Source: Selaginella moellendorffii (Eukaryota; Plantae; Lycopodiophyta). Taken from it: a stretch of 64,000 nt of DNA. Position numbers and translations under genes: made by a program. The notes under the pieces were generated by a model. It saw only the letters and a program-made list of their open reading frames with translations. It was not told the origin of the DNA and did no database searches. Below, piece by piece: positions 1 through 64,000 of this stretch; positions within the stretch are counted from its first letter, which is position 1, and each line of letters starts with the position of its first letter. Where the stretch lies: positions 3,916,451 through 3,980,450 of the forward strand of contig NW_003314263.1 of the NCBI RefSeq assembly GCF_000143415.4, read 5' to 3'.

Positions 1-1405
1 CTCATAGTTCTTGTCTCAGCATTATTCGGTAGACTTGTCATTGCTATTGCTTTCATCAGTCTAGGAGCTGGAGGCTTGCTGCAATTGAGGTCCTTGCAGC
101 TCTATTTGGAGATTTTTAAGGTTTTTACAGCTCTCTATGCTTTATACTTGATTTACTTATTTATTTTAAAATTTATAGAAACTTTATAAATTATTAAGAT
201 CAATCTAATTGAATGAGGAGGTGTTTAAAAAATTTTAAATTTTTTTATAATTTATAAACATTATGAATATAGAAATAACCCTAGATTTATAGTAAGTGTA
301 GAGAAAAGGTGGAATAAAAATTGAAGGCACCACCAATGGCATATAGTTATCAAAATCAGTTCTACAAAGTAAAAAGAAGTTGTTTTTAAGGTAATATTGA
401 AAATGTAAATATCAAAATGCCAAGTCATCAACAAGTGATATAAAATTTTTAAACTCATTATGAAGCTTTCAAATTCACAACTCAACTTTTTAAGCTTCAC
501 AAACTTCATATAGAGAGGTATATTTAGCATTGTTCTTTATGGACACTGAATATTAACCATAATAATTGCTAAAGGTATAAAATCTTTATCTATAAAATCC
601 AATAGTGCTAGAACAATAGACATCTCAAGAATATAAAAAGGAAAAAGGGAGAAAAAATTGATAAAAAGCATCAATGTCAATCATGAAACTTTTTAAGCAA
701 TTAACAATCTTAAAGTTCTATATCACAAGCTTTAAAGACCATTAAGCAATATAACTAATTAAGTTCTTCCGCTTTAATAATGAAGTGACAATAACATAAT
801 TTCCCTCTAACAATGTTGAAAGACCATGTGAAGTTTTTCAAAACCCTAAATTGCTATTAAACACTCTTTTATTGTGGAGTAATTTATCTTTACTAATTGT
901 AATGTATAGTTAATATACAATAGCTACCATAAATCTTTGTAAGGTATAGAGAAATAAGAGAAACTCTATTTGTACTCACACTTCATTCTAAAGCACTAAG
1001 TGTTTATCCTTGAAGGCCTACATGAGGTCCGAATAGAAGTAAAGAAGATATGAAACAACCTCATAATCGCAAAGTGCATTAGAAAGTATAAGTTGAGAAT
1101 ATACTTTTATTTTATCAATATGATAAAGTTATATTTGTAGAGACCTTAATGGAATATCATAAATGTATCAAAAATAAACTCAAAAGAAAATTCTTATGAC
1201 GGAAACTCTAGTTTGTAAAAGAATATAGCAATAGTTATTATATATTGTGCAGCTAAGAGAGCAGCTTGCAAGTTACATAAAAAAGTTTAATATTTTTTAT
1301 TATTTTTAAGTTTTTTCCATATTTAATTTTTTATTTTAGAATATATTAAACTAAAATGGGGTATTATATAAATATTTGAATTTTATAACAAGTCAAAAAT
1401 ATATC

Positions 1406-2271
1406 ATGTTTAAAATTTTTTTATTCTATCCCAAATTTTACCCACCATTAGCATTTTCTCAGCCAACTATTATAAAGAAAACATAATGTAATTATTTATC
1501 ATTAGAAGACTTTGTAAGAACTCACAGAATACTTAAATAATATATATATAGATGATACTTTTTCTCAGGCAAGAACTCAAGGGACTTAAACAATATACAC
1601 TTAATTTAGAATTATCAATGTTTCAGGTTATAACACAGAATATTTACTGACCCTAATTATACCTCCCAAGGATTTGGGACAAGTCATAAGAGAAGATTTA
1701 GAGCTTTACATGATTTAATAATTACGAATGCAGGAGATGGGCAAGATACTAACTCTTTATTTTATGCTGGTAGTATGAGAGTACAGTATCTTAATTTTGC
1801 TATTGATTATTCTTTGAAATTCCAAATAGATCTTTATTATTTGTTAGTACATCTAAAAGAGTTGATGTAAAACCTACAGATACTATAGCATGTTGGATTT
1901 TCTCTTTAAATATTGTGTATCTAATGTCAATTGAAATCTTCTATTTTGTGAAAATATACCATTTCCAAGTAATAAAATAGATCCAATCTCTCTTTTAGAA
2001 CCACCTAGGTTGTTATATGCAACTTATCATATAAAACCATATCGTATTAGAAAAAAATAAATTTTATTATTATTCTGATTGCTACCTACATTTACAGCCT
2101 GATGGAAATTTAAAAATCATAATTGATAAGGATATATTCATTTGGGACAGTAATGAATAATGCACACCCCAACCTTTTTGCACAGTGATATCAGTCTTAG
2201 TTGTTACTAATGCTGGAGACACTATTATTTATAACTTACAAACAGGAAGCATGATAGGTGGATTAGTGTAA
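1406..2271 (+). pseudogene. Degenerate AT-rich bulb-type (GNA/B-) lectin gene, probable paralog of 33240-34097
   Basis: 2080-2271 translates as CYLHLQPDGNLKIIIDKDIFIWDSNE*CTPQPFCTVISVLVVTNAGDTIIYN, with a QxDxN motif and an internal TAA. It aligns by eye with CFLRLQKDGNLVIYD...IIWS...LCVENTGYAVVYN of the intact copy. The ATG at 1406 and upstream part are frameshifted and only inferred. Confidence 0.6.
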
Positions 2272-2504
2272 ATAATGCAGGTAACTCAACCAGTAATATG
2301 TGATTATCCTCTATTTCTTTATGTTTCATATAAAAATCAAATAATACAAATGGAATTTAAAGCATTTTTTCTCCAACCTTGAGTTGCTTGACAGAGTAGC
2401 TTGACCTCCTCTCAAACAAGACTTGTCCAGGTCAACTTTTTTTTCAACCTCAAATCCCTTGGAAAGCAAGCCAACAAGTTTAGAAGGAAAAACTCCAATT
2501 CTTT

Positions 2505-3605
2505 GTGATGCTTGAGGCGCTTTCTTGGCAGCGGCGCCACCACCCAGGCGATGGCTCCGACGCACTGGTGGCGACAAGCCTGATGAGCATGTTTGGCAAG
2601 AGTGGCAACCTGGGGGATGCGTGGCAGATCTTCGCGAGCTCCACTGGCCGTGGGATTGTTTGCTGGAACTCCATCCTCTCGGCATTTGCACTGCATGGGC
2701 ATTTCGACCCAGAAACTCAACACAGTTAATCTTTGGTGAGATTTTGAGAAAATTTTGATTTTTTTGAGATTTTGATTTTTGGTGAGAAATTAAATAAAAT
2801 AATAAAATAGTATTCATGTTTAGGGGGCGACCCTAAGACCGTACTGTTCTTAATTGAAAGTTGAGGCGGATGGGAATCGAACCCAGCAACCCTACACAAC
2901 AGAACATTACAGCGTGCATGCTATAACCACAAAGCCATGAACACTAGGAGATAATAAAATATAGTTGCAGCACCTCTCATTAGATTTAGATGCAAAGGAA
3001 GATTTGGAATCCACGTGGACGACATCCAGGGGCTGCGAGGCCAGAGATTTGGAGGATCCTACTGGCCGAATCGATCTCCAACATGATCGCTTCCAAAGCG
3101 TTTCCACCCCAGAATCGACCAAGCCATTTCAGACTCTGGACAATTGCAGTCCGCGGGTAATCTCGACGCGATCAACTTCACGAGCTTCCTCAACGTGGCG
3201 ATGGATCCTGTCCGCGGAAACCGATAGTAAAAGACAGCGGCACTCTGGAGAATGCAGCAAGAGGGTTGCAAGGCCGACGAGATCACTCTCTCCACCGCGC
3301 TCGCAGCTTGCAGCCACTCGGGGTCGATCGACGAGGCCCATGGCTGCTCCGTGTCGATGCTCAGGGACTATGGCGTGAGGCCAATCGCCCAGCACTACAG
3401 CTGCATGATCGATGCTCTGGGCCGGGCGGGACGGATGGAGCGGCTCAAGAGTTTCTTGCGGAGTAAAGGTGGAGCTGTGGCGGCGGCCATGGAGGCGGCG
3501 CTGCTCAGCGCTTGCTGGAACCACAGCGATGTGGACCTCGCGATGCTGGCGTGCGACCGGACACTGCAGTTGGCCCCGCGCTCGTCATGCTCTACAACAC
3601 CGTGA
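2505..3605 (+). pseudogene. Interrupted PLS-class PPR gene
   Basis: PPR motifs (SLMSMFGKSGNLGDAWQIF...WNSILSAFALHG) stop at ~2708. They resume at ~3240 (WRMQQEGCKADEITLSTALAACSHSG...HYSCMIDALGRAG). The gap holds an insertion and stop codons. Confidence 0.8.
2710..2945 (-). mobile_element. tRNA-derived SINE-like element inserted in the PPR pseudogene
   Basis: Minus strand 2945-2862 reads GTGTTCATGGCTTTGTGGTTATAGC...GGTTGCTGGGTTCGATTCCCATCCGCCTCA, giving a Pol III A box (TGGCTTTGTGG) and B box (GGTTCGATTCC). An AT/A-rich tail follows. The acceptor stem does not pair. Confidence 0.6.
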
Positions 3606-3750
3606 GTTCGTCCAAGTCGTCGATCGGCCCGAGCTTGACGATCAGCTCGGCCTCCTTGCGGACAAGAAGTTAAAATGGAAATGCTTACCCAGTGGAAGAT
3701 GGTGTCGATATGATACGATGATCAGCGCTTCCCCTTTGGAAGCTCTTGAA

Positions 3751-8866
<5,116 letters not shown>

Positions 8867-9441
8867 CCCGCAGCAGCAAGATTTCGATCGTCCCGAGAGC
8901 GCCAAGCGCGAGACGCGAACGGTGAGGCCTCGCCCCAAATAATTAGGGATTTGCGATTCACTTGAATCAAGCATATTCGCCGAGCGGAACGAATATGCCC
9001 AACCGTTGGAAAAGCGAATCTTCACATGGCGCCTGAAGTCCCGGTATAAATGTAAAACTGGGTGTTTTTGGGATTAATCCACTGTTCCTCCATTTCCATA
9101 TCCAAGTAACTTCTTCTTCCCTCCATTCTTAGGGTTCTTCAATCCGCGCGATCTACCAGGCGGAGGAGAAAGCGTCATTGGAGCGCGCGGATTATCGATG
9201 GTCGGTTGCGTTCGCGGCGTCGCAGCGATGATCCAGTCTGGAGATTAGCAGTAGGTGGGAGGAAATGCTGGATAGATTCTAGGTTTTTGTGTGGAATGGA
9301 GGAACCTGCCGGGGCGCGCAGCATGAGATTATGTGATATTGCGTTTGATGATCCGTCCGATAGTCTCTCCAGGTGTGTATTATTTGTTTTGGTTGGCGAG
9401 AAAGATCTCATTCTTTGCGCGCTCCACTCCAGGGACGTATA

Positions 9442-12220
9442 ATGTCGACGAACAATAACCAAGAGAAGCAGAGGGTGATCCTCTCTCTCACTGTCGAGAT
9501 CCAAGATGGGCGTGAGGAGCACATTCAAGTTAAGGAGGGCGATTCGGCTGAGATGGTCGCGAAGTGCTTCGTTAATCAGCATGGACTGCCTCAGCAATTT
9601 GAAGCTCCTCTAGCTGAGCTGATTGTTGATAATATTATCCGCCTGAGGTACTGGAACTCTTTTTTTCTTTGTTCTTTTCGCTCGAAACCAAGTAAACTTT
9701 GTCAGCATTGTGCAGCAAAGACGATGGCTGGCGAAAGGAAAACCAAAGGCCAGCAACAGCGCCCGCGAGGCCGACCAGAAGAGAAGCTGCTCCTGCAAGC
9801 AAGAGTGAATCGAGCGGCAAACAACCGGGAACTCATGAAACCTCCGCGGCCAACAAGGCTGCGGGCAAGACTAAATCACCACCAGCAGGCAAAATGTCCG
9901 AGCGTCTGCTGGCACATACGTACACATTCCGAGCAAAAAGTAGCGTTTTTTGTCATTTGGAACCAAGGAAGAAGACAGGCCAACGACCGCTTACGGAGAA
10001 ACAGGTGCCGGTTTTCCTGTCCCGTTTTGTGACGTTTCTGACTGGGCATTTTGTGCAGAGAGCTTTGTATTTGCGTCTACATATGGATTTTGTAAGGCAC
10101 AAACAGAAAATGGAAGATGGACGCCGGCTCCTGCACGAGCAGTTCGTTGAGAAGGTGCACAGGAACAAGACACACATGTCAAAGGTTCAAGAACGTTCCT
10201 TTCTTTTGTTTGACCTCTCTCTTTGTTTTATTTTCTTTAGAGATCGAGAATGATCATGCGAGTCAGATCGACCGCCGCCAAGCAGTTTCATAACTACGGC
10301 GAATTGCTGTATCAAGAAGGCATGAACAAGCAACATGAGAGGAAAGTCCAGATTCAGAAGAAAAAGCAGGAAGACGAAGCGAACGAGCTCAACGGGTTCA
10401 CTTTCAGGCCGGAATTAAGGTTTGAAAACTTTGTTTCCGCTCATAAGCCCGGCTTATGTCTGTTTTGCAACAGTAAGACGGCTCGGAAGCAGAAGAACAA
10501 GAAGGTCGTTTGGAAGAGGCTTCTTGAGGATAGATACGCAGAGCACTTGCAGCAACTGCGTAATGAGGTTACTCCGCAGAACTGGTTGCAATAATCTCTC
10601 GATAACAGGGTAACTTGTTAACAAGAAACAAGCTCTTTGTTTTCCTACATTTCTAACTTAGTCCTCCAGGCCTTTGAAGCTCAACTCATGGAATGTACAT
10701 TTAAGCCCCGTATAAACGAGATACTCCGGACAGATAGAGATAATCGAGAGGACAAGCTGCAACAGCAGCAGCTGGGATCTCGTTTCGACCAATTATTTTG
10801 GGATGCCGAAATTCGACGCAGGAGACAAGCAGAGTACACGCAATGGTATCCGGAAGGGTATGAGTCTTGGTTACCCCGTTAGACTGATTACTAACATTCT
10901 TTTTTGTTTTTAACCAGAGTAACATTTCGTCCTAGCATTAGTAAAAGCCAACGGAGTCATCCGGACACGCATGAGCGAGAACCGGGAAGATCTGTTTTTG
11001 ATAGGCTGCTGGAATATGCAGAAAGAACAAATCTTTTAAAGCAGAAGCTTTTGGACGAGTTTTCCAAGCCGATTGATCCCTCAACTGGACAAGAGCTCTT
11101 CACTCCTATCACGGGGCGCAAGCCTCAAGTTGAGGTAGAGCTACATTCTTGCGAGAAAATACTAATACTTTGTGTTCGTGTTTCCAGAGGAATGCGTCTT
11201 TTCTTCCTATTGGGGAGTTTTTGTACCAGATGTATTTTGATCTTGACCACAAAAAGCAAGCCAAGTTTGAAAAGAGCTTGCACCAGACCAAGATCAAAAC
11301 TCTGGAGTACGTATTGCCCAGGTCCATCGATATTCTAAAGGAGCTGGAAAAGCGAAGCTTTCGCCAGATATTTGACTATCTCGACACCAATAAGGTAGGC
11401 ATTTTGTTTAATCAGCCTTGGCTAGTCGCTGACATGTGAGTCGTGCCAGAGTGGTATTGTTAACTTGGAAACGGCTGTGACGGAGGCTTTAATGGATGAT
11501 GTTATTGAGGACATCGAGGATATGAAAAAGTCTGGCAATCCAGTGACTTCACTAAATTACGAGGGATTTGTGCAAATGCTTATGCCGATTCGAGTAAGTC
11601 TCGTATATATATTTTATCTTGTCTCTCACGTCCTGGTACTTTGCACAGAAAGCTAAGAGGAGAGGTGTTCATCTAGTCCTCAAAACAAGAAGGATCGATG
11701 ACCCTTTCAAGACCTTTACTTTCCGGTTTAGAATGAGCCCTTACTCTCGAGCGCTGGCAATCAAGAGACGGAAATACAAGTAAGTTCTATCTCAAATTCT
11801 TTTTATGAATCTCTACTGACTTCTACGTGTGGCAGAGGCACGACTAATTGGTACAAAATCCTCTGCCAAGAGAAAGGAAGACGCGCCACGAGGATGGAAG
11901 ATCTTCAAAAGGATTTGCAACAAGTTGCAATGCGGGAGTGCACATTCAAGCCCGTAATTCACAGCAAACGGGGCAAGAGCATCGTCAAGGTGTGTGCTTT
12001 TTCGGATTTTCCCAGCGTAAAATCTCTGTCGCACTGTCCCGTGTAGATGCGTATCACTGGGGGAGGAGGAGACGTCGACAAGGAGGAGGAACAGCAAGAA
12101 GTTCACGGCTTCATTTTCAAAGAGGATGGTAAGTCTGTTTTTTCCTTCACATTTTTCTTTCAAGCGTTCTAATCTTCTCGATTTTTTCCAGCATTTATTC
12201 CAGGTAGATTTGTGAGTTGA
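9442..12220 (+). CDS. Uncharacterised multi-exon protein with repeated (C/F)TFxP motifs and an EF-hand-like segment
   Basis: GT-AG spliced exons. N-terminal LSLTVEIQDGREEHIQVKEGDSAEMVAKCFVNQHGLP module; repeats FTFRPE, ECTFKPRIN, VTFRPSI, ELFTPI, ECTFKPVI; FRQIFDYLDTNK. The 3' end is approximate. Confidence 0.75.
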
Positions 12221-12409
12221 GCGGCAGCACTACACAATTTTGTGGACCTTTGGTTTGTAAATTTTCTGATTTTGTGGATTCTATCTTTGCTACCACGACG
12301 CTAATTGTCTTTTGATCGATTCAAAGGAAAGGAACCAATTTACAGGAATAATAAATTGTCCACTGTGAGGATGGATTACTATGTACAGCCAGGCAGTGAC
12401 GCTCCCGTC

Positions 12410-14239
<1,830 letters not shown>

Positions 14240-14659
14240 GGAGAGAACGCCGCTGGAACAAGAATAACGTGAGATACCTCCGCGCTTTGTATATGATAGA
14301 AAAGGCGCTGGGTAAATCTAGGCCGTAAATGGGTGTCGATCGTGACCGCCAACAATATCGACGGACGAGGATGGGCCTATCTCCGCCGTTGGATGTCAAA
14401 GATCGACGGCTGTGCGCTAAACACCGTTGCCTTTGATGTGTGCCGTGTATTCATGGATCGTGTGTGTTGACAAGATAGACTAGATGCGTTCTTTAGATCT
14501 TTTATTTAGGGCATTGCGTTGCGTGTGTGACTACTAGCATTCATGTCTAGCAATAATTTACCTCATCAAATGGGACCTTTGGCTTCGAAATGTTTGCAAC
14601 TTGCGTCGTTAGTTTTTTTGTCCGATTGCAAGGATGATTCTTACCCGTCCTTTTAGGGC

Positions 14660-15217
14660 TTGTGTGGTTTGCGGATCTTAGAATCTTTCTTATTGTCTTC
14701 ATCTGAGATCCAGGAACCTTCGCCCTTGACTCTAACGAAAGATGAAAGCTTTTATTTCCTTTTCAAGTGGATCATACAATCCATCCAAAACGAGCGAGAT
14801 GGAGGCTGGTGGGCTGAGCTCAAGAAATGGACGGCAAAGCTTGGCCTTGATCTCACATTAGACGATTATAGCTGGAGGATGTCGCAGGCCTTTGAGCAAT
14901 GGCCGCTGCCAAGAACAGTGGGAGCCCCAATCTGATAGGCATGGATCCCCATATCTATCATCACGCCCCGAGGTGGGCTTGCTACAAGCTCATCACATAC
15001 AGATGTGGTAATCACCACCTATGTGTTGAGATGGCCCGCCAAGTTAGACCTTGCATCCCTCACTGTCTTTGCCTTTGCCAAATAGGATATCCTCTATGAC
15101 TGTAGAGCATATGACAGCAGCTTCCTACCATTCCTTGGCGAAATAGGGATCTTTCAGCCTTCCTATCCAACATTGCGACCTTGCGAGGTAGCTTTTGAGG
15201 ATGGAAGAAATTCGTGA
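14660..15217 (+). mobile_element. Degenerate 3' end of a non-LTR retrotransposon (LINE) ORF2
   Basis: YKLITYRCGNHHLCVEMARQVRP...CLCQ resembles the RxGxHxLxIExGR...CxxC C-terminal region of LINE ORF2. Broken by stop codons. Confidence 0.5.
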
Positions 15218-16159
15218 GGCAGACTAATTTAAGAATTTATCTTATTATCTAGGATTAAAACTATTTTCCTATAAAATCTAACTTGATTTGATTCCAAGCA
15301 CTCACAGATTTAGTTTTTTTTTTAAAAAAAAAAATCAGATCATTGATCCTCACTATTTTTGTATAATTAAATTTCTGTATAGTATATTTAATTTATATAT
15401 CTATTTGTTTGTGTATACACTAGAATTATAGTAGTGTTTATATTACTATTATAATAAACTAAGATTACTCACTTACCATATGTGATGCTGTTAATTTTGC
15501 ATAATAGCTCAATTTTTAGTGTACTTGCAACTGAGTTATGTTATATATTTTTATATCATAGCCTATGTGATGGACATGTATAATATAAATATATACCATT
15601 CAGAATAAGGATTTATATGACATATATGTATGTAAGTATGTATATGTATATATATCACTCAATTAGATAGAAAATGTGTTACAATAGTGATATCATTCTA
15701 AAGAATTTTTATCTCATTAAAGCAATAACTAAAGTGAAATGCAAAGACTTTGTACATGTGTAAGGAGTTTTGGCTTCAAGTGACAGTTCTGTACAAGAAG
15801 ACTTAGAGAGGCTGCATTGTCATGGCTTTATAGCCAACTTTTCTTTGTCAAGGAGCTTGTGATTGATCTTCCTTTGCTTCTTGACAATGGAATTTGCTCT
15901 ATTAGTTCCTCAATTATTTTAGGGCCCTATTGCCTCATCTTTTCCTATTCTTGAAGTTTTTACAAAATAAATACCCTCTATGCTCGCCTTTAACAATAAT
16001 TAAAGAAATTTAACATTAAACACTGACTAAAAACGTTACTACAATTTTCTTTAATCTGAATTATTTTGTTATCATATATTATATTGTAATTGAGCCTTAA
16101 AAAAACCAGTATTTTAAAAGCACAAACACTGAGTAAAGCACTTACAAAAACTTTTACCC

Positions 16160-16259
16160 NNNNNNNNNNNNNNNNNNNNNNNNNNNNNNNNNNNNNNNNN
16201 NNNNNNNNNNNNNNNNNNNNNNNNNNNNNNNNNNNNNNNNNNNNNNNNNNNNNNNNNNN
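16160..16259. other. Assembly gap (100 N)
   Basis: Run of 100 Ns. Confidence 1.
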
Positions 16260-17099
16260 CTACAGGAAATAAATTTATAATATAAATGAAATAGAACTTG
16301 TTTTTGGTTTGAAATTAGGAAAAGTTGGGAGTATTTTTGCAAGGGGTGAAAATTAGCTTTTAGATATGCATATATATCTTGGAAATATTGAAGGGAAAGA
16401 TTACCAAGAATCATATTAAAAGCTAAACATATCAGATGAAGACAATTTAGATATGCATTTTTAATCACAATATTAAATCACAAGTAATGTTGGTATAAAT
16501 CTACCACACAGTATTTGGACATTGCCAATTATATGTCACACTCTCAAAAGTTGCTTTAGTTTTCACATTTTTAAACATATACATATATGTGTAAGAATTT
16601 GAAAACCAAATATTACTCAAAAAGGTACATGAGAAATTTAGTTTATAAGAAAATACTATAAAATGGTGAAATAAATGCTTTAATTAAAAAACAAATTTGT
16701 ATTTAGCTATGTATATAAATTATACAGATGGAATGGAAATAAAATAAATACCTAACTGACTATGTTGTTTTGCCCTTCCTGTAAACACTTGTCAAGTATA
16801 ACTTCATAGGCCTATTTACACTTTAGAAAAAATTTCTTGAGGAACAAGTAGTTTTAAAATATCAATTGTTAACATATCATGCCTATTCATTAAAGCCATG
16901 GACAAGGCATAGGCTTTATTTAAAATATAGCTATTTTTTAAAAGAAATATTTTTGATTTAGCTAATAGGAGAATATACTTGGATATCCTAGGATATTTTA
17001 CCATCTAACAGTGGTTATTCATTTATTTGAATCTTGTATTTATAATTTATGAACATGTTTATAATTTATAAACTTCTCTAACCACTTTATATCATCGTG

Positions 17100-17671
17100 A
17101 TATGGTTGTGAGGTCTTTTGAAGCATGAGCCAAAGAAATACCATAACTTACAATGCATTGATTAGGGCCTACATCCAGAATGGCAATTGTGAGGGAGCTC
17201 TTAAAGTTTCTAGGCTCATGGATCAAACTGGTGTCAAAATCAATGATCTCAGCTATTGGCAATGATTGATGTTTGTGCAGGTATGGAGAATTTACTGCAA
17301 GTCAAGTCTCTTCTCTCCTTGATCTTGGGAGATGCCAAGTAAGAACACTGGGAATAAGTTTAGAAATGTATTTATTTCCATGTATGTCCAGTGTGGAGAC
17401 TTGAGTGCCTCCGTACTAGTGTTCTAGGATCAATGGATGGAACCATCATGATATCATGTCCTGGAACTCAATTCTTGCTTACTATACTCAAAATGGAAGA
17501 AGTGAAGAGTCTCTAGAGATGCTTTGGGAGATGAGGTTGGATGGATCTTATCAGTTGAACACCATCACCTTTAGCACTGTTTTGAGTGCTTGCAGCTGTG
17601 CTGGATTTGTGGATCATGCTCATGAATCCAATATGGAGATTTCAATATTGACTATCAAAATGAAGAACTAA
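17100..17671 (+). pseudogene. PPR gene fragment in the left arm (mirror copy ~21925-22460 on minus strand)
   Basis: NTITYNALIRAYIQNGNCEGALKV...SWNSILAYYTQNGRSEESLEMLWEM...TITFSTVLSACSCAGFVD, frameshifted. Confidence 0.8.
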
Positions 17672-18519
17672 AACCACTTCAAACAATAATGAAGAAAGAA
17701 TGATACATACAAATATTAAAATATAATACATGTTATAAGAAACTAATAGATCATATAAATAATATATACAAACAGATTATATATCATAATAAAAAATACT
17801 TAAAAACAAAAGCAAACCAAGCGTAGCAATTTATATTTTCATGAAAGCAAACCAAGAACAAACAATGGAAAAAAATGTTTCTAAACTCCAGGACGTCAAA
17901 GAAGTGGCGGCCAAAAGCCGAGAAAGACCACAGTCATCCAGACGGAGAGAAATGCCATGTAAGCATGCCACATCATTGCCAGCTTCACGGTGGTAGATGC
18001 TCGTTACAGCACAGCGACTTGTCGATCGCGCAAATGGTCTCACAAGATCCAAGCTCAACGTTCGTCCCGAGCTTCCCTGGGAGATGGAGATGGCTGACAT
18101 ATTTGTGGAAGGGACTGCTCAGGCAGTGTCCTACCAACGGAGAGCACTCGTTCGAGCCCATGGATGATTGTGAAACACGTAAATACTTAGGAGGCGAGCG
18201 AGCGCCCTCTGAGAGGATGAGCGACTTCTCGCAGGAGGAAGGGCTGCGCAAGATTCATGATAGGCCAGACTACAAGTTGGTTGTTCTCCATCTCCGCCAC
18301 TTCTATTGACCAGCCAAATATGCTTCTCCTTGTTCCTCCAGGCTTTGCACAGCAATTCAGTCTCTATGAACCAGGGGCACTCTTTCGCTCACCATCTTTT
18401 TCTGGGCACAAAGGAAAAACTTTCTTGGCAATACCATGTTTGGGAATTTTCAGAGCTTCGCCAGCAGTTCTGATGCCCCTGGAGAGGCGGAATTTCTTCT
18501 TCTTTAGAACAAAACCGGT

Positions 18520-18900
18520 GGATTATCCGCTGCAATCGCTGCCGGCGGCAGGTCCACAAACTAGCCATCGCCAATCTGTACTAGAAAGATTGTGGAGCTC
18601 GTTAACTCTTTTTTCATTTTTTTTTATTAGATCCTCTCGATCTCTTCTCACGGTTGTGACATTTTTAAATTTGAGCTGCTGAAGCCAACGCGGGAGCGCT
18701 ACAACATCTCTATCTAGCGAATGTTTCTTTCCAGATGAGAGCTCAAGCAGCGGGTGCTTCACACAACATAGGAAGCCATTCCAAAACCGGCGGAATCAAA
18801 TCGGCTGCTCTGAATCGGAAAACAAGGATTCTGGATCATGCGATATTTCAAACGTTCTGGTTTTCGAACCGAGCGTCAAACACTGGTAGAGAGATTTTTG
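18520..18900 (+). pseudogene. Deleted copy of the ARM-repeat gene (39055-40067) in the left arm (mirror ~20960-21320)
   Basis: Mirror copy 21073-21210 (tatgttgtgtgaagcacc...gagctctcacctggaaagaaacgttcgctagatagagatgt|tgtagcgctccagcg...aatgtcacaactgtgagaa) matches 39495-39560 and 39685-39765, intron sequence included. Confidence 0.85.
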
Positions 18901-19032
18901 TGCATGTCTGCAAGTTTAAGTTTTAGAATTTTGTTGCGAAGCAAACAAACGTTTTGGGGAGTCAGTCGTTGACAAGATGCCGAGCCTACCCAGCTTTAGG
19001 GGTCCGTGGCTTTGGTCAGTTGAGGGCTTTCA

Positions 19033-19710
19033 GCCGGACACGATAAAAAGGCCCTGAAAAATTGTGTTTTTACATGCTAAATGTACTGTCGAGGAACATA
19101 CCTTCTTACTACTAACGTAAGGTTCAGTCCTTAGGTTAGAGTGGGTTAAAAAAATGTAATCTTGATCTTGAGTTCCCGCCAAGGTGTCCAACTTTCGTGT
19201 AGCCGAGCCATTCACAAACACCAATACTTAATCTCTTGCATCCACCCAGCAGCACCCAGTGATCCCTCCAGGCCAAGTCCCACAGCTGGATCTCATGCTG
19301 TTGAGAGAGCTGCCGCTAGCATCCGCTGCCACAGCCAAATCCACGAGCAACACCACCATGAGCATCACCTCCTGCCCAACCGCCACTAGATCGCATGCTG
19401 CCGCCAGTGCTGCCGCCACGGCCAAATCCCATGCTGCCACCGACTGGTGCCACCCAAGGTCTAAACTCGAATTTTTATAATTTTTCAGAATTCCATTTGA
19501 TTGCTATCAAGGACAACATTTTAAAGTTTGTTTTTCCTCTCATGATTCTCCTACTTACAGTAGTTTGAGCTCTGGAACATGCCAGATGACTATACCACTC
19601 ACGACGGCCTAATTGCGGCCTTAGCGCAGTCTCCAGCGACTGGCATGGTTGCATTGGCGAGCCATGACAAGTGTGTCCATTGAAGTAGAGTGAGAAGAAG
19701 ACAACAGACT
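19033..19710 (+). pseudogene. Fragments of the LUG WD40 region in the left arm (3'-end part mirrored at ~20555-20750)
   Basis: gccggacacgataaaaagg matches 27458, acgtaaggttcagtcc matches 27603, cttgagttcccgccaa matches 27695 (intron), and 19565-19700 matches the last LUG exon and stop region (28408-28560). Confidence 0.9.
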
Positions 19711-20114
19711 TAAGCTAAGCAAATACCCATTGTTTTCTCTCTTTTTTTCATTCATAGGGCTTCCAGTGTTGAAACTACTACAAAATCACCTGTTATGGCT
19801 TTTGTTTTCCAACACACATCACATACCCAAAGAATATATACTTACTATGAATAACAAAGCCAGATTTTGCCAGGTTACAAGTGGATAGAGCTAATATGTA
19901 ATGTGATGGTTGTTTACAATTTATCAACGAAATCCAGGAAAGTAATCGAGAAAAAGATGAACAAAAACTTCTGGATGTTCGCTGGTGCAACAAAGAGAAG
20001 CTACTTTGAGTGTTCCAGACCCTCTAATTGTAACCATGCCCCACCCGATATTCATACGTTAGCTTTGGCTGCTCGTGCTTGTAGCATGAGCATTGAATAG
20101 AAGCCATAGAGATG

Positions 20115-22783
20115 TGGCAATGCAGATTGCTGGGCTCACCAACAAGGGGAACTTGAAGTCTGGCCTATCATAAATCTTGCACAGCGTTATCTTAGAGAAC
20201 CATTCCCCGCCTCTCACGCACCGGTTCCCATCATCCATGGATGGAAACCAAAGACCTTGGAATATTCTTAGTGTTAAGAATCTTGATTTCAGCTGATAAA
20301 TTGTAACAACCAGCGAGTGGGTAGTGTTTTCTCTTACACATTAAGATAATCCTTACATATTAGCTCTGCCCTCCATCTATCCACTTGTAACCTGGCAAAA
20401 TCTGGCTTTGTTATGATCTTTTAAGTTAAGGAAGTCTATATGCGAGTATTTTCTTTGGGTATGTGATGTGTGTTGGAAAACAAAAGCCATAACAGATGAT
20501 TTTGTAGTACTTTCAACACTGGAAGTCCTATGAATGAAACAACAAAAAGAAAACAACTTCTCTCACTCTACTTCAATTGACACACTTGTCATGGCTCGCC
20601 AATGCAACCATGCCAGTCGCTGGAGACTGCGCCAAGGCCGCAATTAGGCCGTCGTGAGTGGTATAGTCATATGGCATGTTCCACAGCTCAAACTGTAGCA
20701 GAATCATGAGAGGAAACACAAACGTTAAAATGTTGTCCTTACTAGCAATCACAGTGGAATAAAATTTTATGAAATCTTTTTACAAGTCGCGTAAGGAGTG
20801 GAAGAGGGATTAGCAGGGCGTGGCAGCATGAGATCTAGTGGTGGCGCTTGGGTAGGCTCGGCATCTTGTCAACGACTGACTCCCCAAAACGTTTGTTTGC
20901 TTCAAACATTTGAGCGTGACTCGCAACCAAATTCTAAAACTTAAGCTTGCACACCTGCAGTGTTTGACGCTCGGTTCGAAAACCGGAACGTTTGAAATAT
21001 CGCATGATCCAGAATCCTTGTTTCCCGATTCAGAGCAGCCGATTTGATTCCGCCGGTTTTGGAATGGCTTCCTATGTTGTGTGAAGCACCCGCTGCCTGA
21101 GCTCTCACCTGGAAAGAAACGTTCGCTAGATAGAGATGTTGTAGCGCTCCAGCGTTGGCTTCTTCCGTGGATGTCAGGAGCTCAAAGTTAAAAATGTCAC
21201 AACTGTGAGAAGAGATCGAGAGGATCTAATAAAAAAGAATGAAAAAAGAGTTAACGAGCTCCACAATCTTTCTAGTACAGATTAGCGATGGCTAGGCCGC
21301 CGGCAGCGATCGCAGCGGATAATCCACCGGTTTTTTTTCTAAAGAAGAAGAAATTCCGTCCCTCCAGGGGCATCAGAACTGCTGGCGAAGCTCTGAAAAT
21401 TCCCAAACATGGTATTCGACAAGTCGCTGTGCTGTAACGAGCATCTACCAGAACGTCGCATATGGGAGACGTAGGATCTATGGATCACTGCGATGGCGAG
21501 CTGTTTTTGCTCCAACCAGGCTGAGGCCTCGTCTCTCTCCACCTAGCTGGCAATGATGTGGCATGCTTACATGGCATTTCTCTCTTTCCACTCCAGTCTG
21601 CATCTGTCCGTCAGATGACTGTGGTCTTTCTCGGCTTTTGACCGGCACTTCTTTGACGTCCTGGGGTTTAGAGACATTTTTTTTCATTGTTTGTTCTTGG
21701 TTTGCTTTCATGAAAAAATAAATTGCCATGCTTGGCTTGCTTTTATTTTTAAGTGTTTTTTATTATGATATATAATTTGTTCATGGTGTTATTCCTACTT
21801 TTGTATATATTATTTATTTTATCCATATATGATTTATTAGTTTCTTATAACATTCTTTTATTATTTGTATGTATCTTTTTTTTCTCCATTATTGTTTAAA
21901 GTGGTTTTGGTTCTTCATTTTGATAGTCAATATTGAAATCTCCATGCTGGATTCACAAGCATGATCCATGAATCCAGCACAGCTGCAAGCACTCAAAAGA
22001 GTGCTAAAGGTGATGGTGTTCAGCTTATAAGATCCATCCAACCTCATCTCTCAAAACATCTCTAGAGACTCTTCACTTTTTCCATTCTGAATGTAGTAAG
22101 CAAGAATTGAGTTCTAGGATATGATATCATGATGGTTCCATCCACTGATCCTAGAACACTAATACAGAGGCACTCTCCACACTGGACATACATGGAAATT
22201 AATACATTTCCAAGCTTATTCCTAGTGTTCTTACTTGCTGGCATCTCCCAAGATCCAGGAGAGAAGAGACTTGGCTTGTAGTAAATGCTCCATACCTGCA
22301 CAAACATCAATCATTGCTAGTCATTGATTTTGACACCAATTTGATCCATAAGCCTAGAAACTTTAAGAGCTCCCTCACAATTGCCATTCTAGATGTAGGC
22401 CCTAAGCAATGCATTGTAAGTTATGGTATTTCTTTGGCTCATGCTTCAAAAGACCCCATGACTAGATCACAATGATACAAAGTGGTTAGAAAAGTTTATA
22501 AATTATAAACATGTTCATAAATTATAAATACAAAATTTATCTAAATGAATAACCACTGTTAAATGGTAAAATATCCTAGAATATCTAAACATATTCTCTT
22601 ATAACCTGGCAATGCAGATTCCTGGGCTCACCAAGAAGGGGAACTTGAAGTCTGGCCTATCATAAATCCTGCACGGCATTATCTTAGAGAACCATTCCAT
22701 GCCTCTCATGCACCAGTAGGTTCCCATCATCCATGGATGCCTGCTGAGTCCTAAACCAAAGACCTTGGAATATTCTTAGTGTT
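20115..22783 (+). repeat. Direct repeats of ~160-175 bp (20115-20275 and 22607-22783) bracketing the right arm
   Basis: tggcaatgcagatt(g/c)ctgggctcaccaa...gaacttgaagtctggcctatcataaatc...aaaccaaagaccttggaatattcttagtgtt occurs at both sites. Confidence 0.9.
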
Positions 22784-23678
22784 TAGATTCAGCTTTGCAC
22801 TATCCCGTTTTGCATGGAGCATGCAAGAATGCAATTTCCAGTTGGTTAAATTCCAGAAAGTAAAATCGTATCTGCAGAAAATATATGTCTAAGCTCCATA
22901 AATTAGAGCATAAGTACGAGAATCTAGTATGTGTAAGCTGAATTCATGGATCCAAGTCGCTTAGAACACAAGTGGAGAAGTGGAGTATGTTTGTTTCTTT
23001 TTACATCTTTTGCAACCTTAAGATCATATTAGCAAAGAGTTTTCACTGCCAGCGATATGGAAGAAGTGGAGCTACGATGTCACGATGATCAAGAGAACCA
23101 TATAGTAGAGCACAGAGCAAATAATAGATTGGACACTCACAGGAGTAGCTTACGTTCCTAACTAATTACATATTGGGTCTCCTTTTTAAATCCTTAGTGA
23201 TGATCAGGAGATTGGAAAAGATGCTTTTTTCCACAAATTATACTAATTTGAGTTAAGAGTGCTTAAGATTTTAACCCCGTAAAATATTCTAGGAGATGGC
23301 CGACATATTTGAGCGTGGCAGGAAGGGGTGAGCCCAGCAATCTGCGATTGCCAGGTGATTCTCAAACTCCGCAAGTACTATCCAACGAGCAGCCAAACCT
23401 TACATATAAATATCGGGTGGAGCATGGTTACAATTAGAGGGTCTGGACACTCAAAGCAGTGTCTCTTCCAGCCGATAGGAGCATTCTTTCGTAGAAATCT
23501 TCGTGCTCACCATCTTTTTCTGAACGCGCAAAGAATTAAAGAACCACTTTCTTGTGCCACACTCTGCACCTAAAGAGATCCTTTTTTTTAATTTGGCAGA
23601 GCTCGATAATTCCAGCGAGCTCCGGCGAAAGAAGCCTAGCTTGAGCATTCCCAGCGCTTGTTTGAGCGAACGAATTGA

Positions 23679-23900
23679 TCAATTGCTAGGGAAACATAGA
23701 ACGAGCTCCACATTCTGTCTCTCATAGCACAGATTGAGAATCACATCCGCTGCGGTCGCTGCTGGCAACGTTACCTTGGCGGCGGCGATTCTGGTAAGCA
23801 AACCTTTCTTCTCTAATGTCTCAGTAGTGACATTAGCTGACATCCGCACGGAAGAAGCCAACGCTGCGGGAGCGCGACAGAGCATCTGTTTCCACCCGAC
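23679..23900 (-). pseudogene. Second degenerate copy of the ARM-repeat gene
   Basis: Encodes VILNLCYERQNVELVL, identical to the ARM gene. An adjacent plus-strand piece EEANAAGARQSICFHP matches another ARM exon, so the copy is locally scrambled. Confidence 0.8.
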
Positions 23901-24633
23901 CAGATCTCTTGAGTAGAACTTTCAAGGTTCCTCCTTTAAAACTCTACCTAAGCGTCCCATGTGAGAGCCCCAGCAGCGGGTTCCACAACTTATGCTCCGC
24001 GAAAGCCATTTCTTAAGATCATTTCTTAAGAGTTGGATCATACTCGAAATCTCTCTGAGATGTTTTGAAAACGTCTGGAGAGAATGAATTGTTACGCGCT
24101 AAAGCTGATAAGAACAGGGCGCAAGCATTTATGTAGGAATGACTCTGATCGTTGACATTGCATCAGCTGATGGTTTTGTTCTCGCGCTTGAAGCTCAAAT
24201 TTTTTACGTTTTGGCGCGGTCAACGAGAGTCTGACTGGCAAGACTGCCGAGCCTACCCAGCTTTGGCAAGATATCCCCAAATGGCCTTGCCGGACCTCCC
24301 CGGTGTGGTAGGTCCGTGACCGAGCCTGCGTGCCTTGCAGAAAGAAGCACACACTTAAACACTCTATAGCTCGAACACTCCTTGTTTTGCAAGCTCGTGG
24401 CTATGGCGGATCCATGGACGCGAGCGCTATCGAGCAGGGGCGCCTAAAGATCTCGGTTCCAAGGTCAGTGCTCTTCCTGCCCCCTGCATTCTCTCTCGGC
24501 AGAGGTGATTGCGCAGCTCAGGGTTTTGTGCGAGTCCTAGGAGGATTTTCGCGTGCCACTGCAATGACGAGGGCTTTCATCTGCAGGATAGGCGGATTCT
24601 ATTGCCGGAGTCCTTCGAAAGAGGGGAGGCGCA

Positions 24634-27600
24634 ATGGCGCAAAGTAACTGGGAAGCCGATAAGATGTAAGCGTTTGGATTTCTTTTTGTCCTTCTCGTTG
24701 TTTGAGTAAGATTGGGATTGGCAGGCTCGATGTTTATATACACGACTATCTTGTGAAGAAAAACCTCCAGGCCTCTGCCAAGGCCTTTCAGACAGAGGGC
24801 AAAGTTTCTGGCGATCCTGTCGGTAAGAGCTCCTCTCCGTAGAGATTCTTGTCCTCATAGGAGTTCCATTGCTCCTTTTTTTCCCTTTTTTTTTCGATGC
24901 AGCGATTGATGCTCCTGGTGGTTTTTTGTTCGAGTGGTGGTCCGTGTTCTGGGACATTTTCATTGCTCGTACGAATGAAAAGCACTCAGAGGTGGCTGCT
25001 TCATATATCGAGGTAAGCTTTTCCTCTTCCTATTCATTTTTCTTATTCATCACCCCTTGTGCTACAGACTCAGCAACTCAAGGCGAGAGAACAACAGCAG
25101 CAACACCAGCATCTTCAGCACCAGCAGCAACAGCAGCAAATTCAGCAGCAGCAGCACCAGCAGCAGCACCAACAACAATTACAACAAAGTCAGCAGCAGC
25201 AGCAACAGCAGCAGCAGTTGCAGCAAAGTCAGCAGCAGCAGCAGCAGCAACAACAACAGCTGCAGCAAAACCAGCAGCAACACCAGCAACAGCAGCAGCA
25301 CCAGCAGCAGCAGCAACACCAGCAGCAACTTCACATGCAGCAGATTCAACTCCTCCAGCGTCAAGCCCAGCAGCAGCAGCAACCTCGGAGGGATCTGGCC
25401 ATAAACGCTGCTGCAAACGGCATGGGTGGTGATTCACTCCCCCCAACTGCGAATGCAATGGCAACCAAAATCTACGAGGAGCGTCTCAAGCATCCACACC
25501 AACGTGACACTCTCGAAGATATTAAGGTCTGTTCAGTTGCCGTGACCCAAGGGACGCATTCTGACTGGGGGTCTTTGCAGAGATACGGAGAGCCTCCGGG
25601 ACAGCTTTTGGATCCAAGCCCGACAAGTCTGCTTAAAGGAGCGCCGACTCCTGGCCAGCCGTCTGGGTAAATGATCTTTTTTCTTTGATGTCATTACGTT
25701 TTCAAACTCTGGAAATGGACAGGCCTTTACTTCCAGCTAGTGCTGCTGGATTGCAACAAGTTCAGAACAGGCCTCAGCTCTCTGGAGTCTCTCAGGTACG
25801 TGTTCTGGTCTTCTAGTCTCTGTCCGGCTCATTCGTTTTTTACACAAAACAGGACAGCAAGAGCGACGGCAACGTAGTTTTGAATCAAAGATCACCTGCA
25901 CCGGATCCTTCCATGTTTGGGCATGCCAAGCCAAACCTTCTTAGTCCAGGTATGCTCTTGACTTTAAGAGTGCGCTTGAGTTGACGTTTTAACTATCGGC
26001 AGGAGTCAATCAAGGAGGAAATGCAATGTCATTGAAAGGCTGGTCATTAGCTGTAAGTGCAATCGACACGGAAGTATTTGTTGTTTGACGTTGGTGTCTT
26101 GCGCTGCTCAGGGAATGGATCAGCTTCGCCCGACGCTAGTGCAAAATCAGAAGCCGTCTTTGCAGGCTTCTCAAGCATATCATATACTGAGTCCTCAGCA
26201 CCAGCACTTACTGCTTCAGGCTCAGGCGCAAGGAAGCTTGCCTTCGTCCAATTCCGCTCTCCTTGGTGACGTAGACGGGAGAAGGTTTCGCATGCTTCTC
26301 AGTCGGAATCAAAACCAAATGGGCAAAGATGGTCAAGCTGGTCTCAGCGAGGTCGGATCACCTATGCAGGCTGCAACACTCCTGCCTCGTGGTAATCCAC
26401 AGGATCAGGGGGAGATGCTGATGAAGGTACTATCTTCATTTTTCACTCATGGAGCTTGAAGTGTTTCTTTTCATTTTTTGGCAGATGAAAATGGCCCAGT
26501 CGCAGCAAGCTCAAAGTGGCCAACAGCCACAGCCACCACAGTCTTCTCAACAAGGGCAGCAAGCGCAGCAGCAACCGGCAACGCCACAACAGCAGCAGCA
26601 GCAGCAGCAACAACTACAACAAGAGAGAATGGGTGTTGTTGGAGTTGATGGTGCGCTGTCCAACTCCTTTAGGGGAACCGGCGACCAGGTTTATAGCGGC
26701 ATGGAGCCGAGTCCCAGTACGAATAGCACAGGGACTGGAAAGGTGAAAGTGAGATATAATTTGTAGCGTCAACGTTCTTACGTTTCTTCGTTTTATTTCC
26801 TTTTCGTCTACAGGTTGCTGCTAAAGGTCCCAGTGGCCGAAAACGGAAGCAACCGGCGTCATCCTCTGGTCCAGCTAATAGTACGGGTACAGCGAACACG
26901 GCGGGTCCGAATTCCCCATCGTCTCCATCAACACATACGCCTGGCGATGTCATTTCCATGGCGGGAGCTTTACAACAAAATGGAAACATCTCCAAGTCGC
27001 TTATGATGTACGGGTCAGATGGAGCTGGGACGCTTGCTTCGCCTACAAACCAGCTGGTAAGAACTATATGCTGTAAGCTGCAATAGGATGGTTTTTTCCT
27101 GATTTTCTCTGTAATGGCTTTTTTGTCAAGGGTCTGAGTGGTGGAAATTGAAGTTGCAGGCTGATATTGACCGCTTCGGCGAAGATCCGTCGCTGGATGA
27201 TAACGTCGAGTCCTTTTTATCGCACGACGACGCAGATCATCGCGATGGCTTGTTTGGAAGCAGCAAACAGAGCCCTGCCATGGATGTGAGCAAAGGCACA
27301 TATCTATTTCGATAAATGCATTTCGATAGAATTTCTCCTCTTACTGTTGGTTTGAATTCATTGACCAGGTTTTCTTAGCGAAGTAGGTTGCTTGCGAGCA
27401 AGTACGAGCAAGGTTGTCTGTTGCCATTTCTCGTCCGACGGGAAACTTCTTGCAAGCGCCGGACACGATAAAAAGGTCTGGAAAAAAATGTGTTTTTAAG
27501 TCAATGCCGTATGCTAATTGTTCTCTTGGCAGGCTGTTCTCTGGAATATGGACACTCTAAAGCTCAAGAGTACCCTCGAGGAGCACACCTTTCTTATTAC

Positions 27601-28547
27601 TGACGTAAGGTTCAGTCCAAACTCCACGCGCCTGGCGACCTCGTCATTTGATAAGACCGTGAGAGTGTGGGATGCAGACAATGTAAGTCTTGAGCTTGAG
27701 TTCCCGCCAACCGAATCATGCGGACTAATTCTTGTCCAACTCTCGTGTAGCCGAGCTATTCCTTGAGAACGTTCACCGGCCATCAGACGTCGGTTATGTC
27801 GCTTGACTTCCATCCCGTGAACGAGGACCTGCTGTGTTCTTGCGACGGAGATAGCGAGATACGCTACTGGAGTGTGAGCCAAGGCGTTTGCACCAGAGTC
27901 TTCAAGGTTTGTCTGTCTCTTTGCGAAGCACGGTGCTGATGCGTGATAAGTTGCAGGGTGGTATGGCGCAGACGAGGTTCCAGCCAAGAGTCGGAAGGTT
28001 ATTGGCGGCAGCTGCCGAGAATGTGGTCTCTATTTTTGATGTGGATACCGAGACTTGTGTACATTCCTTACAGGTAGGCACGTCTTCTGTGGTAATCTTT
28101 GCTCAAATCTTTTTCTTTTCTGGCAGCGACACACGAAGCCGGTACACTCGGTGTGCTGGGACGCTACTGGCGACTACGTCGCTTCGGTCAGTGAAGATTC
28201 GGTTCGAGTATGGGCACTAAATGGAAGCGATGGCGATTGCATCCACGAGCTGAACTGCAACGGGAACAAGTTCCACTCTTGTGTGTTCCACCCCAAGTTA
28301 CCGACTTTGCTGGTCATCGGTTGCTATCAAGTACGGCAGTTTAAAGTTTATTTTTTTCCTCGTTTTGTGTGTGTCTTGATGTTCATGGTTCTTCTACTTG
28401 CAGTCGCTTGAGCTCTGGAACATGCAAGAGAACAAGACCATGACTATACCCGCTCATGACGGCCTGATCGCGGCCTTGGCACAATCTCCAGCGACTGGCA
28501 TGGTTGCGTCGGCGAGCCATGACAAGTGTGTCAGGCTGTGGAAGTAG
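24634..28547 (+). CDS. LUG: Transcriptional corepressor LEUNIG/LUH (LisH-LUFS, Q-rich, WD40)
   Basis: [11 protein letters not shown]|[36 protein letters not shown], polyQ, and WD40 repeats ending [13 protein letters not shown]. Confidence 0.96.
25089..25383 (+). repeat. CAG/CAA polyglutamine tract in LUG
   Basis: About 100 codons dominated by CAG/CAA, interrupted by His/Leu/Ser. A second short tract lies at 26587-26622. Confidence 0.95.
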
Positions 28548-28762
28548 AATGAGAGAGCCAGAGACAACATGAATAGCTACAGGGATTCACAAGAATCTCA
28601 AAGCTGTTTATAGAGAAGCACAGATTTGTGACAACAGGTATGAATTCCACAGATTTATATTTCCTATTTCACGGTGGTGTCAGTTGTTTACACGACAACG
28701 AGAAAAGCAAACCAGTTTACAGGAGAAGGCGGGGGCGAGTTTTCGGCTCCTGCTTGCTGCTC

Positions 28763-30220
28763 CTACTTTGCGAGTTCCACGTACTGTGGAGCTTCCTTGA
28801 ACAGCTTTTCGGACGCTGTCCTGCAGGCGGGGATCCCAGTGGGTATCTCTTTGAGCTCTTTGAGAAGATCCATCACTTTTCCCGACGCTGTTCTAAAGGC
28901 AGCGCTTCCGGTGAGGGACTGCTGCCGTAGCGGTGGGATTCTGAGGTCGATCGCCTCGGTACTGCTCTCTTTCACGTCGATGATGTGCTGCTTTCCCTCC
29001 GGTTTACTGCTCTCTTCCTTCTTCTGCCTTAATATCTTGCAGACGATGTAGAGAACTATTTGGCCGACAGCACACACGGAACCGGCGACGCTTGGGATCT
29101 GTCAAGCGAGAGAGAGAGAGAGAGAGAGAGATCAAGATGGTGTAAGAGTAGGATCTTTCGTTTTCTTCTTTTGGTTTGATCGAGAACTTACTCCTATGAA
29201 GATGTCTTTGGTGAAGAAGGCGAATCCAGACCAGAGGATCCCGTTGATGAGGAGGAAGATGGTGAGTGTGAGGGGCATTGCTTCCACATTCTTGGTGCGA
29301 ATCACAGTTCTCTAGACAAGGAGAATTTTTGAAAGCTGTCAGTCGGGAATGTTGGATGGGTGCGAGCTTTTAGCTTTTTTATTTGAAAGCTTTTTTCGTA
29401 CCATGACCGAGAGAGGCGACGCGTACATGGCAATGGCAATGGCCGACGCGACACTCCCGATGACGATGATTCGGAGTTTCCCGCGTGTTGCAAAGAGGGT
29501 GATGAGAATCAAGCTGCTCAAGATGAAAAGCTCCACACCCAACAGCTTCCAAATCTTCCGCTGCAAACAAAGATCTCCATTTCTTAGCATCTGGGAAGAG
29601 TGACGAAACTCTCGACGAACTTGAATAAGGGAATAGAGAAACTCTTGGAAGAACTGAGAGATTCTTTGGAAGAACTCAAAGGAAACGACGGGGTTCGATA
29701 GAGAGGAACACTGGAAAGCTTGCGAAGAACTCTCAAGAACCAAGCAAAGTTTGTGAGAGCTTGTGGTGTACCCTGCTGGCTTTGGAGGCGTATTTGTAGA
29801 AGATGATGATATAGGCGAGCTCGAAGACGCATCCAACGCAGTTAACGGTCACGATGAGCAATCCCCCGCCGCTCTTCATCATTCCATAGTAGAGCCCCAG
29901 TGCCGCCGTCAAGAGCGTGAGGACGTATGGAACCACGGAGAACATCTCGGTGGATTTCTTCCGGGAGATGATGCTAAAGGTTGGTCTGCGACAAAGATCT
30001 CACGAAAGAGTTAGAACTTGGAAAGAATGAAAAGCTTGTGGGTATGAGAACTTACATTGGCGATGCATATACGGCAATCGCAGTCGCATTTCCTGTCAGT
30101 AAAGAAAACGAACGAGTCAGCCGAGGCGAGACTTGGTCTATCTATTCTTTAAGAAAAACAATGCGAGAAGAACAAGAACATACCGACAAGTCCCAGGATG
30201 AAAATCTTATCAGCGGGCAT
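28763..30220 (-). CDS. SWEET: SWEET (MtN3/saliva) sugar transporter
   Basis: MPADKIFILGLV|GNATAIAVYASP|..KKSTEMFSVVPY...TVNCVG...MYASPLSVM|..VIRTKNVEAMP; two MtN3 repeats. Confidence 0.93.
29108..29131. repeat. (GA)n microsatellite in a SWEET intron
   Basis: gagagagagagagagagagagaga. Confidence 0.9.
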
Positions 30221-31137
30221 TTTTGATCTCAAGGCCAAGCAGCAAAATCAAGCCAAAAGGAGAAATAAAACAAGGAATTTATTGGTCCTTTTCTCCCTTT
30301 CTTGCCTCCGAGACTTCTTCACTCGTTTTGAACTTTTGGGATGAGCGTTGCTGCCGAGGTTTTATATACGAAAGCCATGACAGCACAACATTCTCACTTA
30401 TCAGGAAACTATATAAATGATTAGATAGTGGAGGAGTTTAAGCTAACTCGCGATTCGGCTTAGCAGATTATCTTCTAATTCATGTCTTGGTCCCTCGGGA
30501 CAGCGGTGACATCCACTCTGGATATTTTGATACAGAAAGGTGGTGGTATTTTTATGTGAGAGAACCGGAGCAAAGATCTTCAGTCTGTGGGCGAGTGACA
30601 CATGGTCACACACTTGGAAGGGAATTTGGGGGTTTTTGCAGAGCACCACCAAGGTTCTGGCGGGGGAGTGTTGTGATTTGGAAGATTCTGGCTTTGATTC
30701 GCTTGGAGTGTTCTTGGCCGGTCGGTCAAATTGTGTGAGGGGTCACTGCATGTGATGCTCTCCATGGCGAATGAGCAGCCGACTTATGTGCCAAGAATAT
30801 TGAATATTTATATAGATCTATCACCTTTCTGTAACTCTTTGCTTTTCCTGATTGTGTTGCAGCTTTATAATAATGACGGTAATAATTAATAGTAATTATA
30901 GTAATGATATTGTCCCACTCACTCCAAAAAAACAAATTTTTGGGCTCTCATGGGATACAACTATCGTGCCGTGGCGTGGATGGATTGCTTTCTGTCCGTG
31001 TGATATCAAACTCCTCCATGGAAATTTGCGGTAAACAGGCAAGGAAATCTGCGCTTTTTAGAGCAATGATTGGAATTCTTTGCATATCAATCTATCAGAT
31101 ATCTCGAACAATGTGGGGTCTCGAGTCACAACTTAGA

Positions 31138-32164
31138 CTACAATGATTTGAGATGGGCGAGTTTATCGCACAGATTTTCAAAGCTTTCAAATATAATAGC
31201 GTTGATGCCCAATGACTTTGCAGCTTCAACGTTCCTCCTCCTGGAAAATAAATGTGGTTTCCACTTTTGAGCTTAGAAATCTCTTACTGATCATCAACAA
31301 ATGTGCAATCTGATGAATCCACTTGCAGTTGTTGCAAAACGTCCAAATAGGCATTAATTTCAGGCTTTCGCTTGCCTGCATAAATTGCTACTTATTTGTT
31401 ATTTGTTACAAAATTACTTGGAGAGAAAATCGAACCTGTGTGGCACGAGACAAACGTCCATTCCAGGTAGCGAGAGAGCTGAAGCTTGTCTTCAATCAGC
31501 ATATACCTGAAAAAAATCACATCAATTGATAACTCATACTTCATATATTTACCAGTCTGGATAGTTTGTGAAGGCATGCATTTCAAAGCCCGAGGATTTC
31601 AAGCTACAAAGAAGCTCTTCCATCCCTTCGATGAATTCATAGCCAGCCACCATGCAACTCTTGAGTCCTGACCAATCCCGCAAATTCGTGAGAGCTCTAG
31701 AGCAAAAAATGGAGAGACAAAACCTTGAAGATCAAAGTCCCTGCCATCGTTAAAAAATCGGTGCTTGAGCTGTTCCTGTGTAAAAGTGCTCAAGCAAGAA
31801 AAACGATAGAAAGCAAGCCACACCTCTGTGATCAATCCTTTCTCGAACTCAATCCACGCAGTTGGGTGTTTGATCTCCAGAAGCTCCTTCATAGAAAGCC
31901 TGGGGAATAGACACACAATTCAAGGAGGTGCTTCTTGTGGAAGAGATTTTACCCAAAGAATGCTGGAACATCCTTGTAGAATGGATCGCGCACGATGGTG
32001 CCCATGACATCAAACAAAAGCACGGGCAACTTCCTTACAATGTTACTCCTGGCCAGATTTCCTCCCATTGAGAGCGTGGAAGAAGAGCTCATGGGCCGTG
32101 TTCTTGCTACCGGGGCCAATCTCCCACCACAGCCTATGGCATCTAGAGCTGGACTTCTAAGCAT
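31138..32164 (-). CDS. HAD-superfamily hydrolase, chloroplast FMN hydrolase (AtcpFHy1-like)
   Basis: Transit-like N-terminus; LPVLLFDVMGTIVRDPFY, KHPTAWIEFEKG, HAFTNYP, GKRKP, FVDD..NVEAA; TAG at 31138. Confidence 0.88.
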
Positions 32165-33239
32165 AGCTCTAGCCCTACCAATCAAGATCCTTATTATTTT
32201 TGTCGCAGATGATAGAATTTTCTTTCCTTTAGCAATTATATTGGGGTAAAATAAATTTGAATAGTATTTGATTTAATTAGTTAGATATTGGTTAGCTTGA
32301 GAAACCTGTTGATCTGTCAGTTTGATCTAGCCTACCTTGACTAAGCAATCCTTATCCAATAGAAGGGCAGGATGTAAACAAATAAGACACCCTTCTTGTC
32401 TCCCATGCATATTCCTTGCAAGGAAATTAGATAATTTCTTCCTGCCTTCAACACACCCTTATATGGAAGAGAGATGAACAGAACGTCTACTTTCCCATGC
32501 TTCCTTTGAAAATGCCGCTACAGAAGGCAATGTGAATTAAAAAACTGGCCAACAATAAGTCAACACATAGGCTTTAGCTTGTTTGCAGTCCCTGAGATCT
32601 CACAGGGCAAAACAATTACCACAGTGGGTGTCTATTTCAGAATATAATACATAAGTACACATTATATTATAGTAAATAGCATTTCAAATTGCAAAATAAA
32701 TTTACTATTGTAAGTCTAGTGGACCTCTGAAGTTTAAATCTTTATCATTTAAATTTTAAATCAAAAAATATAAAAGAGATGTAACGCTTTTAGTTTATCC
32801 AAAGCATTTCAACTTTAACAATATAAGAACCCAATGAATTTTTGGTCTAAGTAGCGTGAAAAGTAGAGCCTGTATAAAATTAATATATTTTTGAGTAAGA
32901 TTTATTCTCATAATTATAAGATAAAAAAATAAAAATAACTTTACCAATATTCTGCCAGATTTGCAACTTGGAAAACAAACTAAAATTTTGTTCTTTTGAG
33001 TTAAATAAAATATGTTTCAGCATAATTTCTCTTGTGTGTAGCCTATTTCATGAGACTGCTTTCAAGGTTTTTTTCAATTGTTTCAAGTTCCTATCTATGA
33101 CTTTTAACTTTCATGAGAAAATAATACTACCACCTTGTCATGGCTTTAAATTTAACTAGAAACATGCTTTTTATTTCCCCAAAGCTTTAGAATGGAGGTA
33201 AATTAATAAAATTTTAATCCAGATCTTTGTATTAAGCTA

Positions 33240-34097
33240 TTATGTTGATCTCCATATACAAGTTTGAGAGATAGTATTATATACAACTGCATAGCCAGTA
33301 TTCTCAACACAAAGTGCATAAGAAACCCAAACATTCTTGTGATATATATTATAGGACCAAATAATACTATTATTCATGTCATATATCACAAGATTTCCAT
33401 CTTTTTGTAATCTAAGGAAACATCGCTCACCTTTATTATTAGTTTTAGTGTCCCAAATTACAATTTTTTTATAATAAAGTACTAAATTACAATCAAGTTG
33501 CATATACAAATTATATAACTGATTTGGAGATTGAAGAAAAGCCCCATTTTTTAATTTTGAAAAGCTGGAATACTGTGGTCCACTTTTTATACAAGTATTA
33601 TAAAAATTACAGTCTTGCTCATGTTTATTGTTTACTGACATAAAATAGTTTTGCTGCAAAGGAAATGTGTAATCTTCATCTATGACATAAGATATAGAAA
33701 ATCTATAATATATGTATTCTGCAAAGCCATAAGTTACTAGATCATTTAAAACATAATTTTTCAAGAGAAACATAAATTCAGATTCTAAATATGATCCTGT
33801 ATTATACAAACGCAGATTCGGAATTATAGTACAAGTTATGACATATGTCTTAAAAGTATGATATACATCAAGAGCTGCTATTGTTATTAATAAGGAGCTA
33901 TAATCTTCATATATTACTTTAGAGTAAGAAAATCCTATGAACGATTCATCCCGTTTTCCAACTTCCTTTATAAGTTCTAGAATAATTGGTATAATGATTT
34001 TTTGTCTATAACTAATTGTAATAGCATTTGGGTATTCATAGTTTTTAATTAAGCAGTAACACTGTAAGCATAAAGATAAAAACAAAACAAATATCAT
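33240..34097 (-). CDS. Secreted protein with a C-terminal bulb-type mannose-binding lectin domain
   Basis: Intronless 285-aa ORF with a hydrophobic N-terminus. MQLDCNLVLY and LQKDGNLVIY match QxDxNxVxY. Very AT-rich. Confidence 0.85.
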   Translation of the reverse strand: MIFVLFLSLCLQCYCLIKNYEYPNAITISYRQKIIIPIILELIKEVGKRDESFIGFSYSKVIYEDYSSLLITIAALDVYHTFKTYVITCTIIPNLRLYNTGSYLESEFMFLLKNYVLNDLVTYGFAEYIYYRFSISYVIDEDYTFPLQQNYFMSVNNKHEQDCNFYNTCIKSGPQYSSFSKLKNGAFLQSPNQLYNLYMQLDCNLVLYYKKIVIWDTKTNNKGERCFLRLQKDGNLVIYDMNNSIIWSYNIYHKNVWVSYALCVENTGYAVVYNTISQTCIWRST

Positions 34098-35051
34098 GAA
34101 GTACTAAATTAACATCATCTTGTTCTATCATCTATTTAATAAGAATTACTCTCTTTTATTAATGCTGTTACAAATTTAAGACCTAACTTTAACTATAATT
34201 TAAAAATAGCTAGTTTCAAACTTTATCTAATAATTTTATACTTTTCCAAGTATATTTTGTGTATATTATTACTTTTCACCAAAAAAAATTTCTACTAATA
34301 GATAACGTAGCTTTTTCTTTATTTAAAAAGTAATACTCTCTCATCAGTATTGTCAGTTTTTATATTTTACTCTATATTTTATATTTTATATTCTAAATAA
34401 ATAACTGTATTCTTTATTCATTTTACATGGCCCATCCTAAAAGTTGAAAATTAGAACTTTATATTTTATAAAATTTTCAAGAGTTGTTAAGAACTCAAAC
34501 TTTGATTATAGTGGAATTAACTGAGAACTTAGTATACTTCAAGTATTATCAAATAGATGAGTATAGTTAGACTTTCTTTAATTTGTAAGTCTTTTTTACA
34601 CTAGATACTTTCTAATTATAGACATAAAGTTAAGTTTATGTTGTTATGGTATGTATGTATGACCTGTTTTAGATCTTATAGTGCCCATCTGAGATAAGCC
34701 ACTTTTTTAAAGAGTTTTTATGCTAGAAATATTTTCTTATTTATATTTTTTTTAAATGTAATTTTTAAATTATTAATTATAAATAAATGCTATTAAAATG
34801 AAGATAACTGTTTATAAGATTTTAATTCTAAAGTGATACATATATACTACTACTAATAATAATAAAAAAACTTTTAATGTTTTGATTTGTATCATTTGTA
34901 TAATACAGGGATATATTAATCTGAATTCACAATTCTTTTAACAATTATATTATTTGGTAGCTTATGCGTTTCAAAATAAACATACTATATATATCTTATA
35001 CCATAGATATATGTGATAGAAATAAAGTGCAAATTATATATTTATTATAAT

Positions 35052-36650
35052 TTATTTAAAGCTCTCTCTAAAACAAGATGCTCCAAGGAAACACCTCCAT
35101 TCTAAAGCCTGGGGAATAAAAGGCATGTTGGTAATTAAATCTTTAGCCATGACAAGATGGCTAGATCGACCCAGCAAATCAATTGCACAACAGTAATGTT
35201 GGCTTGTGGGTTGAATGCCGAAGTCAAAACTCATAGACAGAAATCTAGCTCTCCCTTGAAACAATTTTCCAGCATGGCTAGAGGCAAGAAAAATTATGCT
35301 GAAGCATATTTCATCTGGCTCCTCAGTCAGGCATAAAGAACCAAAACTATACAAAACATTATCAAACTGTCCGGCTTGGGCATATGTTGCAAGAAGCGTG
35401 TTCCAAGAAACTACATCTTTATCTAGCATTTGATTAAAATAATTCTTACAGTGCTCAACTTGAAATATTCTGGAATAAACAAAAAGCATTACATTACAAG
35501 TGACAAGATCTCTTTCGGGACTTCCGTTGAACAAATGAAAGGCCTCCTCCCAGTAGCCATTCTGGGCATATCCAGAGAGCATACAATTAAAAGAAGAAAT
35601 GTTCCACTCTGGCATTGTGTCAAAAGTTTTTCTTGCTTGATCAATGTAGCCATTATGTGAGTAAGTGGAAAGCAATGTATTGAAGAGCAAAAGGCTCTTG
35701 TGTGGAGTTTGATCAAACACGAGCTTTGCCAGCTCCAGGTTTTGATGGATCGAGCACGCACTGATCATTGCAGCAGCGGAGGCTAAGTCATGCTGAGGTG
35801 ACGAATCAAACAACCGCTTCGATCGCCCAAGATCCTTCTCATGGCTGAGCATCATAGTGATCGAAACTAAGCTCTTTCCTGGCATTGACTCAAAAAATTC
35901 TCTAGTCCCCTCAGATCTCTCTCCCTGGACAAGAGCGGCCAGCATTGTATTGAGAGAAACAAGGCTATGGAACGGCATCTCACGGAAAATCTTGCAAACA
36001 AATTCTAGATATCCCTTTTGGGCATATGCAGTAAGAAGCGTGTTCCATGACACGACATCAACCTCAGGCATTGATTCGAACAATTCTTTTGCTTCTTCAA
36101 TGCGGCCGTAAGCGGCATGGGCGTTTAGGATTACATTCCACGTAACGAGCGTCCACTCTGGCATTGCAAAGAACATGTCCCTAGATAAGAACAAATGCCC
36201 CTTTTCGGCAAGTGCCTTTAGAACAGTTGTCATTGACACAAGATCTCTTTCTGGCATGTTTTGGAAGAAATCTCTAACTTGGCTCAAGCTACTGTTCTTG
36301 CAAAATGCAGCCAGAAGCGAGTTCCAAGATACCAGATCCCACTCGGGCATCTGGCGGAAGAAATCAAAGGCCTGATGGAACTCCCCGGCCTGGACATGGG
36401 CCGCTAGCATAGCGTTCCACGACACAATACTGCGCTGCGGCATCCTGAGAAATATGACCTTGGCGCTGCTGGAATTCCTGCTAGAGGCCATGGCGGAAAG
36501 AATGGTGTTCCAGGCAAGAAGATTGGGAGCGGGCATTTGCTCAAAGAGGAGCTGAGCGTCGCGAACTCGCCCATCGCGAGCGCGTGAGGAGATTTTTCGC
36601 ACCCAAGCAGAAGAATCGTCAATTGTCCCGGTCGAGCAAAAGCCTTCCAT
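35052..36650 (-). CDS. PLS-class PPR protein, SS-motif array with truncated E domain
   Basis: 31-aa repeats (MPEWDLVSWNSLL...), HYCCAIDLLGRSSHL...MPFIP; no DYW domain. Confidence 0.9.
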   Translation of the reverse strand: MEGFCSTGTIDDSSAWVRKISSRARDGRVRDAQLLFEQMPAPNLLAWNTILSAMASSRNSSSAKVIFLRMPQRSIVSWNAMLAAHVQAGEFHQAFDFFRQMPEWDLVSWNSLLAAFCKNSSLSQVRDFFQNMPERDLVSMTTVLKALAEKGHLFLSRDMFFAMPEWTLVTWNVILNAHAAYGRIEEAKELFESMPEVDVVSWNTLLTAYAQKGYLEFVCKIFREMPFHSLVSLNTMLAALVQGERSEGTREFFESMPGKSLVSITMMLSHEKDLGRSKRLFDSSPQHDLASAAAMISACSIHQNLELAKLVFDQTPHKSLLLFNTLLSTYSHNGYIDQARKTFDTMPEWNISSFNCMLSGYAQNGYWEEAFHLFNGSPERDLVTCNVMLFVYSRIFQVEHCKNYFNQMLDKDVVSWNTLLATYAQAGQFDNVLYSFGSLCLTEEPDEICFSIIFLASSHAGKLFQGRARFLSMSFDFGIQPTSQHYCCAIDLLGRSSHLVMAKDLITNMPFIPQALEWRCFLGASCFRESFK

Positions 36651-36789
36651 GAAAGCTTACGGTCTCTTTAGTAAAGGGATAGAATGTGGACAACAATGGC
36701 GCCGCAAGCAAAACTCTTGGCTTCTTTCCTATCTGTTCTCACAGAGATTAAGATGCTTACATCAAAACGGTGCTCGGATCCACTGTGCG

Positions 36790-36862
36790 CGAACATCTCG
36801 AGAGTGGTCGCAAGCCGGACAGTGGTCTGAACAGCGATGCGATGTTTTTCGTCCATTTGCTA
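36790..36862 (+). pseudogene. Short ARM-gene fragment
   Basis: aacatctcgagag...gaacagcgatgcgatgttttt..gtccatttgct matches the ARM exon around 39305-39378 (minus strand). Confidence 0.65.
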
Positions 36863-37129
36863 GAATAGAGCACGGAACCCTAAAATTCAAATGGGCATAT
36901 CCGAGGACCTTGGATCTAATGCCTTTGATCTCATGAACATGCAGTGGTAAGATGCGAGAGATTTCATGAAAGATTTGGTGTGTCGAATCTATGTGACCTT
37001 TTGTAACCAAGCATCTTTTTAATGAAGTTATTTCTACTGTTGCTAAACTTAAATCCTATTTAAAGATTAAATATAAAACTTTAGTTATAATTTATTTGGT
37101 GATTAAATCTTGACCTTGATAGTGCTTAT

Positions 37130-39030
37130 CCATTCCATCTGGCTAAAACCAAATATGTCCAACTTGAAATATTCTTGGACAACCAGCATGTAATGTCATC
37201 AATAGCTTCCTACAATTAAACTCTTGACAATGTTATCCTTGAATAAGTAGAAAGCAGGGCATTGAAGAGCAAAGGCCCTTGTGTGTCAAACACGCAGCTT
37301 CAAGTGGATAGAGCACTCACTGAACATTGCATGCTGAGGAGACTAATCAAACAACAAGCTTTGATTGCCCAAGATCATTTTCATGAGCGGGCATTACGAA
37401 ACATGCAGATATCCCTTTTTCTTATGCAGCGAGTTGCGTGTTCCATGACCTCTAGCATCAAAGTCAAACACTTGCTTTGCTTCTTCTACGGGACAGTAAG
37501 CCGTGCATTTAAGATTATGTTCCACGTAGTGAGCGTTCACTCTTCTCTGGCATTGTAAAGAACATCTCCCGAGATAAACCAAATGCCCTCTTTCGGCAAG
37601 TGCCTAAGAACAGTTACAAGATCCCTCTCTCGCATGTTTTGGAAGAACATTATAGGGTTCCACGATACCACATCCCACTGGTGGAAGAAATCATAGGCTT
37701 GATGGAATCCCCTGGCCTGAAAGACACAATACTGCACTGCGCCATCCTGAGAAATATGGCATTGCTGAAATTCCCGAGCAGGTGAACATGGTTTTTTTTG
37801 CAGAAAACCATAGTGTGGGTCATTTGGTCTCAATTTTACACTAGGTTAACAGTAGGTTGGTAAGGTATATTTTTCAACTAAAAAATATATCAATAAAGAA
37901 TAATTTACCTTCTATATAAAGTTATATAGAGAAAATATGTGAAAAAGGAAACACCAGATGAAAATCTTGTAGATCTCTGTTAGCTATACCAAATTATTGT
38001 TGAAGTTGTGATGAGGGTGGTGGAGTTAGCACTTAGCTATGGTATATTATAATCATGTAGTGCTCATTTTTTAACTCAATTAGAAAAATATTTGATGTTA
38101 AAATTCATAATATAAAACCACTTCCAGTCCATTTAGATTCATAATTTAAAACCACTTTGTAAGTACAGAAAACTATTCTAAACCATAAACACGAAACTCT
38201 ATCAAAATCATAAACATAATTTATTGTGTAGGTTTACTTGTATTTTAAACATTTTATATTATTATAATATATAATTTTAATAGAGATATTAATAGAATTT
38301 TTTTTTTGACATAGAGAATGTTTAATTTCTATTTCACACATTGCACACTTCTAGTTTATCAAATTCAAGCTTTTAATAGGGACTTGCTGTTATGATGAAG
38401 TTATTAACACCTCTCTTTCTATGAAAGATAATAGAATGTCTAATAAAATTCTTGATTACTTTTTATATTACTCTTTGAACTCTAATCATCACCAGCAATG
38501 ACCTATATTGGAGAATCTATAACTAAAGAAAAGAAAAAAGAATAAAGAGTTCTACACTCAACAGAATAATGTCCTCACTAAGAAATTAAGGGTATTTGAC
38601 TGGAAGATATTAAATGTCAATGCCCTCCAAAAAGAAAAAGAATTCTACTTTAGATAAACAATGATTGGCAATCTTTATCCGATGAAGAGAAGCTAATGAC
38701 AACATTCTATTGCTCAAACATAATCAACCATTGTTGTTTAAATTTTTTTTATAAATTATAAATATGCTTTTAATTTATAAATGCAAAATTATGAATGTGA
38801 TATTATAATCCATATTATTTACAATGGAAATTTTCATATAAACACCATCCAAAGTCCAACATTTAATCATGTGAACGATTATGAAAAACCATGTTTATTA
38901 GGCAAACAATGGTCACCGGCTCCCTGTGCTAGTGGCCATGGCGGAAAGAATAAGAAGCAGGCATTTGCTCAAAGAGGAGCTGAGCGTCTCGATATTGCGA
39001 GCGCGTAAGTCAATCAAAAGCCTTCCATGG
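37130..39030 (-). pseudogene. Degenerate tandem copy of PPR 35052-36650, split by a ~1 kb AT-rich insert (~37830-38890)
   Basis: 38927-39030 matches 36480-36650 (ggccatggcggaaagaat, gctcaaagaggagctgagcgtc, caaaagccttccatg). 37150-37780 matches 35450-36480 with many deletions. Confidence 0.85.
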
Positions 39031-39054
39031 GCATGCCACCTTTTCTTTGAAAGT

Positions 39055-40067
39055 TTATTGTTGCGAGAGGGAAGTAAAAAGAGTTCTAACCTCTTGAGTG
39101 AAAAAAATGTTATGAACGATGCTTGCCAGCATGATATTTCTCATTGCTCGCACAATGCTAGCCCGTTTCTTATAACAGGTATGTGAGTCTCTCCCCAGCA
39201 AGTTTAGCAGGGCTCCCGCGGCGCAAACCTGTGGAAAGATCTTTCTAGCAATTCTAGTTCGTGTTTCTCGCAAGTTACCTGTGTTTGAAGCTCGGAGCTG
39301 CCAAGCAAATGGACCAAGGAAAACATCGCGTCGCTGTTCCGGATCATCGTCCTGCTCGCAATCTCTCTCGAGATGTTTTGGAGAGCGCCGGCAGCTGACC
39401 CGCAAATGCCGAGTTGCCGGCTCTGGAGCAGCCGTATGAGTGATTTGATTCCACCCTTCTTGCGAATCTCGCGAATGGCTTCGCCGTCGGAGCTTATGTT
39501 GTGCAAAGCGCCAGTTGCTCGAGCTCTCACCTGAAAAGAAACTTTTGCTAGATAGAGATGTGAAGGAAGAACGTTGGAGAGTTTACTCACGCTCTGGGAT
39601 TTGGACGAGAGCAATTGGACAAGTATCGCGATTGCTCCCAGCGTTCGCACGATCTGGCGGCCTTTTGGGTGGAAGCAAATGCTCTGTAGCGCTCCAGCGG
39701 CGTTGGCCTGGAGCTCTTCTTCCGTGGATATGAGCAGCTCAATCTAATGTCACAACTGTGAGAAAGGACAAACAAAAAAGAAGAAAAGAGATTTTCTCAC
39801 CAGAATCGCGGCGCCATTGTTGTTTAGAACGAGCTCCACATTCTGCCTCTCATAGCACAGATTGAGTATAACATTCGCCCCCTCTGCTGCGATCGCCGCT
39901 GGCAAAGATCTGTCCCCCAAGCAATCGAGCAATTCGCCCATGTACTGCTGGCCCAGCACTACCCTCTGCCCCTTCTTTCTCGTCAGGACCTTCAACTGCA
40001 TCATAAAAGGGAGCAACTCTTGCGGCTCCACTGCCCCAAGATCGCCCAACGCCATGGCCCCAGCCAT
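39055..40067 (-). CDS. Small armadillo-repeat protein (~260 aa), spliced
   Basis: ANAAGALQSIC, RARATGALHNIS, GGIKSLIRLL, SAAGALQNIS, CAAGALLNL. Confidence 0.85.
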
Positions 40068-40132
40068 GGCCCTGCCCAAGAACCCTAAATTCAAATCAAA
40101 AACCACGCGCGAAAAGCAGCCACGTGGACGGC

Positions 40133-41452
40133 TCAGATCAGCCTCTCATGGCTCTTGTATGCTCCCACCAAGCCCAGCCAGTCCATCGTCTCTGGCACAA
40201 AGGGCATCGTCTGGAGAAGCTCTTCCGCCTCGATCAATCGCCCAGATCGCGCAAGAAGATCGGCCATGGAGGAGTAGTGTCGCTTGGCTGGAGCTAGATC
40301 GTAGTCCAGGATCAAGGATCTAAAGCACCCAATTCCAGAGGAGAGATCGCCGGAATGGTTGGAGCCCAGAAGAACGCAGCAAGAAGAGGAGTTCCGGGGC
40401 AAGAATCCCTCCATCGCCATTTGATAGAGGAGCTGCAATGCCGAGAAAGAATCCCCACTCTGGGCAATTGTGAGAGCCATGGCATTCCACGAGACCGTGT
40501 CTCGCTCGGGCAAGCGATCAAACCACGAATTCGCTCTAGCTTCGTCACCACTCTGGGATATTGCCGTGAGAATCGCGGTGGAGGCCGCGAGATCTCTTTC
40601 CGGCATTGCCCAAAAGAGATTGATCGCGTGATCTAGATGCCAAAACCGGGCATTTGCTATGATGATCGCAGTCCAAGAGATGGCGTCCCACACCGGCATC
40701 GCTGCTAGGAATTCTCTACAGATTTCTAAATATCCTGATCGTGAACACTCTTGGAGGAGCTCGTTGCTCAAGACGAGGTCGTGCTCCGGCATCGAGAAGA
40801 AGAGATGTTTTGCCCAATCCAGATGGCCGCTCTGGGCAGCCGTGCCAAGAAGCGCTGTGTAGGACACGATGTCGCGTTCTTCCATGAGATCGAAGATGTT
40901 CTTCGCGAATTCCAGATCCAGGGCCCTGGATGCCGCCGCCAGCACCGAATTCCACGCGATCAAATCGCCCTCCGGGAGTGATTCCAGCAGCAACACCACA
41001 ATCTCCCGCCGCTGTGCCACCGCGAGGATCGTCGTGAAGGAGATCACGTCCCATGCCGGCATTGCGTGGAAGAACGACCACGATCCCACGAAATCCCCTG
41101 CCCTGGAGTAGGCATCTAGCATCGCGTTCCAAGATCGTAAGCTCTTGTCCGGCGATTCATCGAAAACGGCCCTGGCGCTGGCCAGATCCCCGGCGCGAGA
41201 GAAGGCGCACAGCATCAAGAACCACGAGAAGGAGTTCTTGGCAGAGATTTCGCGAAAGATCTGGTGCGCGAGATCGACGCGGCCGCAGCGCGCGTGGAGC
41301 TGGATCAAGAGATTCTCGAGGAAGACGATCGAGCCCTTGGCATTGCCCTGGTGGAGGAGGAGAATCCTCGCGTGCGCCGCCCTAGCCTGTGACTCTGTCC
41401 GGGAAGATCGAATGAGATCCACGCATTCCTTTAAGCCTCCCACCATTACCAT
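40133..41452 (-). CDS. PLS-class PPR protein (SS motifs, E domain, no DYW)
   Basis: Intronless 439-aa ORF with PPR repeats and HYSSMADLLARSGRLIEAEELLQTMPF. Confidence 0.9.
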   Translation of the reverse strand: MVMVGGLKECVDLIRSSRTESQARAAHARILLLHQGNAKGSIVFLENLLIQLHARCGRVDLAHQIFREISAKNSFSWFLMLCAFSRAGDLASARAVFDESPDKSLRSWNAMLDAYSRAGDFVGSWSFFHAMPAWDVISFTTILAVAQRREIVVLLLESLPEGDLIAWNSVLAAASRALDLEFAKNIFDLMEERDIVSYTALLGTAAQSGHLDWAKHLFFSMPEHDLVLSNELLQECSRSGYLEICREFLAAMPVWDAISWTAIIIANARFWHLDHAINLFWAMPERDLAASTAILTAISQSGDEARANSWFDRLPERDTVSWNAMALTIAQSGDSFSALQLLYQMAMEGFLPRNSSSCCVLLGSNHSGDLSSGIGCFRSLILDYDLAPAKRHYSSMADLLARSGRLIEAEELLQTMPFVPETMDWLGLVGAYKSHERLI

Positions 41453-41782
41453 TTGGGGCTTCTTTCATATTTTAGGGTTCTTCGAGATCTTTCTGGATGG
41501 CGCTCAGTGCTGCGGCTTGGCGGTGCTGTCGATCGCAATTCCAGGTAACATTTTCGAGGAATTTCTCTTGTCCAGATCGAAATTCTCTCTTTTCTCGCAG
41601 TAGTTCCTCAAGCATTACCGATCGAGCGCTTCTTTTCGGCCTTTGCTCGCCCAGGTTCTCTTCCTCGCTCGAAAATTTCCAGTCCACATTGTGTGATTCC
41701 TTTGCAGCCGCGATCCAAGACGCAGCACGCAAATCTTCCTCACTACTTGCGGCGATTCTTGCACCGGTCGAGTGATTCTTCC

Positions 41783-42847
41783 ATGGCTTCTTCTCATGCA
41801 GCTGGTCAAAACGGGCGCAAGGTGGAGGAGGAGGAGACGCATGGGAGCACTACCAAGGATTTGATCACAGTCCCGACGATGCTCACTGGCGCAAGAGTGG
41901 TGGCAGTACCAGCCTTAATCTTTGGTAAGATTTTTCCTCACTGTTCACACTAAAAGTTGTTCTTTCTTTTTCTCTTTGCTAGTGTTCTTTAGCAACCAGG
42001 AGTGGGCATCTGTAGCGAGTACTGGGATCTTCGTGGGAGCTGCTCTGACGGATTGGCTGGATGGGTACCTGGCACGAAAGGTGGGACGATGATTTTTTTC
42101 ATTAGCCGCAAACTATGTTGATCGTTCTCAGTGCCTGCTTGCAGACGAATGCTGCAATCAGTGGTACAAGAATTTGACACTCTTTTTGAATGGCAGATGA
42201 AACTCGACTCGGCATTTGGCGCATTCTTGGATCCTGTCGCGGACAAGGTGAGTTGTATAGTCTTTACATTGCTTTGGAGTTATCCTTCTCTCTTTTTTTC
42301 CAGCTTATGGTTGCTACAGCCTTGATTCTACTGTGCACAAGGCCTCTCGCGGCTGCCTGGTTTGTAGACATCCCGTGGCTGATTCCATTGCCGGCAGCAC
42401 TTATGATCAGCAGAGAGGTTTTTTCTCCTCTCCTCTTCTCATCTCTTTAAAGTTTAAGCTTTTGTTTGCAGATTATTATTTCGGCTGTAAGGGAATGGGC
42501 AGCTCTCCAAGGACTCAACAAGGTGGAAAACTTCAAATATTTCGTCCTTCATTGTCGCTAAAATCTTTTGTTTGTAGGTGGTTGCTGTGGACAAGCTTGG
42601 CAAGCTCAAGACCGCGACGCAAATGGTGTCACTGACTTTCCTTTTGGCATTTGGAGACGCAAGGTATTCAAAAACAACACCGATGAAACCGTTAGTAACT
42701 CTACTTCACAGGACTGGAATGGAAGCTTATCTCAGCGGTTTTGGAGTGGGGCTTCTCTACCTATCTACAGGCCTGTCGTTGGTATCTCTCTCTGGTTACA
42801 TGAGGAAACTATGGCGTAGCATGAAGTTGAGGCAAAAGACTGGATAA
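41783..42847 (+). CDS. CDP-diacylglycerol-glycerol-3-phosphate phosphatidyltransferase (PGP synthase family)
   Basis: TVPTMLT..R, TDWLDGYLARK, FGAFLDPVADK, REIIISAVREW, GKLKTATQM. The true start may be upstream (ATG 41497, transit-peptide-like, in a different frame). Confidence 0.88.
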
Positions 42848-42850
42848 ATT

Positions 42851-43839
42851 CTACTCGGACTCAGTACCCGATGGCTCAGAATCACCATCGTCGTCGTCAT
42901 CTTCATCTCCGGTATCAGAACTTGGATCTTGATCTTCGCCTTGCTCATCCTTTCGTGGTGTTTTAGGCAGCGATTTAGACGAGCCTTTCTCCATCTAGCC
43001 CGACACAAGTTTGAGAGGTGATGCGAATTAAACGAGATTATCATACCGCTCGGAGTAAGGTTCGCTTGTCTCGCTCACGAAGGTTACCGAGTGCCTGTAG
43101 AGAACTCGAGCTTTAAATCGAGTAAAGTTTCGTTCACTACTGACCTGTTCGAGTTGCTTTCGTTCATTCGCTTCCTCTTCAGCGTTCCTGTCGATCGCGC
43201 GAGCAAAACTATCAATCGAAGTATCAAGATCTTAGCTACCTTCCAACAACGGGGAGATTGGACTGGCAGCATTTCGCGCAAGCGTTCTTCTCTTTCGCGC
43301 AGGCTGTCAAGGAAAGTTGGAAAGAGAAAACCAAAAGAATCGATGGAACCTGAGCAAAACTTGTGATAAGCTTGGCGAATTACTCGCTTCCCACATTGTT
43401 GGCTGTGATTCTTGCAAGTTCACCAGTAAAACAATCAAGAAAAAGTTTCGCGAGAAAGGAGTACATACCATTTGGCGGGCTCGACTAAAGCCTTATACTT
43501 CCCATATCTAGAAGCTCGAAACAACCAAAGAACAAAGAATGAGAAGGAGGAATGCAATTCCCACAAAGATTACCTGCGACGCCATTCGATCTTGTCCTTG
43601 CAGCGCGCGCAAACTCCAGTGATCGCGGGGTATGGATGCATCTTGCCTCCAAGCTCCTGTTCGATCGCTCTAGAAACGAGACGGAGAAACACAAACAAAC
43701 CTTGTCGTTCTTCTTCACTCCTTTGTTGGGTTTCCACGCAGTCCTGACAGAGAATCGTGAGCTTTAAACCTCAAAAATCTCTCACTCACGTATTCTGGTG
43801 CTTGGGCGGGCCTCTCCGCGACGCTGCTCCACTCGACAT
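42851..43839 (-). CDS. C9orf85/DUF2039 homolog (not evident in the ORF track; many small exons)
   Basis: Spliced translation MSSGAASRRGPPKHQNTTAWKPNKG...GVCARCKDKIEWRRRYGKYKAL..PAKCQQCGKRVIRQAYHKFCSACAKEKNACAKC plus an acidic tail; TAG at 42851. Confidence 0.88.
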
Positions 43840-43857
43840 TGGCGCTGGAGTTCTAGA

Positions 43858-43975
43858 CTAGGGTTTATGCCTAGTTGGCAACACATCAGATTTAGGGCTA
43901 ACGTGGCGCCAAAAGGTCGGGATTACGTCAGTAGCAGACGTGGCACTCGAGTCAGATTTAGGGCAAACGTGGCTC
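43858..43975. promoter_or_regulatory. Compact promoter with a telo-box-like site and three ACGTGGC (ABRE/G-box) elements
   Basis: tagggttt at ~43859. ACGTGGC at ~43901, 43938 and 43967, two of them inside a duplicated cagatttagggc(t/a)aacgtggc. Confidence 0.5.
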
Positions 43976-43991
43976 TTGTTTAACCGGACTT

Positions 43992-46025
43992 CTAGTAGGA
44001 AGTAGTGTGCTCCACCGCGTTTCTAAAATTTACGCTCCCAACGCCATAGCTCGTAGCTCCACCGCTACCTCCGCCATACACTCCTCTCCCCGGCGACGCC
44101 ACAAATCTCCTCGTCTCGTCCAGGATCTTCTTCTGATCGACCAAGCCACTCCGATCGAAGCTCCTCAGAACAATCCCGCTGCTGGACGTGTTCTCGCCGG
44201 AAGAGTTCGTCCCTGTCACCGATGGCGCTGCTCCAAATCCAGTGGAAGCGGCGCTGGTCGAAGCGGCAGCGATGGAAGAAGCCTGCGGTCGCTCCTCCAT
44301 CTTCACTTGGTCTCTCTTCCTGTTCATGAAGAACCACGCTAGAGCCAGCACCGCCGTCGTGAAGAACACCGGCATTCCCCAAAACTTTGCGCCGATCTCT
44401 CCCGGCCTGTGCACTGGGAGGTTGGATCGAAACATCCCAACGTAGCCTTCTCCGAATCCCAGCACAACCAACTTGTCCCTGTCGCACACCACCAGCGGCT
44501 GTCTCGCCGTCGCTACCGGAGTGCTGAGAAACGTCTGCGAGATCTCGTCGATGGAAGCCGTGAAGAGCGAGCGGCTACTTCCTCCTCCTCCCACTCGAGA
44601 GTTTCCAAACCCCGAGTGGAGCGTCGTGTTGTAGACTGCTACTTCCCGCGGCGTGACGATGAGAATGTAGCCTTTGAGACCGTGGAGCCTCACCGGTCCC
44701 TGGAGATCGAGTTTCCTCTTCACCCTTGCATGGCAGTCGAAGTGGAGAGTATCCCCGGAGAGTGTCACGTAGATCAGATTGCCATTCTCCGTCACCCCGT
44801 AAGCCTTCGATCGTCCGGAAGCATCGAAGGCGTAAGCCACCAAGCTCGAGTTGCGGAGGCCTTCGCACGGGCTGCTTCGCACCGTCATGGTTCGAAGATC
44901 CAGAGACGCTGCCCCGGAGGCCGTGAGAAAGAGCAGCCTTTGAGTGCTCGAGGTTCGCAAGAACGCCAGAGGCCTGCTGGGCGACTCGGCCGTCCCGTAG
45001 AGAGTCCCATTGTCTCGGAAAACCTGGATCTTCCCACTCGCGTCGGCCACCAGCAAGTATCTCATCCTGCCGACTCTATACATCTCCAGCGTATGGAGTA
45101 TAGGACTTGCTTCGCCACCACCACCCCGAGTGAAAGGATCCACGAACGTGTGACTGAATTCCACTCTCAAGCTCGTCCAGTCCTCCACCGACGAAGATCC
45201 TCTATGAACGCTCTCCCACACCCGGTACGCTAGAACAGCCCCGTTGGAGTAGCCCGTGACGAGCATCGTCTCGTTTCTTCGCAGGATCACTGAGATCATC
45301 GTGGTGACTGGAGCTGTGTAGGGGCTGGAGTGATCCACCAGCAAATCGCCCAGCGAGCTAAAGATGTAGAGATGCCCGGCCTCGTCCCCGACCGCCACGT
45401 ACTTGCCCATCCCATCCTCGCCCTCGTGAGGAAGAATGTGGAGCGACGACAATGGCGCTTCCAGGTGGACCGCCGAGAGGAATTGGAAGTGATCCGACCA
45501 GGCAGGCTTGTATCGCGCCACGACGCGGACCTTGGCTGGGGCCGTGATCGTCATCGCGGCCGTGCCCTGGATCGACGAAGAAGAAGTACCTTGCTGTGGA
45601 CTAGAATCTGGCGATGGCGTGATGATCTTGATCGGCTCCTCCTCCTGCGATTTTTCGGCGCCGCGATCGACGAAATCTCGATCTTGAGGGTCTGGAGCAG
45701 CGAAATTTCTCCTCGCAGGGACGGTATCGTCCAGAGCTCGGACCAAGTCAGCCAATCTATCCACCAGATCTCTCAGTCGATCGAGCTGCTCACTGTTGCC
45801 GCGGATGAGATTCTCGAGCTCGCCGTGCTGCTGCTGCTCGGATCTCCCTACCTTGTTGCCGCCGTCATCGATCAATCCTCCTACAGCTCCGCCTGAGCCT
45901 CTCTCGGGACACATCGCCGCCCCCAATCCATCGCAGAGAGATTGATCCTCGCTGCATCTCGCGGCAATCAGACCGAGAAGCATGACACAGAATGCCGCTC
46001 TCCACATGGATCCATCCTCGCTCAT
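43992..46025 (-). CDS. Uncharacterised membrane protein, At1g75140-like
   Basis: Intronless 677 aa with signal peptide, YKPAWSDHFQFLSAV, YVAVGDEAG and a C-terminal TM helix. Confidence 0.8.
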   Translation of the reverse strand: MSEDGSMWRAAFCVMLLGLIAARCSEDQSLCDGLGAAMCPERGSGGAVGGLIDDGGNKVGRSEQQQHGELENLIRGNSEQLDRLRDLVDRLADLVRALDDTVPARRNFAAPDPQDRDFVDRGAEKSQEEEPIKIITPSPDSSPQQGTSSSSIQGTAAMTITAPAKVRVVARYKPAWSDHFQFLSAVHLEAPLSSLHILPHEGEDGMGKYVAVGDEAGHLYIFSSLGDLLVDHSSPYTAPVTTMISVILRRNETMLVTGYSNGAVLAYRVWESVHRGSSSVEDWTSLRVEFSHTFVDPFTRGGGGEASPILHTLEMYRVGRMRYLLVADASGKIQVFRDNGTLYGTAESPSRPLAFLRTSSTQRLLFLTASGAASLDLRTMTVRSSPCEGLRNSSLVAYAFDASGRSKAYGVTENGNLIYVTLSGDTLHFDCHARVKRKLDLQGPVRLHGLKGYILIVTPREVAVYNTTLHSGFGNSRVGGGGSSRSLFTASIDEISQTFLSTPVATARQPLVVCDRDKLVVLGFGEGYVGMFRSNLPVHRPGEIGAKFWGMPVFFTTAVLALAWFFMNRKRDQVKMEERPQASSIAAASTSAASTGFGAAPSVTGTNSSGENTSSSGIVLRSFDRSGLVDQKKILDETRRFVASPGRGVYGGGSGGATSYGVGSVNFRNAVEHTTSY

Positions 46026-46420
46026 CGCTTCTCTTCACCATACCCCGAGAATTTCTTCCTATAAACCCTAAAATCTCCCCAGGCTTTACAGTAAAGTGGA
46101 AATATTTTGGGCCACATGGCCAAATGGTTTTCCCAAAAACCTAGCAGCGTCTAGGGTGTCGGCGGCCGAGGATTGGGAGCTGGATTGCAAGCAAGGCGCC
46201 AGCGAATCGACACTGGAAGTGAGTGGATTGCTTGATTTTGGCGAGGAAATCTCGCGTTGCGACGTCTTTTCTCGAGATTCTGGCATGGTGTAGGAATTCT
46301 TCTCGTCGCGGCTCTTAGCTCAGATTTCCGGGAGAAGCAGGCACATTTTAGTTCGTGTACAGATCTAGAGGATCCCCGGGCTTGGTGTACAGTACCAGTG
46401 GCACAGATTTGTACAAAACC

Positions 46421-49042
46421 ATGGACAGGATAGGTGATAGAAAGGTTGTAAATGAGAGGAGGATCGAGGAGGAACAACAGGATTTAGGATCGTTTCCTGC
46501 AAATGGTATCTCTTCCTTTCGTTCTTTTGGTTTTTGGGATTGTCTAAACGTGGTTTCTTGCTTGCAGATGGCCGCTTTGATGCCTCCCAGTACGCGTTTT
46601 TTGGACGAGACGTGACTCAAGATGTTGAGCTTGGAGGATTAGACGATGACGATGACGAAGACATTGGTCATCTTCATGAGATTGAGGATGATGTTTACTC
46701 GTCCACTGCCAGTAGAGCAGAGGTAAAGGGCGAGAGTTTTTTTTTTCGGGTTTCGATAGTGTGCTATTGATTTTTCTTGTTGCAGATAGGAGCGTTCGAT
46801 GTCTCATCTGAAGTGGAGGACGTTGGCGAACTTACGAGCTCCTTTTTGAAGGTATTAGCTTGGTGTGTCGATGCTATTTGATCGAGCTTGTCTCCTGTCT
46901 GTTGCAGCTAAATGCGATTGATTCTGGCGACAGATTTCGAAGTCAACTGGATGAGGTTGGAATTACGGAAAAAGATGGTGAGGCTAGTTACTGTCCCTCC
47001 ACTTTTGTCTAACAATGCTCGCTTCTGCAGTTCACGACTTTCCCGTCGATGTGACTTGGGCCGGAAACGAGTACGAGAGGAATCAGTGGGCTCAGTCGAG
47101 ACAAAGCTCACAGCAAACAATAGCAGAGTTGCAGCAGAGGACAGAAGAGCTCTATCAAAGAGCCAGAACTTCGGATTCTTCGCAGCAAACCATAGATGAT
47201 CTGCAACAGCGGGCAGAAGAAATCTATCAAAGGATCAGGTCTTCTTCTGATTCGGGGCAGCAGCAGCAACAATGGTGGCGTGACGGTGGCTCTATTCAGC
47301 CTCCTGGTTACAATCTGCCCAAGTCTCACGGCTGGCCTGGACAAGCTCCAGCTTCGTCCTCAGGACCGGTTGTAAATAGTGCGTTCAAGTCCCAGCAGTT
47401 TACGAATCCTCAAATGGCACAGGCAATGATGGGTCCGTGGTTACAGTCGAACGTGGCACCGATTCCTCCAGGCGCTGTTCGACACCCTCTGCCTCAACAA
47501 AATCCTCTCATGCCGTCCCAAGTGGTGCTACAGCAGTATCAAAGGTCACAGGGATATCCAGCGCCGCCTTCCTTTGCTCAGATCCAACAGCAGCAGCAGC
47601 AGCAACAACAGCAGGCAATGAGCATGTCCCAAAAGTCGGACTTAGCAGGCTTGGGGGATTTCAGAGATCCCAGGGGAAGGCAGCAGACTCCTCGGGGCTC
47701 TCCAGATAGCTCGTATGGTTCCAGGAAAAGCTTGGACTCTTCACCTCAGATGCGATCCAAGTATATGACGACGGACGAGATCGACACCATTGTGAGGATT
47801 CAATGGGCTGCAACGCACGGAAGTGATCCATACATTGACGACTACTACCACCAGGCAATGCAGTCGAAACAGGCGGGTGGTACGCCGCACGGAAGACGGC
47901 ATTTCGCTCCTTCTCATTTGCGGGAGCTCCCGTCCCACGCACGAACAGCAGCAGAGCCGCATGCCTTTCTCCAGGTTGACGCGCTAGGGAGGATTCCTTT
48001 CTCGTCGATTCGCAGGCCACGACCATTGCTCGACGTAGACGGCGTCAACAGCACGGGTGACAGACTATTGTCATCCGACAGTGCTTCAAGTCAGAGACGC
48101 TTGGAGCAGGAGCCGATGTTAGCCGCAAGGATTGCTGTGGAGGACGGGCTGTGCCTGCTCTTGGACGTCGACGACATCGACCGCATGCTGGCCGTCTCTC
48201 AGCATCCCGACGGTGGTGGCCAGTTGCGGCGACGCAGACAAATGCTGCTGGAAGGACTGGCAGCCTCGCTTCAGCTGGTCGATCCTTTGGCTCCAGGCAG
48301 TGCGATGAGAGACTCGAGCGGACGGTTTGGACTGGCTGCCAAGGATGATCTGGTGTTCCTGCGGTTGGTCTCGCTCCCCAAAGGCAGGAAGCTCCTCACC
48401 AGATATCTACGACTGCTCGTCCCGGGAAGCGAGCTCGTTCGCATCGTCCTCATGGCAGTTTTCCGGCATTTGAGGTTCTTATTCGGCGGCGTCCAGTCCG
48501 ATCCAAGCGCTGCGGCTTCGTCCACTGGTCTCGCGAATGCAGTCGCCGCCACCATCAAAACCATGGACTTGCCATCTCTCAGCGCCTGCCTCGCAGCGGT
48601 GGTCTTGGCATCGGAGCCGCCACCTTTGAGACCGGTAGGAAGCCCGTCCGGCGATGGAGCCACGGTGGCTCTCCAGGCAGTGCTGGACCGAGCTACGAGC
48701 ATCCTGACGGACAGGAACGTCCAGTACCCGCTCCAGAACACGAGCGTGTGGCAGGCTTCGTTCGACGCCTTCTTCGGCCTGCTGTCCAAGTACTGCACCA
48801 ACAAGTACGAGAGTATAATGCACTCGCTGCTCATGGCGTCGGCCGGGAGCTCGGCGGCCATCAACGCGGCGGCGGCGGCGGCCATGACTCGCGAGATGCC
48901 GATCGAGCTGCTGCGCTCCAGTCTGCCGCACACCAACGAGAACCAGCGCAAGAGGCTGCTGGAGCTCGCGCAGAGGTCGCTGGTGATGGGAGTGGGCGTT
49001 GGCGATGGGCATGTCAGTGCCGCCGCGGCGGTGAGAGGCTGA
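46421..49042 (+). CDS. PAT1: PAT1 mRNA decapping activator homolog
   Basis: FDASQYAFFG..VELGGL, RSKYMTTDEI, THGSDPYIDDYYHQA, LEQEPMLAARIAVEDG, REMPIELLRSSLPHT. Confidence 0.92.
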
Positions 49043-49879
49043 GGTATGGTCGATCTCTTCCTTGGTTTCCTTGATAGCATTGCGCACTAATGCCTTGGCG
49101 TTCTTTTTTGCTAGAAAACCATGCACCAGGTGCAAATAAAATGTGTCATTACTCGTTTTAAACACTTGCTGGCACTGATGTGATCTTGCACGAACAATGT
49201 GAATATTTCGGACCGCAGAGCTGGTGGCTGATGTCTGATGTGGACTTCCAGAATACTGAATTTGGCTCCACTCCGCTTGAAGCTCAGTATAAACTAGCGG
49301 TAAGCCTCAACTTAGACAAGTAGGCCTGTGTATAACATGTGGTACATTGTAAGTGGTGTCATGGACAAAGGGAGATACGATTGTGTACATGGATTGAAAT
49401 CATTCAGCTCGTTGTGCAGGGCCGATTTCAAGCGCTGATGTGAAGGTTGCGCCTTAAGACGAGATGGAGACGTATAGCAGCTTGTGTTACTTCGAGAGTC
49501 ATGGAAGCAAATGAGTGATCACGATCACAATTCCAAAATTTTGATACAGATGGTATTTCCATATTTTGATAAATAAGATATATTCAGTCCCGTATTAACT
49601 ATCGCTTCACATTTCCACCCAAAACAGTCGTTTCCTCCCTTAGCAGCGTAGCAGCGTAGCAGCAGAAAGTTTCGTTTCCTTATTCAGCAGCGAAGTATCT
49701 CGATACTGCGTCAGAAACTGCGCGTTCATTTCTTGCTACAACCGGCTTGGACGCTTCGTCGAGTGCGTCTCCACGAGCCACCGCTCGCAGCATTGCTTGC
49801 GCTAAACCAAGGGCCCGGGTAGGATATATAGGAGATGGACCAAACGCAGGTGTTTACTGCGCTGGTTAGAGCCACTTAA

Positions 49880-50510
49880 CAAATTGACCGACGTCCAGAG
49901 CCTGCACGAGAGTGCAACTATGAACAAGGAGCTGGACATATACAACAACTAGTTTCCAGATTTTCCTGCTATATGTTCCTGGATGTGATTACACAGACGC
50001 AATGCCAGTGAGCCATGACATTGGCAAGGACATGGTAGGCTATCTCGGGGACGTGTTGGTGAGAGCCGAGGGTCAGGCTGATGCCAGAACATCTTGCGGA
50101 TATCCATCATGTGGATCTCATTCTTGGGATGCCATGGTTGGTGAAGGTGGATCTGGAGATAGTGATCTATAGTGTGAGTTTTGTTTTTGCAGCTTTAGAT
50201 CACAAGTATGGTTACAGCGAGGAATCAGAACCTTGTTTCGACTTCCTCCAGTTTGCCAGGCCGAAACGAATCTGTTTGCTGGCTTGCCCGACCGCCCCAG
50301 AGTGCGAGAAGAGTCGCGACGAACAAGGAACTGGATAAGTTCAAGGTGCATGGATTTGGCAACATTTACTTGGAGGGTTTGCTATCAGTTTCTATTTGTC
50401 TGTTGGTATTGCATCGATGTCCTCGCCTCCACCTAGGTAATCACAGTTAGAAGAGAACCTGAGATAAGCCAGCGAGGGTGTGGTAAGCTATCTCGACGAC
50501 GTGGTTAAAC
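49880..50510 (+). mobile_element. Highly degenerate Ty3/gypsy pol relic
   Basis: Protease-end motif DLILGMPWL (50114-50140), RT motif VSYLDDV (50483-50503), and a diverged duplicate VGYLGDV at ~50035. Confidence 0.55.
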
Positions 50511-50657
50511 ATGGAGATCGAAAGACGTTGCTCCCTTTTTTGTGATAGTGAGACGAAAGCCGATCTTCAAATTACGTTGGAAGTGAATTGATTTTACACG
50601 TTTTATGCACGAAACGGACTAGATCAAAGCGCAGGAAGAATGTTGTCTTCGTCGTTT

Positions 50658-53600
50658 TTACAGAGGAAACTCCGCTTGCAATGTTTCCAAGTCACGCTTG
50701 TCACAGGCGTCGAGAAGATCTGTCCTGGTGGCACTGGCACAACAACGAAGGTCGACACCAATCGCGTGAGATCAAAGCGCTGCAAACCCGAGGATAGAAT
50801 AGACACGAACCTGAGTGACATTCTAAGGTACTGCCAAGCGTTGTCGGCTTTGGGATTCATGCACAAGGCTCGGACGTAGTAGCGAATGGATTCCTGGTAC
50901 TGGGCCTGCACAAGATTTGTCTCTTTATCTATCATCTAGAAAAGAAGATAAAAAGTTACTTGATTCGCGTAGCCAATTCCCATGTTAGACCACGCGCGCA
51001 CATAGTTTGGCTTTAGATTTAGCGCCTGGAAAATTTCCAATGAGTTAGAAAAGAATGCACAAGCAGCAGAGAGAAACTATCACCTCTTGGTAGGCATATA
51101 TCGCGTCGGAGCTTCGTGCGCTGTTGGCCTGCGTAGCTCCCAGCTTGTTCCACAGGGAATAATCACGGGGTTTTAGCTTGAGAGCTGTCTCGAAGGACTG
51201 TATCGCGTTGGAGTATTCCCGAGAGAGGTTGTAGAGAACACCCAAGACGGTGTGGACGTCACCATCTTCTGGTGCCATTGCTGCTGCCTCGTTAAACAAT
51301 CGGGCAACCTGAAGGATTTCAAAGAGTTTGGGGTTACAGTTCAATTGCAAAAACTTACGTCCGATTGCGTGAGACTTTCGGCATTCTCTTGAGGCACAAG
51401 TATTCCATACTTTGGATGGTGTTGAAGCCAGCCTCTTAGATATCTCAAGGCTTCAGGCTGCTCCAATTCTAAAAGAAAATCAACACTATAAGAACGAGGG
51501 CAGCTGAGGTTACGTTACCATTAGTATGACTAACGCCAAGAGCTAACAAAACCTCCAGATTGGTGGGGTCTGCGTCTCTTGCTCGAACCATCGATGCGAT
51601 TGCCTAGCAAAGAGAAATAGAGGTTCACAACAAAATTAAAAGGAAATAAAAATAAAAGACTCACCTGACGATCGTCATCATTTTCAGCATGAGTAATCCC
51701 TAGCAATCGCCATCCCTCGGCATTCTCTGGATTTTTTATCACTTCCGCTTCCAGAGCAAGCACAGCTTCGCTGAGCAGGCCCTTCCTGAACAGCTCTTGG
51801 CCTTCCTTGAGGGGATTCGGGTGGCCGACATATGGGTTCTGGTCAGCAAAAACGTATGTCCACTTTGAGGACGCGGAACGACTTTGTTCCCCTCTAAGTT
51901 GTTCCTCCACGAACCTGGAAAACAGCGTTAGCTCTACAAAAAGGACGACATTTAGCCTTACTTATCGTAACTTTCTTGCCAGTCCTCTGACACGAACGCA
52001 CCATCATCCACCTGCTCTTGAAACTCGTCGGCCCACTTTTGCGTCCTGTTGGAAAATTCTTCGGCCCAGGCCCCACCAGGTTCTTGTTGAGCAAACTCGT
52101 CAGCCCAGCTGTTTGCGTTGGCGTGCTACATTTTCTACGATCAGCCTCTCGAAAACAAAACGTATAAAGAAAAAATAAAACCTCGCCAGCAGTGAACTCT
52201 GCAGCCCAGTTTCCCGGATGGTTTACTTGTGTGAACTCTTGAGCCCAGGCATTGGGAACAGCGTTCTCCTTCACTTGATTGTCTTCTACAATCAATTCAC
52301 CGCGACTCATTCGCGACACAAAGTGCAAAAACTTTGAATTCTGTAAGACATGATTTTCAGTGCCAGAAAGATGCAAGAATAAAAGCTTACTTGGAACTTT
52401 GGATCTTCATTTTTAGACAGCGTGTCCACAAGAGACTGAGTTTGTTCTAAAGAGCTGACGTTTCTGAAATCAGCGTGCCTAGCAGGCAGAGACTGCTGCT
52501 GCTGAAAATTCGAAGAACAAATGTTACAAAACAAAAACAAAAAAACATCGAGAGAAAGATACCACCTCACTGAACTGCGCCGCCCAGCCGTCAGCATCAT
52601 GTTGTGATTGAAACTCTTCAGCCCAGTAATTCTTCTGAGGATATTGTTGATGGAAATCTTGCACCCATTCCTCATGTTTACCATGGTTGGTGTTGCCCCA
52701 ATAATTTTCCATCTCAGAAAACGCTCTATTGGAAGGTTCTCGAACTTCTCGAACGCCATCTTCTATATCCAAAGATTCCAAGAAAGCATTAACCTGAAAA
52801 TAAATATTAGAACTATGAGCTATGAGAGCAAAGAATTCAGAGCTTATATGTACCTGCGCATTGACATACTCTTCCCCTTTATCGGCAAAGAAATGCCTAG
52901 CCATGATACTACTACGATCGCGAATGCGTTGCTTGTCGAATCCTGACAATCCGAGCTCAGGCAGGCGAACAGCATGAAAAGGAAGTTCTGTTCTGCTGCT
53001 AGCGAAAAATGAACGAAGGAAACCAGATAGAGCATGCTGCGGAGGTCCTGTGATTTACAAGCACAAATTAAAACAAAGCTCGCAAAAGAAAAAAAAACGC
53101 GAACCTTACCATCCATGTAATGTAGCTGCTGAACGTTTCCTCCCGGTTTCTGGCCATAGATTCGTTCGAATTCTGAAAACCTCGACAAGTCTTCTCCCCT
53201 TTGCGTAGCTTCGTTCCAAGCATCAGCGTAAGGAGCCGGTTCGGCATCACGAAACCCGCGCATGAACTCTGAATGCTGCAACTGAAAACTCAGCAAAGCT
53301 CCAGATTGAAAATTTTCCACCTGAGTTTCATTCTGAAACTCCGTTCCCGGAAGTGATGCAGCGGAGCTGCTCCCATACTCCAATTGCTGTCCAGGGCCTT
53401 GGAAAGTTGGAATGGTTGGAAGCTCACGTACTCTTTCCTGAAAAGAAAGGCTTTTAGAGGACAGCACTCCAACTAAACATACAAGAATGTGGCCTATTTC
53501 CTCTCTCGATTCTCTTCTTTCTTCCTAAACTTTGCTCTAGCATTAGAAGTGAATATCGATTCTACGAACCTGAGCTTTTGGCAGCGATCCCAGCAAGGAG

Positions 53601-53695
53601 CTGGCGAAATTGGCCAGAGGATTCGAAGAGGACGAGGCGCCCTCGCCTGGGACGACGCATCCTCCAGCTCCAGTCACCAAATCGCGCAGCGCCAT
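50658..53695 (-). CDS. PEX5: Peroxisomal PTS1 receptor PEX5
   Basis: MALRDLVTGAGGC...SNPL, WxxxF repeats, NSKFLHFVSRMSRGEL, TPR region LWNKLGATQANS, ending EFPL*. Confidence 0.96.
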
Positions 53696-53906
53696 CGCTC
53701 CCACCCCAGCGCCCTATCAATCTATGATAGAACCCTAAAAAAAAATTTCACCTCTATCAAATAATTGACCCTAGGCCTAGGTTCATGGAAGGAAGCTTCA
53801 TGGAGAAATCTGGATCTCACGAAATTTTCTCTCTCTGTAGCCTTGACTTCCACAGAGGAGGCAAGAAATCCCTAGTTTCACGACATTGGCGCTGGGACTG
53901 GCGGGC

Positions 53907-56032
53907 ATGGAGGAAGAATCCATCATCCACGCTCTCCTCGCGACGATCGATCATATTTCCGAGGTAGCCATGGCGGCACAGGTAAACAAGGGCCAGATCT
54001 TCGTCCTCCTCACGGCTTGCGGCTACGTGCGCCTCCACATTGATCTCTGGAGCGCGCGCTGCTCGCCGGCCACCATCGCCAGGCAGCAATCGTGCTTCCA
54101 GCAGCTCGATCAGGCGCTCCTCGCGGTGCTGCGCGTGGCATCCAAGTATTCCGGGCCGGATTGGATCGAGAAGCCATGGCTGTACGTGGCTCGCGAGAAT
54201 GCGGTGGTTTTCGAGGCGCTGCTCGACGATCTGGCGATCCATGTGGACCTCGTCATGGCGGCATTGCTCCAGGACAGGGATTGTTCTTCCGGGACCAAGG
54301 ATTGGATTGGGGTGTTGAGAAGGACGAGCTGGGAGAATTCCAAGGCGCTGAGGTGTGGGCTGAGGATCAGTGCTAGCGAGGACAAGACCAAACTGCTAGA
54401 GATTTTGGGAAGTGCTCGGGGTGGCTCCTCAGTGGCCACCAACATGCTGCGATCGTCGGGCTCGCCATCGGCGGCAAGTAGAATGGATTGGATTGATCCA
54501 TCAGAGCTCGAGCTTGACGATAGGAAGCCTCTGGGACAAGGCTCGTTTGGATTAGTGTTCCAGACAACTTGGGCTGGTCACACAGTGGCAGTGAAGAAGT
54601 TTCCAAAGGAGCTATGGTCGCAAGATCCGTGGGAGGTATGCCAATCTTTCCATTCTTTGACTTATAGCTGGTGATGGTTTTTTGTTCCCTTGTTTCTTTT
54701 CAGGGAGAGATCATGGTGAAGCTCAGGCCGTGCCATCCATCGGTGCTCCAAATCCTCGGCTGGTCGGAGAAAGATAACAAAGCTTATCTCGTCATGGAGC
54801 TCATGCAAGGAAGCCTCGCTCGGCTCATTCCAAGCCTCGTCACTGCTCCAATCATCCTGATCGTGGAGATCATGCTCCAGATCGCACAGGGAATGGATTT
54901 CGTGCACAAGAAGAAGATAATTCACAGGGATCTCAAGCCGGGGAACGTCCTCGTAAACTTTGACGGCAAGTTTGAGGATGGATCGGCTCACAACATCGTC
55001 GCAAAGGTGGCGGATTTTGGGCTCTCCAAGATGAACTTTTCAAGCAACCATTATCACAGCCACTTGAAAGGAACGGTTCTCTACATGGCTCCAGAGATGC
55101 TCGAGGGGGACTGGGAGATGAAGAGCCAGTACGATTTAAGCGTCGACGTTTACAGCTACGGGATGATGTTTGCCGAGATCCTCACCGGGACGCCGCCATA
55201 TCCTCTCGGCCTTACCAAGAAGGCTTTGCTCGATGAGATTCGGCGTGGCTTGAGACCCAGGCTTCCGCAACGCTGCCCTCAAGCTCTCAAGGACACCATC
55301 GCCTACTGCTGGGATTCACAGCCTCGTCGGCGGCCAACTTTCGAGCATATATGCACGCGGCTGTGGAGGCTCAAGGGACAGCTTCTCACCGGGGGTGTCT
55401 ACTGCATGCCGGACGCGAGGATCATTGTCAAGGGAAAGCTTCTCGTCGGGGAAAAACTCACGGGACAGGGGAGCTTTGTGACTGACACCGAGTGGTCGAT
55501 TTGCTACTGGGTTCGTCACCAGAGCAATGGCAAGACAGTGCGGCTGTTGCCAGCGATGGAGATAAGCTCTCGAGACAAATCTCCAGAGTACGTGATCACG
55601 GGTTGCGACTACGACTCCAGCATCGAGCTGGTTTGCATCAGCGTGGACAGCAAAGAGCACAGCACCACCACGACTTGCAGGGCGTTTGCTGGCTACGGTG
55701 GATCTGTCGACTGTGACGATTTCTACAAGCAGCCGAGTACACACTTCGCGGTGAAAGTTTTCGAAGATGATGAGAAGTCCTGGAAGGGAAAGTTAGTGAT
55801 CACAAAGACCGGATTGAAGCTGAGCAACCGCAGGATGTGCAGTTCTACCATCTGGGAGCCCTACAATGGAGGTTTTTCCGTGGAAGTGGCACCACTGGAG
55901 AGCAGCCTGGCGCAGTGTGTAGTGAAAGGCGAGGGTGGCACATATCGTCTACAGTTTGATAAGTGGGAGTTGCGAGACCTGGCGATCATCACTATCAAGA
56001 GCAGCATCTATGGTGGCAAGACGAATAAATAG
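53907..56032 (+). CDS. Raf-like/TKL protein kinase with a helical N-terminal domain and a C-terminal Ig+PH-like extension
   Basis: Two exons (intron ~54636-54703). LGQGSFG, VAVKK, HRDLKPGN, VADFG, YMAPE and DVYSYG are all intact. Confidence 0.92.
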
Positions 56033-56453
56033 CGATGAAAGCGAAAGTTTATCACAGTTTGGTTAGAGATGAGGAGCAGGATATCTGGCGGCTCACCCAA
56101 ACCTTGAAAGAAAAAATCTTGTAAGAACTTGGCAGCAAGAGAAATCTCAGGTAAAGGAGGGGCAAGGAATTTTTCTGTCTAGATTTCATCTTTTTGAGCA
56201 GATTTAAATCAAATCTTGCACAGCCTTTTTTTTTTTTTTTGAGAGAGAGTTGTAGCTCAATTGTTTTCTTGTTATCCAGCAATCAGTCCAGAATCGAGGT
56301 TTGTGCTCACGCCGAAGAGCGAACCAACTGTGCAGCTCAATTGGAACTCCTTTGCGAGACGATTGAGCTTCCACGGCCCATTCTAACACCATCCGTGAAA
56401 ACGAATCCCTTTTTGCTGCCTAGTTGGTTTTCGAAGACTATGAACCCTTATAG

Positions 56454-56589
56454 TCCCTGCAACGATTCCAGACGTGGGCAGGGAATGTGCTTGGTGGAGT
56501 CGAGGCCTGACTTTCATTTGCTCGTCTCCTACTTGGCATTTCTTGAGACTAAGTACATTCCCTGTCCACGTCTGGAATCGTTGCAGGGA
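56454..56589 (+). ncRNA. pre-miRNA-like hairpin (or small fold-back element)
   Basis: 42-bp stem: tccctgcaacgattccagacgtgggcagggaatgtgcttggt / actaagtacattccctgtccacgtctggaatcgttgcaggga. The three differences are all G:U on the plus strand. Confidence 0.55.
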
Positions 56590-57043
56590 GCCTCTGTGAG
56601 TGGATCATGACTCTCAGAGCTTGTCCTCTTGCTCTTGCTCCAATGAAATGCCCTCCGTCTATCCCCTCGACATGACCCAGCTCTCGTAAGAATCAAGCTC
56701 CTTTTTCTTCCTTCTTCGCAAGAAATTTCTCTTCGTTTTGTGCTGTGGCAGGAAGATGACTGGAGTAGAGTACGTGCTGCTCGAAGCCAGGAGCCCAATC
56801 TCTTTGTCCTCCACAAGTAAAAGACTATATCCTCGACGGCCATATCTATCAATTACCGCTGCTCTACAGTGTTGTTTGCAGCAGATGGTTAAATCACGAG
56901 GCCTTTCTTGTGCTGCTTCTGATGATCCGCCAGCTGTGCATCACATCTCCACTGCCTTCTGCCAAGTCTCAGCAAAGCTCGAGAAGTCTTTTGTTCCTGT
57001 CCCTGACGATGCTCTGATGTAGACCATGAGAATGAGCTGTGCA

Positions 57044-57616
57044 ATGAAGATCTTCATTCCCCTCGTTCTAACACTGGTTTTTGCAATTGCTCCTGCACAA
57101 TCGAGCCTCCCAAATGCGGGAGAATTGGATCTATCAAAGTGCACCGAGGTGATCCGGTTCTACTTGCAAGACCAGTTCAATGGGAGCAATCCGACAACAG
57201 CAATTGTCCTGCCTCCTCGTAACAACGAAACGTTGTTTGGTCAGGTTGCCATTTTTTATGACAAGCTGACTACGGAGTCCTCGATCAACTCCAAGCTTGT
57301 GGGAAGAGCCAAGGGTTTTCTGGTGATAGATTCGCTGGGCAAAAGCAGCTTTCTCCAGATCATGATGGAGCTGGAAGGGCGGAAAGGTACAATAGTGCTC
57401 CATGGTCAGAACCCCTTCACTGAGTCCCAAAGGGAAATAGCCGTTGTTGGGGGCACAGGAGAGTTCAGAAACGTTCAGGGCTACGCATTAACGAGCACAA
57501 CTGGAGCTGAACCTGGTGGGCTTATTGCAATCTACGAAGTTCATCTGGTGAGGCTCTGGAAATGCATCTGGAAATGCTTCAACATGAAACTCATATTTTA
57601 CTATTTCATTTTGTAA
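57044..57616 (+). CDS. Dirigent protein (copy 1)
   Basis: IRFYLQD, FGQVAIFYDKLT, VGRAKG, REIAVVGGTGEFRNVQGYA. C-terminus extended by indels. Confidence 0.9.
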   Translation: MKIFIPLVLTLVFAIAPAQSSLPNAGELDLSKCTEVIRFYLQDQFNGSNPTTAIVLPPRNNETLFGQVAIFYDKLTTESSINSKLVGRAKGFLVIDSLGKSSFLQIMMELEGRKGTIVLHGQNPFTESQREIAVVGGTGEFRNVQGYALTSTTGAEPGGLIAIYEVHLVRLWKCIWKCFNMKLIFYYFIL

Positions 57617-57806
57617 ACTCAGAACCCTAGACCATTAAAAAATGAATATGCTTTATTTAATTATACATCTTAACCTATTACCCACACTCTCAGTCACTCA
57701 AAATTTCTGAGACCTGATCCGCGCAATTAAAATCACTCGGCGAGTGCACCAGGAGGGCCACTACCGCTAATCTGTTCATAACATGACTTAATTCATTAGA
57801 AACTAC

Positions 57807-58776
57807 CTGAAGATCCTTGGTTGCCGGTTCTACTAGATCCCTGATTTGTTCGTTGTAAATCTGCATTGATATTGCACTTCCTGCCGGCTGGAGGTGCGTT
57901 GTTTCTGTGGAAGTACGTCAATTTTAATTGCTACAAGTAGTTATGGTCGACAGTCTTTACTTGTTCAATCCGCAGGAAGAGCGCCTTGAAGAATCTGGGT
58001 GCAATCCCAGCCTCATCACTCAGGGAACCTGATTTAGGAATGCTTCCCCACATTGTGTAAGTTTTCCCGCTTCCCGTCTGCAAGAGATGAAAATGCTCAT
58101 ATTTTATGATCCAGGTTGCGAGTCTGAAATACCTGACCGAAGGCGAACATAGAGCAATTAAAGCCATCCAGACAGTGCGCCACCATAGGCGAGCCTACCA
58201 CGAAAACATGTTGCTATAGAGCCATGGTTCATACAATTCGCTAAATGTGCTTGCTTGCCTGTGTTGAGTTTTCCCCAGCAACTCCATCGCACGTGAATTG
58301 CTGATGCTCCAGCGTAACAGAATTTGAGGATACTACAAACAAGCTTCTGGCTGCTGCTTCTTCCTGCTCTTTGCTGATCAATGGCCTTACTCTCAGGACA
58401 ACCTAAAGAAAAAAGATAGAATAACATCAACAGAAAAACAGAGAACACAACCTTACCTTCACTCCTGTGTCTGTCTCAAGCGGCAGACGGTCCCAATCGA
58501 GCTTGCACCTGAGATGACGATCTTGACCTTCCTGCACCTCATTCAACCTACATTTTGCCAAAGGCACCCGCATAGGGCTGCAACACTTGCTGCTACTGCA
58601 CCTGGACAAGGAAGAAGAAGAGGAACAAGAAAAAGAAGCCGAGGGAGGCATATTTTCATCATTCTGTTGCCTCCAGTTCTTGAGCCTGTGCTCTCATCCC
58701 GCTCGCTTCGATCAAAGCTCCAGTGAAATCCTCCTGCTGCTGCGTTGGAAGCAATCTTGGAGCCGAAGCTTGACAT
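57807..58776 (-). pseudogene. Truncated kinesin-12-like motor gene
   Basis: Spliced pieces DTGVK|VVLRVRPL, CLDGFNCSMFAFGQ|TGSGKTYTMWG, GIAPRFF..LF, IYNEQIRDL. No continuation of the motor domain is visible. Confidence 0.75.
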
Positions 58777-59030
58777 GTTCTAGGTATATTCTTCCGTTGG
58801 GAATGGTCCTCCCCATGGTGCCTTATTCCACCATGTATATAGTATATTCCGCCGTGGTAGAATATGCTATTGTGGTGGTGACGTGCATATTCTACCATAT
58901 ACCTTGCCCGATTGATGTTCGAACGTGAACTTATAAAACACCAAGTTGCCGAGGCGCCGGAAAACCAGTTCTGTTCTTCAAATACATAAATCGAGTTCTA
59001 GTGCTGCAGTAGTGGACACACAGCTCTGCA

Positions 59031-59567
59031 ATGAAGATCTTCATTTCACTCGTTCTAGCTCTGGTTTTTGCAATCGCTCCTGCAGAATCGAGCTTCCCAA
59101 AGCCGGGAAGATTGGATCTATCAAAGTGCACCGAGGTGATCCGGTTCTACTTGCACGACCAGTTCACCGGGAGCAATCCGACGTCAGCAGTTGTCCTGCC
59201 TCCTCTCAACAACAAAACATTGTTTGGTCAGGTTGGGATCCTAGATGACAAGCTGACTAAAGAGTCCCCGATCAACTCCAAGCTTGTGGGAAGAGCCAAG
59301 GGTTTTCTGGTGTTAGATTCACTGAGCAGCAGCAGCTTTCTCCAGAGCATGACGGTGGAGCTGGAAGGGCGGAAAGGTACAATAGTGTTCCATGGTCAGA
59401 ACCCGTTCACTGAGCCTCAAAGGGAAATCGCTATTGTTGGGGGCACAGGAGAGTTCAGGAACGTTCAGGGCTACGCATTAACAAGCACAATTGGATCTGA
59501 ACCTGGTGGGAACATTGCAGTCTACGAAGCTCATCTGCTGAGGCTCTGGGAATGCTTCAAGCCATGA
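59031..59567 (+). CDS. Dirigent protein (copy 2)
   Basis: IRFYLHD, FGQVGILDDKLT, REIAIVGGTGEF; signal peptide. Confidence 0.92.
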   Translation: MKIFISLVLALVFAIAPAESSFPKPGRLDLSKCTEVIRFYLHDQFTGSNPTSAVVLPPLNNKTLFGQVGILDDKLTKESPINSKLVGRAKGFLVLDSLSSSSFLQSMTVELEGRKGTIVFHGQNPFTEPQREIAIVGGTGEFRNVQGYALTSTIGSEPGGNIAVYEAHLLRLWECFKP

Positions 59568-60582
59568 AACTCATATTCTACTCTTAATATATAGGTACCA
59601 CGTTTTCTATAAAATGTGATAATCTATATAATAAAACGCTCCGGGCCGTCCAAAATAAGTGAAATCTTTGCCAAACCATGTCACGATTCTGTGCATGGTT
59701 CCCGCCGTCGATCTGTACTCCTATGGACGGCTGAGATCTGGCGGATCTCATCTGGAAGATCCCACGGCTGTGAACATGCGGGACTCCCAGTTGAGAAGGG
59801 CGAGTTTTGACTGCCGCTTTTTCCTCTTCTGTGTGGGCGCGCAGCCAAGCGCAGGAGACTCTGGCAACCTGAATGCGCTGATCGGTTGGGAGCAAGCGCG
59901 GGACGGTAGGCTGCTGCAGCTGGATGCGCTGGGATTCTGCCCGCTGCTTCCTCTCAAGTGGGACGTTAAAGGCCTGTTCTGTGGCCGGGTGATCTTGACG
60001 AGGGGGCTGCTGCGAAAGCTCTCTCCTGTGAGCTGAATAGTCGTGCTCCTCTTGGGACAATATGCGCTGTCTTCAGCAGCTTTGCTGATGAGAGAAGCCA
60101 GGCCTCACGGCATAGCGCTCTATAGAGAATGAGAACACTCCCAGAACAATCCCCTGGGATGGATCTCACACAGGATGGGAAAGAAAACTAAGAAAGCCCT
60201 AAACTGAAGGAATGCGACTCAGATCACGGCCCCCCAGATGCTCCTCCAGCGCTGGCAGAGTCCAAGATCGTGCGCCTGTCAGACTGCGACCATCTCTTCC
60301 ACACGCATTGCATCTTCTCCCCGAGTGAGTGCTCTTTTCCCTGTTCTGAATTGTTTGTTTGTTTGTTTGTTTTCGTGTCAGGTGACGGATATGTCTGAGC
60401 AGGGAGCTGTTCACCTTGGAAAACAGAGGTCAGGCTTATGAGAAAAAAGGAAATTTACTTCTGACATTGTAGCGATTCGCCATACAATTTTTGCTTCTGG
60501 CCTTGATATCGATTTGGTTGCTTTGTTGTGCACCTCCATCATGGTCTCCAAGAGCGTTACTGTAAAGGAACATGTGCGTTGC

Positions 60583-60620
60583 AGGGACCTGTGGTCGCCT
60601 GAGGAAGATCAGAAGCTATC
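60583..60620 (+). pseudogene. MYB repeat-start relic
   Basis: RDLWSPEEDQKL resembles the RGLWSPEEDEKL MYB start; nothing follows. Confidence 0.4.
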
Positions 60621-61111
60621 AAGAACCATGGACTTGGCCGATTTTTATATTGGGAACCATTGGCGTCGTGGTTGCCACAAGTCAAGCTCTGGGCTGCCGC
60701 TCTGACGCAACAAGCTGCTCGCTTTTGCGCTCCCACATTATTCTCGCTAGCTCCTGCCAAGAGGATTTGGCTGAATCCGAGTTTAGTGTGTTCTTGGGTC
60801 TTTTTCGCTTGCACGACGGTGGATTATAGCTCCCTGACGCAACATGTCGCCATGTTCTCCAAACCGCTGAAAACTCCCTCTTAGCTTCGCAAATTCCACT
60901 CAATCGGATTCAGCCATAGCCAATGCAGCTATGCACAATATTGGTGGCTGAAGTGCTAAACAATAAAGCTTAAATGCACCTTTGAAGAGAAACTTGTGAG
61001 CTGTGACGTGGAGCCAGAAATTAAACACTCTACTCATGGGCACAAAAATCGCCTTGCTCGCTCTGCCAAAACTCGTTGTTCTGATCTATAAGCTGCTGCT
61101 ATACCAAGCTG

Positions 61112-61315
61112 ATGAAGAAAAGAAGAGCCCTGCTGCGATCGATGAGGATGAAGGATGATCCTTTTGAAGGCCCGCTAATGAAGATTCAAATAACCGCGTT
61201 TCGCTGTGGAGGCATAGCTATGTCTGTCCATTTGCTCCACCTTGCAGTCGACGGTCATAGCCTAGTGAATTTTCTGAATTCAGTTCACTGCACAAATTTA
61301 AGAGATACTTGTTGA
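61112..61315 (+). pseudogene. BAHD acyltransferase fragment
   Basis: PLMKIQITAFRCGGIAMSVHLLHLAVDGHSLVNFLNS contains the HxxxDG motif; flanked by stops. Confidence 0.75.
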
Positions 61316-63590
61316 ACTAACCTGAAACCTTGTTGAACACATTGTGAGACTTTTCTTCTGCTTCTCTCTCAGGAGAGCTCCCTAAATTATGAGCACCATT
61401 CGCCTAATCCGGCATCTGTGATCGAGGCCATAATCAGCCGGCATGATTTGATGGAATATTATATGCGCAGAAGGAGCGCCCACATTCATAGCAACGGGCC
61501 TTGAAGTTTAGTCTTTCAGCAGAGAGTGGCAGCATGCAGTTCCTTCCCAGTGGACACTAGCCTTGAGGGTAAGCTCTCCTTCTATTGCCTGCATTGTGTT
61601 CATGCTAGAAATGTACAAAGAGGCTTCAAGTCAATTCAAGGCTCAATAGCTAACTGCATATCTTTTAGCATGAAAACTGTAAGAGAGTGATCCCACCGGC
61701 CGCGTCGATCTCAAGGTAGTCCAGATACTGGTAATGTTCTTCGCAACGTGAGCCTTTTGTCTCTTTTTCCTGTTCATGTCTTGATCTTGTTCTTTCCAGA
61801 TCAGCTTACCTGCTGATTAGCTCAACATGATCTGGACCATTAAAAAAGCATGAAATTTGCAATCCTCTTTGTCAAGGGGTTAGAGTGTGCTTGCATCCAA
61901 GATAAAGTCAAGATCATGGGTTTCTTTTTGTTTTAGACTAAATGTGATTAATTAGTGGGGGATTAATAATAATCCTAAAGTTGTCCATCGTGAGGGGTGG
62001 AAACTTTGGCATCAATTGTGAAAGACAAAATACAAAAAAGGGCTCAGTGAAAAACAAAAAGCAAGTGGTGGTGTCATGGAGAGTAGTGACGACAATATCG
62101 ACAAAGCCGGTGCCAAGGAGGACAAATCTCCAGACAGTCATGGTGATAAATAGCATTGGAGCATAAGGAGGCTCAAGTCCCTAAGCAACAGTGGTTTCTT
62201 TGTGCTCGCTTGTCTTGGTGTTCATGGAGTTCCCTCCACACTCCTCCTCCCTAGTTTAGATGAAGAAGTTTGTGAAAGAACTTTCTTATATTTAAGATTG
62301 ATGATGTTTTTCAGCTTAAAATGGCCTTGGAGTAGCTTTTAAAGGTGTTATAGTAGTTGCAAGTTCACTCAAAACATATGATATTTATATTTATAGAAAT
62401 TTTCTTTAAGGCTTTCCATAGTGCATTTTGGTGTAGCCCCCTAGCATCAATATTTCTCTTCTCCCACATTGTCACCTCTCTAGTCCCTAAAGCATAAGTA
62501 AGTTTGTATGTAAATTTAGATTGAATTAACTTTCATAACAAGGAAACTCATTCATTAGTGCTAAGTCATATGCATTAGTGGGAGTTTATATTCATAAAAA
62601 AAAAACCATCAACTCCACTAACTCCAATTTTTACTTTGCATTGCAATATAGATGTAGTAAAGCCCATTTAATAAATAAATAGGAAATGTAATTGCATTTT
62701 GTTTTCACAGTTTTAAAGAACTATCTCTATATAGGATTATCCCATAATATATAAAGGAGTATATTTTTAGGGTTTGTCATAGTGGAGAGTAGAGAATTCT
62801 TTTGTGGTCAATCACAATTTTCCCACATTTTTGTGTGTTAAATAAGGAAAGGTCTTTTAAACATGTCTAATTTGTAGATCTAGAGAGAAAAGGGAGAGAA
62901 AATGAAGATTTCCCTCTTTTCTTTTATTATGAAGGAGATTCATTGACTATGTCATGTTTGGAGTCACATTCTTGGAAATAAAAGAGGAATTTAAGAGTGG
63001 TTTTACTTGCATTGTCTTCCTTAGGTTTAAGGCTTTCTTAGAATTCTAAGAGCACTTCATTTGAAGCAAGGAATTGGGAGATTTGGTCATTTTTTTATGT
63101 TGCAATTTTGTGTTTAATATTGTCAAATTTGGGCATTTAGAACTCACAATTTGTCTAACATTTTTAGTGTTATAAATTGGATCTAGAGTGGCATGTCTTA
63201 AGCTTTCCTAGGATATATTTCTTGTTAGAATCAAAGGTTATTTGAGCTGCCAAGTAGGGTTTTAGTTTTAGGGTTCTTAGTGAAGCATTGTTTTAGATTT
63301 TGGATCTTAGTTTTTTATTTGGCTCAAAATATTAAAGCACAATCTAACGTCTCAAACAAAGAGTTTTATTACATCTTTTGTCACCCAAATCTTTTGCCAC
63401 TTGATGATTCAATACTAGAGCATATGATTCTTGAGGAGTTAAAACTAGAACAAATGCAAAAGATGCTTCCCTAGCTTGGTATGGTGATCAATCCATATAG
63501 TGCCACAATTTTGACTAAAAAGATGCCCGAGTTCATATCAACTAAATAAAAAAGATCCTCCAAATGCTCAATATTACAAATCCTTTGTTA

Positions 63591-63949
63591 TGTTAGGAAT
63601 CCCCCAATTCTTGCCACATTCTTAACTCTCGCCGGATTCCTGACCTACAAACCACATTTCTGACTTTCGAGACACTTCCCTATTTTTGACTCTCTGATTT
63701 CCCGTATGATTCTTGATTCCCAAACCACATTCCTAATGATGATATGGCATCTCCTTGACCTCAGTTATATTTAGGCTGTCCTCAATCCAAGAGTGGTGGA
63801 GCTTCATCAACCTATAATATATATAAGTTAGCTTTGTTCCATTTCTCCACAATTTGAATCAATGCTAGTCTAAGGCCTTCTTCATCTCCACTAGTTTTTC
63901 TCTTTGTTTTCTACATTTTCCAGTCTTGATCTTGTTAGGGATCTTGACA
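63591..63949 (+). mobile_element. Possible solo LTR
   Basis: TGTTAGGAATC...GATCTTGACA termini with an internal TATA-like run. No clear target-site duplication or PBS. Confidence 0.35.
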
Positions 63950-64000
63950 ATTTGATTCAAATTGTGCTTTTTACTTTTGCTTTAGCTCATTTTAATTGTT

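What the first reader, a model, noticed from the sequence alone, without database searches (positions are those of the whole stretch)
16965..22602. 5.6-kb fold-back built from captured fragments of neighbouring genes: candidate multi-target hairpin-RNA / proto-miRNA locus
Seen: two arms (~3.0 and ~2.3 kb) separated by ~340 bp are reverse complements. Each arm is a mosaic of a PPR fragment, a deleted ARM-gene copy (intact gene at 39-40 kb), a short motif from upstream of LUG (ccgagcctacccagcttt, 18980 vs 24247) and LUG WD40 exons. Introns are retained, so capture happened at the DNA level. The arms share the same chimeric junctions, so the mosaic formed first and was then inverted-duplicated. 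Established: inverted gene duplications give rise to plant hpRNA and young miRNA loci. Inference: one transcript could produce small RNAs against a Groucho-type corepressor, an ARM protein and PPRs. Selaginella moellendorffii is reported to lack DCL4/RDR6, so processing of such a long hairpin would itself be unusual if this is that species.
Basis: partly seen in the sequence, partly recalled or inferred. Interest (0 to 1): 0.85.

Follow-up and report, generated by a model that had tools for sequence, protein, structure and literature searches.

The report
Haplotype-variable duplication scar beside LEUNIG
A real 5.6-kb inverted repeat in the spikemoss Selaginella moellendorffii is mostly a decayed copy of the neighbouring LEUNIG gene region; its two halves probably face each other in only one of the plant's two chromosome copies, and nothing yet shows that it is transcribed or silences genes.

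Summary
The inverted repeat is real: arms 16960-19930 and 20290-22607, about 6% substitutions plus many indels. The window is S. moellendorffii scaffold GL377567.1. The arms are mostly not separately captured genes. Window 18080-19706 is a deletion-riddled, same-strand copy of the contiguous neighbour 23290-28570 (unknown fragment Y, an already decayed ARM remnant, LUG upstream DNA, LUG 3' exons); only the PPR piece and three short segments come from elsewhere. The arms show no selection for RNA pairing (G:U 39, A:C 37) or for matching LUG mRNA (synonymous sites differ most). The other haplotype (GL377609.1) joins spacer-type sequence directly to the LUG upstream region at a 26-nt core, as expected if 20.0-23.4 kb is inverted there; then the arms are direct repeats and no hairpin exists. 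Only about 125 discriminating bases were reachable, so conversion is not excluded. If transcribed, the fold-back could give good guides against LUG only (45-57 exonic 21-mers per arm; ARM 1-5; local PPRs none). The scan noted similar gene-fragment inverted repeats elsewhere in this genome. Verdict: probably rearrangement debris; an LUG-silencing endoIR stays possible (about 10%).

The parts
16960..19930 (+). Left arm (L), composite block P-X-Y-ARM remnant-LUG upstream-LUG exon pieces-W
17096..17670 (+). PPR pseudogene fragment (frameshifted, CpG o/e 0.09); parent gene not in the window (best 34% aa)
18040..18430 (+). Left-arm-only copy of unidentified fragment Y, homologous to 23290-23555 and to the spacer
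18480..18800 (+). ARM remnant in L; shares two 9-nt coding deletions and an internal inversion with the remnant at 23660-24060
18800..18997 (+). Copy of LUG upstream DNA (about 24000-24264), 20-nt exact match at 18978
19033..19213 (+). Left-arm-only pieces of LUG exons 13-15 with intron DNA
19501..19695 (+). LUG exon 17 end, intron 17 and exon 18 (frameshifted); main source of LUG-matching 21-mers; partner 20562-20748
19706..19930 (+). Segment W, origin unknown, no Pfam hit; innermost paired segment
19931..20289 (-). Spacer: an inverted copy of Y; its part beyond the core is 98% identical to the sequence next to the LUG upstream region in the other haplotype
20014..20039 (-). 26-nt core, exact inverted match to 23422-23447; inferred crossover or conversion point between haplotypes
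20290..22607 (-). Right arm (R), copy of L with its own deletions
22601..22790 (-). Ya: about 185-nt direct repeat of 20115-20290 (7.1% diverged) flanking R, with microhomology at both junctions
23290..23555 (+). Y copy at the source locus; contains the second core (23422-23447)
23660..24060 (+). Rearranged ARM remnant upstream of LUG (U), present in both haplotypes; immediate source lineage of the ARM pieces in the arms
24634..28547 (+). Intact LEUNIG-like gene (LisH, Q-rich, WD40), 18 exons, 926 aa; source of the LUG pieces and only plausible siRNA target
39055..40067 (-). Intact ARM-repeat gene, distant ancestor of the remnants
16160..16259 (.). Assembly gap (100 N) 700 nt left of the repeat; none inside the repeat

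Best explanation
A selectively neutral scar of repeated local DNA rearrangement next to LUG. Shown: an ARM copy decayed upstream of LUG; the segment Y-ARM remnant-LUG was then copied about 5 kb upstream on the same strand, joined to a PPR pseudogene and other bits, and eroded by deletions (218 of 2781 LUG coding bases left) to give L. L was copied again as R, which sits between two copies of a 185-nt piece (Ya) with microhomology at both joints. Inferred: R arose by templated insertion with two template switches; recombination at a 26-nt core shared by two old inverted Y copies flips the 3.4-kb segment holding R, so the arms face each other in this haplotype and are probably direct repeats in the other. 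The hairpin is then a by-product of orientation, not a selected RNA gene. Which orientation is ancestral is not determined.
For: Collinearity of 18080-19706 with 23290-28570 and shared derived deletions and inversion in the ARM remnant. G:U 39 vs A:C 37 mismatches, p=0.91, also in inner and outer parts separately. Large reciprocal indels break the stem. LUG pieces differ from LUG at 24-29% of synonymous and 6% of non-synonymous sites, as for a pseudogene beside a conserved gene. Arm divergence (inner 3.7%, outer 7.8%) mirrors regional haplotype divergence (U region 3.4%, AT-rich intergenic 6-7%). Haplotype B end sequence fits the window with 20027-23434 inverted (162 matches, 3 mismatches) far better than as assembled (132, 13), and that model leaves no long inverted repeat. 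Another haplotype inversion lies at 38072-38821.
Against: Only about 125 discriminating bases of haplotype B could be read; a gene-conversion tract would look the same and leave the hairpin in both haplotypes. The inner arms keep their CpGs (35 kept, 4 decayed), so they do not look methylated and silenced, and they include LUG upstream DNA facing the stem. The best-kept LUG piece (exon 18) lies in the paired inner stem. No expression data were available.
Confidence: 0.62

Rival explanations
1. Transcribed endogenous inverted repeat (endoIR / proto-MIRNA). Pol II starting in the copied LUG upstream DNA or in Y reads through the spacer, the RNA folds back, and DCL1 or DCL3 cuts it into small RNAs, some of which can pair with the last LUG exon (functional repression of LUG is the smaller part of this probability).
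For: Strong predicted fold-back on either strand (1271 nt, -710 to -734 kcal/mol, about 385 long-range pairs); 30 perfect runs of 21 nt or more, longest 72; 57 and 45 exonic 21-mers at Allen score <=3 against LUG, 5-6 perfect; inner arms CpG-rich; one 191-aa gene model is called across spacer and left arm; endoIRs are RDR-independent.
Against: No wobble bias or target-match constraint; any inverted duplicate folds this well; no Rfam hit; no match of the LUG-antisense stem in a published list of S. moellendorffii miRNA candidates (partial files); LUG core promoter and 5' exons are deleted from the arms; species lacks DCL2 and DCL4 and a 24-nt peak; haplotype B differs at the breakpoint.
Confidence: 0.2
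2. Assembly artefact: L and R are alleles or duplicated contigs of the two haplotypes joined in opposite orientation.
For: Arm divergence is within the range of haplotype divergence in decayed regions; a 100-N gap lies 700 nt away; the interval is 9 kb here and about 55 kb in haplotype B.
Against: No gap inside the repeat; L and R have different neighbours at both ends; the window's spacer differs from haplotype B's matching sequence by 3 substitutions and a 10-nt deletion, so it is not haplotype B sequence pasted in.
Confidence: 0.07
3. Transposon-mediated capture (Pack-MULE, Helitron or foldback element) assembled gene fragments between or within inverted arms.
For: Intron-containing fragments of several genes; PPR, X, W and the low-complexity block have no parent in the window.
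Against: Most fragments are one collinear copy of the adjacent locus; no 8-11-nt target-site duplication or Helitron-type ends by inspection of the junctions; no transposase ORF.
Confidence: 0.06
4. One-step inverted triplication (+/-/+; DUP-TRP/INV-DUP or ODIRA type) followed by arm-to-arm gene conversion that keeps L and R alike.
For: The three copies L, R and the LUG locus lie +/-/+; inner arms are more alike than outer arms (p=1e-4).
Against: L and R share many deletions and the P and W segments absent from the source, which fits two steps; the inner/outer difference equals the regional mutation-rate difference; R is flanked by a direct repeat.
Confidence: 0.05

Closest known systems
Endogenous inverted repeats (endoIR), e.g. 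Arabidopsis IR71 (PMC10827316)
   Same: Multi-kilobase imperfect fold-back of similar size (IR71 gives about 3 kb dsRNA); non-coding; would be RDR-independent.
   Different: IR71 is shown to be transcribed and diced by DCL2 and DCL3; here transcription and siRNAs are untested, DCL2 and DCL4 are absent from the species, and the orientation seems polymorphic.
MIRNA birth by inverted duplication of the target gene (Allen et al. 2004 model; Aha-miR217 in bioRxiv 10.1101/2024.07.25.605110)
   Same: Arms contain sense and antisense copies of a neighbouring gene with good predicted target sites; direct plus reverse duplication at one locus.
   Different: No defined miRNA/miRNA* duplex, 340-490-nt loop, kilobase stem, no sign of selection on pairing or target match.
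Polymorphic inverted repeats near genes in Arabidopsis (Arce et al. 2023, as cited in PMC10827316)
   Same: Inverted repeat close to a protein-coding gene (2 kb upstream of LUG) and apparently differing between haplotypes.
   Different: Those are mostly transposon-derived and act through 24-nt siRNA methylation; this one is gene-derived, CpG-rich inside, in a species without a clear 24-nt peak (PMC5569507).
Template-switch (FoSTeS/MMBIR) duplications and inversions between inverted repeats (own knowledge)
   Same: Local source, microhomology at joints, re-copied flank, exact shared core at the inferred inversion breakpoints.
   Different: Here the products are old (6-7% diverged) and further eroded by deletions; mechanism inferred from junctions only.
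Pack-MULEs / Helitrons (own knowledge)
   Same: Intron-retaining fragments of several genes in one block.
   Different: No TIR-TSD or Helitron ends seen; fragments mainly collinear with the adjacent locus.

Membership tests
endoIR / hairpin-RNA locus | Long genomic inverted repeat able to fold back | tested here: met
endoIR / hairpin-RNA locus | Single transcript through both arms | not testable with these tools
endoIR / hairpin-RNA locus | DCL-dependent, RDR-independent 21-24-nt RNAs from the arms | not testable with these tools
   no small-RNA reads available; partial miRNA list shows no match to the LUG-antisense stem
endoIR / hairpin-RNA locus | Selection on pairing (strand-biased G:U, few stem-breaking indels) | tested here: not met
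   G:U 39 vs A:C 37; about 38 indels. Not required of young endoIRs
MIRNA born by inverted target duplication | Arm sequence complementary to a target gene (score <=3) | tested here: met
   LUG 57 and 45 exonic 21-mers; ARM 1 and 5; local PPRs 0
MIRNA born by inverted target duplication | Precisely excised miRNA/miRNA* duplex and target cleavage | not testable with these tools
   no reads or degradome; no Rfam family hit
MIRNA born by inverted target duplication | Constraint keeping the match to the target | tested here: not met
   synonymous sites differ at 24-29%, non-synonymous 6%, non-coding 12-19%; small sample
Pack-MULE / foldback transposon | Terminal inverted repeats flanked by an 8-11-nt target-site duplication | tested here: not met
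   outer junctions show no such duplication (by inspection)
Pack-MULE / foldback transposon | Termini repeated elsewhere in the genome | not testable with these tools
   no plant-genome DNA search available
Local segmental duplication with later inversion | Collinear, same-strand, intron-containing copy of an adjacent segment with shared derived lesions | tested here: met
Local segmental duplication with later inversion | Both breakpoints and the whole segment reversed in the other haplotype | tested here: inconclusive
   one breakpoint fits; the other lies in unreachable sequence GL377609.1:352289-397162

The most novel reading that the evidence does not exclude
An inversion polymorphism switches a decayed LUG duplicate between tandem and fold-back orientation, so that one haplotype makes a long hairpin RNA that DCL1 or DCL3 cuts (the species has no DCL2 or DCL4) into small RNAs that repress the LEUNIG corepressor in cis and in trans: a proto-MIRNA caught at birth and still segregating.
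Probability: 0.1. Interest if true: 0.7.

Novelty: new member of a known kind. Interest (0 to 1): 0.3.

Why it matters
As most likely read, it matters little: a gene-derived inverted repeat left by local rearrangement, of a kind the scan has met several times in this genome. It is a clear example of how a tandem pseudogene plus one small inversion can create a kilobase hairpin in one step, the raw material of the inverted-duplication route to new miRNAs. If small RNAs were found, it would be a natural test of how a vascular plant without DCL2, DCL4 and RDR6 handles long fold-back RNA, with the other haplotype as a built-in control and a conserved developmental corepressor as target.

Tried and rejected
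Rfam: no hit. Metagenome scan with a 25-nt arm word: none. Ten arm ORFs and exon ORFs are not in the protein collection. Y, X, W, Z and the low-complexity block stay unidentified (Pfam; PDB; Atlas). SWEET-exon and protease-exon searches missed the Selaginella proteins because of the length window; one exon aligned to a returned homologue found the protease. The sigma-70 promoter scan is not applicable to a plant and gave chance levels. The automatic quartet count on the ARM remnant was discarded because its alignment was poor; the shared deletions are read. Banks et al. 2011 is not held; its DCL4/RDR6 claim is taken second-hand and from an independent table. Rejected: capture of ARM directly from 39-40 kb; the window's PPR genes as source or target; higher inner-arm identity as evidence of selection; methylation-driven silencing of the inner arms (CpGs are kept).
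Full report
Source. Exact protein look-ups place the window on Selaginella moellendorffii scaffold GL377567.1 of GCA_000143415.2 (record position = 3916450 + window position) and give the other haplotype as GL377609.1.

Observation. Self-alignment shows an inverted repeat with arms 16960-19930 (L) and 20290-22607 (R); the innermost match is 341 nt apart. Gap-free blocks cover 1913 columns with 116 substitutions (6.1%); about 38 indels interrupt them, including left-arm-only blocks at 18026-18429 and 18993-19410. PPR fragments are confirmed by Pfam. The gene at 24634-28547 is an intact LEUNIG-like gene of 18 exons and 926 aa (WD40 hits; 54% identical to a returned homologue over 735 columns). 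The ARM gene at 39055-40067 reads as intact. There is no gap in the repeat; a 100-N gap lies at 16160-16259.

What the arms are made of. A more sensitive alignment shows the repeat system does not stop at 22602. Window 18080-19706 aligns in order and on the same strand with 23290-28570: an unidentified fragment Y, an ARM remnant (U, 23660-24060), LUG upstream DNA to 24264, then, after a 3.2-kb deletion, pieces of LUG exons 13-15 and 17-18 with their introns. The ARM pieces in L and R share with U, against the intact gene, a 9-nt deletion in exon 2, a 9-nt deletion in the exon-1 piece, and the inversion of that piece relative to the rest. Deletions in conserved coding sequence must be derived, so the arms descend from U, not separately from the gene at 39-40 kb. 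U is present in both haplotypes. The mosaic is therefore mainly one eroded duplicate of the neighbouring segment; only 218 of 2781 LUG coding bases survive in L. The PPR pseudogene, X (17880-18025), a low-complexity block (19240-19460) and W (19706-19930) have no parent in the window and remain unexplained.

How R arose. The spacer is itself an inverted Y copy, and R is flanked by a direct repeat of about 185 nt (22601-22790 and 20115-20290) that is 7.1% diverged, like the arms, with short microhomology at both joints. I infer a templated insertion of the L block into a Y copy with two template switches. L, whose outer end runs on into similar AT-rich DNA, is taken as the older copy.

The other haplotype. 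Walking by single-exon genes reached GL377609.1:352288. It follows the window from 36671 down to about 23420; beyond a 26-nt core that is exactly repeated in inverted form at 20014-20039 and 23422-23447 it switches to spacer-type sequence: 97 of 99 bases identical to the spacer against 79 of 89 to the window's own 23330-23420. Inverting 20027-23434 in silico raises the fit of the last 175 bases from 132 matches and 13 mismatches to 162 and 3, and turns L, R and the LUG locus into direct repeats with no long hairpin. This is the expected breakpoint of an inversion between the two Y copies, but only about 125 discriminating bases are visible and a conversion tract would look the same. From the other side, haplotype B leaves the window at 15277 into a Ty3/Gypsy-like element, and the interval is about 55 kb against 9 kb here. 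The window's spacer differs from haplotype B by 3 substitutions and a 10-nt deletion, which argues against a simple haplotype mis-join.

Signs of function. Mismatches that would be G:U on a plus-strand RNA number 39, those that would be G:U on the minus strand 37 (p=0.91), with no bias in either half. The inner arms are more alike than the outer (3.7% vs 7.8%, p=1e-4), but the haplotypes differ by the same amounts in comparable DNA (3.4% in U, 6-7% in AT-rich intergenic DNA), so this needs no selection. The LUG pieces differ from LUG at 24-29% of synonymous, 6% of non-synonymous and 12-19% of non-coding sites: the pattern of a pseudogene beside a conserved gene, not of sequence held to match an mRNA; the sample is small. 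On the other side, the inner arms keep their CpGs (35 kept in both, 4 decayed) while the PPR part is CpG-depleted, so the inner stem does not look methylated; the fold-back is strong on both strands; and 57 (L) and 45 (R) 21-mers score 3 or better against LUG exons, 5-6 perfectly, with exact runs up to 23 nt. ARM offers 1 and 5 such guides, the two PPR genes of the window none. If anything is targeted it is LUG alone. One 191-aa multi-exon gene model is called at 20238-19228 on the minus strand; it has no Pfam hit and I give it little weight. Rfam has no match, and six words from the LUG-antisense stem are absent from the held supplements of PMC5569507 (some files cut).

Known context. endoIRs such as Arabidopsis IR71 are Pol II fold-backs diced by DCL2/3/4 with DCL1's help, independent of RDRs, and are suspected starting points of MIRNA genes (PMC10827316); inverted duplication of a coding gene is an accepted but rare route to new miRNAs (10.1101/2024.07.25.605110). 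S. moellendorffii is reported to lack DCL4 and RDR6 (PMC3835848), has one DCL1, two DCL3 and no DCL2 or DCL4 (PMC4607528), and shows no clear 24-nt peak or phased siRNAs (PMC5569507). RDR6 loss is irrelevant to a fold-back; the lack of DCL2 and DCL4 would make processing informative but not impossible. The locus meets the structural criterion for an endoIR, not yet the defining ones (transcript, siRNAs).

Earlier notes of the scan list several other gene-fragment inverted repeats in this genome, one of them a +/-/+ block reported to differ between haplotypes and to be untranscribed. They are unchecked and were seen after my reading was formed; they suggest the pattern is recurrent here.

Verdict. 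A real, gene-derived inverted repeat, best explained as neutral duplication debris whose fold-back orientation probably belongs to one haplotype (0.62). A transcribed endoIR is the main rival (0.2; LUG regulation about 0.1). New member of a known kind; interest 0.3.

Noticed in passing
window 38072-38821 vs L001 17243-17902: A second small inversion between the two haplotypes, in the decayed PPR/ARM cluster.
   Followed up: partly
window 36792-36861 and 37240-37770: Another ARM fragment (inverted match to 39304-39377) and a deletion-riddled copy of the PPR gene at 35052-36650; 38927-39010 also matches that PPR.
   Followed up: no
L005 1-8900 (GL377609.1, upstream of the cysteine protease): Ty3/Gypsy-like retroelement with protease, RT/RNase H and integrase-like ORFs in haplotype B, where the window has other DNA and a gap.
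   Followed up: partly
window 33130-35160: The B-lectin ORF (33240-34097) lies within nested inverted matches (33130-33199 / 35093-35160 and 33678-33810 / 34895-35008): a decayed inverted lectin duplicate.
   Followed up: no
window 16555-16610 and 17039-17072: Short AT-rich palindromes; the second recurs at 236-261 and 38748-38790, possibly MITE remnants.
   Followed up: no
window 27295-27369: LUG intron 12 has a GC donor in my model; haplotype B's annotated LUG is 953 aa against 926 aa here.
   Followed up: no
window 57026-57616 and 59031-59567: Tandem pair of dirigent genes, 87% identical.
   Followed up: no
window 56454-56589: 42-nt inverted repeat, 93% complementary, next to the kinase gene.
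   Followed up: no
window 18040-18430, 19931-20289, 22601-22790, 23290-23555: Four decayed copies of an unidentified sequence Y with coding-like stretches; no Pfam, PDB or Atlas match.
   Followed up: partly
window 39055-40067: The intact-looking ARM gene is called in haplotype B (281 aa) but not listed among called genes in this haplotype.
   Followed up: no

Follow-up and report, generated by a model that had tools for sequence, protein, structure and literature searches.

The window analysed here, a 64,000-nt stretch of a Selaginella moellendorffii scaffold on which the GL377567.1 coordinate equals the window position plus 3916450, contains a gene of the LEUNIG family of co-repressors and, upstream of it, a large segmented fold-back (Table 1). 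The start codon of the gene lies near 24634, about 2.0 kb past the end of the fold-back at 22602, and its last coding exon comprises positions 28404-28547. Pfam matches to LisH (E=3.5e-09) and, in four exons, to WD40, together with CAG-rich repeats at 25056-25397 corresponding to the polyQ part, point to the architecture of LEUNIG and LEUNIG_HOMOLOG proteins, namely an N-terminal LisH/LUFS region, a glutamine-rich middle and a C-terminal WD40 propeller. The gene was compared exon by exon, in separate rows rather than as a joined spliced model, and the comparisons covered one WD40 exon against protein representatives, a Mesotaenium relative and aligned relatives from lycophytes and mosses; the S. 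moellendorffii protein was not among the matches listed. Full-length relatives match its N-terminus at 92-95% identity, its WD40 exons are 87-96% identical to those of a Diphasiastrum relative, and its angiosperm relatives carry the name LEUNIG. A first-pass annotation of this DNA had already named the gene LUG and placed its start about 2 kb from the end of the fold-back, and the present data agree with it on both points.

Table 1. Features of the fold-back and of the neighbouring LEUNIG-family gene, in window positions
Feature	Position	Strand	Evidence
Whole segmented fold-back, imperfect palindrome, 5.6 kb	16965-22602	.	self-BLAST and repeat finder
Arm pair, outermost	16965-17984 / 21545-22602		self-BLAST and repeat finder
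Arm pair, short	17991-18025 / 21416-21450		self-BLAST and repeat finder
Arm pair, segment B	18430-18992 / 20849-21416		self-BLAST and repeat finder
Arm pair, inner	19490-19889 / 20376-20760		self-BLAST and repeat finder
PPR-repeat pseudogene fragments, left outer arm	17125-17671	+	Pfam PPR matches
PPR partner fragments, right arm	21892-22310	-	Pfam PPR matches
Short match to 24227-24264, ahead of the start codon of the gene; 20-nt perfect match; in both arms	18959-18997	+	
Further eroded gene pieces (27458-27498, 27570-27618, 27664-27761), left arm only and hence unpaired	19033-19213	+	
End of penultimate exon and last intron of the gene (28321-28403), splice donor mutated	19501-19561	+	
Inner stem, left arm: decayed sense copy of the last exon of the LEUNIG-family gene	19562-19695	+	
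Blocks of 23 and 22 nt identical to the gene, 3-nt spacer with two transitions	19630-19677	+	
Loop, 486 nt: direct copy of 22607-22790 and inverted copy of 23327-23467, meeting at the palindrome centre	19890-20375	.	
Inner stem, right arm: + strand reads antisense to the LEUNIG-family last exon	20561-20694	+	
Right-arm blocks 20578-20600 / 20604-20626, perfectly antisense to 28511-28533 / 28485-28507	20578-20626	+	
LEUNIG-family co-repressor coding region; parent of the fragment, putative target	24634-28547	+	NCBI annotation, 948-aa product
Putative target site, perfect matches inside the last coding exon	28485-28533	+	

The fold-back is a long intramolecular inverted repeat capable of forming near-perfect double-stranded RNA, and both the inverted repeat and its homology to the gene far exceed chance. 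Its arms are 92-96% identical to each other (K2P 0.04-0.08) with many indels, and two blocks of the left arm, 18026-18429 and 18993-19489, lack a counterpart on the right. At its core, 19562-19695 pairs with 20561-20694 in a 134-nt stem (register p+q=40256) that contains four mismatched pairs, at 19572, 19585, 19623 and 19678, and has a predicted duplex energy of -264.7 kcal/mol. The whole inner region, 19490-20760, is predicted to fold into one long hairpin of -710 kcal/mol. The near-perfect stem of about 90 bp that the first-pass annotation had reported is borne out by this pairing, since 19585-19677 and 20579-20671 pair with only two mismatches. Rather than being a discrete miRNA-like hairpin, the stem lies inside a kilobase-scale palindrome made of pseudogene debris.

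The material of the inner arms comes from the neighbouring gene. Both arms align to positions 28321-28569, with about 79-84% identity along the whole alignment and 89-90% in a core of 83-84 nt, and the copy differs from the gene by a K2P distance of 0.19-0.25. Moreover, the gene's last intron is kept in the copy, where 19512-19560 corresponds to 28331-28403, and remnants of earlier introns are found as well; genomic DNA rather than mRNA was thus copied, which rules out a processed, retro-copied pseudogene. The pseudo-exon carries a TAG stop at 19561-19563 together with deletions of 12 nt and 4 nt, so that, judged by its reading frame, the last-exon copy is dead. As these defects are common to both arms, a single capture of the fragment preceded its inversion. 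The distances agree with this order of events: the arms differ from each other by only 0.04-0.08 whereas each differs from the gene by 0.19-0.25, which places copying first and inversion later.

The outer arms hold PPR-repeat pseudogene fragments. Segment B was considered as a copy of the gene promoter and rejected, since only about 40-60 nt of it resemble the upstream region of the gene, which is too little. Two reverse-strand stretches, 22602-22730 and 20062-20238, were likewise considered as DYW-domain debris of PPR genes and gave no Pfam match, while for the GC-rich block 19213-19500, which is confined to the left arm, neither BLAST nor translated search revealed a source in the window. 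The observed/expected ratio of CpG is 0.13-0.22 in the outer arms and 0.37-0.50 in the inner arms as compared with 0.98 in the parent exons. Such depletion, strong in the outer and moderate in the inner arms, matches decaying pseudogene DNA that is probably methylated; in segment B the ratio is near 1.0 and this methylated look is absent.

Within the stem, the first-pass annotation had pointed to two blocks identical to the gene, and both were recovered: the 23 nt at 19630-19652 are those of 28485-28507 and the 22 nt at 19656-19677 those of 28511-28532, the second block being one base longer in the right arm, where 20578-20600 is antisense to 28511-28533. Random placement of mismatches at the density seen here produced a pair of runs of at least 23 and at least 22 nt in 2-7% of the trials; in 12-16%, it produced a 48-nt window containing no more than two mismatches. 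The blocks are hence only mildly unusual given the divergence (p ~0.02-0.07). In addition, long identical runs become likelier because the gene is free to change at synonymous sites alone, and descent from a duplicated exon explains the blocks well enough. The 80-nt tract that includes them (gene positions 28453-28532) shows a further pattern: of the eight sites at which it differs from the gene, seven are synonymous transitions at third codon positions. Towards its 5' end, the pseudo-exon is degenerate. This third-position bias has a p value of 0.0026 against an even spread and of about 0.02 if the copy drifts freely. The bias fits a tract held complementary to the mRNA, a weak hint given that the test was post hoc and involves eight sites.

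The orientation of the arms determines which small RNAs could be produced. A transcript of the + strand would carry, in its right arm, six 21-mers (starting at 20578-20580 and 20604-20606) whose antisense match to the LEUNIG-family mRNA is perfect and 57 antisense 21-mers with up to three mismatches, while five perfect antisense 21-mers would come from the left arm in a transcript of the - strand. The sequence logic by which right-arm RNAs had been expected to be perfectly antisense to the LUG mRNA accordingly holds for these six predicted 21-mers, and the fold-back, if transcribed, could give rise to silencing RNAs against the LEUNIG-family gene. In general, long near-perfect inverted repeats of plants usually give siRNAs when transcribed (reviewed in PMC10827316). 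The Dicer-like enzymes DCL1, DCL3 and DCL4 are reported from all land plants examined, S. moellendorffii included, whereas DCL2 was not found in this species and its small RNAs show no obvious 24-nt peak (PMC5569507).

Searches for known products were negative within their respective scopes. No Rfam family was detected in the whole window at gathering scores, nor in 16500-23000 at E values up to 1. The predicted small-RNA sequences were found neither in a literature search nor in the list of S. moellendorffii miRNA candidates and supplements of You et al. 2017 (PMC5569507), the latter being a weak negative as that list holds candidates of conserved families only. A literature search likewise returned no relevant link of Selaginella, LEUNIG and miRNA. 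Exact look-ups of 11 open reading frames of the fold-back matched no recorded product, and a similarity search with the open reading frame of the right-arm pseudo-exon returned nothing from Selaginella.

Among known systems, the endogenous inverted-repeat siRNA loci of Arabidopsis, IR71 and IR2039, are similar in being kilobase palindromes. A single transcript of such a palindrome would fold into long RNA paired almost perfectly with itself, which can be diced with no need for an RNA-dependent RNA polymerase (PMC10827316). The Selaginella palindrome is, however, more segmented, and its transcription and siRNAs are putative, whereas those of IR71 are documented. Moreover, DCL2 is one of the enzymes that act on IR71, while in S. 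moellendorffii DCL2 was not found and the small RNAs lack a 24-nt peak (PMC5569507). A second likeness concerns young MIRNA genes, as the homology of both arms to a protein-coding gene extends past any single 21-nt site and the parent would be the target. The arms of MIR161 derive from PPR genes, as do the outer arms of the Selaginella fold-back. On the other hand, a stem of at least 134-400 bp, a 486-nt loop, a 5.6-kb palindrome and the lack of an Rfam match set the locus apart from young MIRNA genes, and the same stem and loop dimensions led us to reject a discrete MIRNA hairpin of about 70-300 nt with one dominant miRNA/miRNA* duplex. Finally, pseudogene-derived hairpin sources of siRNAs share with this locus a dead, inverted-duplicate copy near a functional parent with antisense potential against the parent mRNA; unlike in these, only the last exon and some of the intron before it are paired here, and the pieces at 19033-19213 are one-armed.

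The fold-back is an endogenous inverted repeat that arose by inverted duplication of a gene fragment, a kind already known. With a probability of roughly 0.55, we regard the stem as part of an ordinary duplication scar in which shared ancestry accounts for the 22-23-nt identities with the gene and no function has been selected; the structure, the homology and the order of events are shown by the sequence, whereas the lack of a selected function is an assumption. The starting point would have been DNA beside the LEUNIG-family gene that contained fragments of PPR pseudogenes along with an incomplete genomic copy of the gene. This copy would then have lost most of its length through deletions, and inverted duplication of the stretch would later have produced the imperfect palindrome of 5.6 kb, with the dead last-exon copy as its inner arms. 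Should the locus be transcribed at all, Dicer-like enzymes would cut the hairpin into siRNAs, a few of which would match the gene, as a by-product. The segmentation, the 4-8% difference between the arms, their many indels and the two blocks present only in the left arm all speak for such a scar, as do the retained intron sequence, the defects common to both arms, the K2P distances, the CpG depletion, the mild improbability of the blocks and the lack of a matching RNA family, published small RNA or recorded product in the searches above. Two points speak against it, namely the third-position bias of the 80-nt tract, a weak and post hoc observation, and, by analogy, the usual siRNA output of transcribed plant inverted repeats (PMC10827316).

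A doubtful but serious alternative is a working endogenous inverted repeat at a proto-MIRNA stage, in which the ~400-bp stem would be transcribed through both inner arms and diced to mainly 21-nt siRNAs, those from the exon-derived tract guiding cleavage or repression of the neighbouring LEUNIG-family mRNA at its last coding exon. The predicted long hairpin with its near-perfect LEUNIG-derived stem of 134 bp, the 5-6 perfect and 57-124 near-perfect (up to three mismatches) antisense 21-mers and the presence of DCL1, DCL3 and DCL4 without a 24-nt peak (PMC5569507) are all consistent with it, as is the codon-position bias, which looks as if the copy tracked an mRNA that drifts at synonymous sites only. 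It would also correspond to the model of MIR birth through inverted duplication of the target (Allen et al. 2004, cited in PMC10827316). However, the loss of CpG in the arms points to DNA that is silent and methylated, unrelated pseudogene debris makes up most of the palindrome, the blocks by themselves are statistically uncompelling and the predicted sequences do not appear among the published miRNA candidates, a list restricted to conserved families. A more far-reaching version, which we consider improbable, holds that this lycophyte inverted repeat is partway to a MIRNA-like regulator of LEUNIG and that selection keeps the 80-nt tract complementary while the rest decays; selection for complementarity would leave the tract differing almost solely at the gene's synonymous sites.

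Alternatively, the palindrome might act in cis, attracting DNA methylation or altering chromatin looping 2 kb upstream of the gene and thereby tuning its transcription, with the exon tract serving as no trans-acting guide. Gene-proximal inverted repeats of Arabidopsis are described as working via methylation and short-range chromatin loops (PMC10827316), and the position 2.0 kb upstream of the start codon as well as the CpG-depleted arms would be compatible with such a role. Yet an obvious 24-nt peak is missing from the small RNAs of S. moellendorffii (PMC5569507) and segment B does not look methylated, which makes a cis-acting role quite unlikely.

An inverted-repeat structure bearing fragments of several genes is also reminiscent of a gene-fragment-capturing transposon, be it Pack-MULE-like or of another type with long terminal inverted repeats, whose terminal repeats would then be the arms; an AT-rich near-palindromic motif does occur near both ends and again at 38748-38790 and 164-276. 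However, no target-site duplication and no defined termini were found at 16965 and 22602, where the repeat fades out, and repetition spans the whole length rather than the ends alone. Moreover, the neighbouring 2-12 kb is the source of the fragments and the order of the gene is preserved among its pieces, which argues for local duplication rather than capture. Elsewhere in the window, the fold-back recurs as short pieces only. Taken together, we consider a transposon origin very unlikely. A false join of two co-assembled haplotypes, conceivable in an assembly that we take to contain both haplotypes and with an N-run at 16160-16259, some 700 nt left of the fold-back, is the least credible explanation, as the arms diverge by 4-8%, show many indels and include two blocks of 400-500 nt that are specific to one arm, the 486-nt loop between them is unique and the gap lies outside the structure.

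If the fold-back is a duplication scar, it would serve as a warning that perfect matches of 22-23 nt between a pseudo-exon and its parent are expected by descent alone. If, on the other hand, the hairpin were expressed and acted on the LEUNIG-family mRNA, it would represent an early stage of the inverted-duplication route outside seed plants, aimed at a conserved developmental co-repressor, and the codon-position pattern would offer a sequence-only way to find selected loci.

The fold-back is a segmented palindrome spanning 16965-22602, and self-comparison places within its inner portion the stem that the first-pass annotation had described as pairing almost perfectly over about 90 bp. This pairing is borne out, since 19585-19677 and 20579-20671 are complementary apart from two mismatched pairs, and the reverse complementarity extends over 134 nt (19562-19695 versus 20561-20694, four mismatched pairs) with a predicted duplex energy of -264.7 kcal/mol. 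The entire inner region, 19490-20760, is predicted to form a single long hairpin of -710 kcal/mol, and the loop between the arms comprises 486 nt. The two left-arm blocks proposed to be identical to the last coding exon of the neighbouring LEUNIG-family co-repressor gene are so throughout (19630-19652 equals 28485-28507; 19656-19677 equals 28511-28532), and the second is one base longer in the right arm, where 20578-20600 is antisense to 28511-28533.

Positions of the palindrome segments, the gene-derived pieces and genes in the window
Feature	Position	Strand	Partner or match
Palindrome arm pair	16965-17984		21545-22602
Palindrome arm pair	17991-18025		21416-21450
Palindrome arm pair (segment B)	18430-18992		20849-21416
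Palindrome arm pair (inner)	19490-19889		20376-20760
Left-arm blocks without partner	18026-18429, 18993-19489		
Fragment of the LEUNIG-family gene's upstream region	18959-18997		24227-24264
Three eroded WD40 exon and intron pieces, left arm only	19033-19213		27458-27761
End of penultimate exon, last intron, last exon and about 20 nt past the stop	19501-19706		28321-28569
GC-rich block, left arm only	19213-19500		
LEUNIG-family gene	about 24634 to 28547	+	
Last coding exon of the LEUNIG-family gene	28404-28547	+	
PPR gene, 532 aa	35052-36650	-	
Single-exon gene	43995-46025	-	

The single-exon gene at 43995-46025 has exactly one match in the public collection, on record GL377567.1 of assembly GCA_000143415.2 (Selaginella moellendorffii); the 26 kb of this record that were compared agree with the window base for base, record coordinates being window coordinates plus 3916450. 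The protein of the parent gene combines a LisH motif with WD40 repeats and a long stretch rich in glutamine. Compared exon by exon, its N-terminus shares 92-95% identity with full-length relatives and its WD40 exons 87-96% with a Diphasiastrum protein; its angiosperm relatives carry the name transcriptional corepressor LEUNIG. The NCBI annotation gives a 948-aa product ending at 28547, and the last coding exon was delimited by reading frames and GT-AG borders. As had been noted, the gene starts close to the fold-back, its start codon lying about 2.0 kb beyond the end at 22602. The glutamine-rich region stems from long imperfect CAG/CAA repeats (25056-25397 and 26547-26621).

The structure is most readily understood, with a probability of roughly 55%, as pseudogene debris, among it a dead copy of the neighbour's last exon, that underwent an inverted segmental duplication. 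The gene-derived pieces of the inner left arm keep the order of the gene, and because intron sequence is retained, the template was genomic DNA and not mRNA. At the very start of the exon copy TCG has become the stop codon TAG, and the copy has lost 12 nt from its middle and 4 nt near its end. Since the last-exon piece occurs in both arms and these three defects are common to them, a LEUNIG-family fragment was captured and damaged a single time, and the damaged stretch was later duplicated in inverted orientation to yield the palindrome; the right arm has additionally lost the splice acceptor. K2P distances of 0.04-0.08 between the arms, compared with 0.19-0.25 between copy and gene (0.26 for the intron), are consistent with this order. 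PPR-repeat fragments are detected by Pfam in both outer arms; the intact PPR gene, which contains nine PPR repeats and whose public record spans 6.1 kb without translating to the product, has no close kinship to them.

The main rival, in which the locus is expressed and acts on the LEUNIG-family gene as a hairpin-siRNA source or a proto-MIRNA, appears rather unlikely, though the stem sequence would allow it. RNAs of 21-22 nt from the right arm had been supposed to be perfectly antisense to the mRNA, and accordingly a + strand transcript would contain six perfect antisense 21-mers to the last exon (57 if up to three mismatches are allowed), a - strand transcript five (124, a count including left-arm-only pieces that would stay single-stranded). 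Random placement of the observed number of mismatches produced a pair of matching runs no shorter than 23 and 22 nt in 2-7% of trials, and a 48-nt window containing two mismatches or fewer in 12-16%; hence the blocks are only mildly unusual and by themselves no evidence of selection. Downstream of the 12-nt deletion (28453-28532), all eight pairwise, unpolarised differences between copy and gene are transitions, seven of them synonymous at the third codon position, whereas upstream of it within that pseudo-exon five of seven fall at first or second positions, one creating the stop codon. This post hoc test on eight sites gives p=0.0026 against an even spread, p of about 0.02 under a model in which the gene changes only synonymously and the copy drifts freely, and p=0.04 for the contrast between the two halves. 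Such a bias would be expected of a tract held complementary to the mRNA, but also if the copy had been part of a working paralog for most of its history.

Several results count against such a locus or lend it no support. Rfam returned no RNA family over the window at gathering scores or over 16500-23000 at E up to 1. The predicted small RNAs were not found in the literature searched or in the S. moellendorffii candidate list, which covers conserved-family candidates only (PMC5569507), and neither exact ORF look-ups nor a similarity search with the right-arm pseudo-exon ORF retrieved a product on record. Moreover, CpG observed/expected ratios are 0.13-0.22 in the outer arms and 0.37-0.50 in the inner arms, versus 0.98 in the parent WD40 exons, and transitions between the arms outnumber transversions by 86 to 37; in this the arms resemble old, dead DNA that was probably methylated. 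Segment B departs from the pattern: its ratio is close to 1.0, against 0.13-0.5 in the arm segments next to it, and its two arms are 96% identical.

Transposon capture is disfavoured relative to local duplication and inversion, as the fragments derive from the adjacent 2-12 kb; neither a target-site duplication nor defined termini were found at the palindrome ends. A simple assembly error is very unlikely because the arms diverge too much from each other.

Directly to the right of the fold-back, a 746-bp segment (22607-23352) bears a 26-27-nt inverted repeat at its edges (22607-22632, 23327-23352), and within the loop (19993-20282) an inverted copy of 23327-23467 is fused to a direct copy of 22607-22790 exactly at this repeat, which looks as if the loop had been copied from an allele with the segment flipped. 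A short repeat family with partly rearranged pieces (39495-39905, 23697-23897, 21073-21273, 18561-18770) occurs in the fold-back arms, upstream of the LEUNIG-family gene and next to the 3' end of a 439-aa gene. Near both fold-back ends (17030-17081, 22495-22537), and again at 38748-38790 and 164-276, there is a near-palindromic, AT-rich motif (TTTATAATTTATRAACATG...), which may be a small repeat or transposon end. The GC-rich block has internal repeats, reads glycine-rich on the - strand and has no source found within the window. An assembly gap of 100 N (16160-16259) lies in an AT-rich stretch, and the fold-back begins some 700 nt to its right.

In S. moellendorffii, DCL2 was not found and the 24-nt small-RNA peak is absent, while DCL1, DCL3 and DCL4 orthologs are reported for all land plants examined (PMC5569507). 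Long inverted repeats of plants, once transcribed, are diced to siRNAs without RNA-dependent polymerase, and MIR genes are presumed to start from them (PMC10827316, which cites Allen et al. 2004). Given these Dicer-like orthologs and the known dicing of such repeats, antisense silencing of the LEUNIG-family gene by stem RNAs would be plausible in principle.

Follow-up and report, generated by a model that had tools for sequence, protein, structure and literature searches.

The window analysed here, a stretch of 64,000 nucleotides from the lycophyte Selaginella moellendorffii, carries on its forward strand a two-exon gene whose ATG-to-stop span, judged from the list of open reading frames and the sequence, is 53907-56032. 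The coding part of exon 1 (53907..54635, +; aa 1-243, recovered by tblastn of P0001 at 100% identity) and exon 2 (54704-56032, +; 442 aa plus the stop codon, a TAG at 56030..56032, +) are separated by a 68-nt GT..AG intron (54636..54703, +) that falls inside the N-lobe of a protein kinase domain. Protein search and tblastn identified the joined translations of both exons as the annotated 685-aa S. moellendorffii protein P0001. All the peptide strings from which the first-pass annotation of this DNA had read a kinase fusion are present in the translations of 53907-54635 (+) and 54704-56032 (+); the intron goes unmentioned in that annotation.

Public RNA assemblies give the mRNA a minimum extent of 53769..56221 (+), comprising a 5'UTR, the two exons and a 3'UTR ending before a T-run, with contig X5 starting at 53769 and contig X12 reaching 56221. 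RNA contigs of 4 runs from 4 studies omit exactly the 68-nt intron, and contig X1 (2,335 nt) aligns as 53801-54633 + 54702-56202 with 0 differences from the genome. Since this contig spans 53801-56202 without mismatch, the C-terminal tail is part of the transcript, and kinase and tail are read from the one uninterrupted second exon. Transcripts ending before the tail had been named as an outcome that would count against the fusion; the spliced contigs of the four studies give the contrary, with the tail included, and they also rule out a gene-fusion artefact. Transcript alleles in the RNA contigs differ within the kinase by 1 nonsynonymous versus 7 synonymous changes, and nonsynonymous differences are more frequent in the N-terminus and tail than in the kinase, albeit in small numbers. 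The gene has no immune gene, NLR or otherwise, as its neighbour, and none of the NLR type lies within 10 kb of it.

The kinase begins at aa 206-243 (54522..54635, +), where Pfam Pkinase matches exon 1 residues 206-235, and continues beyond the intron as aa 244-464 (54704..55366, +). Consistent with the initial description, every catalytic motif is kept: the Gly loop G210xGxxG (G210-G215) and VAVK230 in the first part, and HRDLKPGN317-324, DFG347-349, APE372-374 and RPTF453-456 in the remainder. The matches to Pkinase (E 2.5e-42) and PK_Tyr_Ser-Thr (E 1.7e-40) are strong, and in Pfam searches of the exon translations, tails and N-termini the kinase was the only recognised domain of P0001. The 60 solved kinases closest to P0001 belong without exception to the Src family or B-Raf, and none of these 60 is a plant RLK/Pelle kinase. 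The kinase looks TKL-like and is apparently catalytically active.

N-terminal to the kinase, the AF2 model of aa 1-183 (pLDDT 74, pTM 0.70) predicts an MLKL_N-type four-helix bundle at aa 1-125 (helices 6-22, 28-51, 54-80 and 95-121; 53907..54281, +) and brace helices at aa 128-183 (helices 128-169 and 175-183; 54288..54455, +), followed by a low-confidence Ser/Gly-rich linker at aa 184-205 (54456..54521, +; pLDDT <50 at 185-205). The models of the N-terminus and of the tail were each built from alignments of only 5-6 paralog sequences. Compared by VIA with 48,161 PDB representatives, the N-terminal model had as its top match the executioner domain of human MLKL (6ux8_A, Z 14.2, rmsd 2.7, 149/152 residues), alongside the human MLKL N-terminal structures 6zvo_A (Z 14.5, 143/145) and 2msv (Z 14.0), followed by mouse MLKL (11.8), AtMLKL3 (11.3) and the CC-R domain of NRG1.1 (8.2), scores to be read with the Z of 12.5 for the HIP1R THATCH core in mind, as helical bundles reach Z ~13-14 fairly easily. 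The predicted brace aligned with the MLKL brace (model range 3-167 versus 6zvo, 2msv and 6ux8) and with AtMLKL3 residues 1-348. Foldseek gave no match for the N-terminal model at E<=1e-3.

Direct sequence searches with the N-terminus gave little: aa 1-205 match no Pfam family even at E<=10, the MLKL_N gathering score is not reached, and single domain and profile searches of PDB sequences returned noise only. Pfam searches of the N-termini of Selaginella paralogs found DUF7792 in 3/6 (best E 0.0057) and MLKL_N in 1/6 (E 0.091). The N-terminal profile A1 matches the moss proteins P0028 (E 7e-16), P0063 and P0051, which themselves pass Pfam MLKL_N with 30.9, 32.0 and 33.6 bits respectively (cut-off 27), and hhalign of profile A1 against profile A3, built on MLKL_N-positive moss proteins, gave 98.1% probability (E 1.1e-13, 155 columns). 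By sequence, then, the N-terminus is of the MLKL_N/DUF7792 type, without affinity to DUF1221, a family matched by neither P0001 nor any paralog in Pfam. Thus the resemblance to HeLo/MLKL bundles proposed in the first-pass annotation stands, carried by the bundle and brace (VIA Z 14.2-14.5) and the hhalign result, but its assignment to the DUF1221 type does not. Bundles resembling MLKL_N are found, too, in plant proteins outside immunity, namely in the MCAfunc, PUB10_N and CNR13-like clusters.

In the tail, the AF2 model places an Ig-like beta-sandwich of A9/SCAB-Ig type at aa 474-557 (55394..55645, +; moderate support from the model, paralog comparison and the Atlas), a poorly modelled inter-domain segment at aa 558-586 (55646..55732, +; pLDDT <50 at model residues 94-122) and a PH-like domain of seven strands and a C-terminal helix at aa 587-685 (55733..56029, +; AF2 model, VIA and Foldseek). 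Seven strands are predicted in the Ig half (aa 482-556), but with a pLDDT of only 46-64; in the PH half the strands lie at model residues 124-197 and the helix at 200-219, with a pLDDT of 63-79. Foldseek found 11 PDB matches to the tail at E<=1e-3, the first being the Ig-PH of SCAB1 (4dix_A, E 1.7e-4, 226 columns). The same chain was first in VIA (rmsd 2.5, 107 residues, model residues 60-219) at a Z of 12.6 that it shares with ASAP1, neurofibromin and further PH domains, the ties in Z running to hundreds of such domains, and the whole-chain rmsd of 13.5 indicates that the relative orientation of the two domains differs or is uncertain. For the PH-like half, 721 chains scored Z>=8, and the best 50 of the 721 are PH-fold chains (Z 11.2-12.6; rmsd 1.9-3.1 A save for one FERM entry). 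A shape search of the ESM Atlas independently put a plant IG_AIR9+DUF7046 cluster first (TM 0.53, 153 residues across both domains, residues 21-221), and its language-model features gave IG_AIR9 clusters at 0.92, the best matches being IG_AIR9 or SCAB clusters.

The sequence of the tail matches nothing in Pfam even at E<=10, IG_AIR9, SCAB-Ig and SCAB-PH included, and single domain and profile searches of PDB sequences yielded noise only. It is homologous to paralog tails (P0014, 24.2 bits; P0090, 11.3 bits; 0/3000 shuffles), as is the Ig segment when compared with that of P0014 (21.5 bits, 0/3000 shuffles), and paralogs P0014 and P0151 match Pfam IG_AIR9 at 19.3 bits (E 1e-3 for the whole protein, E 1e-4 for the tail alone), below the gathering score of 27.5. 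The Ig profile found no second Ig copy in P0001, and Pfam no LRR or other domain. We are confident from the modelling that the last ~100 residues adopt a PH-like fold, and regard an Ig-like domain at aa 474-557 as moderately supported, so that the proposed reading of the tail as Ig plus PH-like domains, with the SCAB1 Ig-PH and the IG_AIR9+DUF7046 cluster as best matches, is borne out solidly for the PH half and moderately for the Ig half. Because the beta1-beta2 loop of the PH-like domain is acidic (EDDEKS), its sequence gives no evident sign of canonical binding to inositol phosphates or phosphoinositides.

The bundle and kinase unit belongs to a family of mosses and spikemosses. The best 150 matches of a full-length HMMER search were dominated by multi-kinase proteins, and domain profiles were then re-searched locally. 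The nearest relatives found outside Selaginella are moss proteins combining MLKL_N with tandem kinases (Ceratodon purpureus KAG0615011 and KAG0555603, Sphagnum CAK9191814 and others), whose bundle is homologous to that of P0001 and whose kinase domains lie in the same region of the kinase tree as its own; where P0001 has its Ig-PH tail, however, they have a second kinase domain, and the Ig and PH profiles match none of them. Tandem kinase-pseudokinase forms and swapped C-terminal domains both occur in the family. The Ig-PH tail was seen in domain-profile searches only in three Selaginella paralog pairs, where it is kept along its full length. Word-index protein, HMMER and metagenome searches found no orthologue of the full architecture outside S. 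moellendorffii; the word-index searches with the tail, the N-terminus and the tail alignment, which are blind to relatives at ~20% identity, returned P0001 itself or nothing, and a metagenome scan with the tail alignment found no relative. In the literature we found no paper joining AIR9/SCAB domains to kinases or describing a bundle, kinase and Ig-PH tail together, and none mentioning DUF7046, IG_AIR9, DUF7792 or PF22215 by name.

Several characterised proteins share parts of this architecture. Wheat Pm13 combines an MLKL_NTD with an RLK/Pelle LRR_8B kinase that has all key residues (PMC10951266), and R3AK joins a 4HB to a kinase domain, the 4HB executing cell death under control exerted through the kinase active site (10.64898/2026.08.07.743466). 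P0001 shares with these two the union, within a single chain, of an MLKL-type bundle, a brace and a kinase domain, whose catalytic residues are intact in P0001 as they are in Pm13. Because the combination of bundle and active kinase is thus already known in wheat, only the tail is new: both wheat proteins end after the kinase, whereas P0001 adds ~210 aa of Ig-PH. The proteins differ further in that the P0001 kinase is closest to Src/B-Raf among the best 60 solved kinases, while that of Pm13 is RLK/Pelle LRR_8B, and in that P0001 comes from a lycophyte and has no NLR partner within 10 kb, while Pm13 and R3AK come from wheat/Aegilops (grasses). The earlier generalisation that angiosperm MLKLs are pseudokinases is correct for AtMLKL1-3, in which the HeLo domain lies buried beneath brace and pseudokinase (10.1101/681015), but fails for wheat, where Pm13 keeps all key kinase residues (PMC10951266) and R3AK has a 4HB with a kinase domain (10.64898/2026.08.07.743466).

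AtMLKL1-3 (PDB 6KA4) resemble P0001 in having a bundle, a multi-helix brace and a kinase fold, AtMLKL3 aligning over 185 residues at Z 11.3, and the association of AtMLKL1 with microtubules (10.1101/681015) offers a loose parallel to the cytoskeleton-family tail of P0001. They differ in that their kinase domain is a pseudokinase, their bundle is of the DUF1221 type and their serine-rich C-terminus is unstructured, whereas P0001 has intact kinase motifs, no DUF1221 match and a C-terminus predicted to fold as Ig-PH. Vertebrate MLKL (6ZVO, 2MSV, 6UX8, 4BTF) is the best structural match of P0001 aa 4-167 (Z 14.0-14.5, rmsd 2.6-2.8 A, 143-149 of 145-154 residues, brace helix included), at a sequence identity of ~10-12%. 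Its own kinase domain is a pseudokinase, RIPK3 activates it in trans and it lacks an Ig-PH tail, whereas the kinase of P0001 could act in cis.

For the tail, the comparison is with cytoskeletal proteins. SCAB1 (4DIX, 8Y47; PF16709/PF17684) has the same order of Ig then PH and can be superimposed structurally, but it carries an N-terminal actin-binding domain and coiled coils, has no kinase or bundle, and shows no detectable sequence similarity to P0001. AIR9 combines LRRs with eleven A9 repeats and binds microtubules through an N-terminal region (PMC3488599), whereas P0001 has a single Ig-like domain and no LRR; without LRRs or a repeat array, P0001 was rejected as an AIR9 orthologue. Plant IG_AIR9+DUF7046 proteins (PF23197, PF23080) share the shape of the tail over both domains, with no match at Pfam level in P0001 itself.

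Taken together, these results show that this expressed S. moellendorffii gene encodes a 685-aa cytosolic protein of four modules. An MLKL_N-type bundle with its brace is followed by a TKL-like kinase that, to judge by its motifs, is catalytically competent, and then by an Ig-like beta-sandwich, moderately supported, and a PH-like domain, which form a tandem of the SCAB1/AIR9-family (IG_AIR9+DUF7046) type. As the best explanation overall, we think it probable that the kinase licenses the bundle and the tail regulates it. If vertebrate MLKL, the AtMLKLs and wheat R3AK are a guide, the bundle probably stays inactive while packed against the brace and kinase. Its release would follow kinase-dependent phosphorylation, possibly autophosphorylation since the kinase looks active, and the freed bundle, again by analogy, may oligomerise and act on a membrane, leading to ion flux, to cell death or to a defence output that does not kill the cell. 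Most likely the Ig-PH tail would be a targeting or regulatory module with a lipid, inositol phosphate or partner protein as its ligand, and less likely a direct binder of the cytoskeleton. The PH domain of SCAB1 weakly binds inositol phosphates, and its single actin-binding domain is, according to reviews, distinct from that C-terminal PH domain (PMC3426786); AIR9 binds microtubules via an N-terminal basic serine-rich region (PMC3488599). Because these known cytoskeleton-binding parts lie outside the domains found here, an immune or cytoskeleton-guarding role for P0001 can only be inferred; the specific suggestion that it guards the cytoskeleton is not supported. In evolutionary terms, P0001 belongs to a bundle-kinase family of mosses and spikemosses with shuffled domains, the Ig-PH tail being seen in Selaginella paralogs only.

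Another way to view P0001 is as an ordinary signalling kinase of development, the membrane or the cytoskeleton, whose bundle serves in regulation, dimerisation or membrane docking and whose tail localises the kinase to substrates, with no executioner or immune role. An intact kinase conserved between alleles, the many non-immune plant proteins with MLKL_N-like bundles, the lack of an NLR neighbour, the role of SCAB1 and AIR9 as cytoskeleton regulators (PMC3426786, PMC3488599) and expression in 4/4 unrelated studies examined are all as such a kinase would have them. However, the closest characterised proteins joining a bundle to a kinase or pseudokinase (MLKL, the AtMLKLs, Pm13 and R3AK) all act in cell death or immunity, tandem kinase-pseudokinase forms with swapped C-terminal domains are a pattern typical of kinase-fusion immune proteins, and the excess of nonsynonymous allele differences in the N-terminus and tail over the kinase, small as the numbers are, points the same way. 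We consider this reading possible but clearly less probable than the licensed bundle.

It is doubtful, to our minds, that the tail consists of a generic sandwich and, after it, a generic PH domain, with no specific evolutionary link to AIR9 A9 or the SCAB1 Ig-PH. The absence of Pfam matches at E<=10, the empty PDB profile searches, the tie of SCAB1 with other PH domains at Z 12.6 and the low pLDDT (46-64) of the Ig part would fit such a tail; yet SCAB1 Ig-PH is first in both Foldseek and VIA, with the Foldseek alignment running over both domains, the Atlas searches arrive by shape at IG_AIR9+DUF7046 and by language-model features at IG_AIR9 or SCAB clusters, and the homologous Ig segment of P0014 matches IG_AIR9 at E 1e-4. 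That the gene is an artefact of annotation or assembly, or a lineage-specific chimera that is decaying and has no function, is very improbable. Although no orthologue of the full architecture was found outside S. moellendorffii, the kinase and tail share an uninterrupted exon, allele differences in the kinase are almost all synonymous and the same tail is kept at full length in three paralog pairs; the artefact is largely refuted by RNA contigs that are full-length, spliced, in perfect agreement with the genome and drawn from four studies.

A bolder version of the licensed-bundle reading would make P0001 a self-contained necroptosis-like device in a single chain, belonging to an early vascular plant, in which the active kinase licenses its own bundle and the Ig-PH tail provides an integrated sensor, by detecting a lipid or inositol phosphate or by serving as a decoy for a pathogen's effector directed at AIR9/SCAB-family proteins. 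We hold this to be rather unlikely. If true, it would mean, taken with the tandem-kinase relatives in mosses, that immunity based on MLKL-type kinase fusions is older than the seed plants.

MLKL-type proteins of plants are under active study, Pm13 and R3AK being wheat proteins that combine a bundle with a kinase domain and act in resistance or cell death. AtMLKLs reportedly limit biotrophic pathogens, the founding study of plant MLKLs is said to have surveyed seed plants only, and to our knowledge functional work on these proteins has so far all been in angiosperms. The family described here extends to mosses and a spikemoss, with MLKL_N-type bundles joined to TKL-like kinases that appear catalytically intact, often as tandem kinase-pseudokinases, and its Selaginella members have gained a module, predicted to fold as Ig-PH, otherwise known from cytoskeleton-associated proteins. 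P0001 would thus be a natural test case for control of a bundle by a kinase in cis, and for what a PH-type module contributes to it, whether targeting, lipid licensing or a decoy. As the protein is small and its gene, with a single intron, is clearly expressed, it should be easy to clone and assay. The list of open reading frames also contains a possible upstream ORF of 60 aa (53785..53967, +), downstream of the start of contig X5 at 53769, which overlaps the main ATG out of frame.

The gene under study encodes a 685-residue database protein, P0001, which NCBI names 'probable serine/threonine-protein kinase DDB_G0268876 [Selaginella moellendorffii]', and in assembly GCA_000143415.2 the gene maps to scaffold GL377567.1. 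In the ORF list and sequence, two long same-strand ORFs meet at 54636-54703 (+), a 68-nt intron that starts with GT and ends with a pyrimidine-rich tract and AG. The coding exons on either side (53907-54635 and 54704-56032, both +) translate to 243 residues and to 442 residues plus a stop, are colinear with P0001 by tblastn, and contain every peptide string quoted in the first-pass annotation. As RNA evidence we used Logan contigs from four runs of four studies, placed on 53700-56300. All four runs skip the 68-nt GT..AG interval exactly, so the contigs represent spliced RNA, and one contig of 2,335 nt spans 53801-54633 and 54702-56202 with no differences from the window. This contig covers the gene including the tail, and therefore disposes of the possibility, raised earlier against the fusion reading, that transcripts end before the tail; the original observation of a gene with kinase motifs and a C-terminal extension is thus borne out in a spliced, full-length transcript. 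A 60-residue upstream ORF (53785-53967, +), with ATGs at 53785 and, in the same frame, at 53800, runs across the main ATG at 53907 out of frame; because one RNA contig begins at 53769, this ORF may be part of the 5'UTR and reduce translation.

Pfam recognised the kinase alone in P0001 (Pkinase 2.5e-42, PK_Tyr_Ser-Thr 1.7e-40). Its catalytic motifs are all intact (G210QGSFG, VAVK230, HRDLKPGN317-324, DFG347-349, APE372-374, DVYSYG391-396 and RPTF453-456), and we therefore predict that the kinase is catalytically active. All of the best 60 solved kinases matching it belong to the Src family or are B-Raf, an indication that it is TKL-like and not of the plant RLK/Pelle type.

Residues 1-205 gave no Pfam match and no PDB sequence match, and the weak ESM-Atlas feature leads for the N-terminus all belonged to the MLKL_N/RPW8/DUF7792/MCAfunc group (0.75-0.81). 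A HMMER search with the full-length protein returned mostly kinase-only matches among the matches listed; in a local re-search, the non-kinase parts of three S. moellendorffii paralogs (P0090/P0153, P0014/P0151 and P0095) aligned with P0001. Homology of the four N-termini is supported by shuffle tests: those of P0001 and P0095 align at 11.9 bits, and that of P0095 aligns with P0014 at 14.4 and with P0090 at 14.5 (in each case 0 of 3000 shuffles). In an AF2 model built on A1, an alignment of six N-terminal sequences (pLDDT 74, pTM 0.70), four helices (6-22, 28-51, 54-80 and 95-121) are followed by a fifth, long one (128-169) and a short one (175-183). Foldseek matches to this model were weak (AtMLKL3, E 0.037, TM 0.55), while VIA placed the human MLKL executioner domain at the top (6zvo_A, Z 14.5, rmsd 2.8, 143 of 145 residues; 2msv, Z 14.0). 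Exhaustive comparison with 48,161 PDB representatives gave Z 14.2 for 6ux8_A (149 of 152 residues), 11.8 for mouse MLKL, 11.3 for AtMLKL3 and 8.2 for the NRG1.1 CC-R domain, with only 11 chains at Z of at least 8. Helical bundles reach such Z values easily, by the tool's own caveat, and a Z of 12.5 was obtained for the HIP1R THATCH core; taken alone, the fold match is therefore suggestive rather than conclusive.

Stronger evidence comes from a sequence link to proteins that are themselves MLKL_N-positive. Many of the kinase's nearest relatives have N-termini that the A1 profile matches (P0028, for instance, at E 7e-16); the named ones are moss proteins (Ceratodon purpureus and Sphagnum). The Pfam MLKL_N gathering score of 27 bits is exceeded by P0063 (32.0), P0051 (33.6) and P0028 (30.9), four further relatives found with the A1 profile match MLKL_N below threshold, and hhalign of A1 against A3, the alignment of the MLKL_N-positive relatives, gives 98.1% probability (E 1.1e-13, 155 columns). 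We conclude that residues 1-183 of P0001 are a divergent MLKL_N-type bundle and brace. The N-terminus had been described as MLKL/DUF1221-like: VIA and hhalign uphold the MLKL half of that description, and the DUF1221 half falls, with no match to DUF1221 in any family member.

The tail (residues 465-685) likewise has no Pfam match, even at E<=10, and no PDB sequence match. Its full length can be aligned to the C-terminal parts of P0014/P0151 and P0090/P0153 (24.2 bits to P0014 and 11.3 to P0090, where shuffled sequences reached at most 10.1 and 5.3; 0 of 3000), with the signal mostly in the first half, and the first half of the P0014 tail matches Pfam IG_AIR9 below the cut-off (E 1e-3 to 1e-4). 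Atlas features of the tail gave IG_AIR9, SCAB-Ig/SCAB-PH and PDE12-like_N as top clusters (0.92). An AF2 model on the five-sequence tail alignment A2, mediocre overall (pLDDT 56), runs from seven strands (pLDDT 46-64) through a disordered stretch to seven strands and a C-terminal helix (pLDDT 63-79). Among PDB entries, Foldseek matched this model best to the crystal structure of SCAB1 Ig-PH (4dix_A, E 1.7e-4, 226 columns), and nearly all other matches listed have PH or PH-like (FERM F3) domains. In VIA, 4dix_A scored Z 12.6 over 107 residues (model residues 60-219, rmsd 2.5) and 8y47_A scored Z 12.3, values at which SCAB1 is tied with many PH domains, 721 chains having Z of at least 8. The top cluster in the ESM-Atlas shape search is streptophyte, with IG_AIR9 (86%) and DUF7046 (79%), and covers 153 residues across model residues 21-221 (TM 0.53). 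A PH-like fold for residues 587-685 is thus well supported by the modelling; an Ig-like domain at 474-557 and a specific SCAB/AIR9 Ig-PH kinship are indicated by several independent, individually modest lines. The structural part of the earlier interpretation, which had likened the tail to AIR9 and SCAB, is in this respect supported.

As defined from a survey of 48 seed-plant genomes, plant MLKLs combine a HeLo domain with a five-helix brace, a pseudokinase and a serine-rich tail that is unstructured, and an association with microtubules is described for AtMLKL1 (Mahdi et al., 10.1101/681015). Pm13, termed a kinase fusion protein, joins an MLKL_NTD to a kinase with all key residues, in a classification that keeps the MLKL_NTD-kinase cluster apart from the DUF1221-kinase cluster (PMC10951266). 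R3AK oligomerises and executes cell death by its 4HB, and perturbing its kinase active site makes it auto-active (10.64898/2026.08.07.743466). Given Pm13 and R3AK, a bundle with an active kinase is already a known kind; the Ig-PH tail and the lycophyte/bryophyte setting are new, and our literature search found no paper joining a SCAB/AIR9 Ig-PH module to a kinase.

We infer that the bundle-brace-kinase core is autoinhibited. Phosphorylation, possibly autophosphorylation, would free the bundle for oligomerisation and for action on a membrane, and the targeting or gating of this action would fall to the Ig-PH tail, via a lipid, inositol phosphate or protein ligand. The title of one matching MLKL structure, 6d74, refers to inositol phosphates as direct activators of the executioner domain, and on this ground a PH module in cis is an attractive if speculative idea. 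The main rival to this executor reading is an ordinary signalling kinase whose additional domains serve for docking. As for the proposed guarding of the cytoskeleton, the part of AIR9 that binds microtubules is a basic, serine-rich region at its N-terminus, and the presumed role of its A9 domains is in protein or ligand interactions (PMC3488599). An Ig-PH resembling that of SCAB1 has been described in Toxoplasma IMC32 as well (PMC10569561). These relatives of the tail thus give no argument for direct cytoskeleton binding.

In automatic gene models, P0090 has the same domain order as P0001, and P0014/P0151 (XP_024525978 and XP_024543886, on other scaffolds) have a bundle, an active kinase, a second bundle (485-584), a pseudokinase (653-889, without HRD or DFG in P0014), Ig and PH. 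The sister paralog P0095 (XP_024543707, another scaffold) carries an EDC4_C-like domain after the kinase in place of Ig-PH (PF21289, 27.9 bits, cut-off 27), which suggests C-terminal domain swapping within the bundle-kinase family. A quick FastTree of 202 kinase domains, whose support is not strong, puts 28 of 29 bundle-linked domains in one 47-row group (support 92), with 12 changes of the bundle label against a shuffled mean of 27.4, and groups P0001 with the first P0014 kinase and P0095 (support 92). Among 158 collected sequences, drawing on the best 150 HMMER matches, the Ig-half and PH-half profiles match Selaginella proteins only; word searches and a metagenome scan, which could miss such proteins in other lycophytes, showed no tail-bearing relative.

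The P0014/P0151 model would also pair a kinase with an MLKL-like pseudokinase in one chain. Moss relatives mostly have MLKL_N and two kinase domains, a layout resembling cereal tandem-kinase immune proteins. Ceratodon and Sphagnum encode many such proteins, on which we found no paper; P0063, P0087, P0051, P0124, P0044, P0028 and P0096 have this composition, some as two bundle-kinase units.

A second allele is present in three of the four RNA runs. Classified by codon from listed contig differences against the window, nonsynonymous and synonymous differences number 1 and 7 in the kinase (residues 233-472), 5 and 2 in the N-terminal 206 residues and 5 and 2 in the tail; these small numbers fit a constrained kinase between faster-evolving domains. 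At 55763-55875 (113 nt), two allelic contigs in three of the four data sets show 5 differences from each other, and three of these alter PH-domain residues (K611Q, L614V, S624C).

Upstream, a gene for a 742-residue TPR-repeat protein (50658-53695, -) starts about 200 bp from the kinase start codon on the opposite strand, and one divergent promoter region may serve both genes. Two dirigent-domain genes follow downstream (57026-57616 and 59031-59567, both +), and between them is a 175-residue gene model (57733-58651, -) with kinesin motor and Microtub_bd matches, probably a kinesin fragment.
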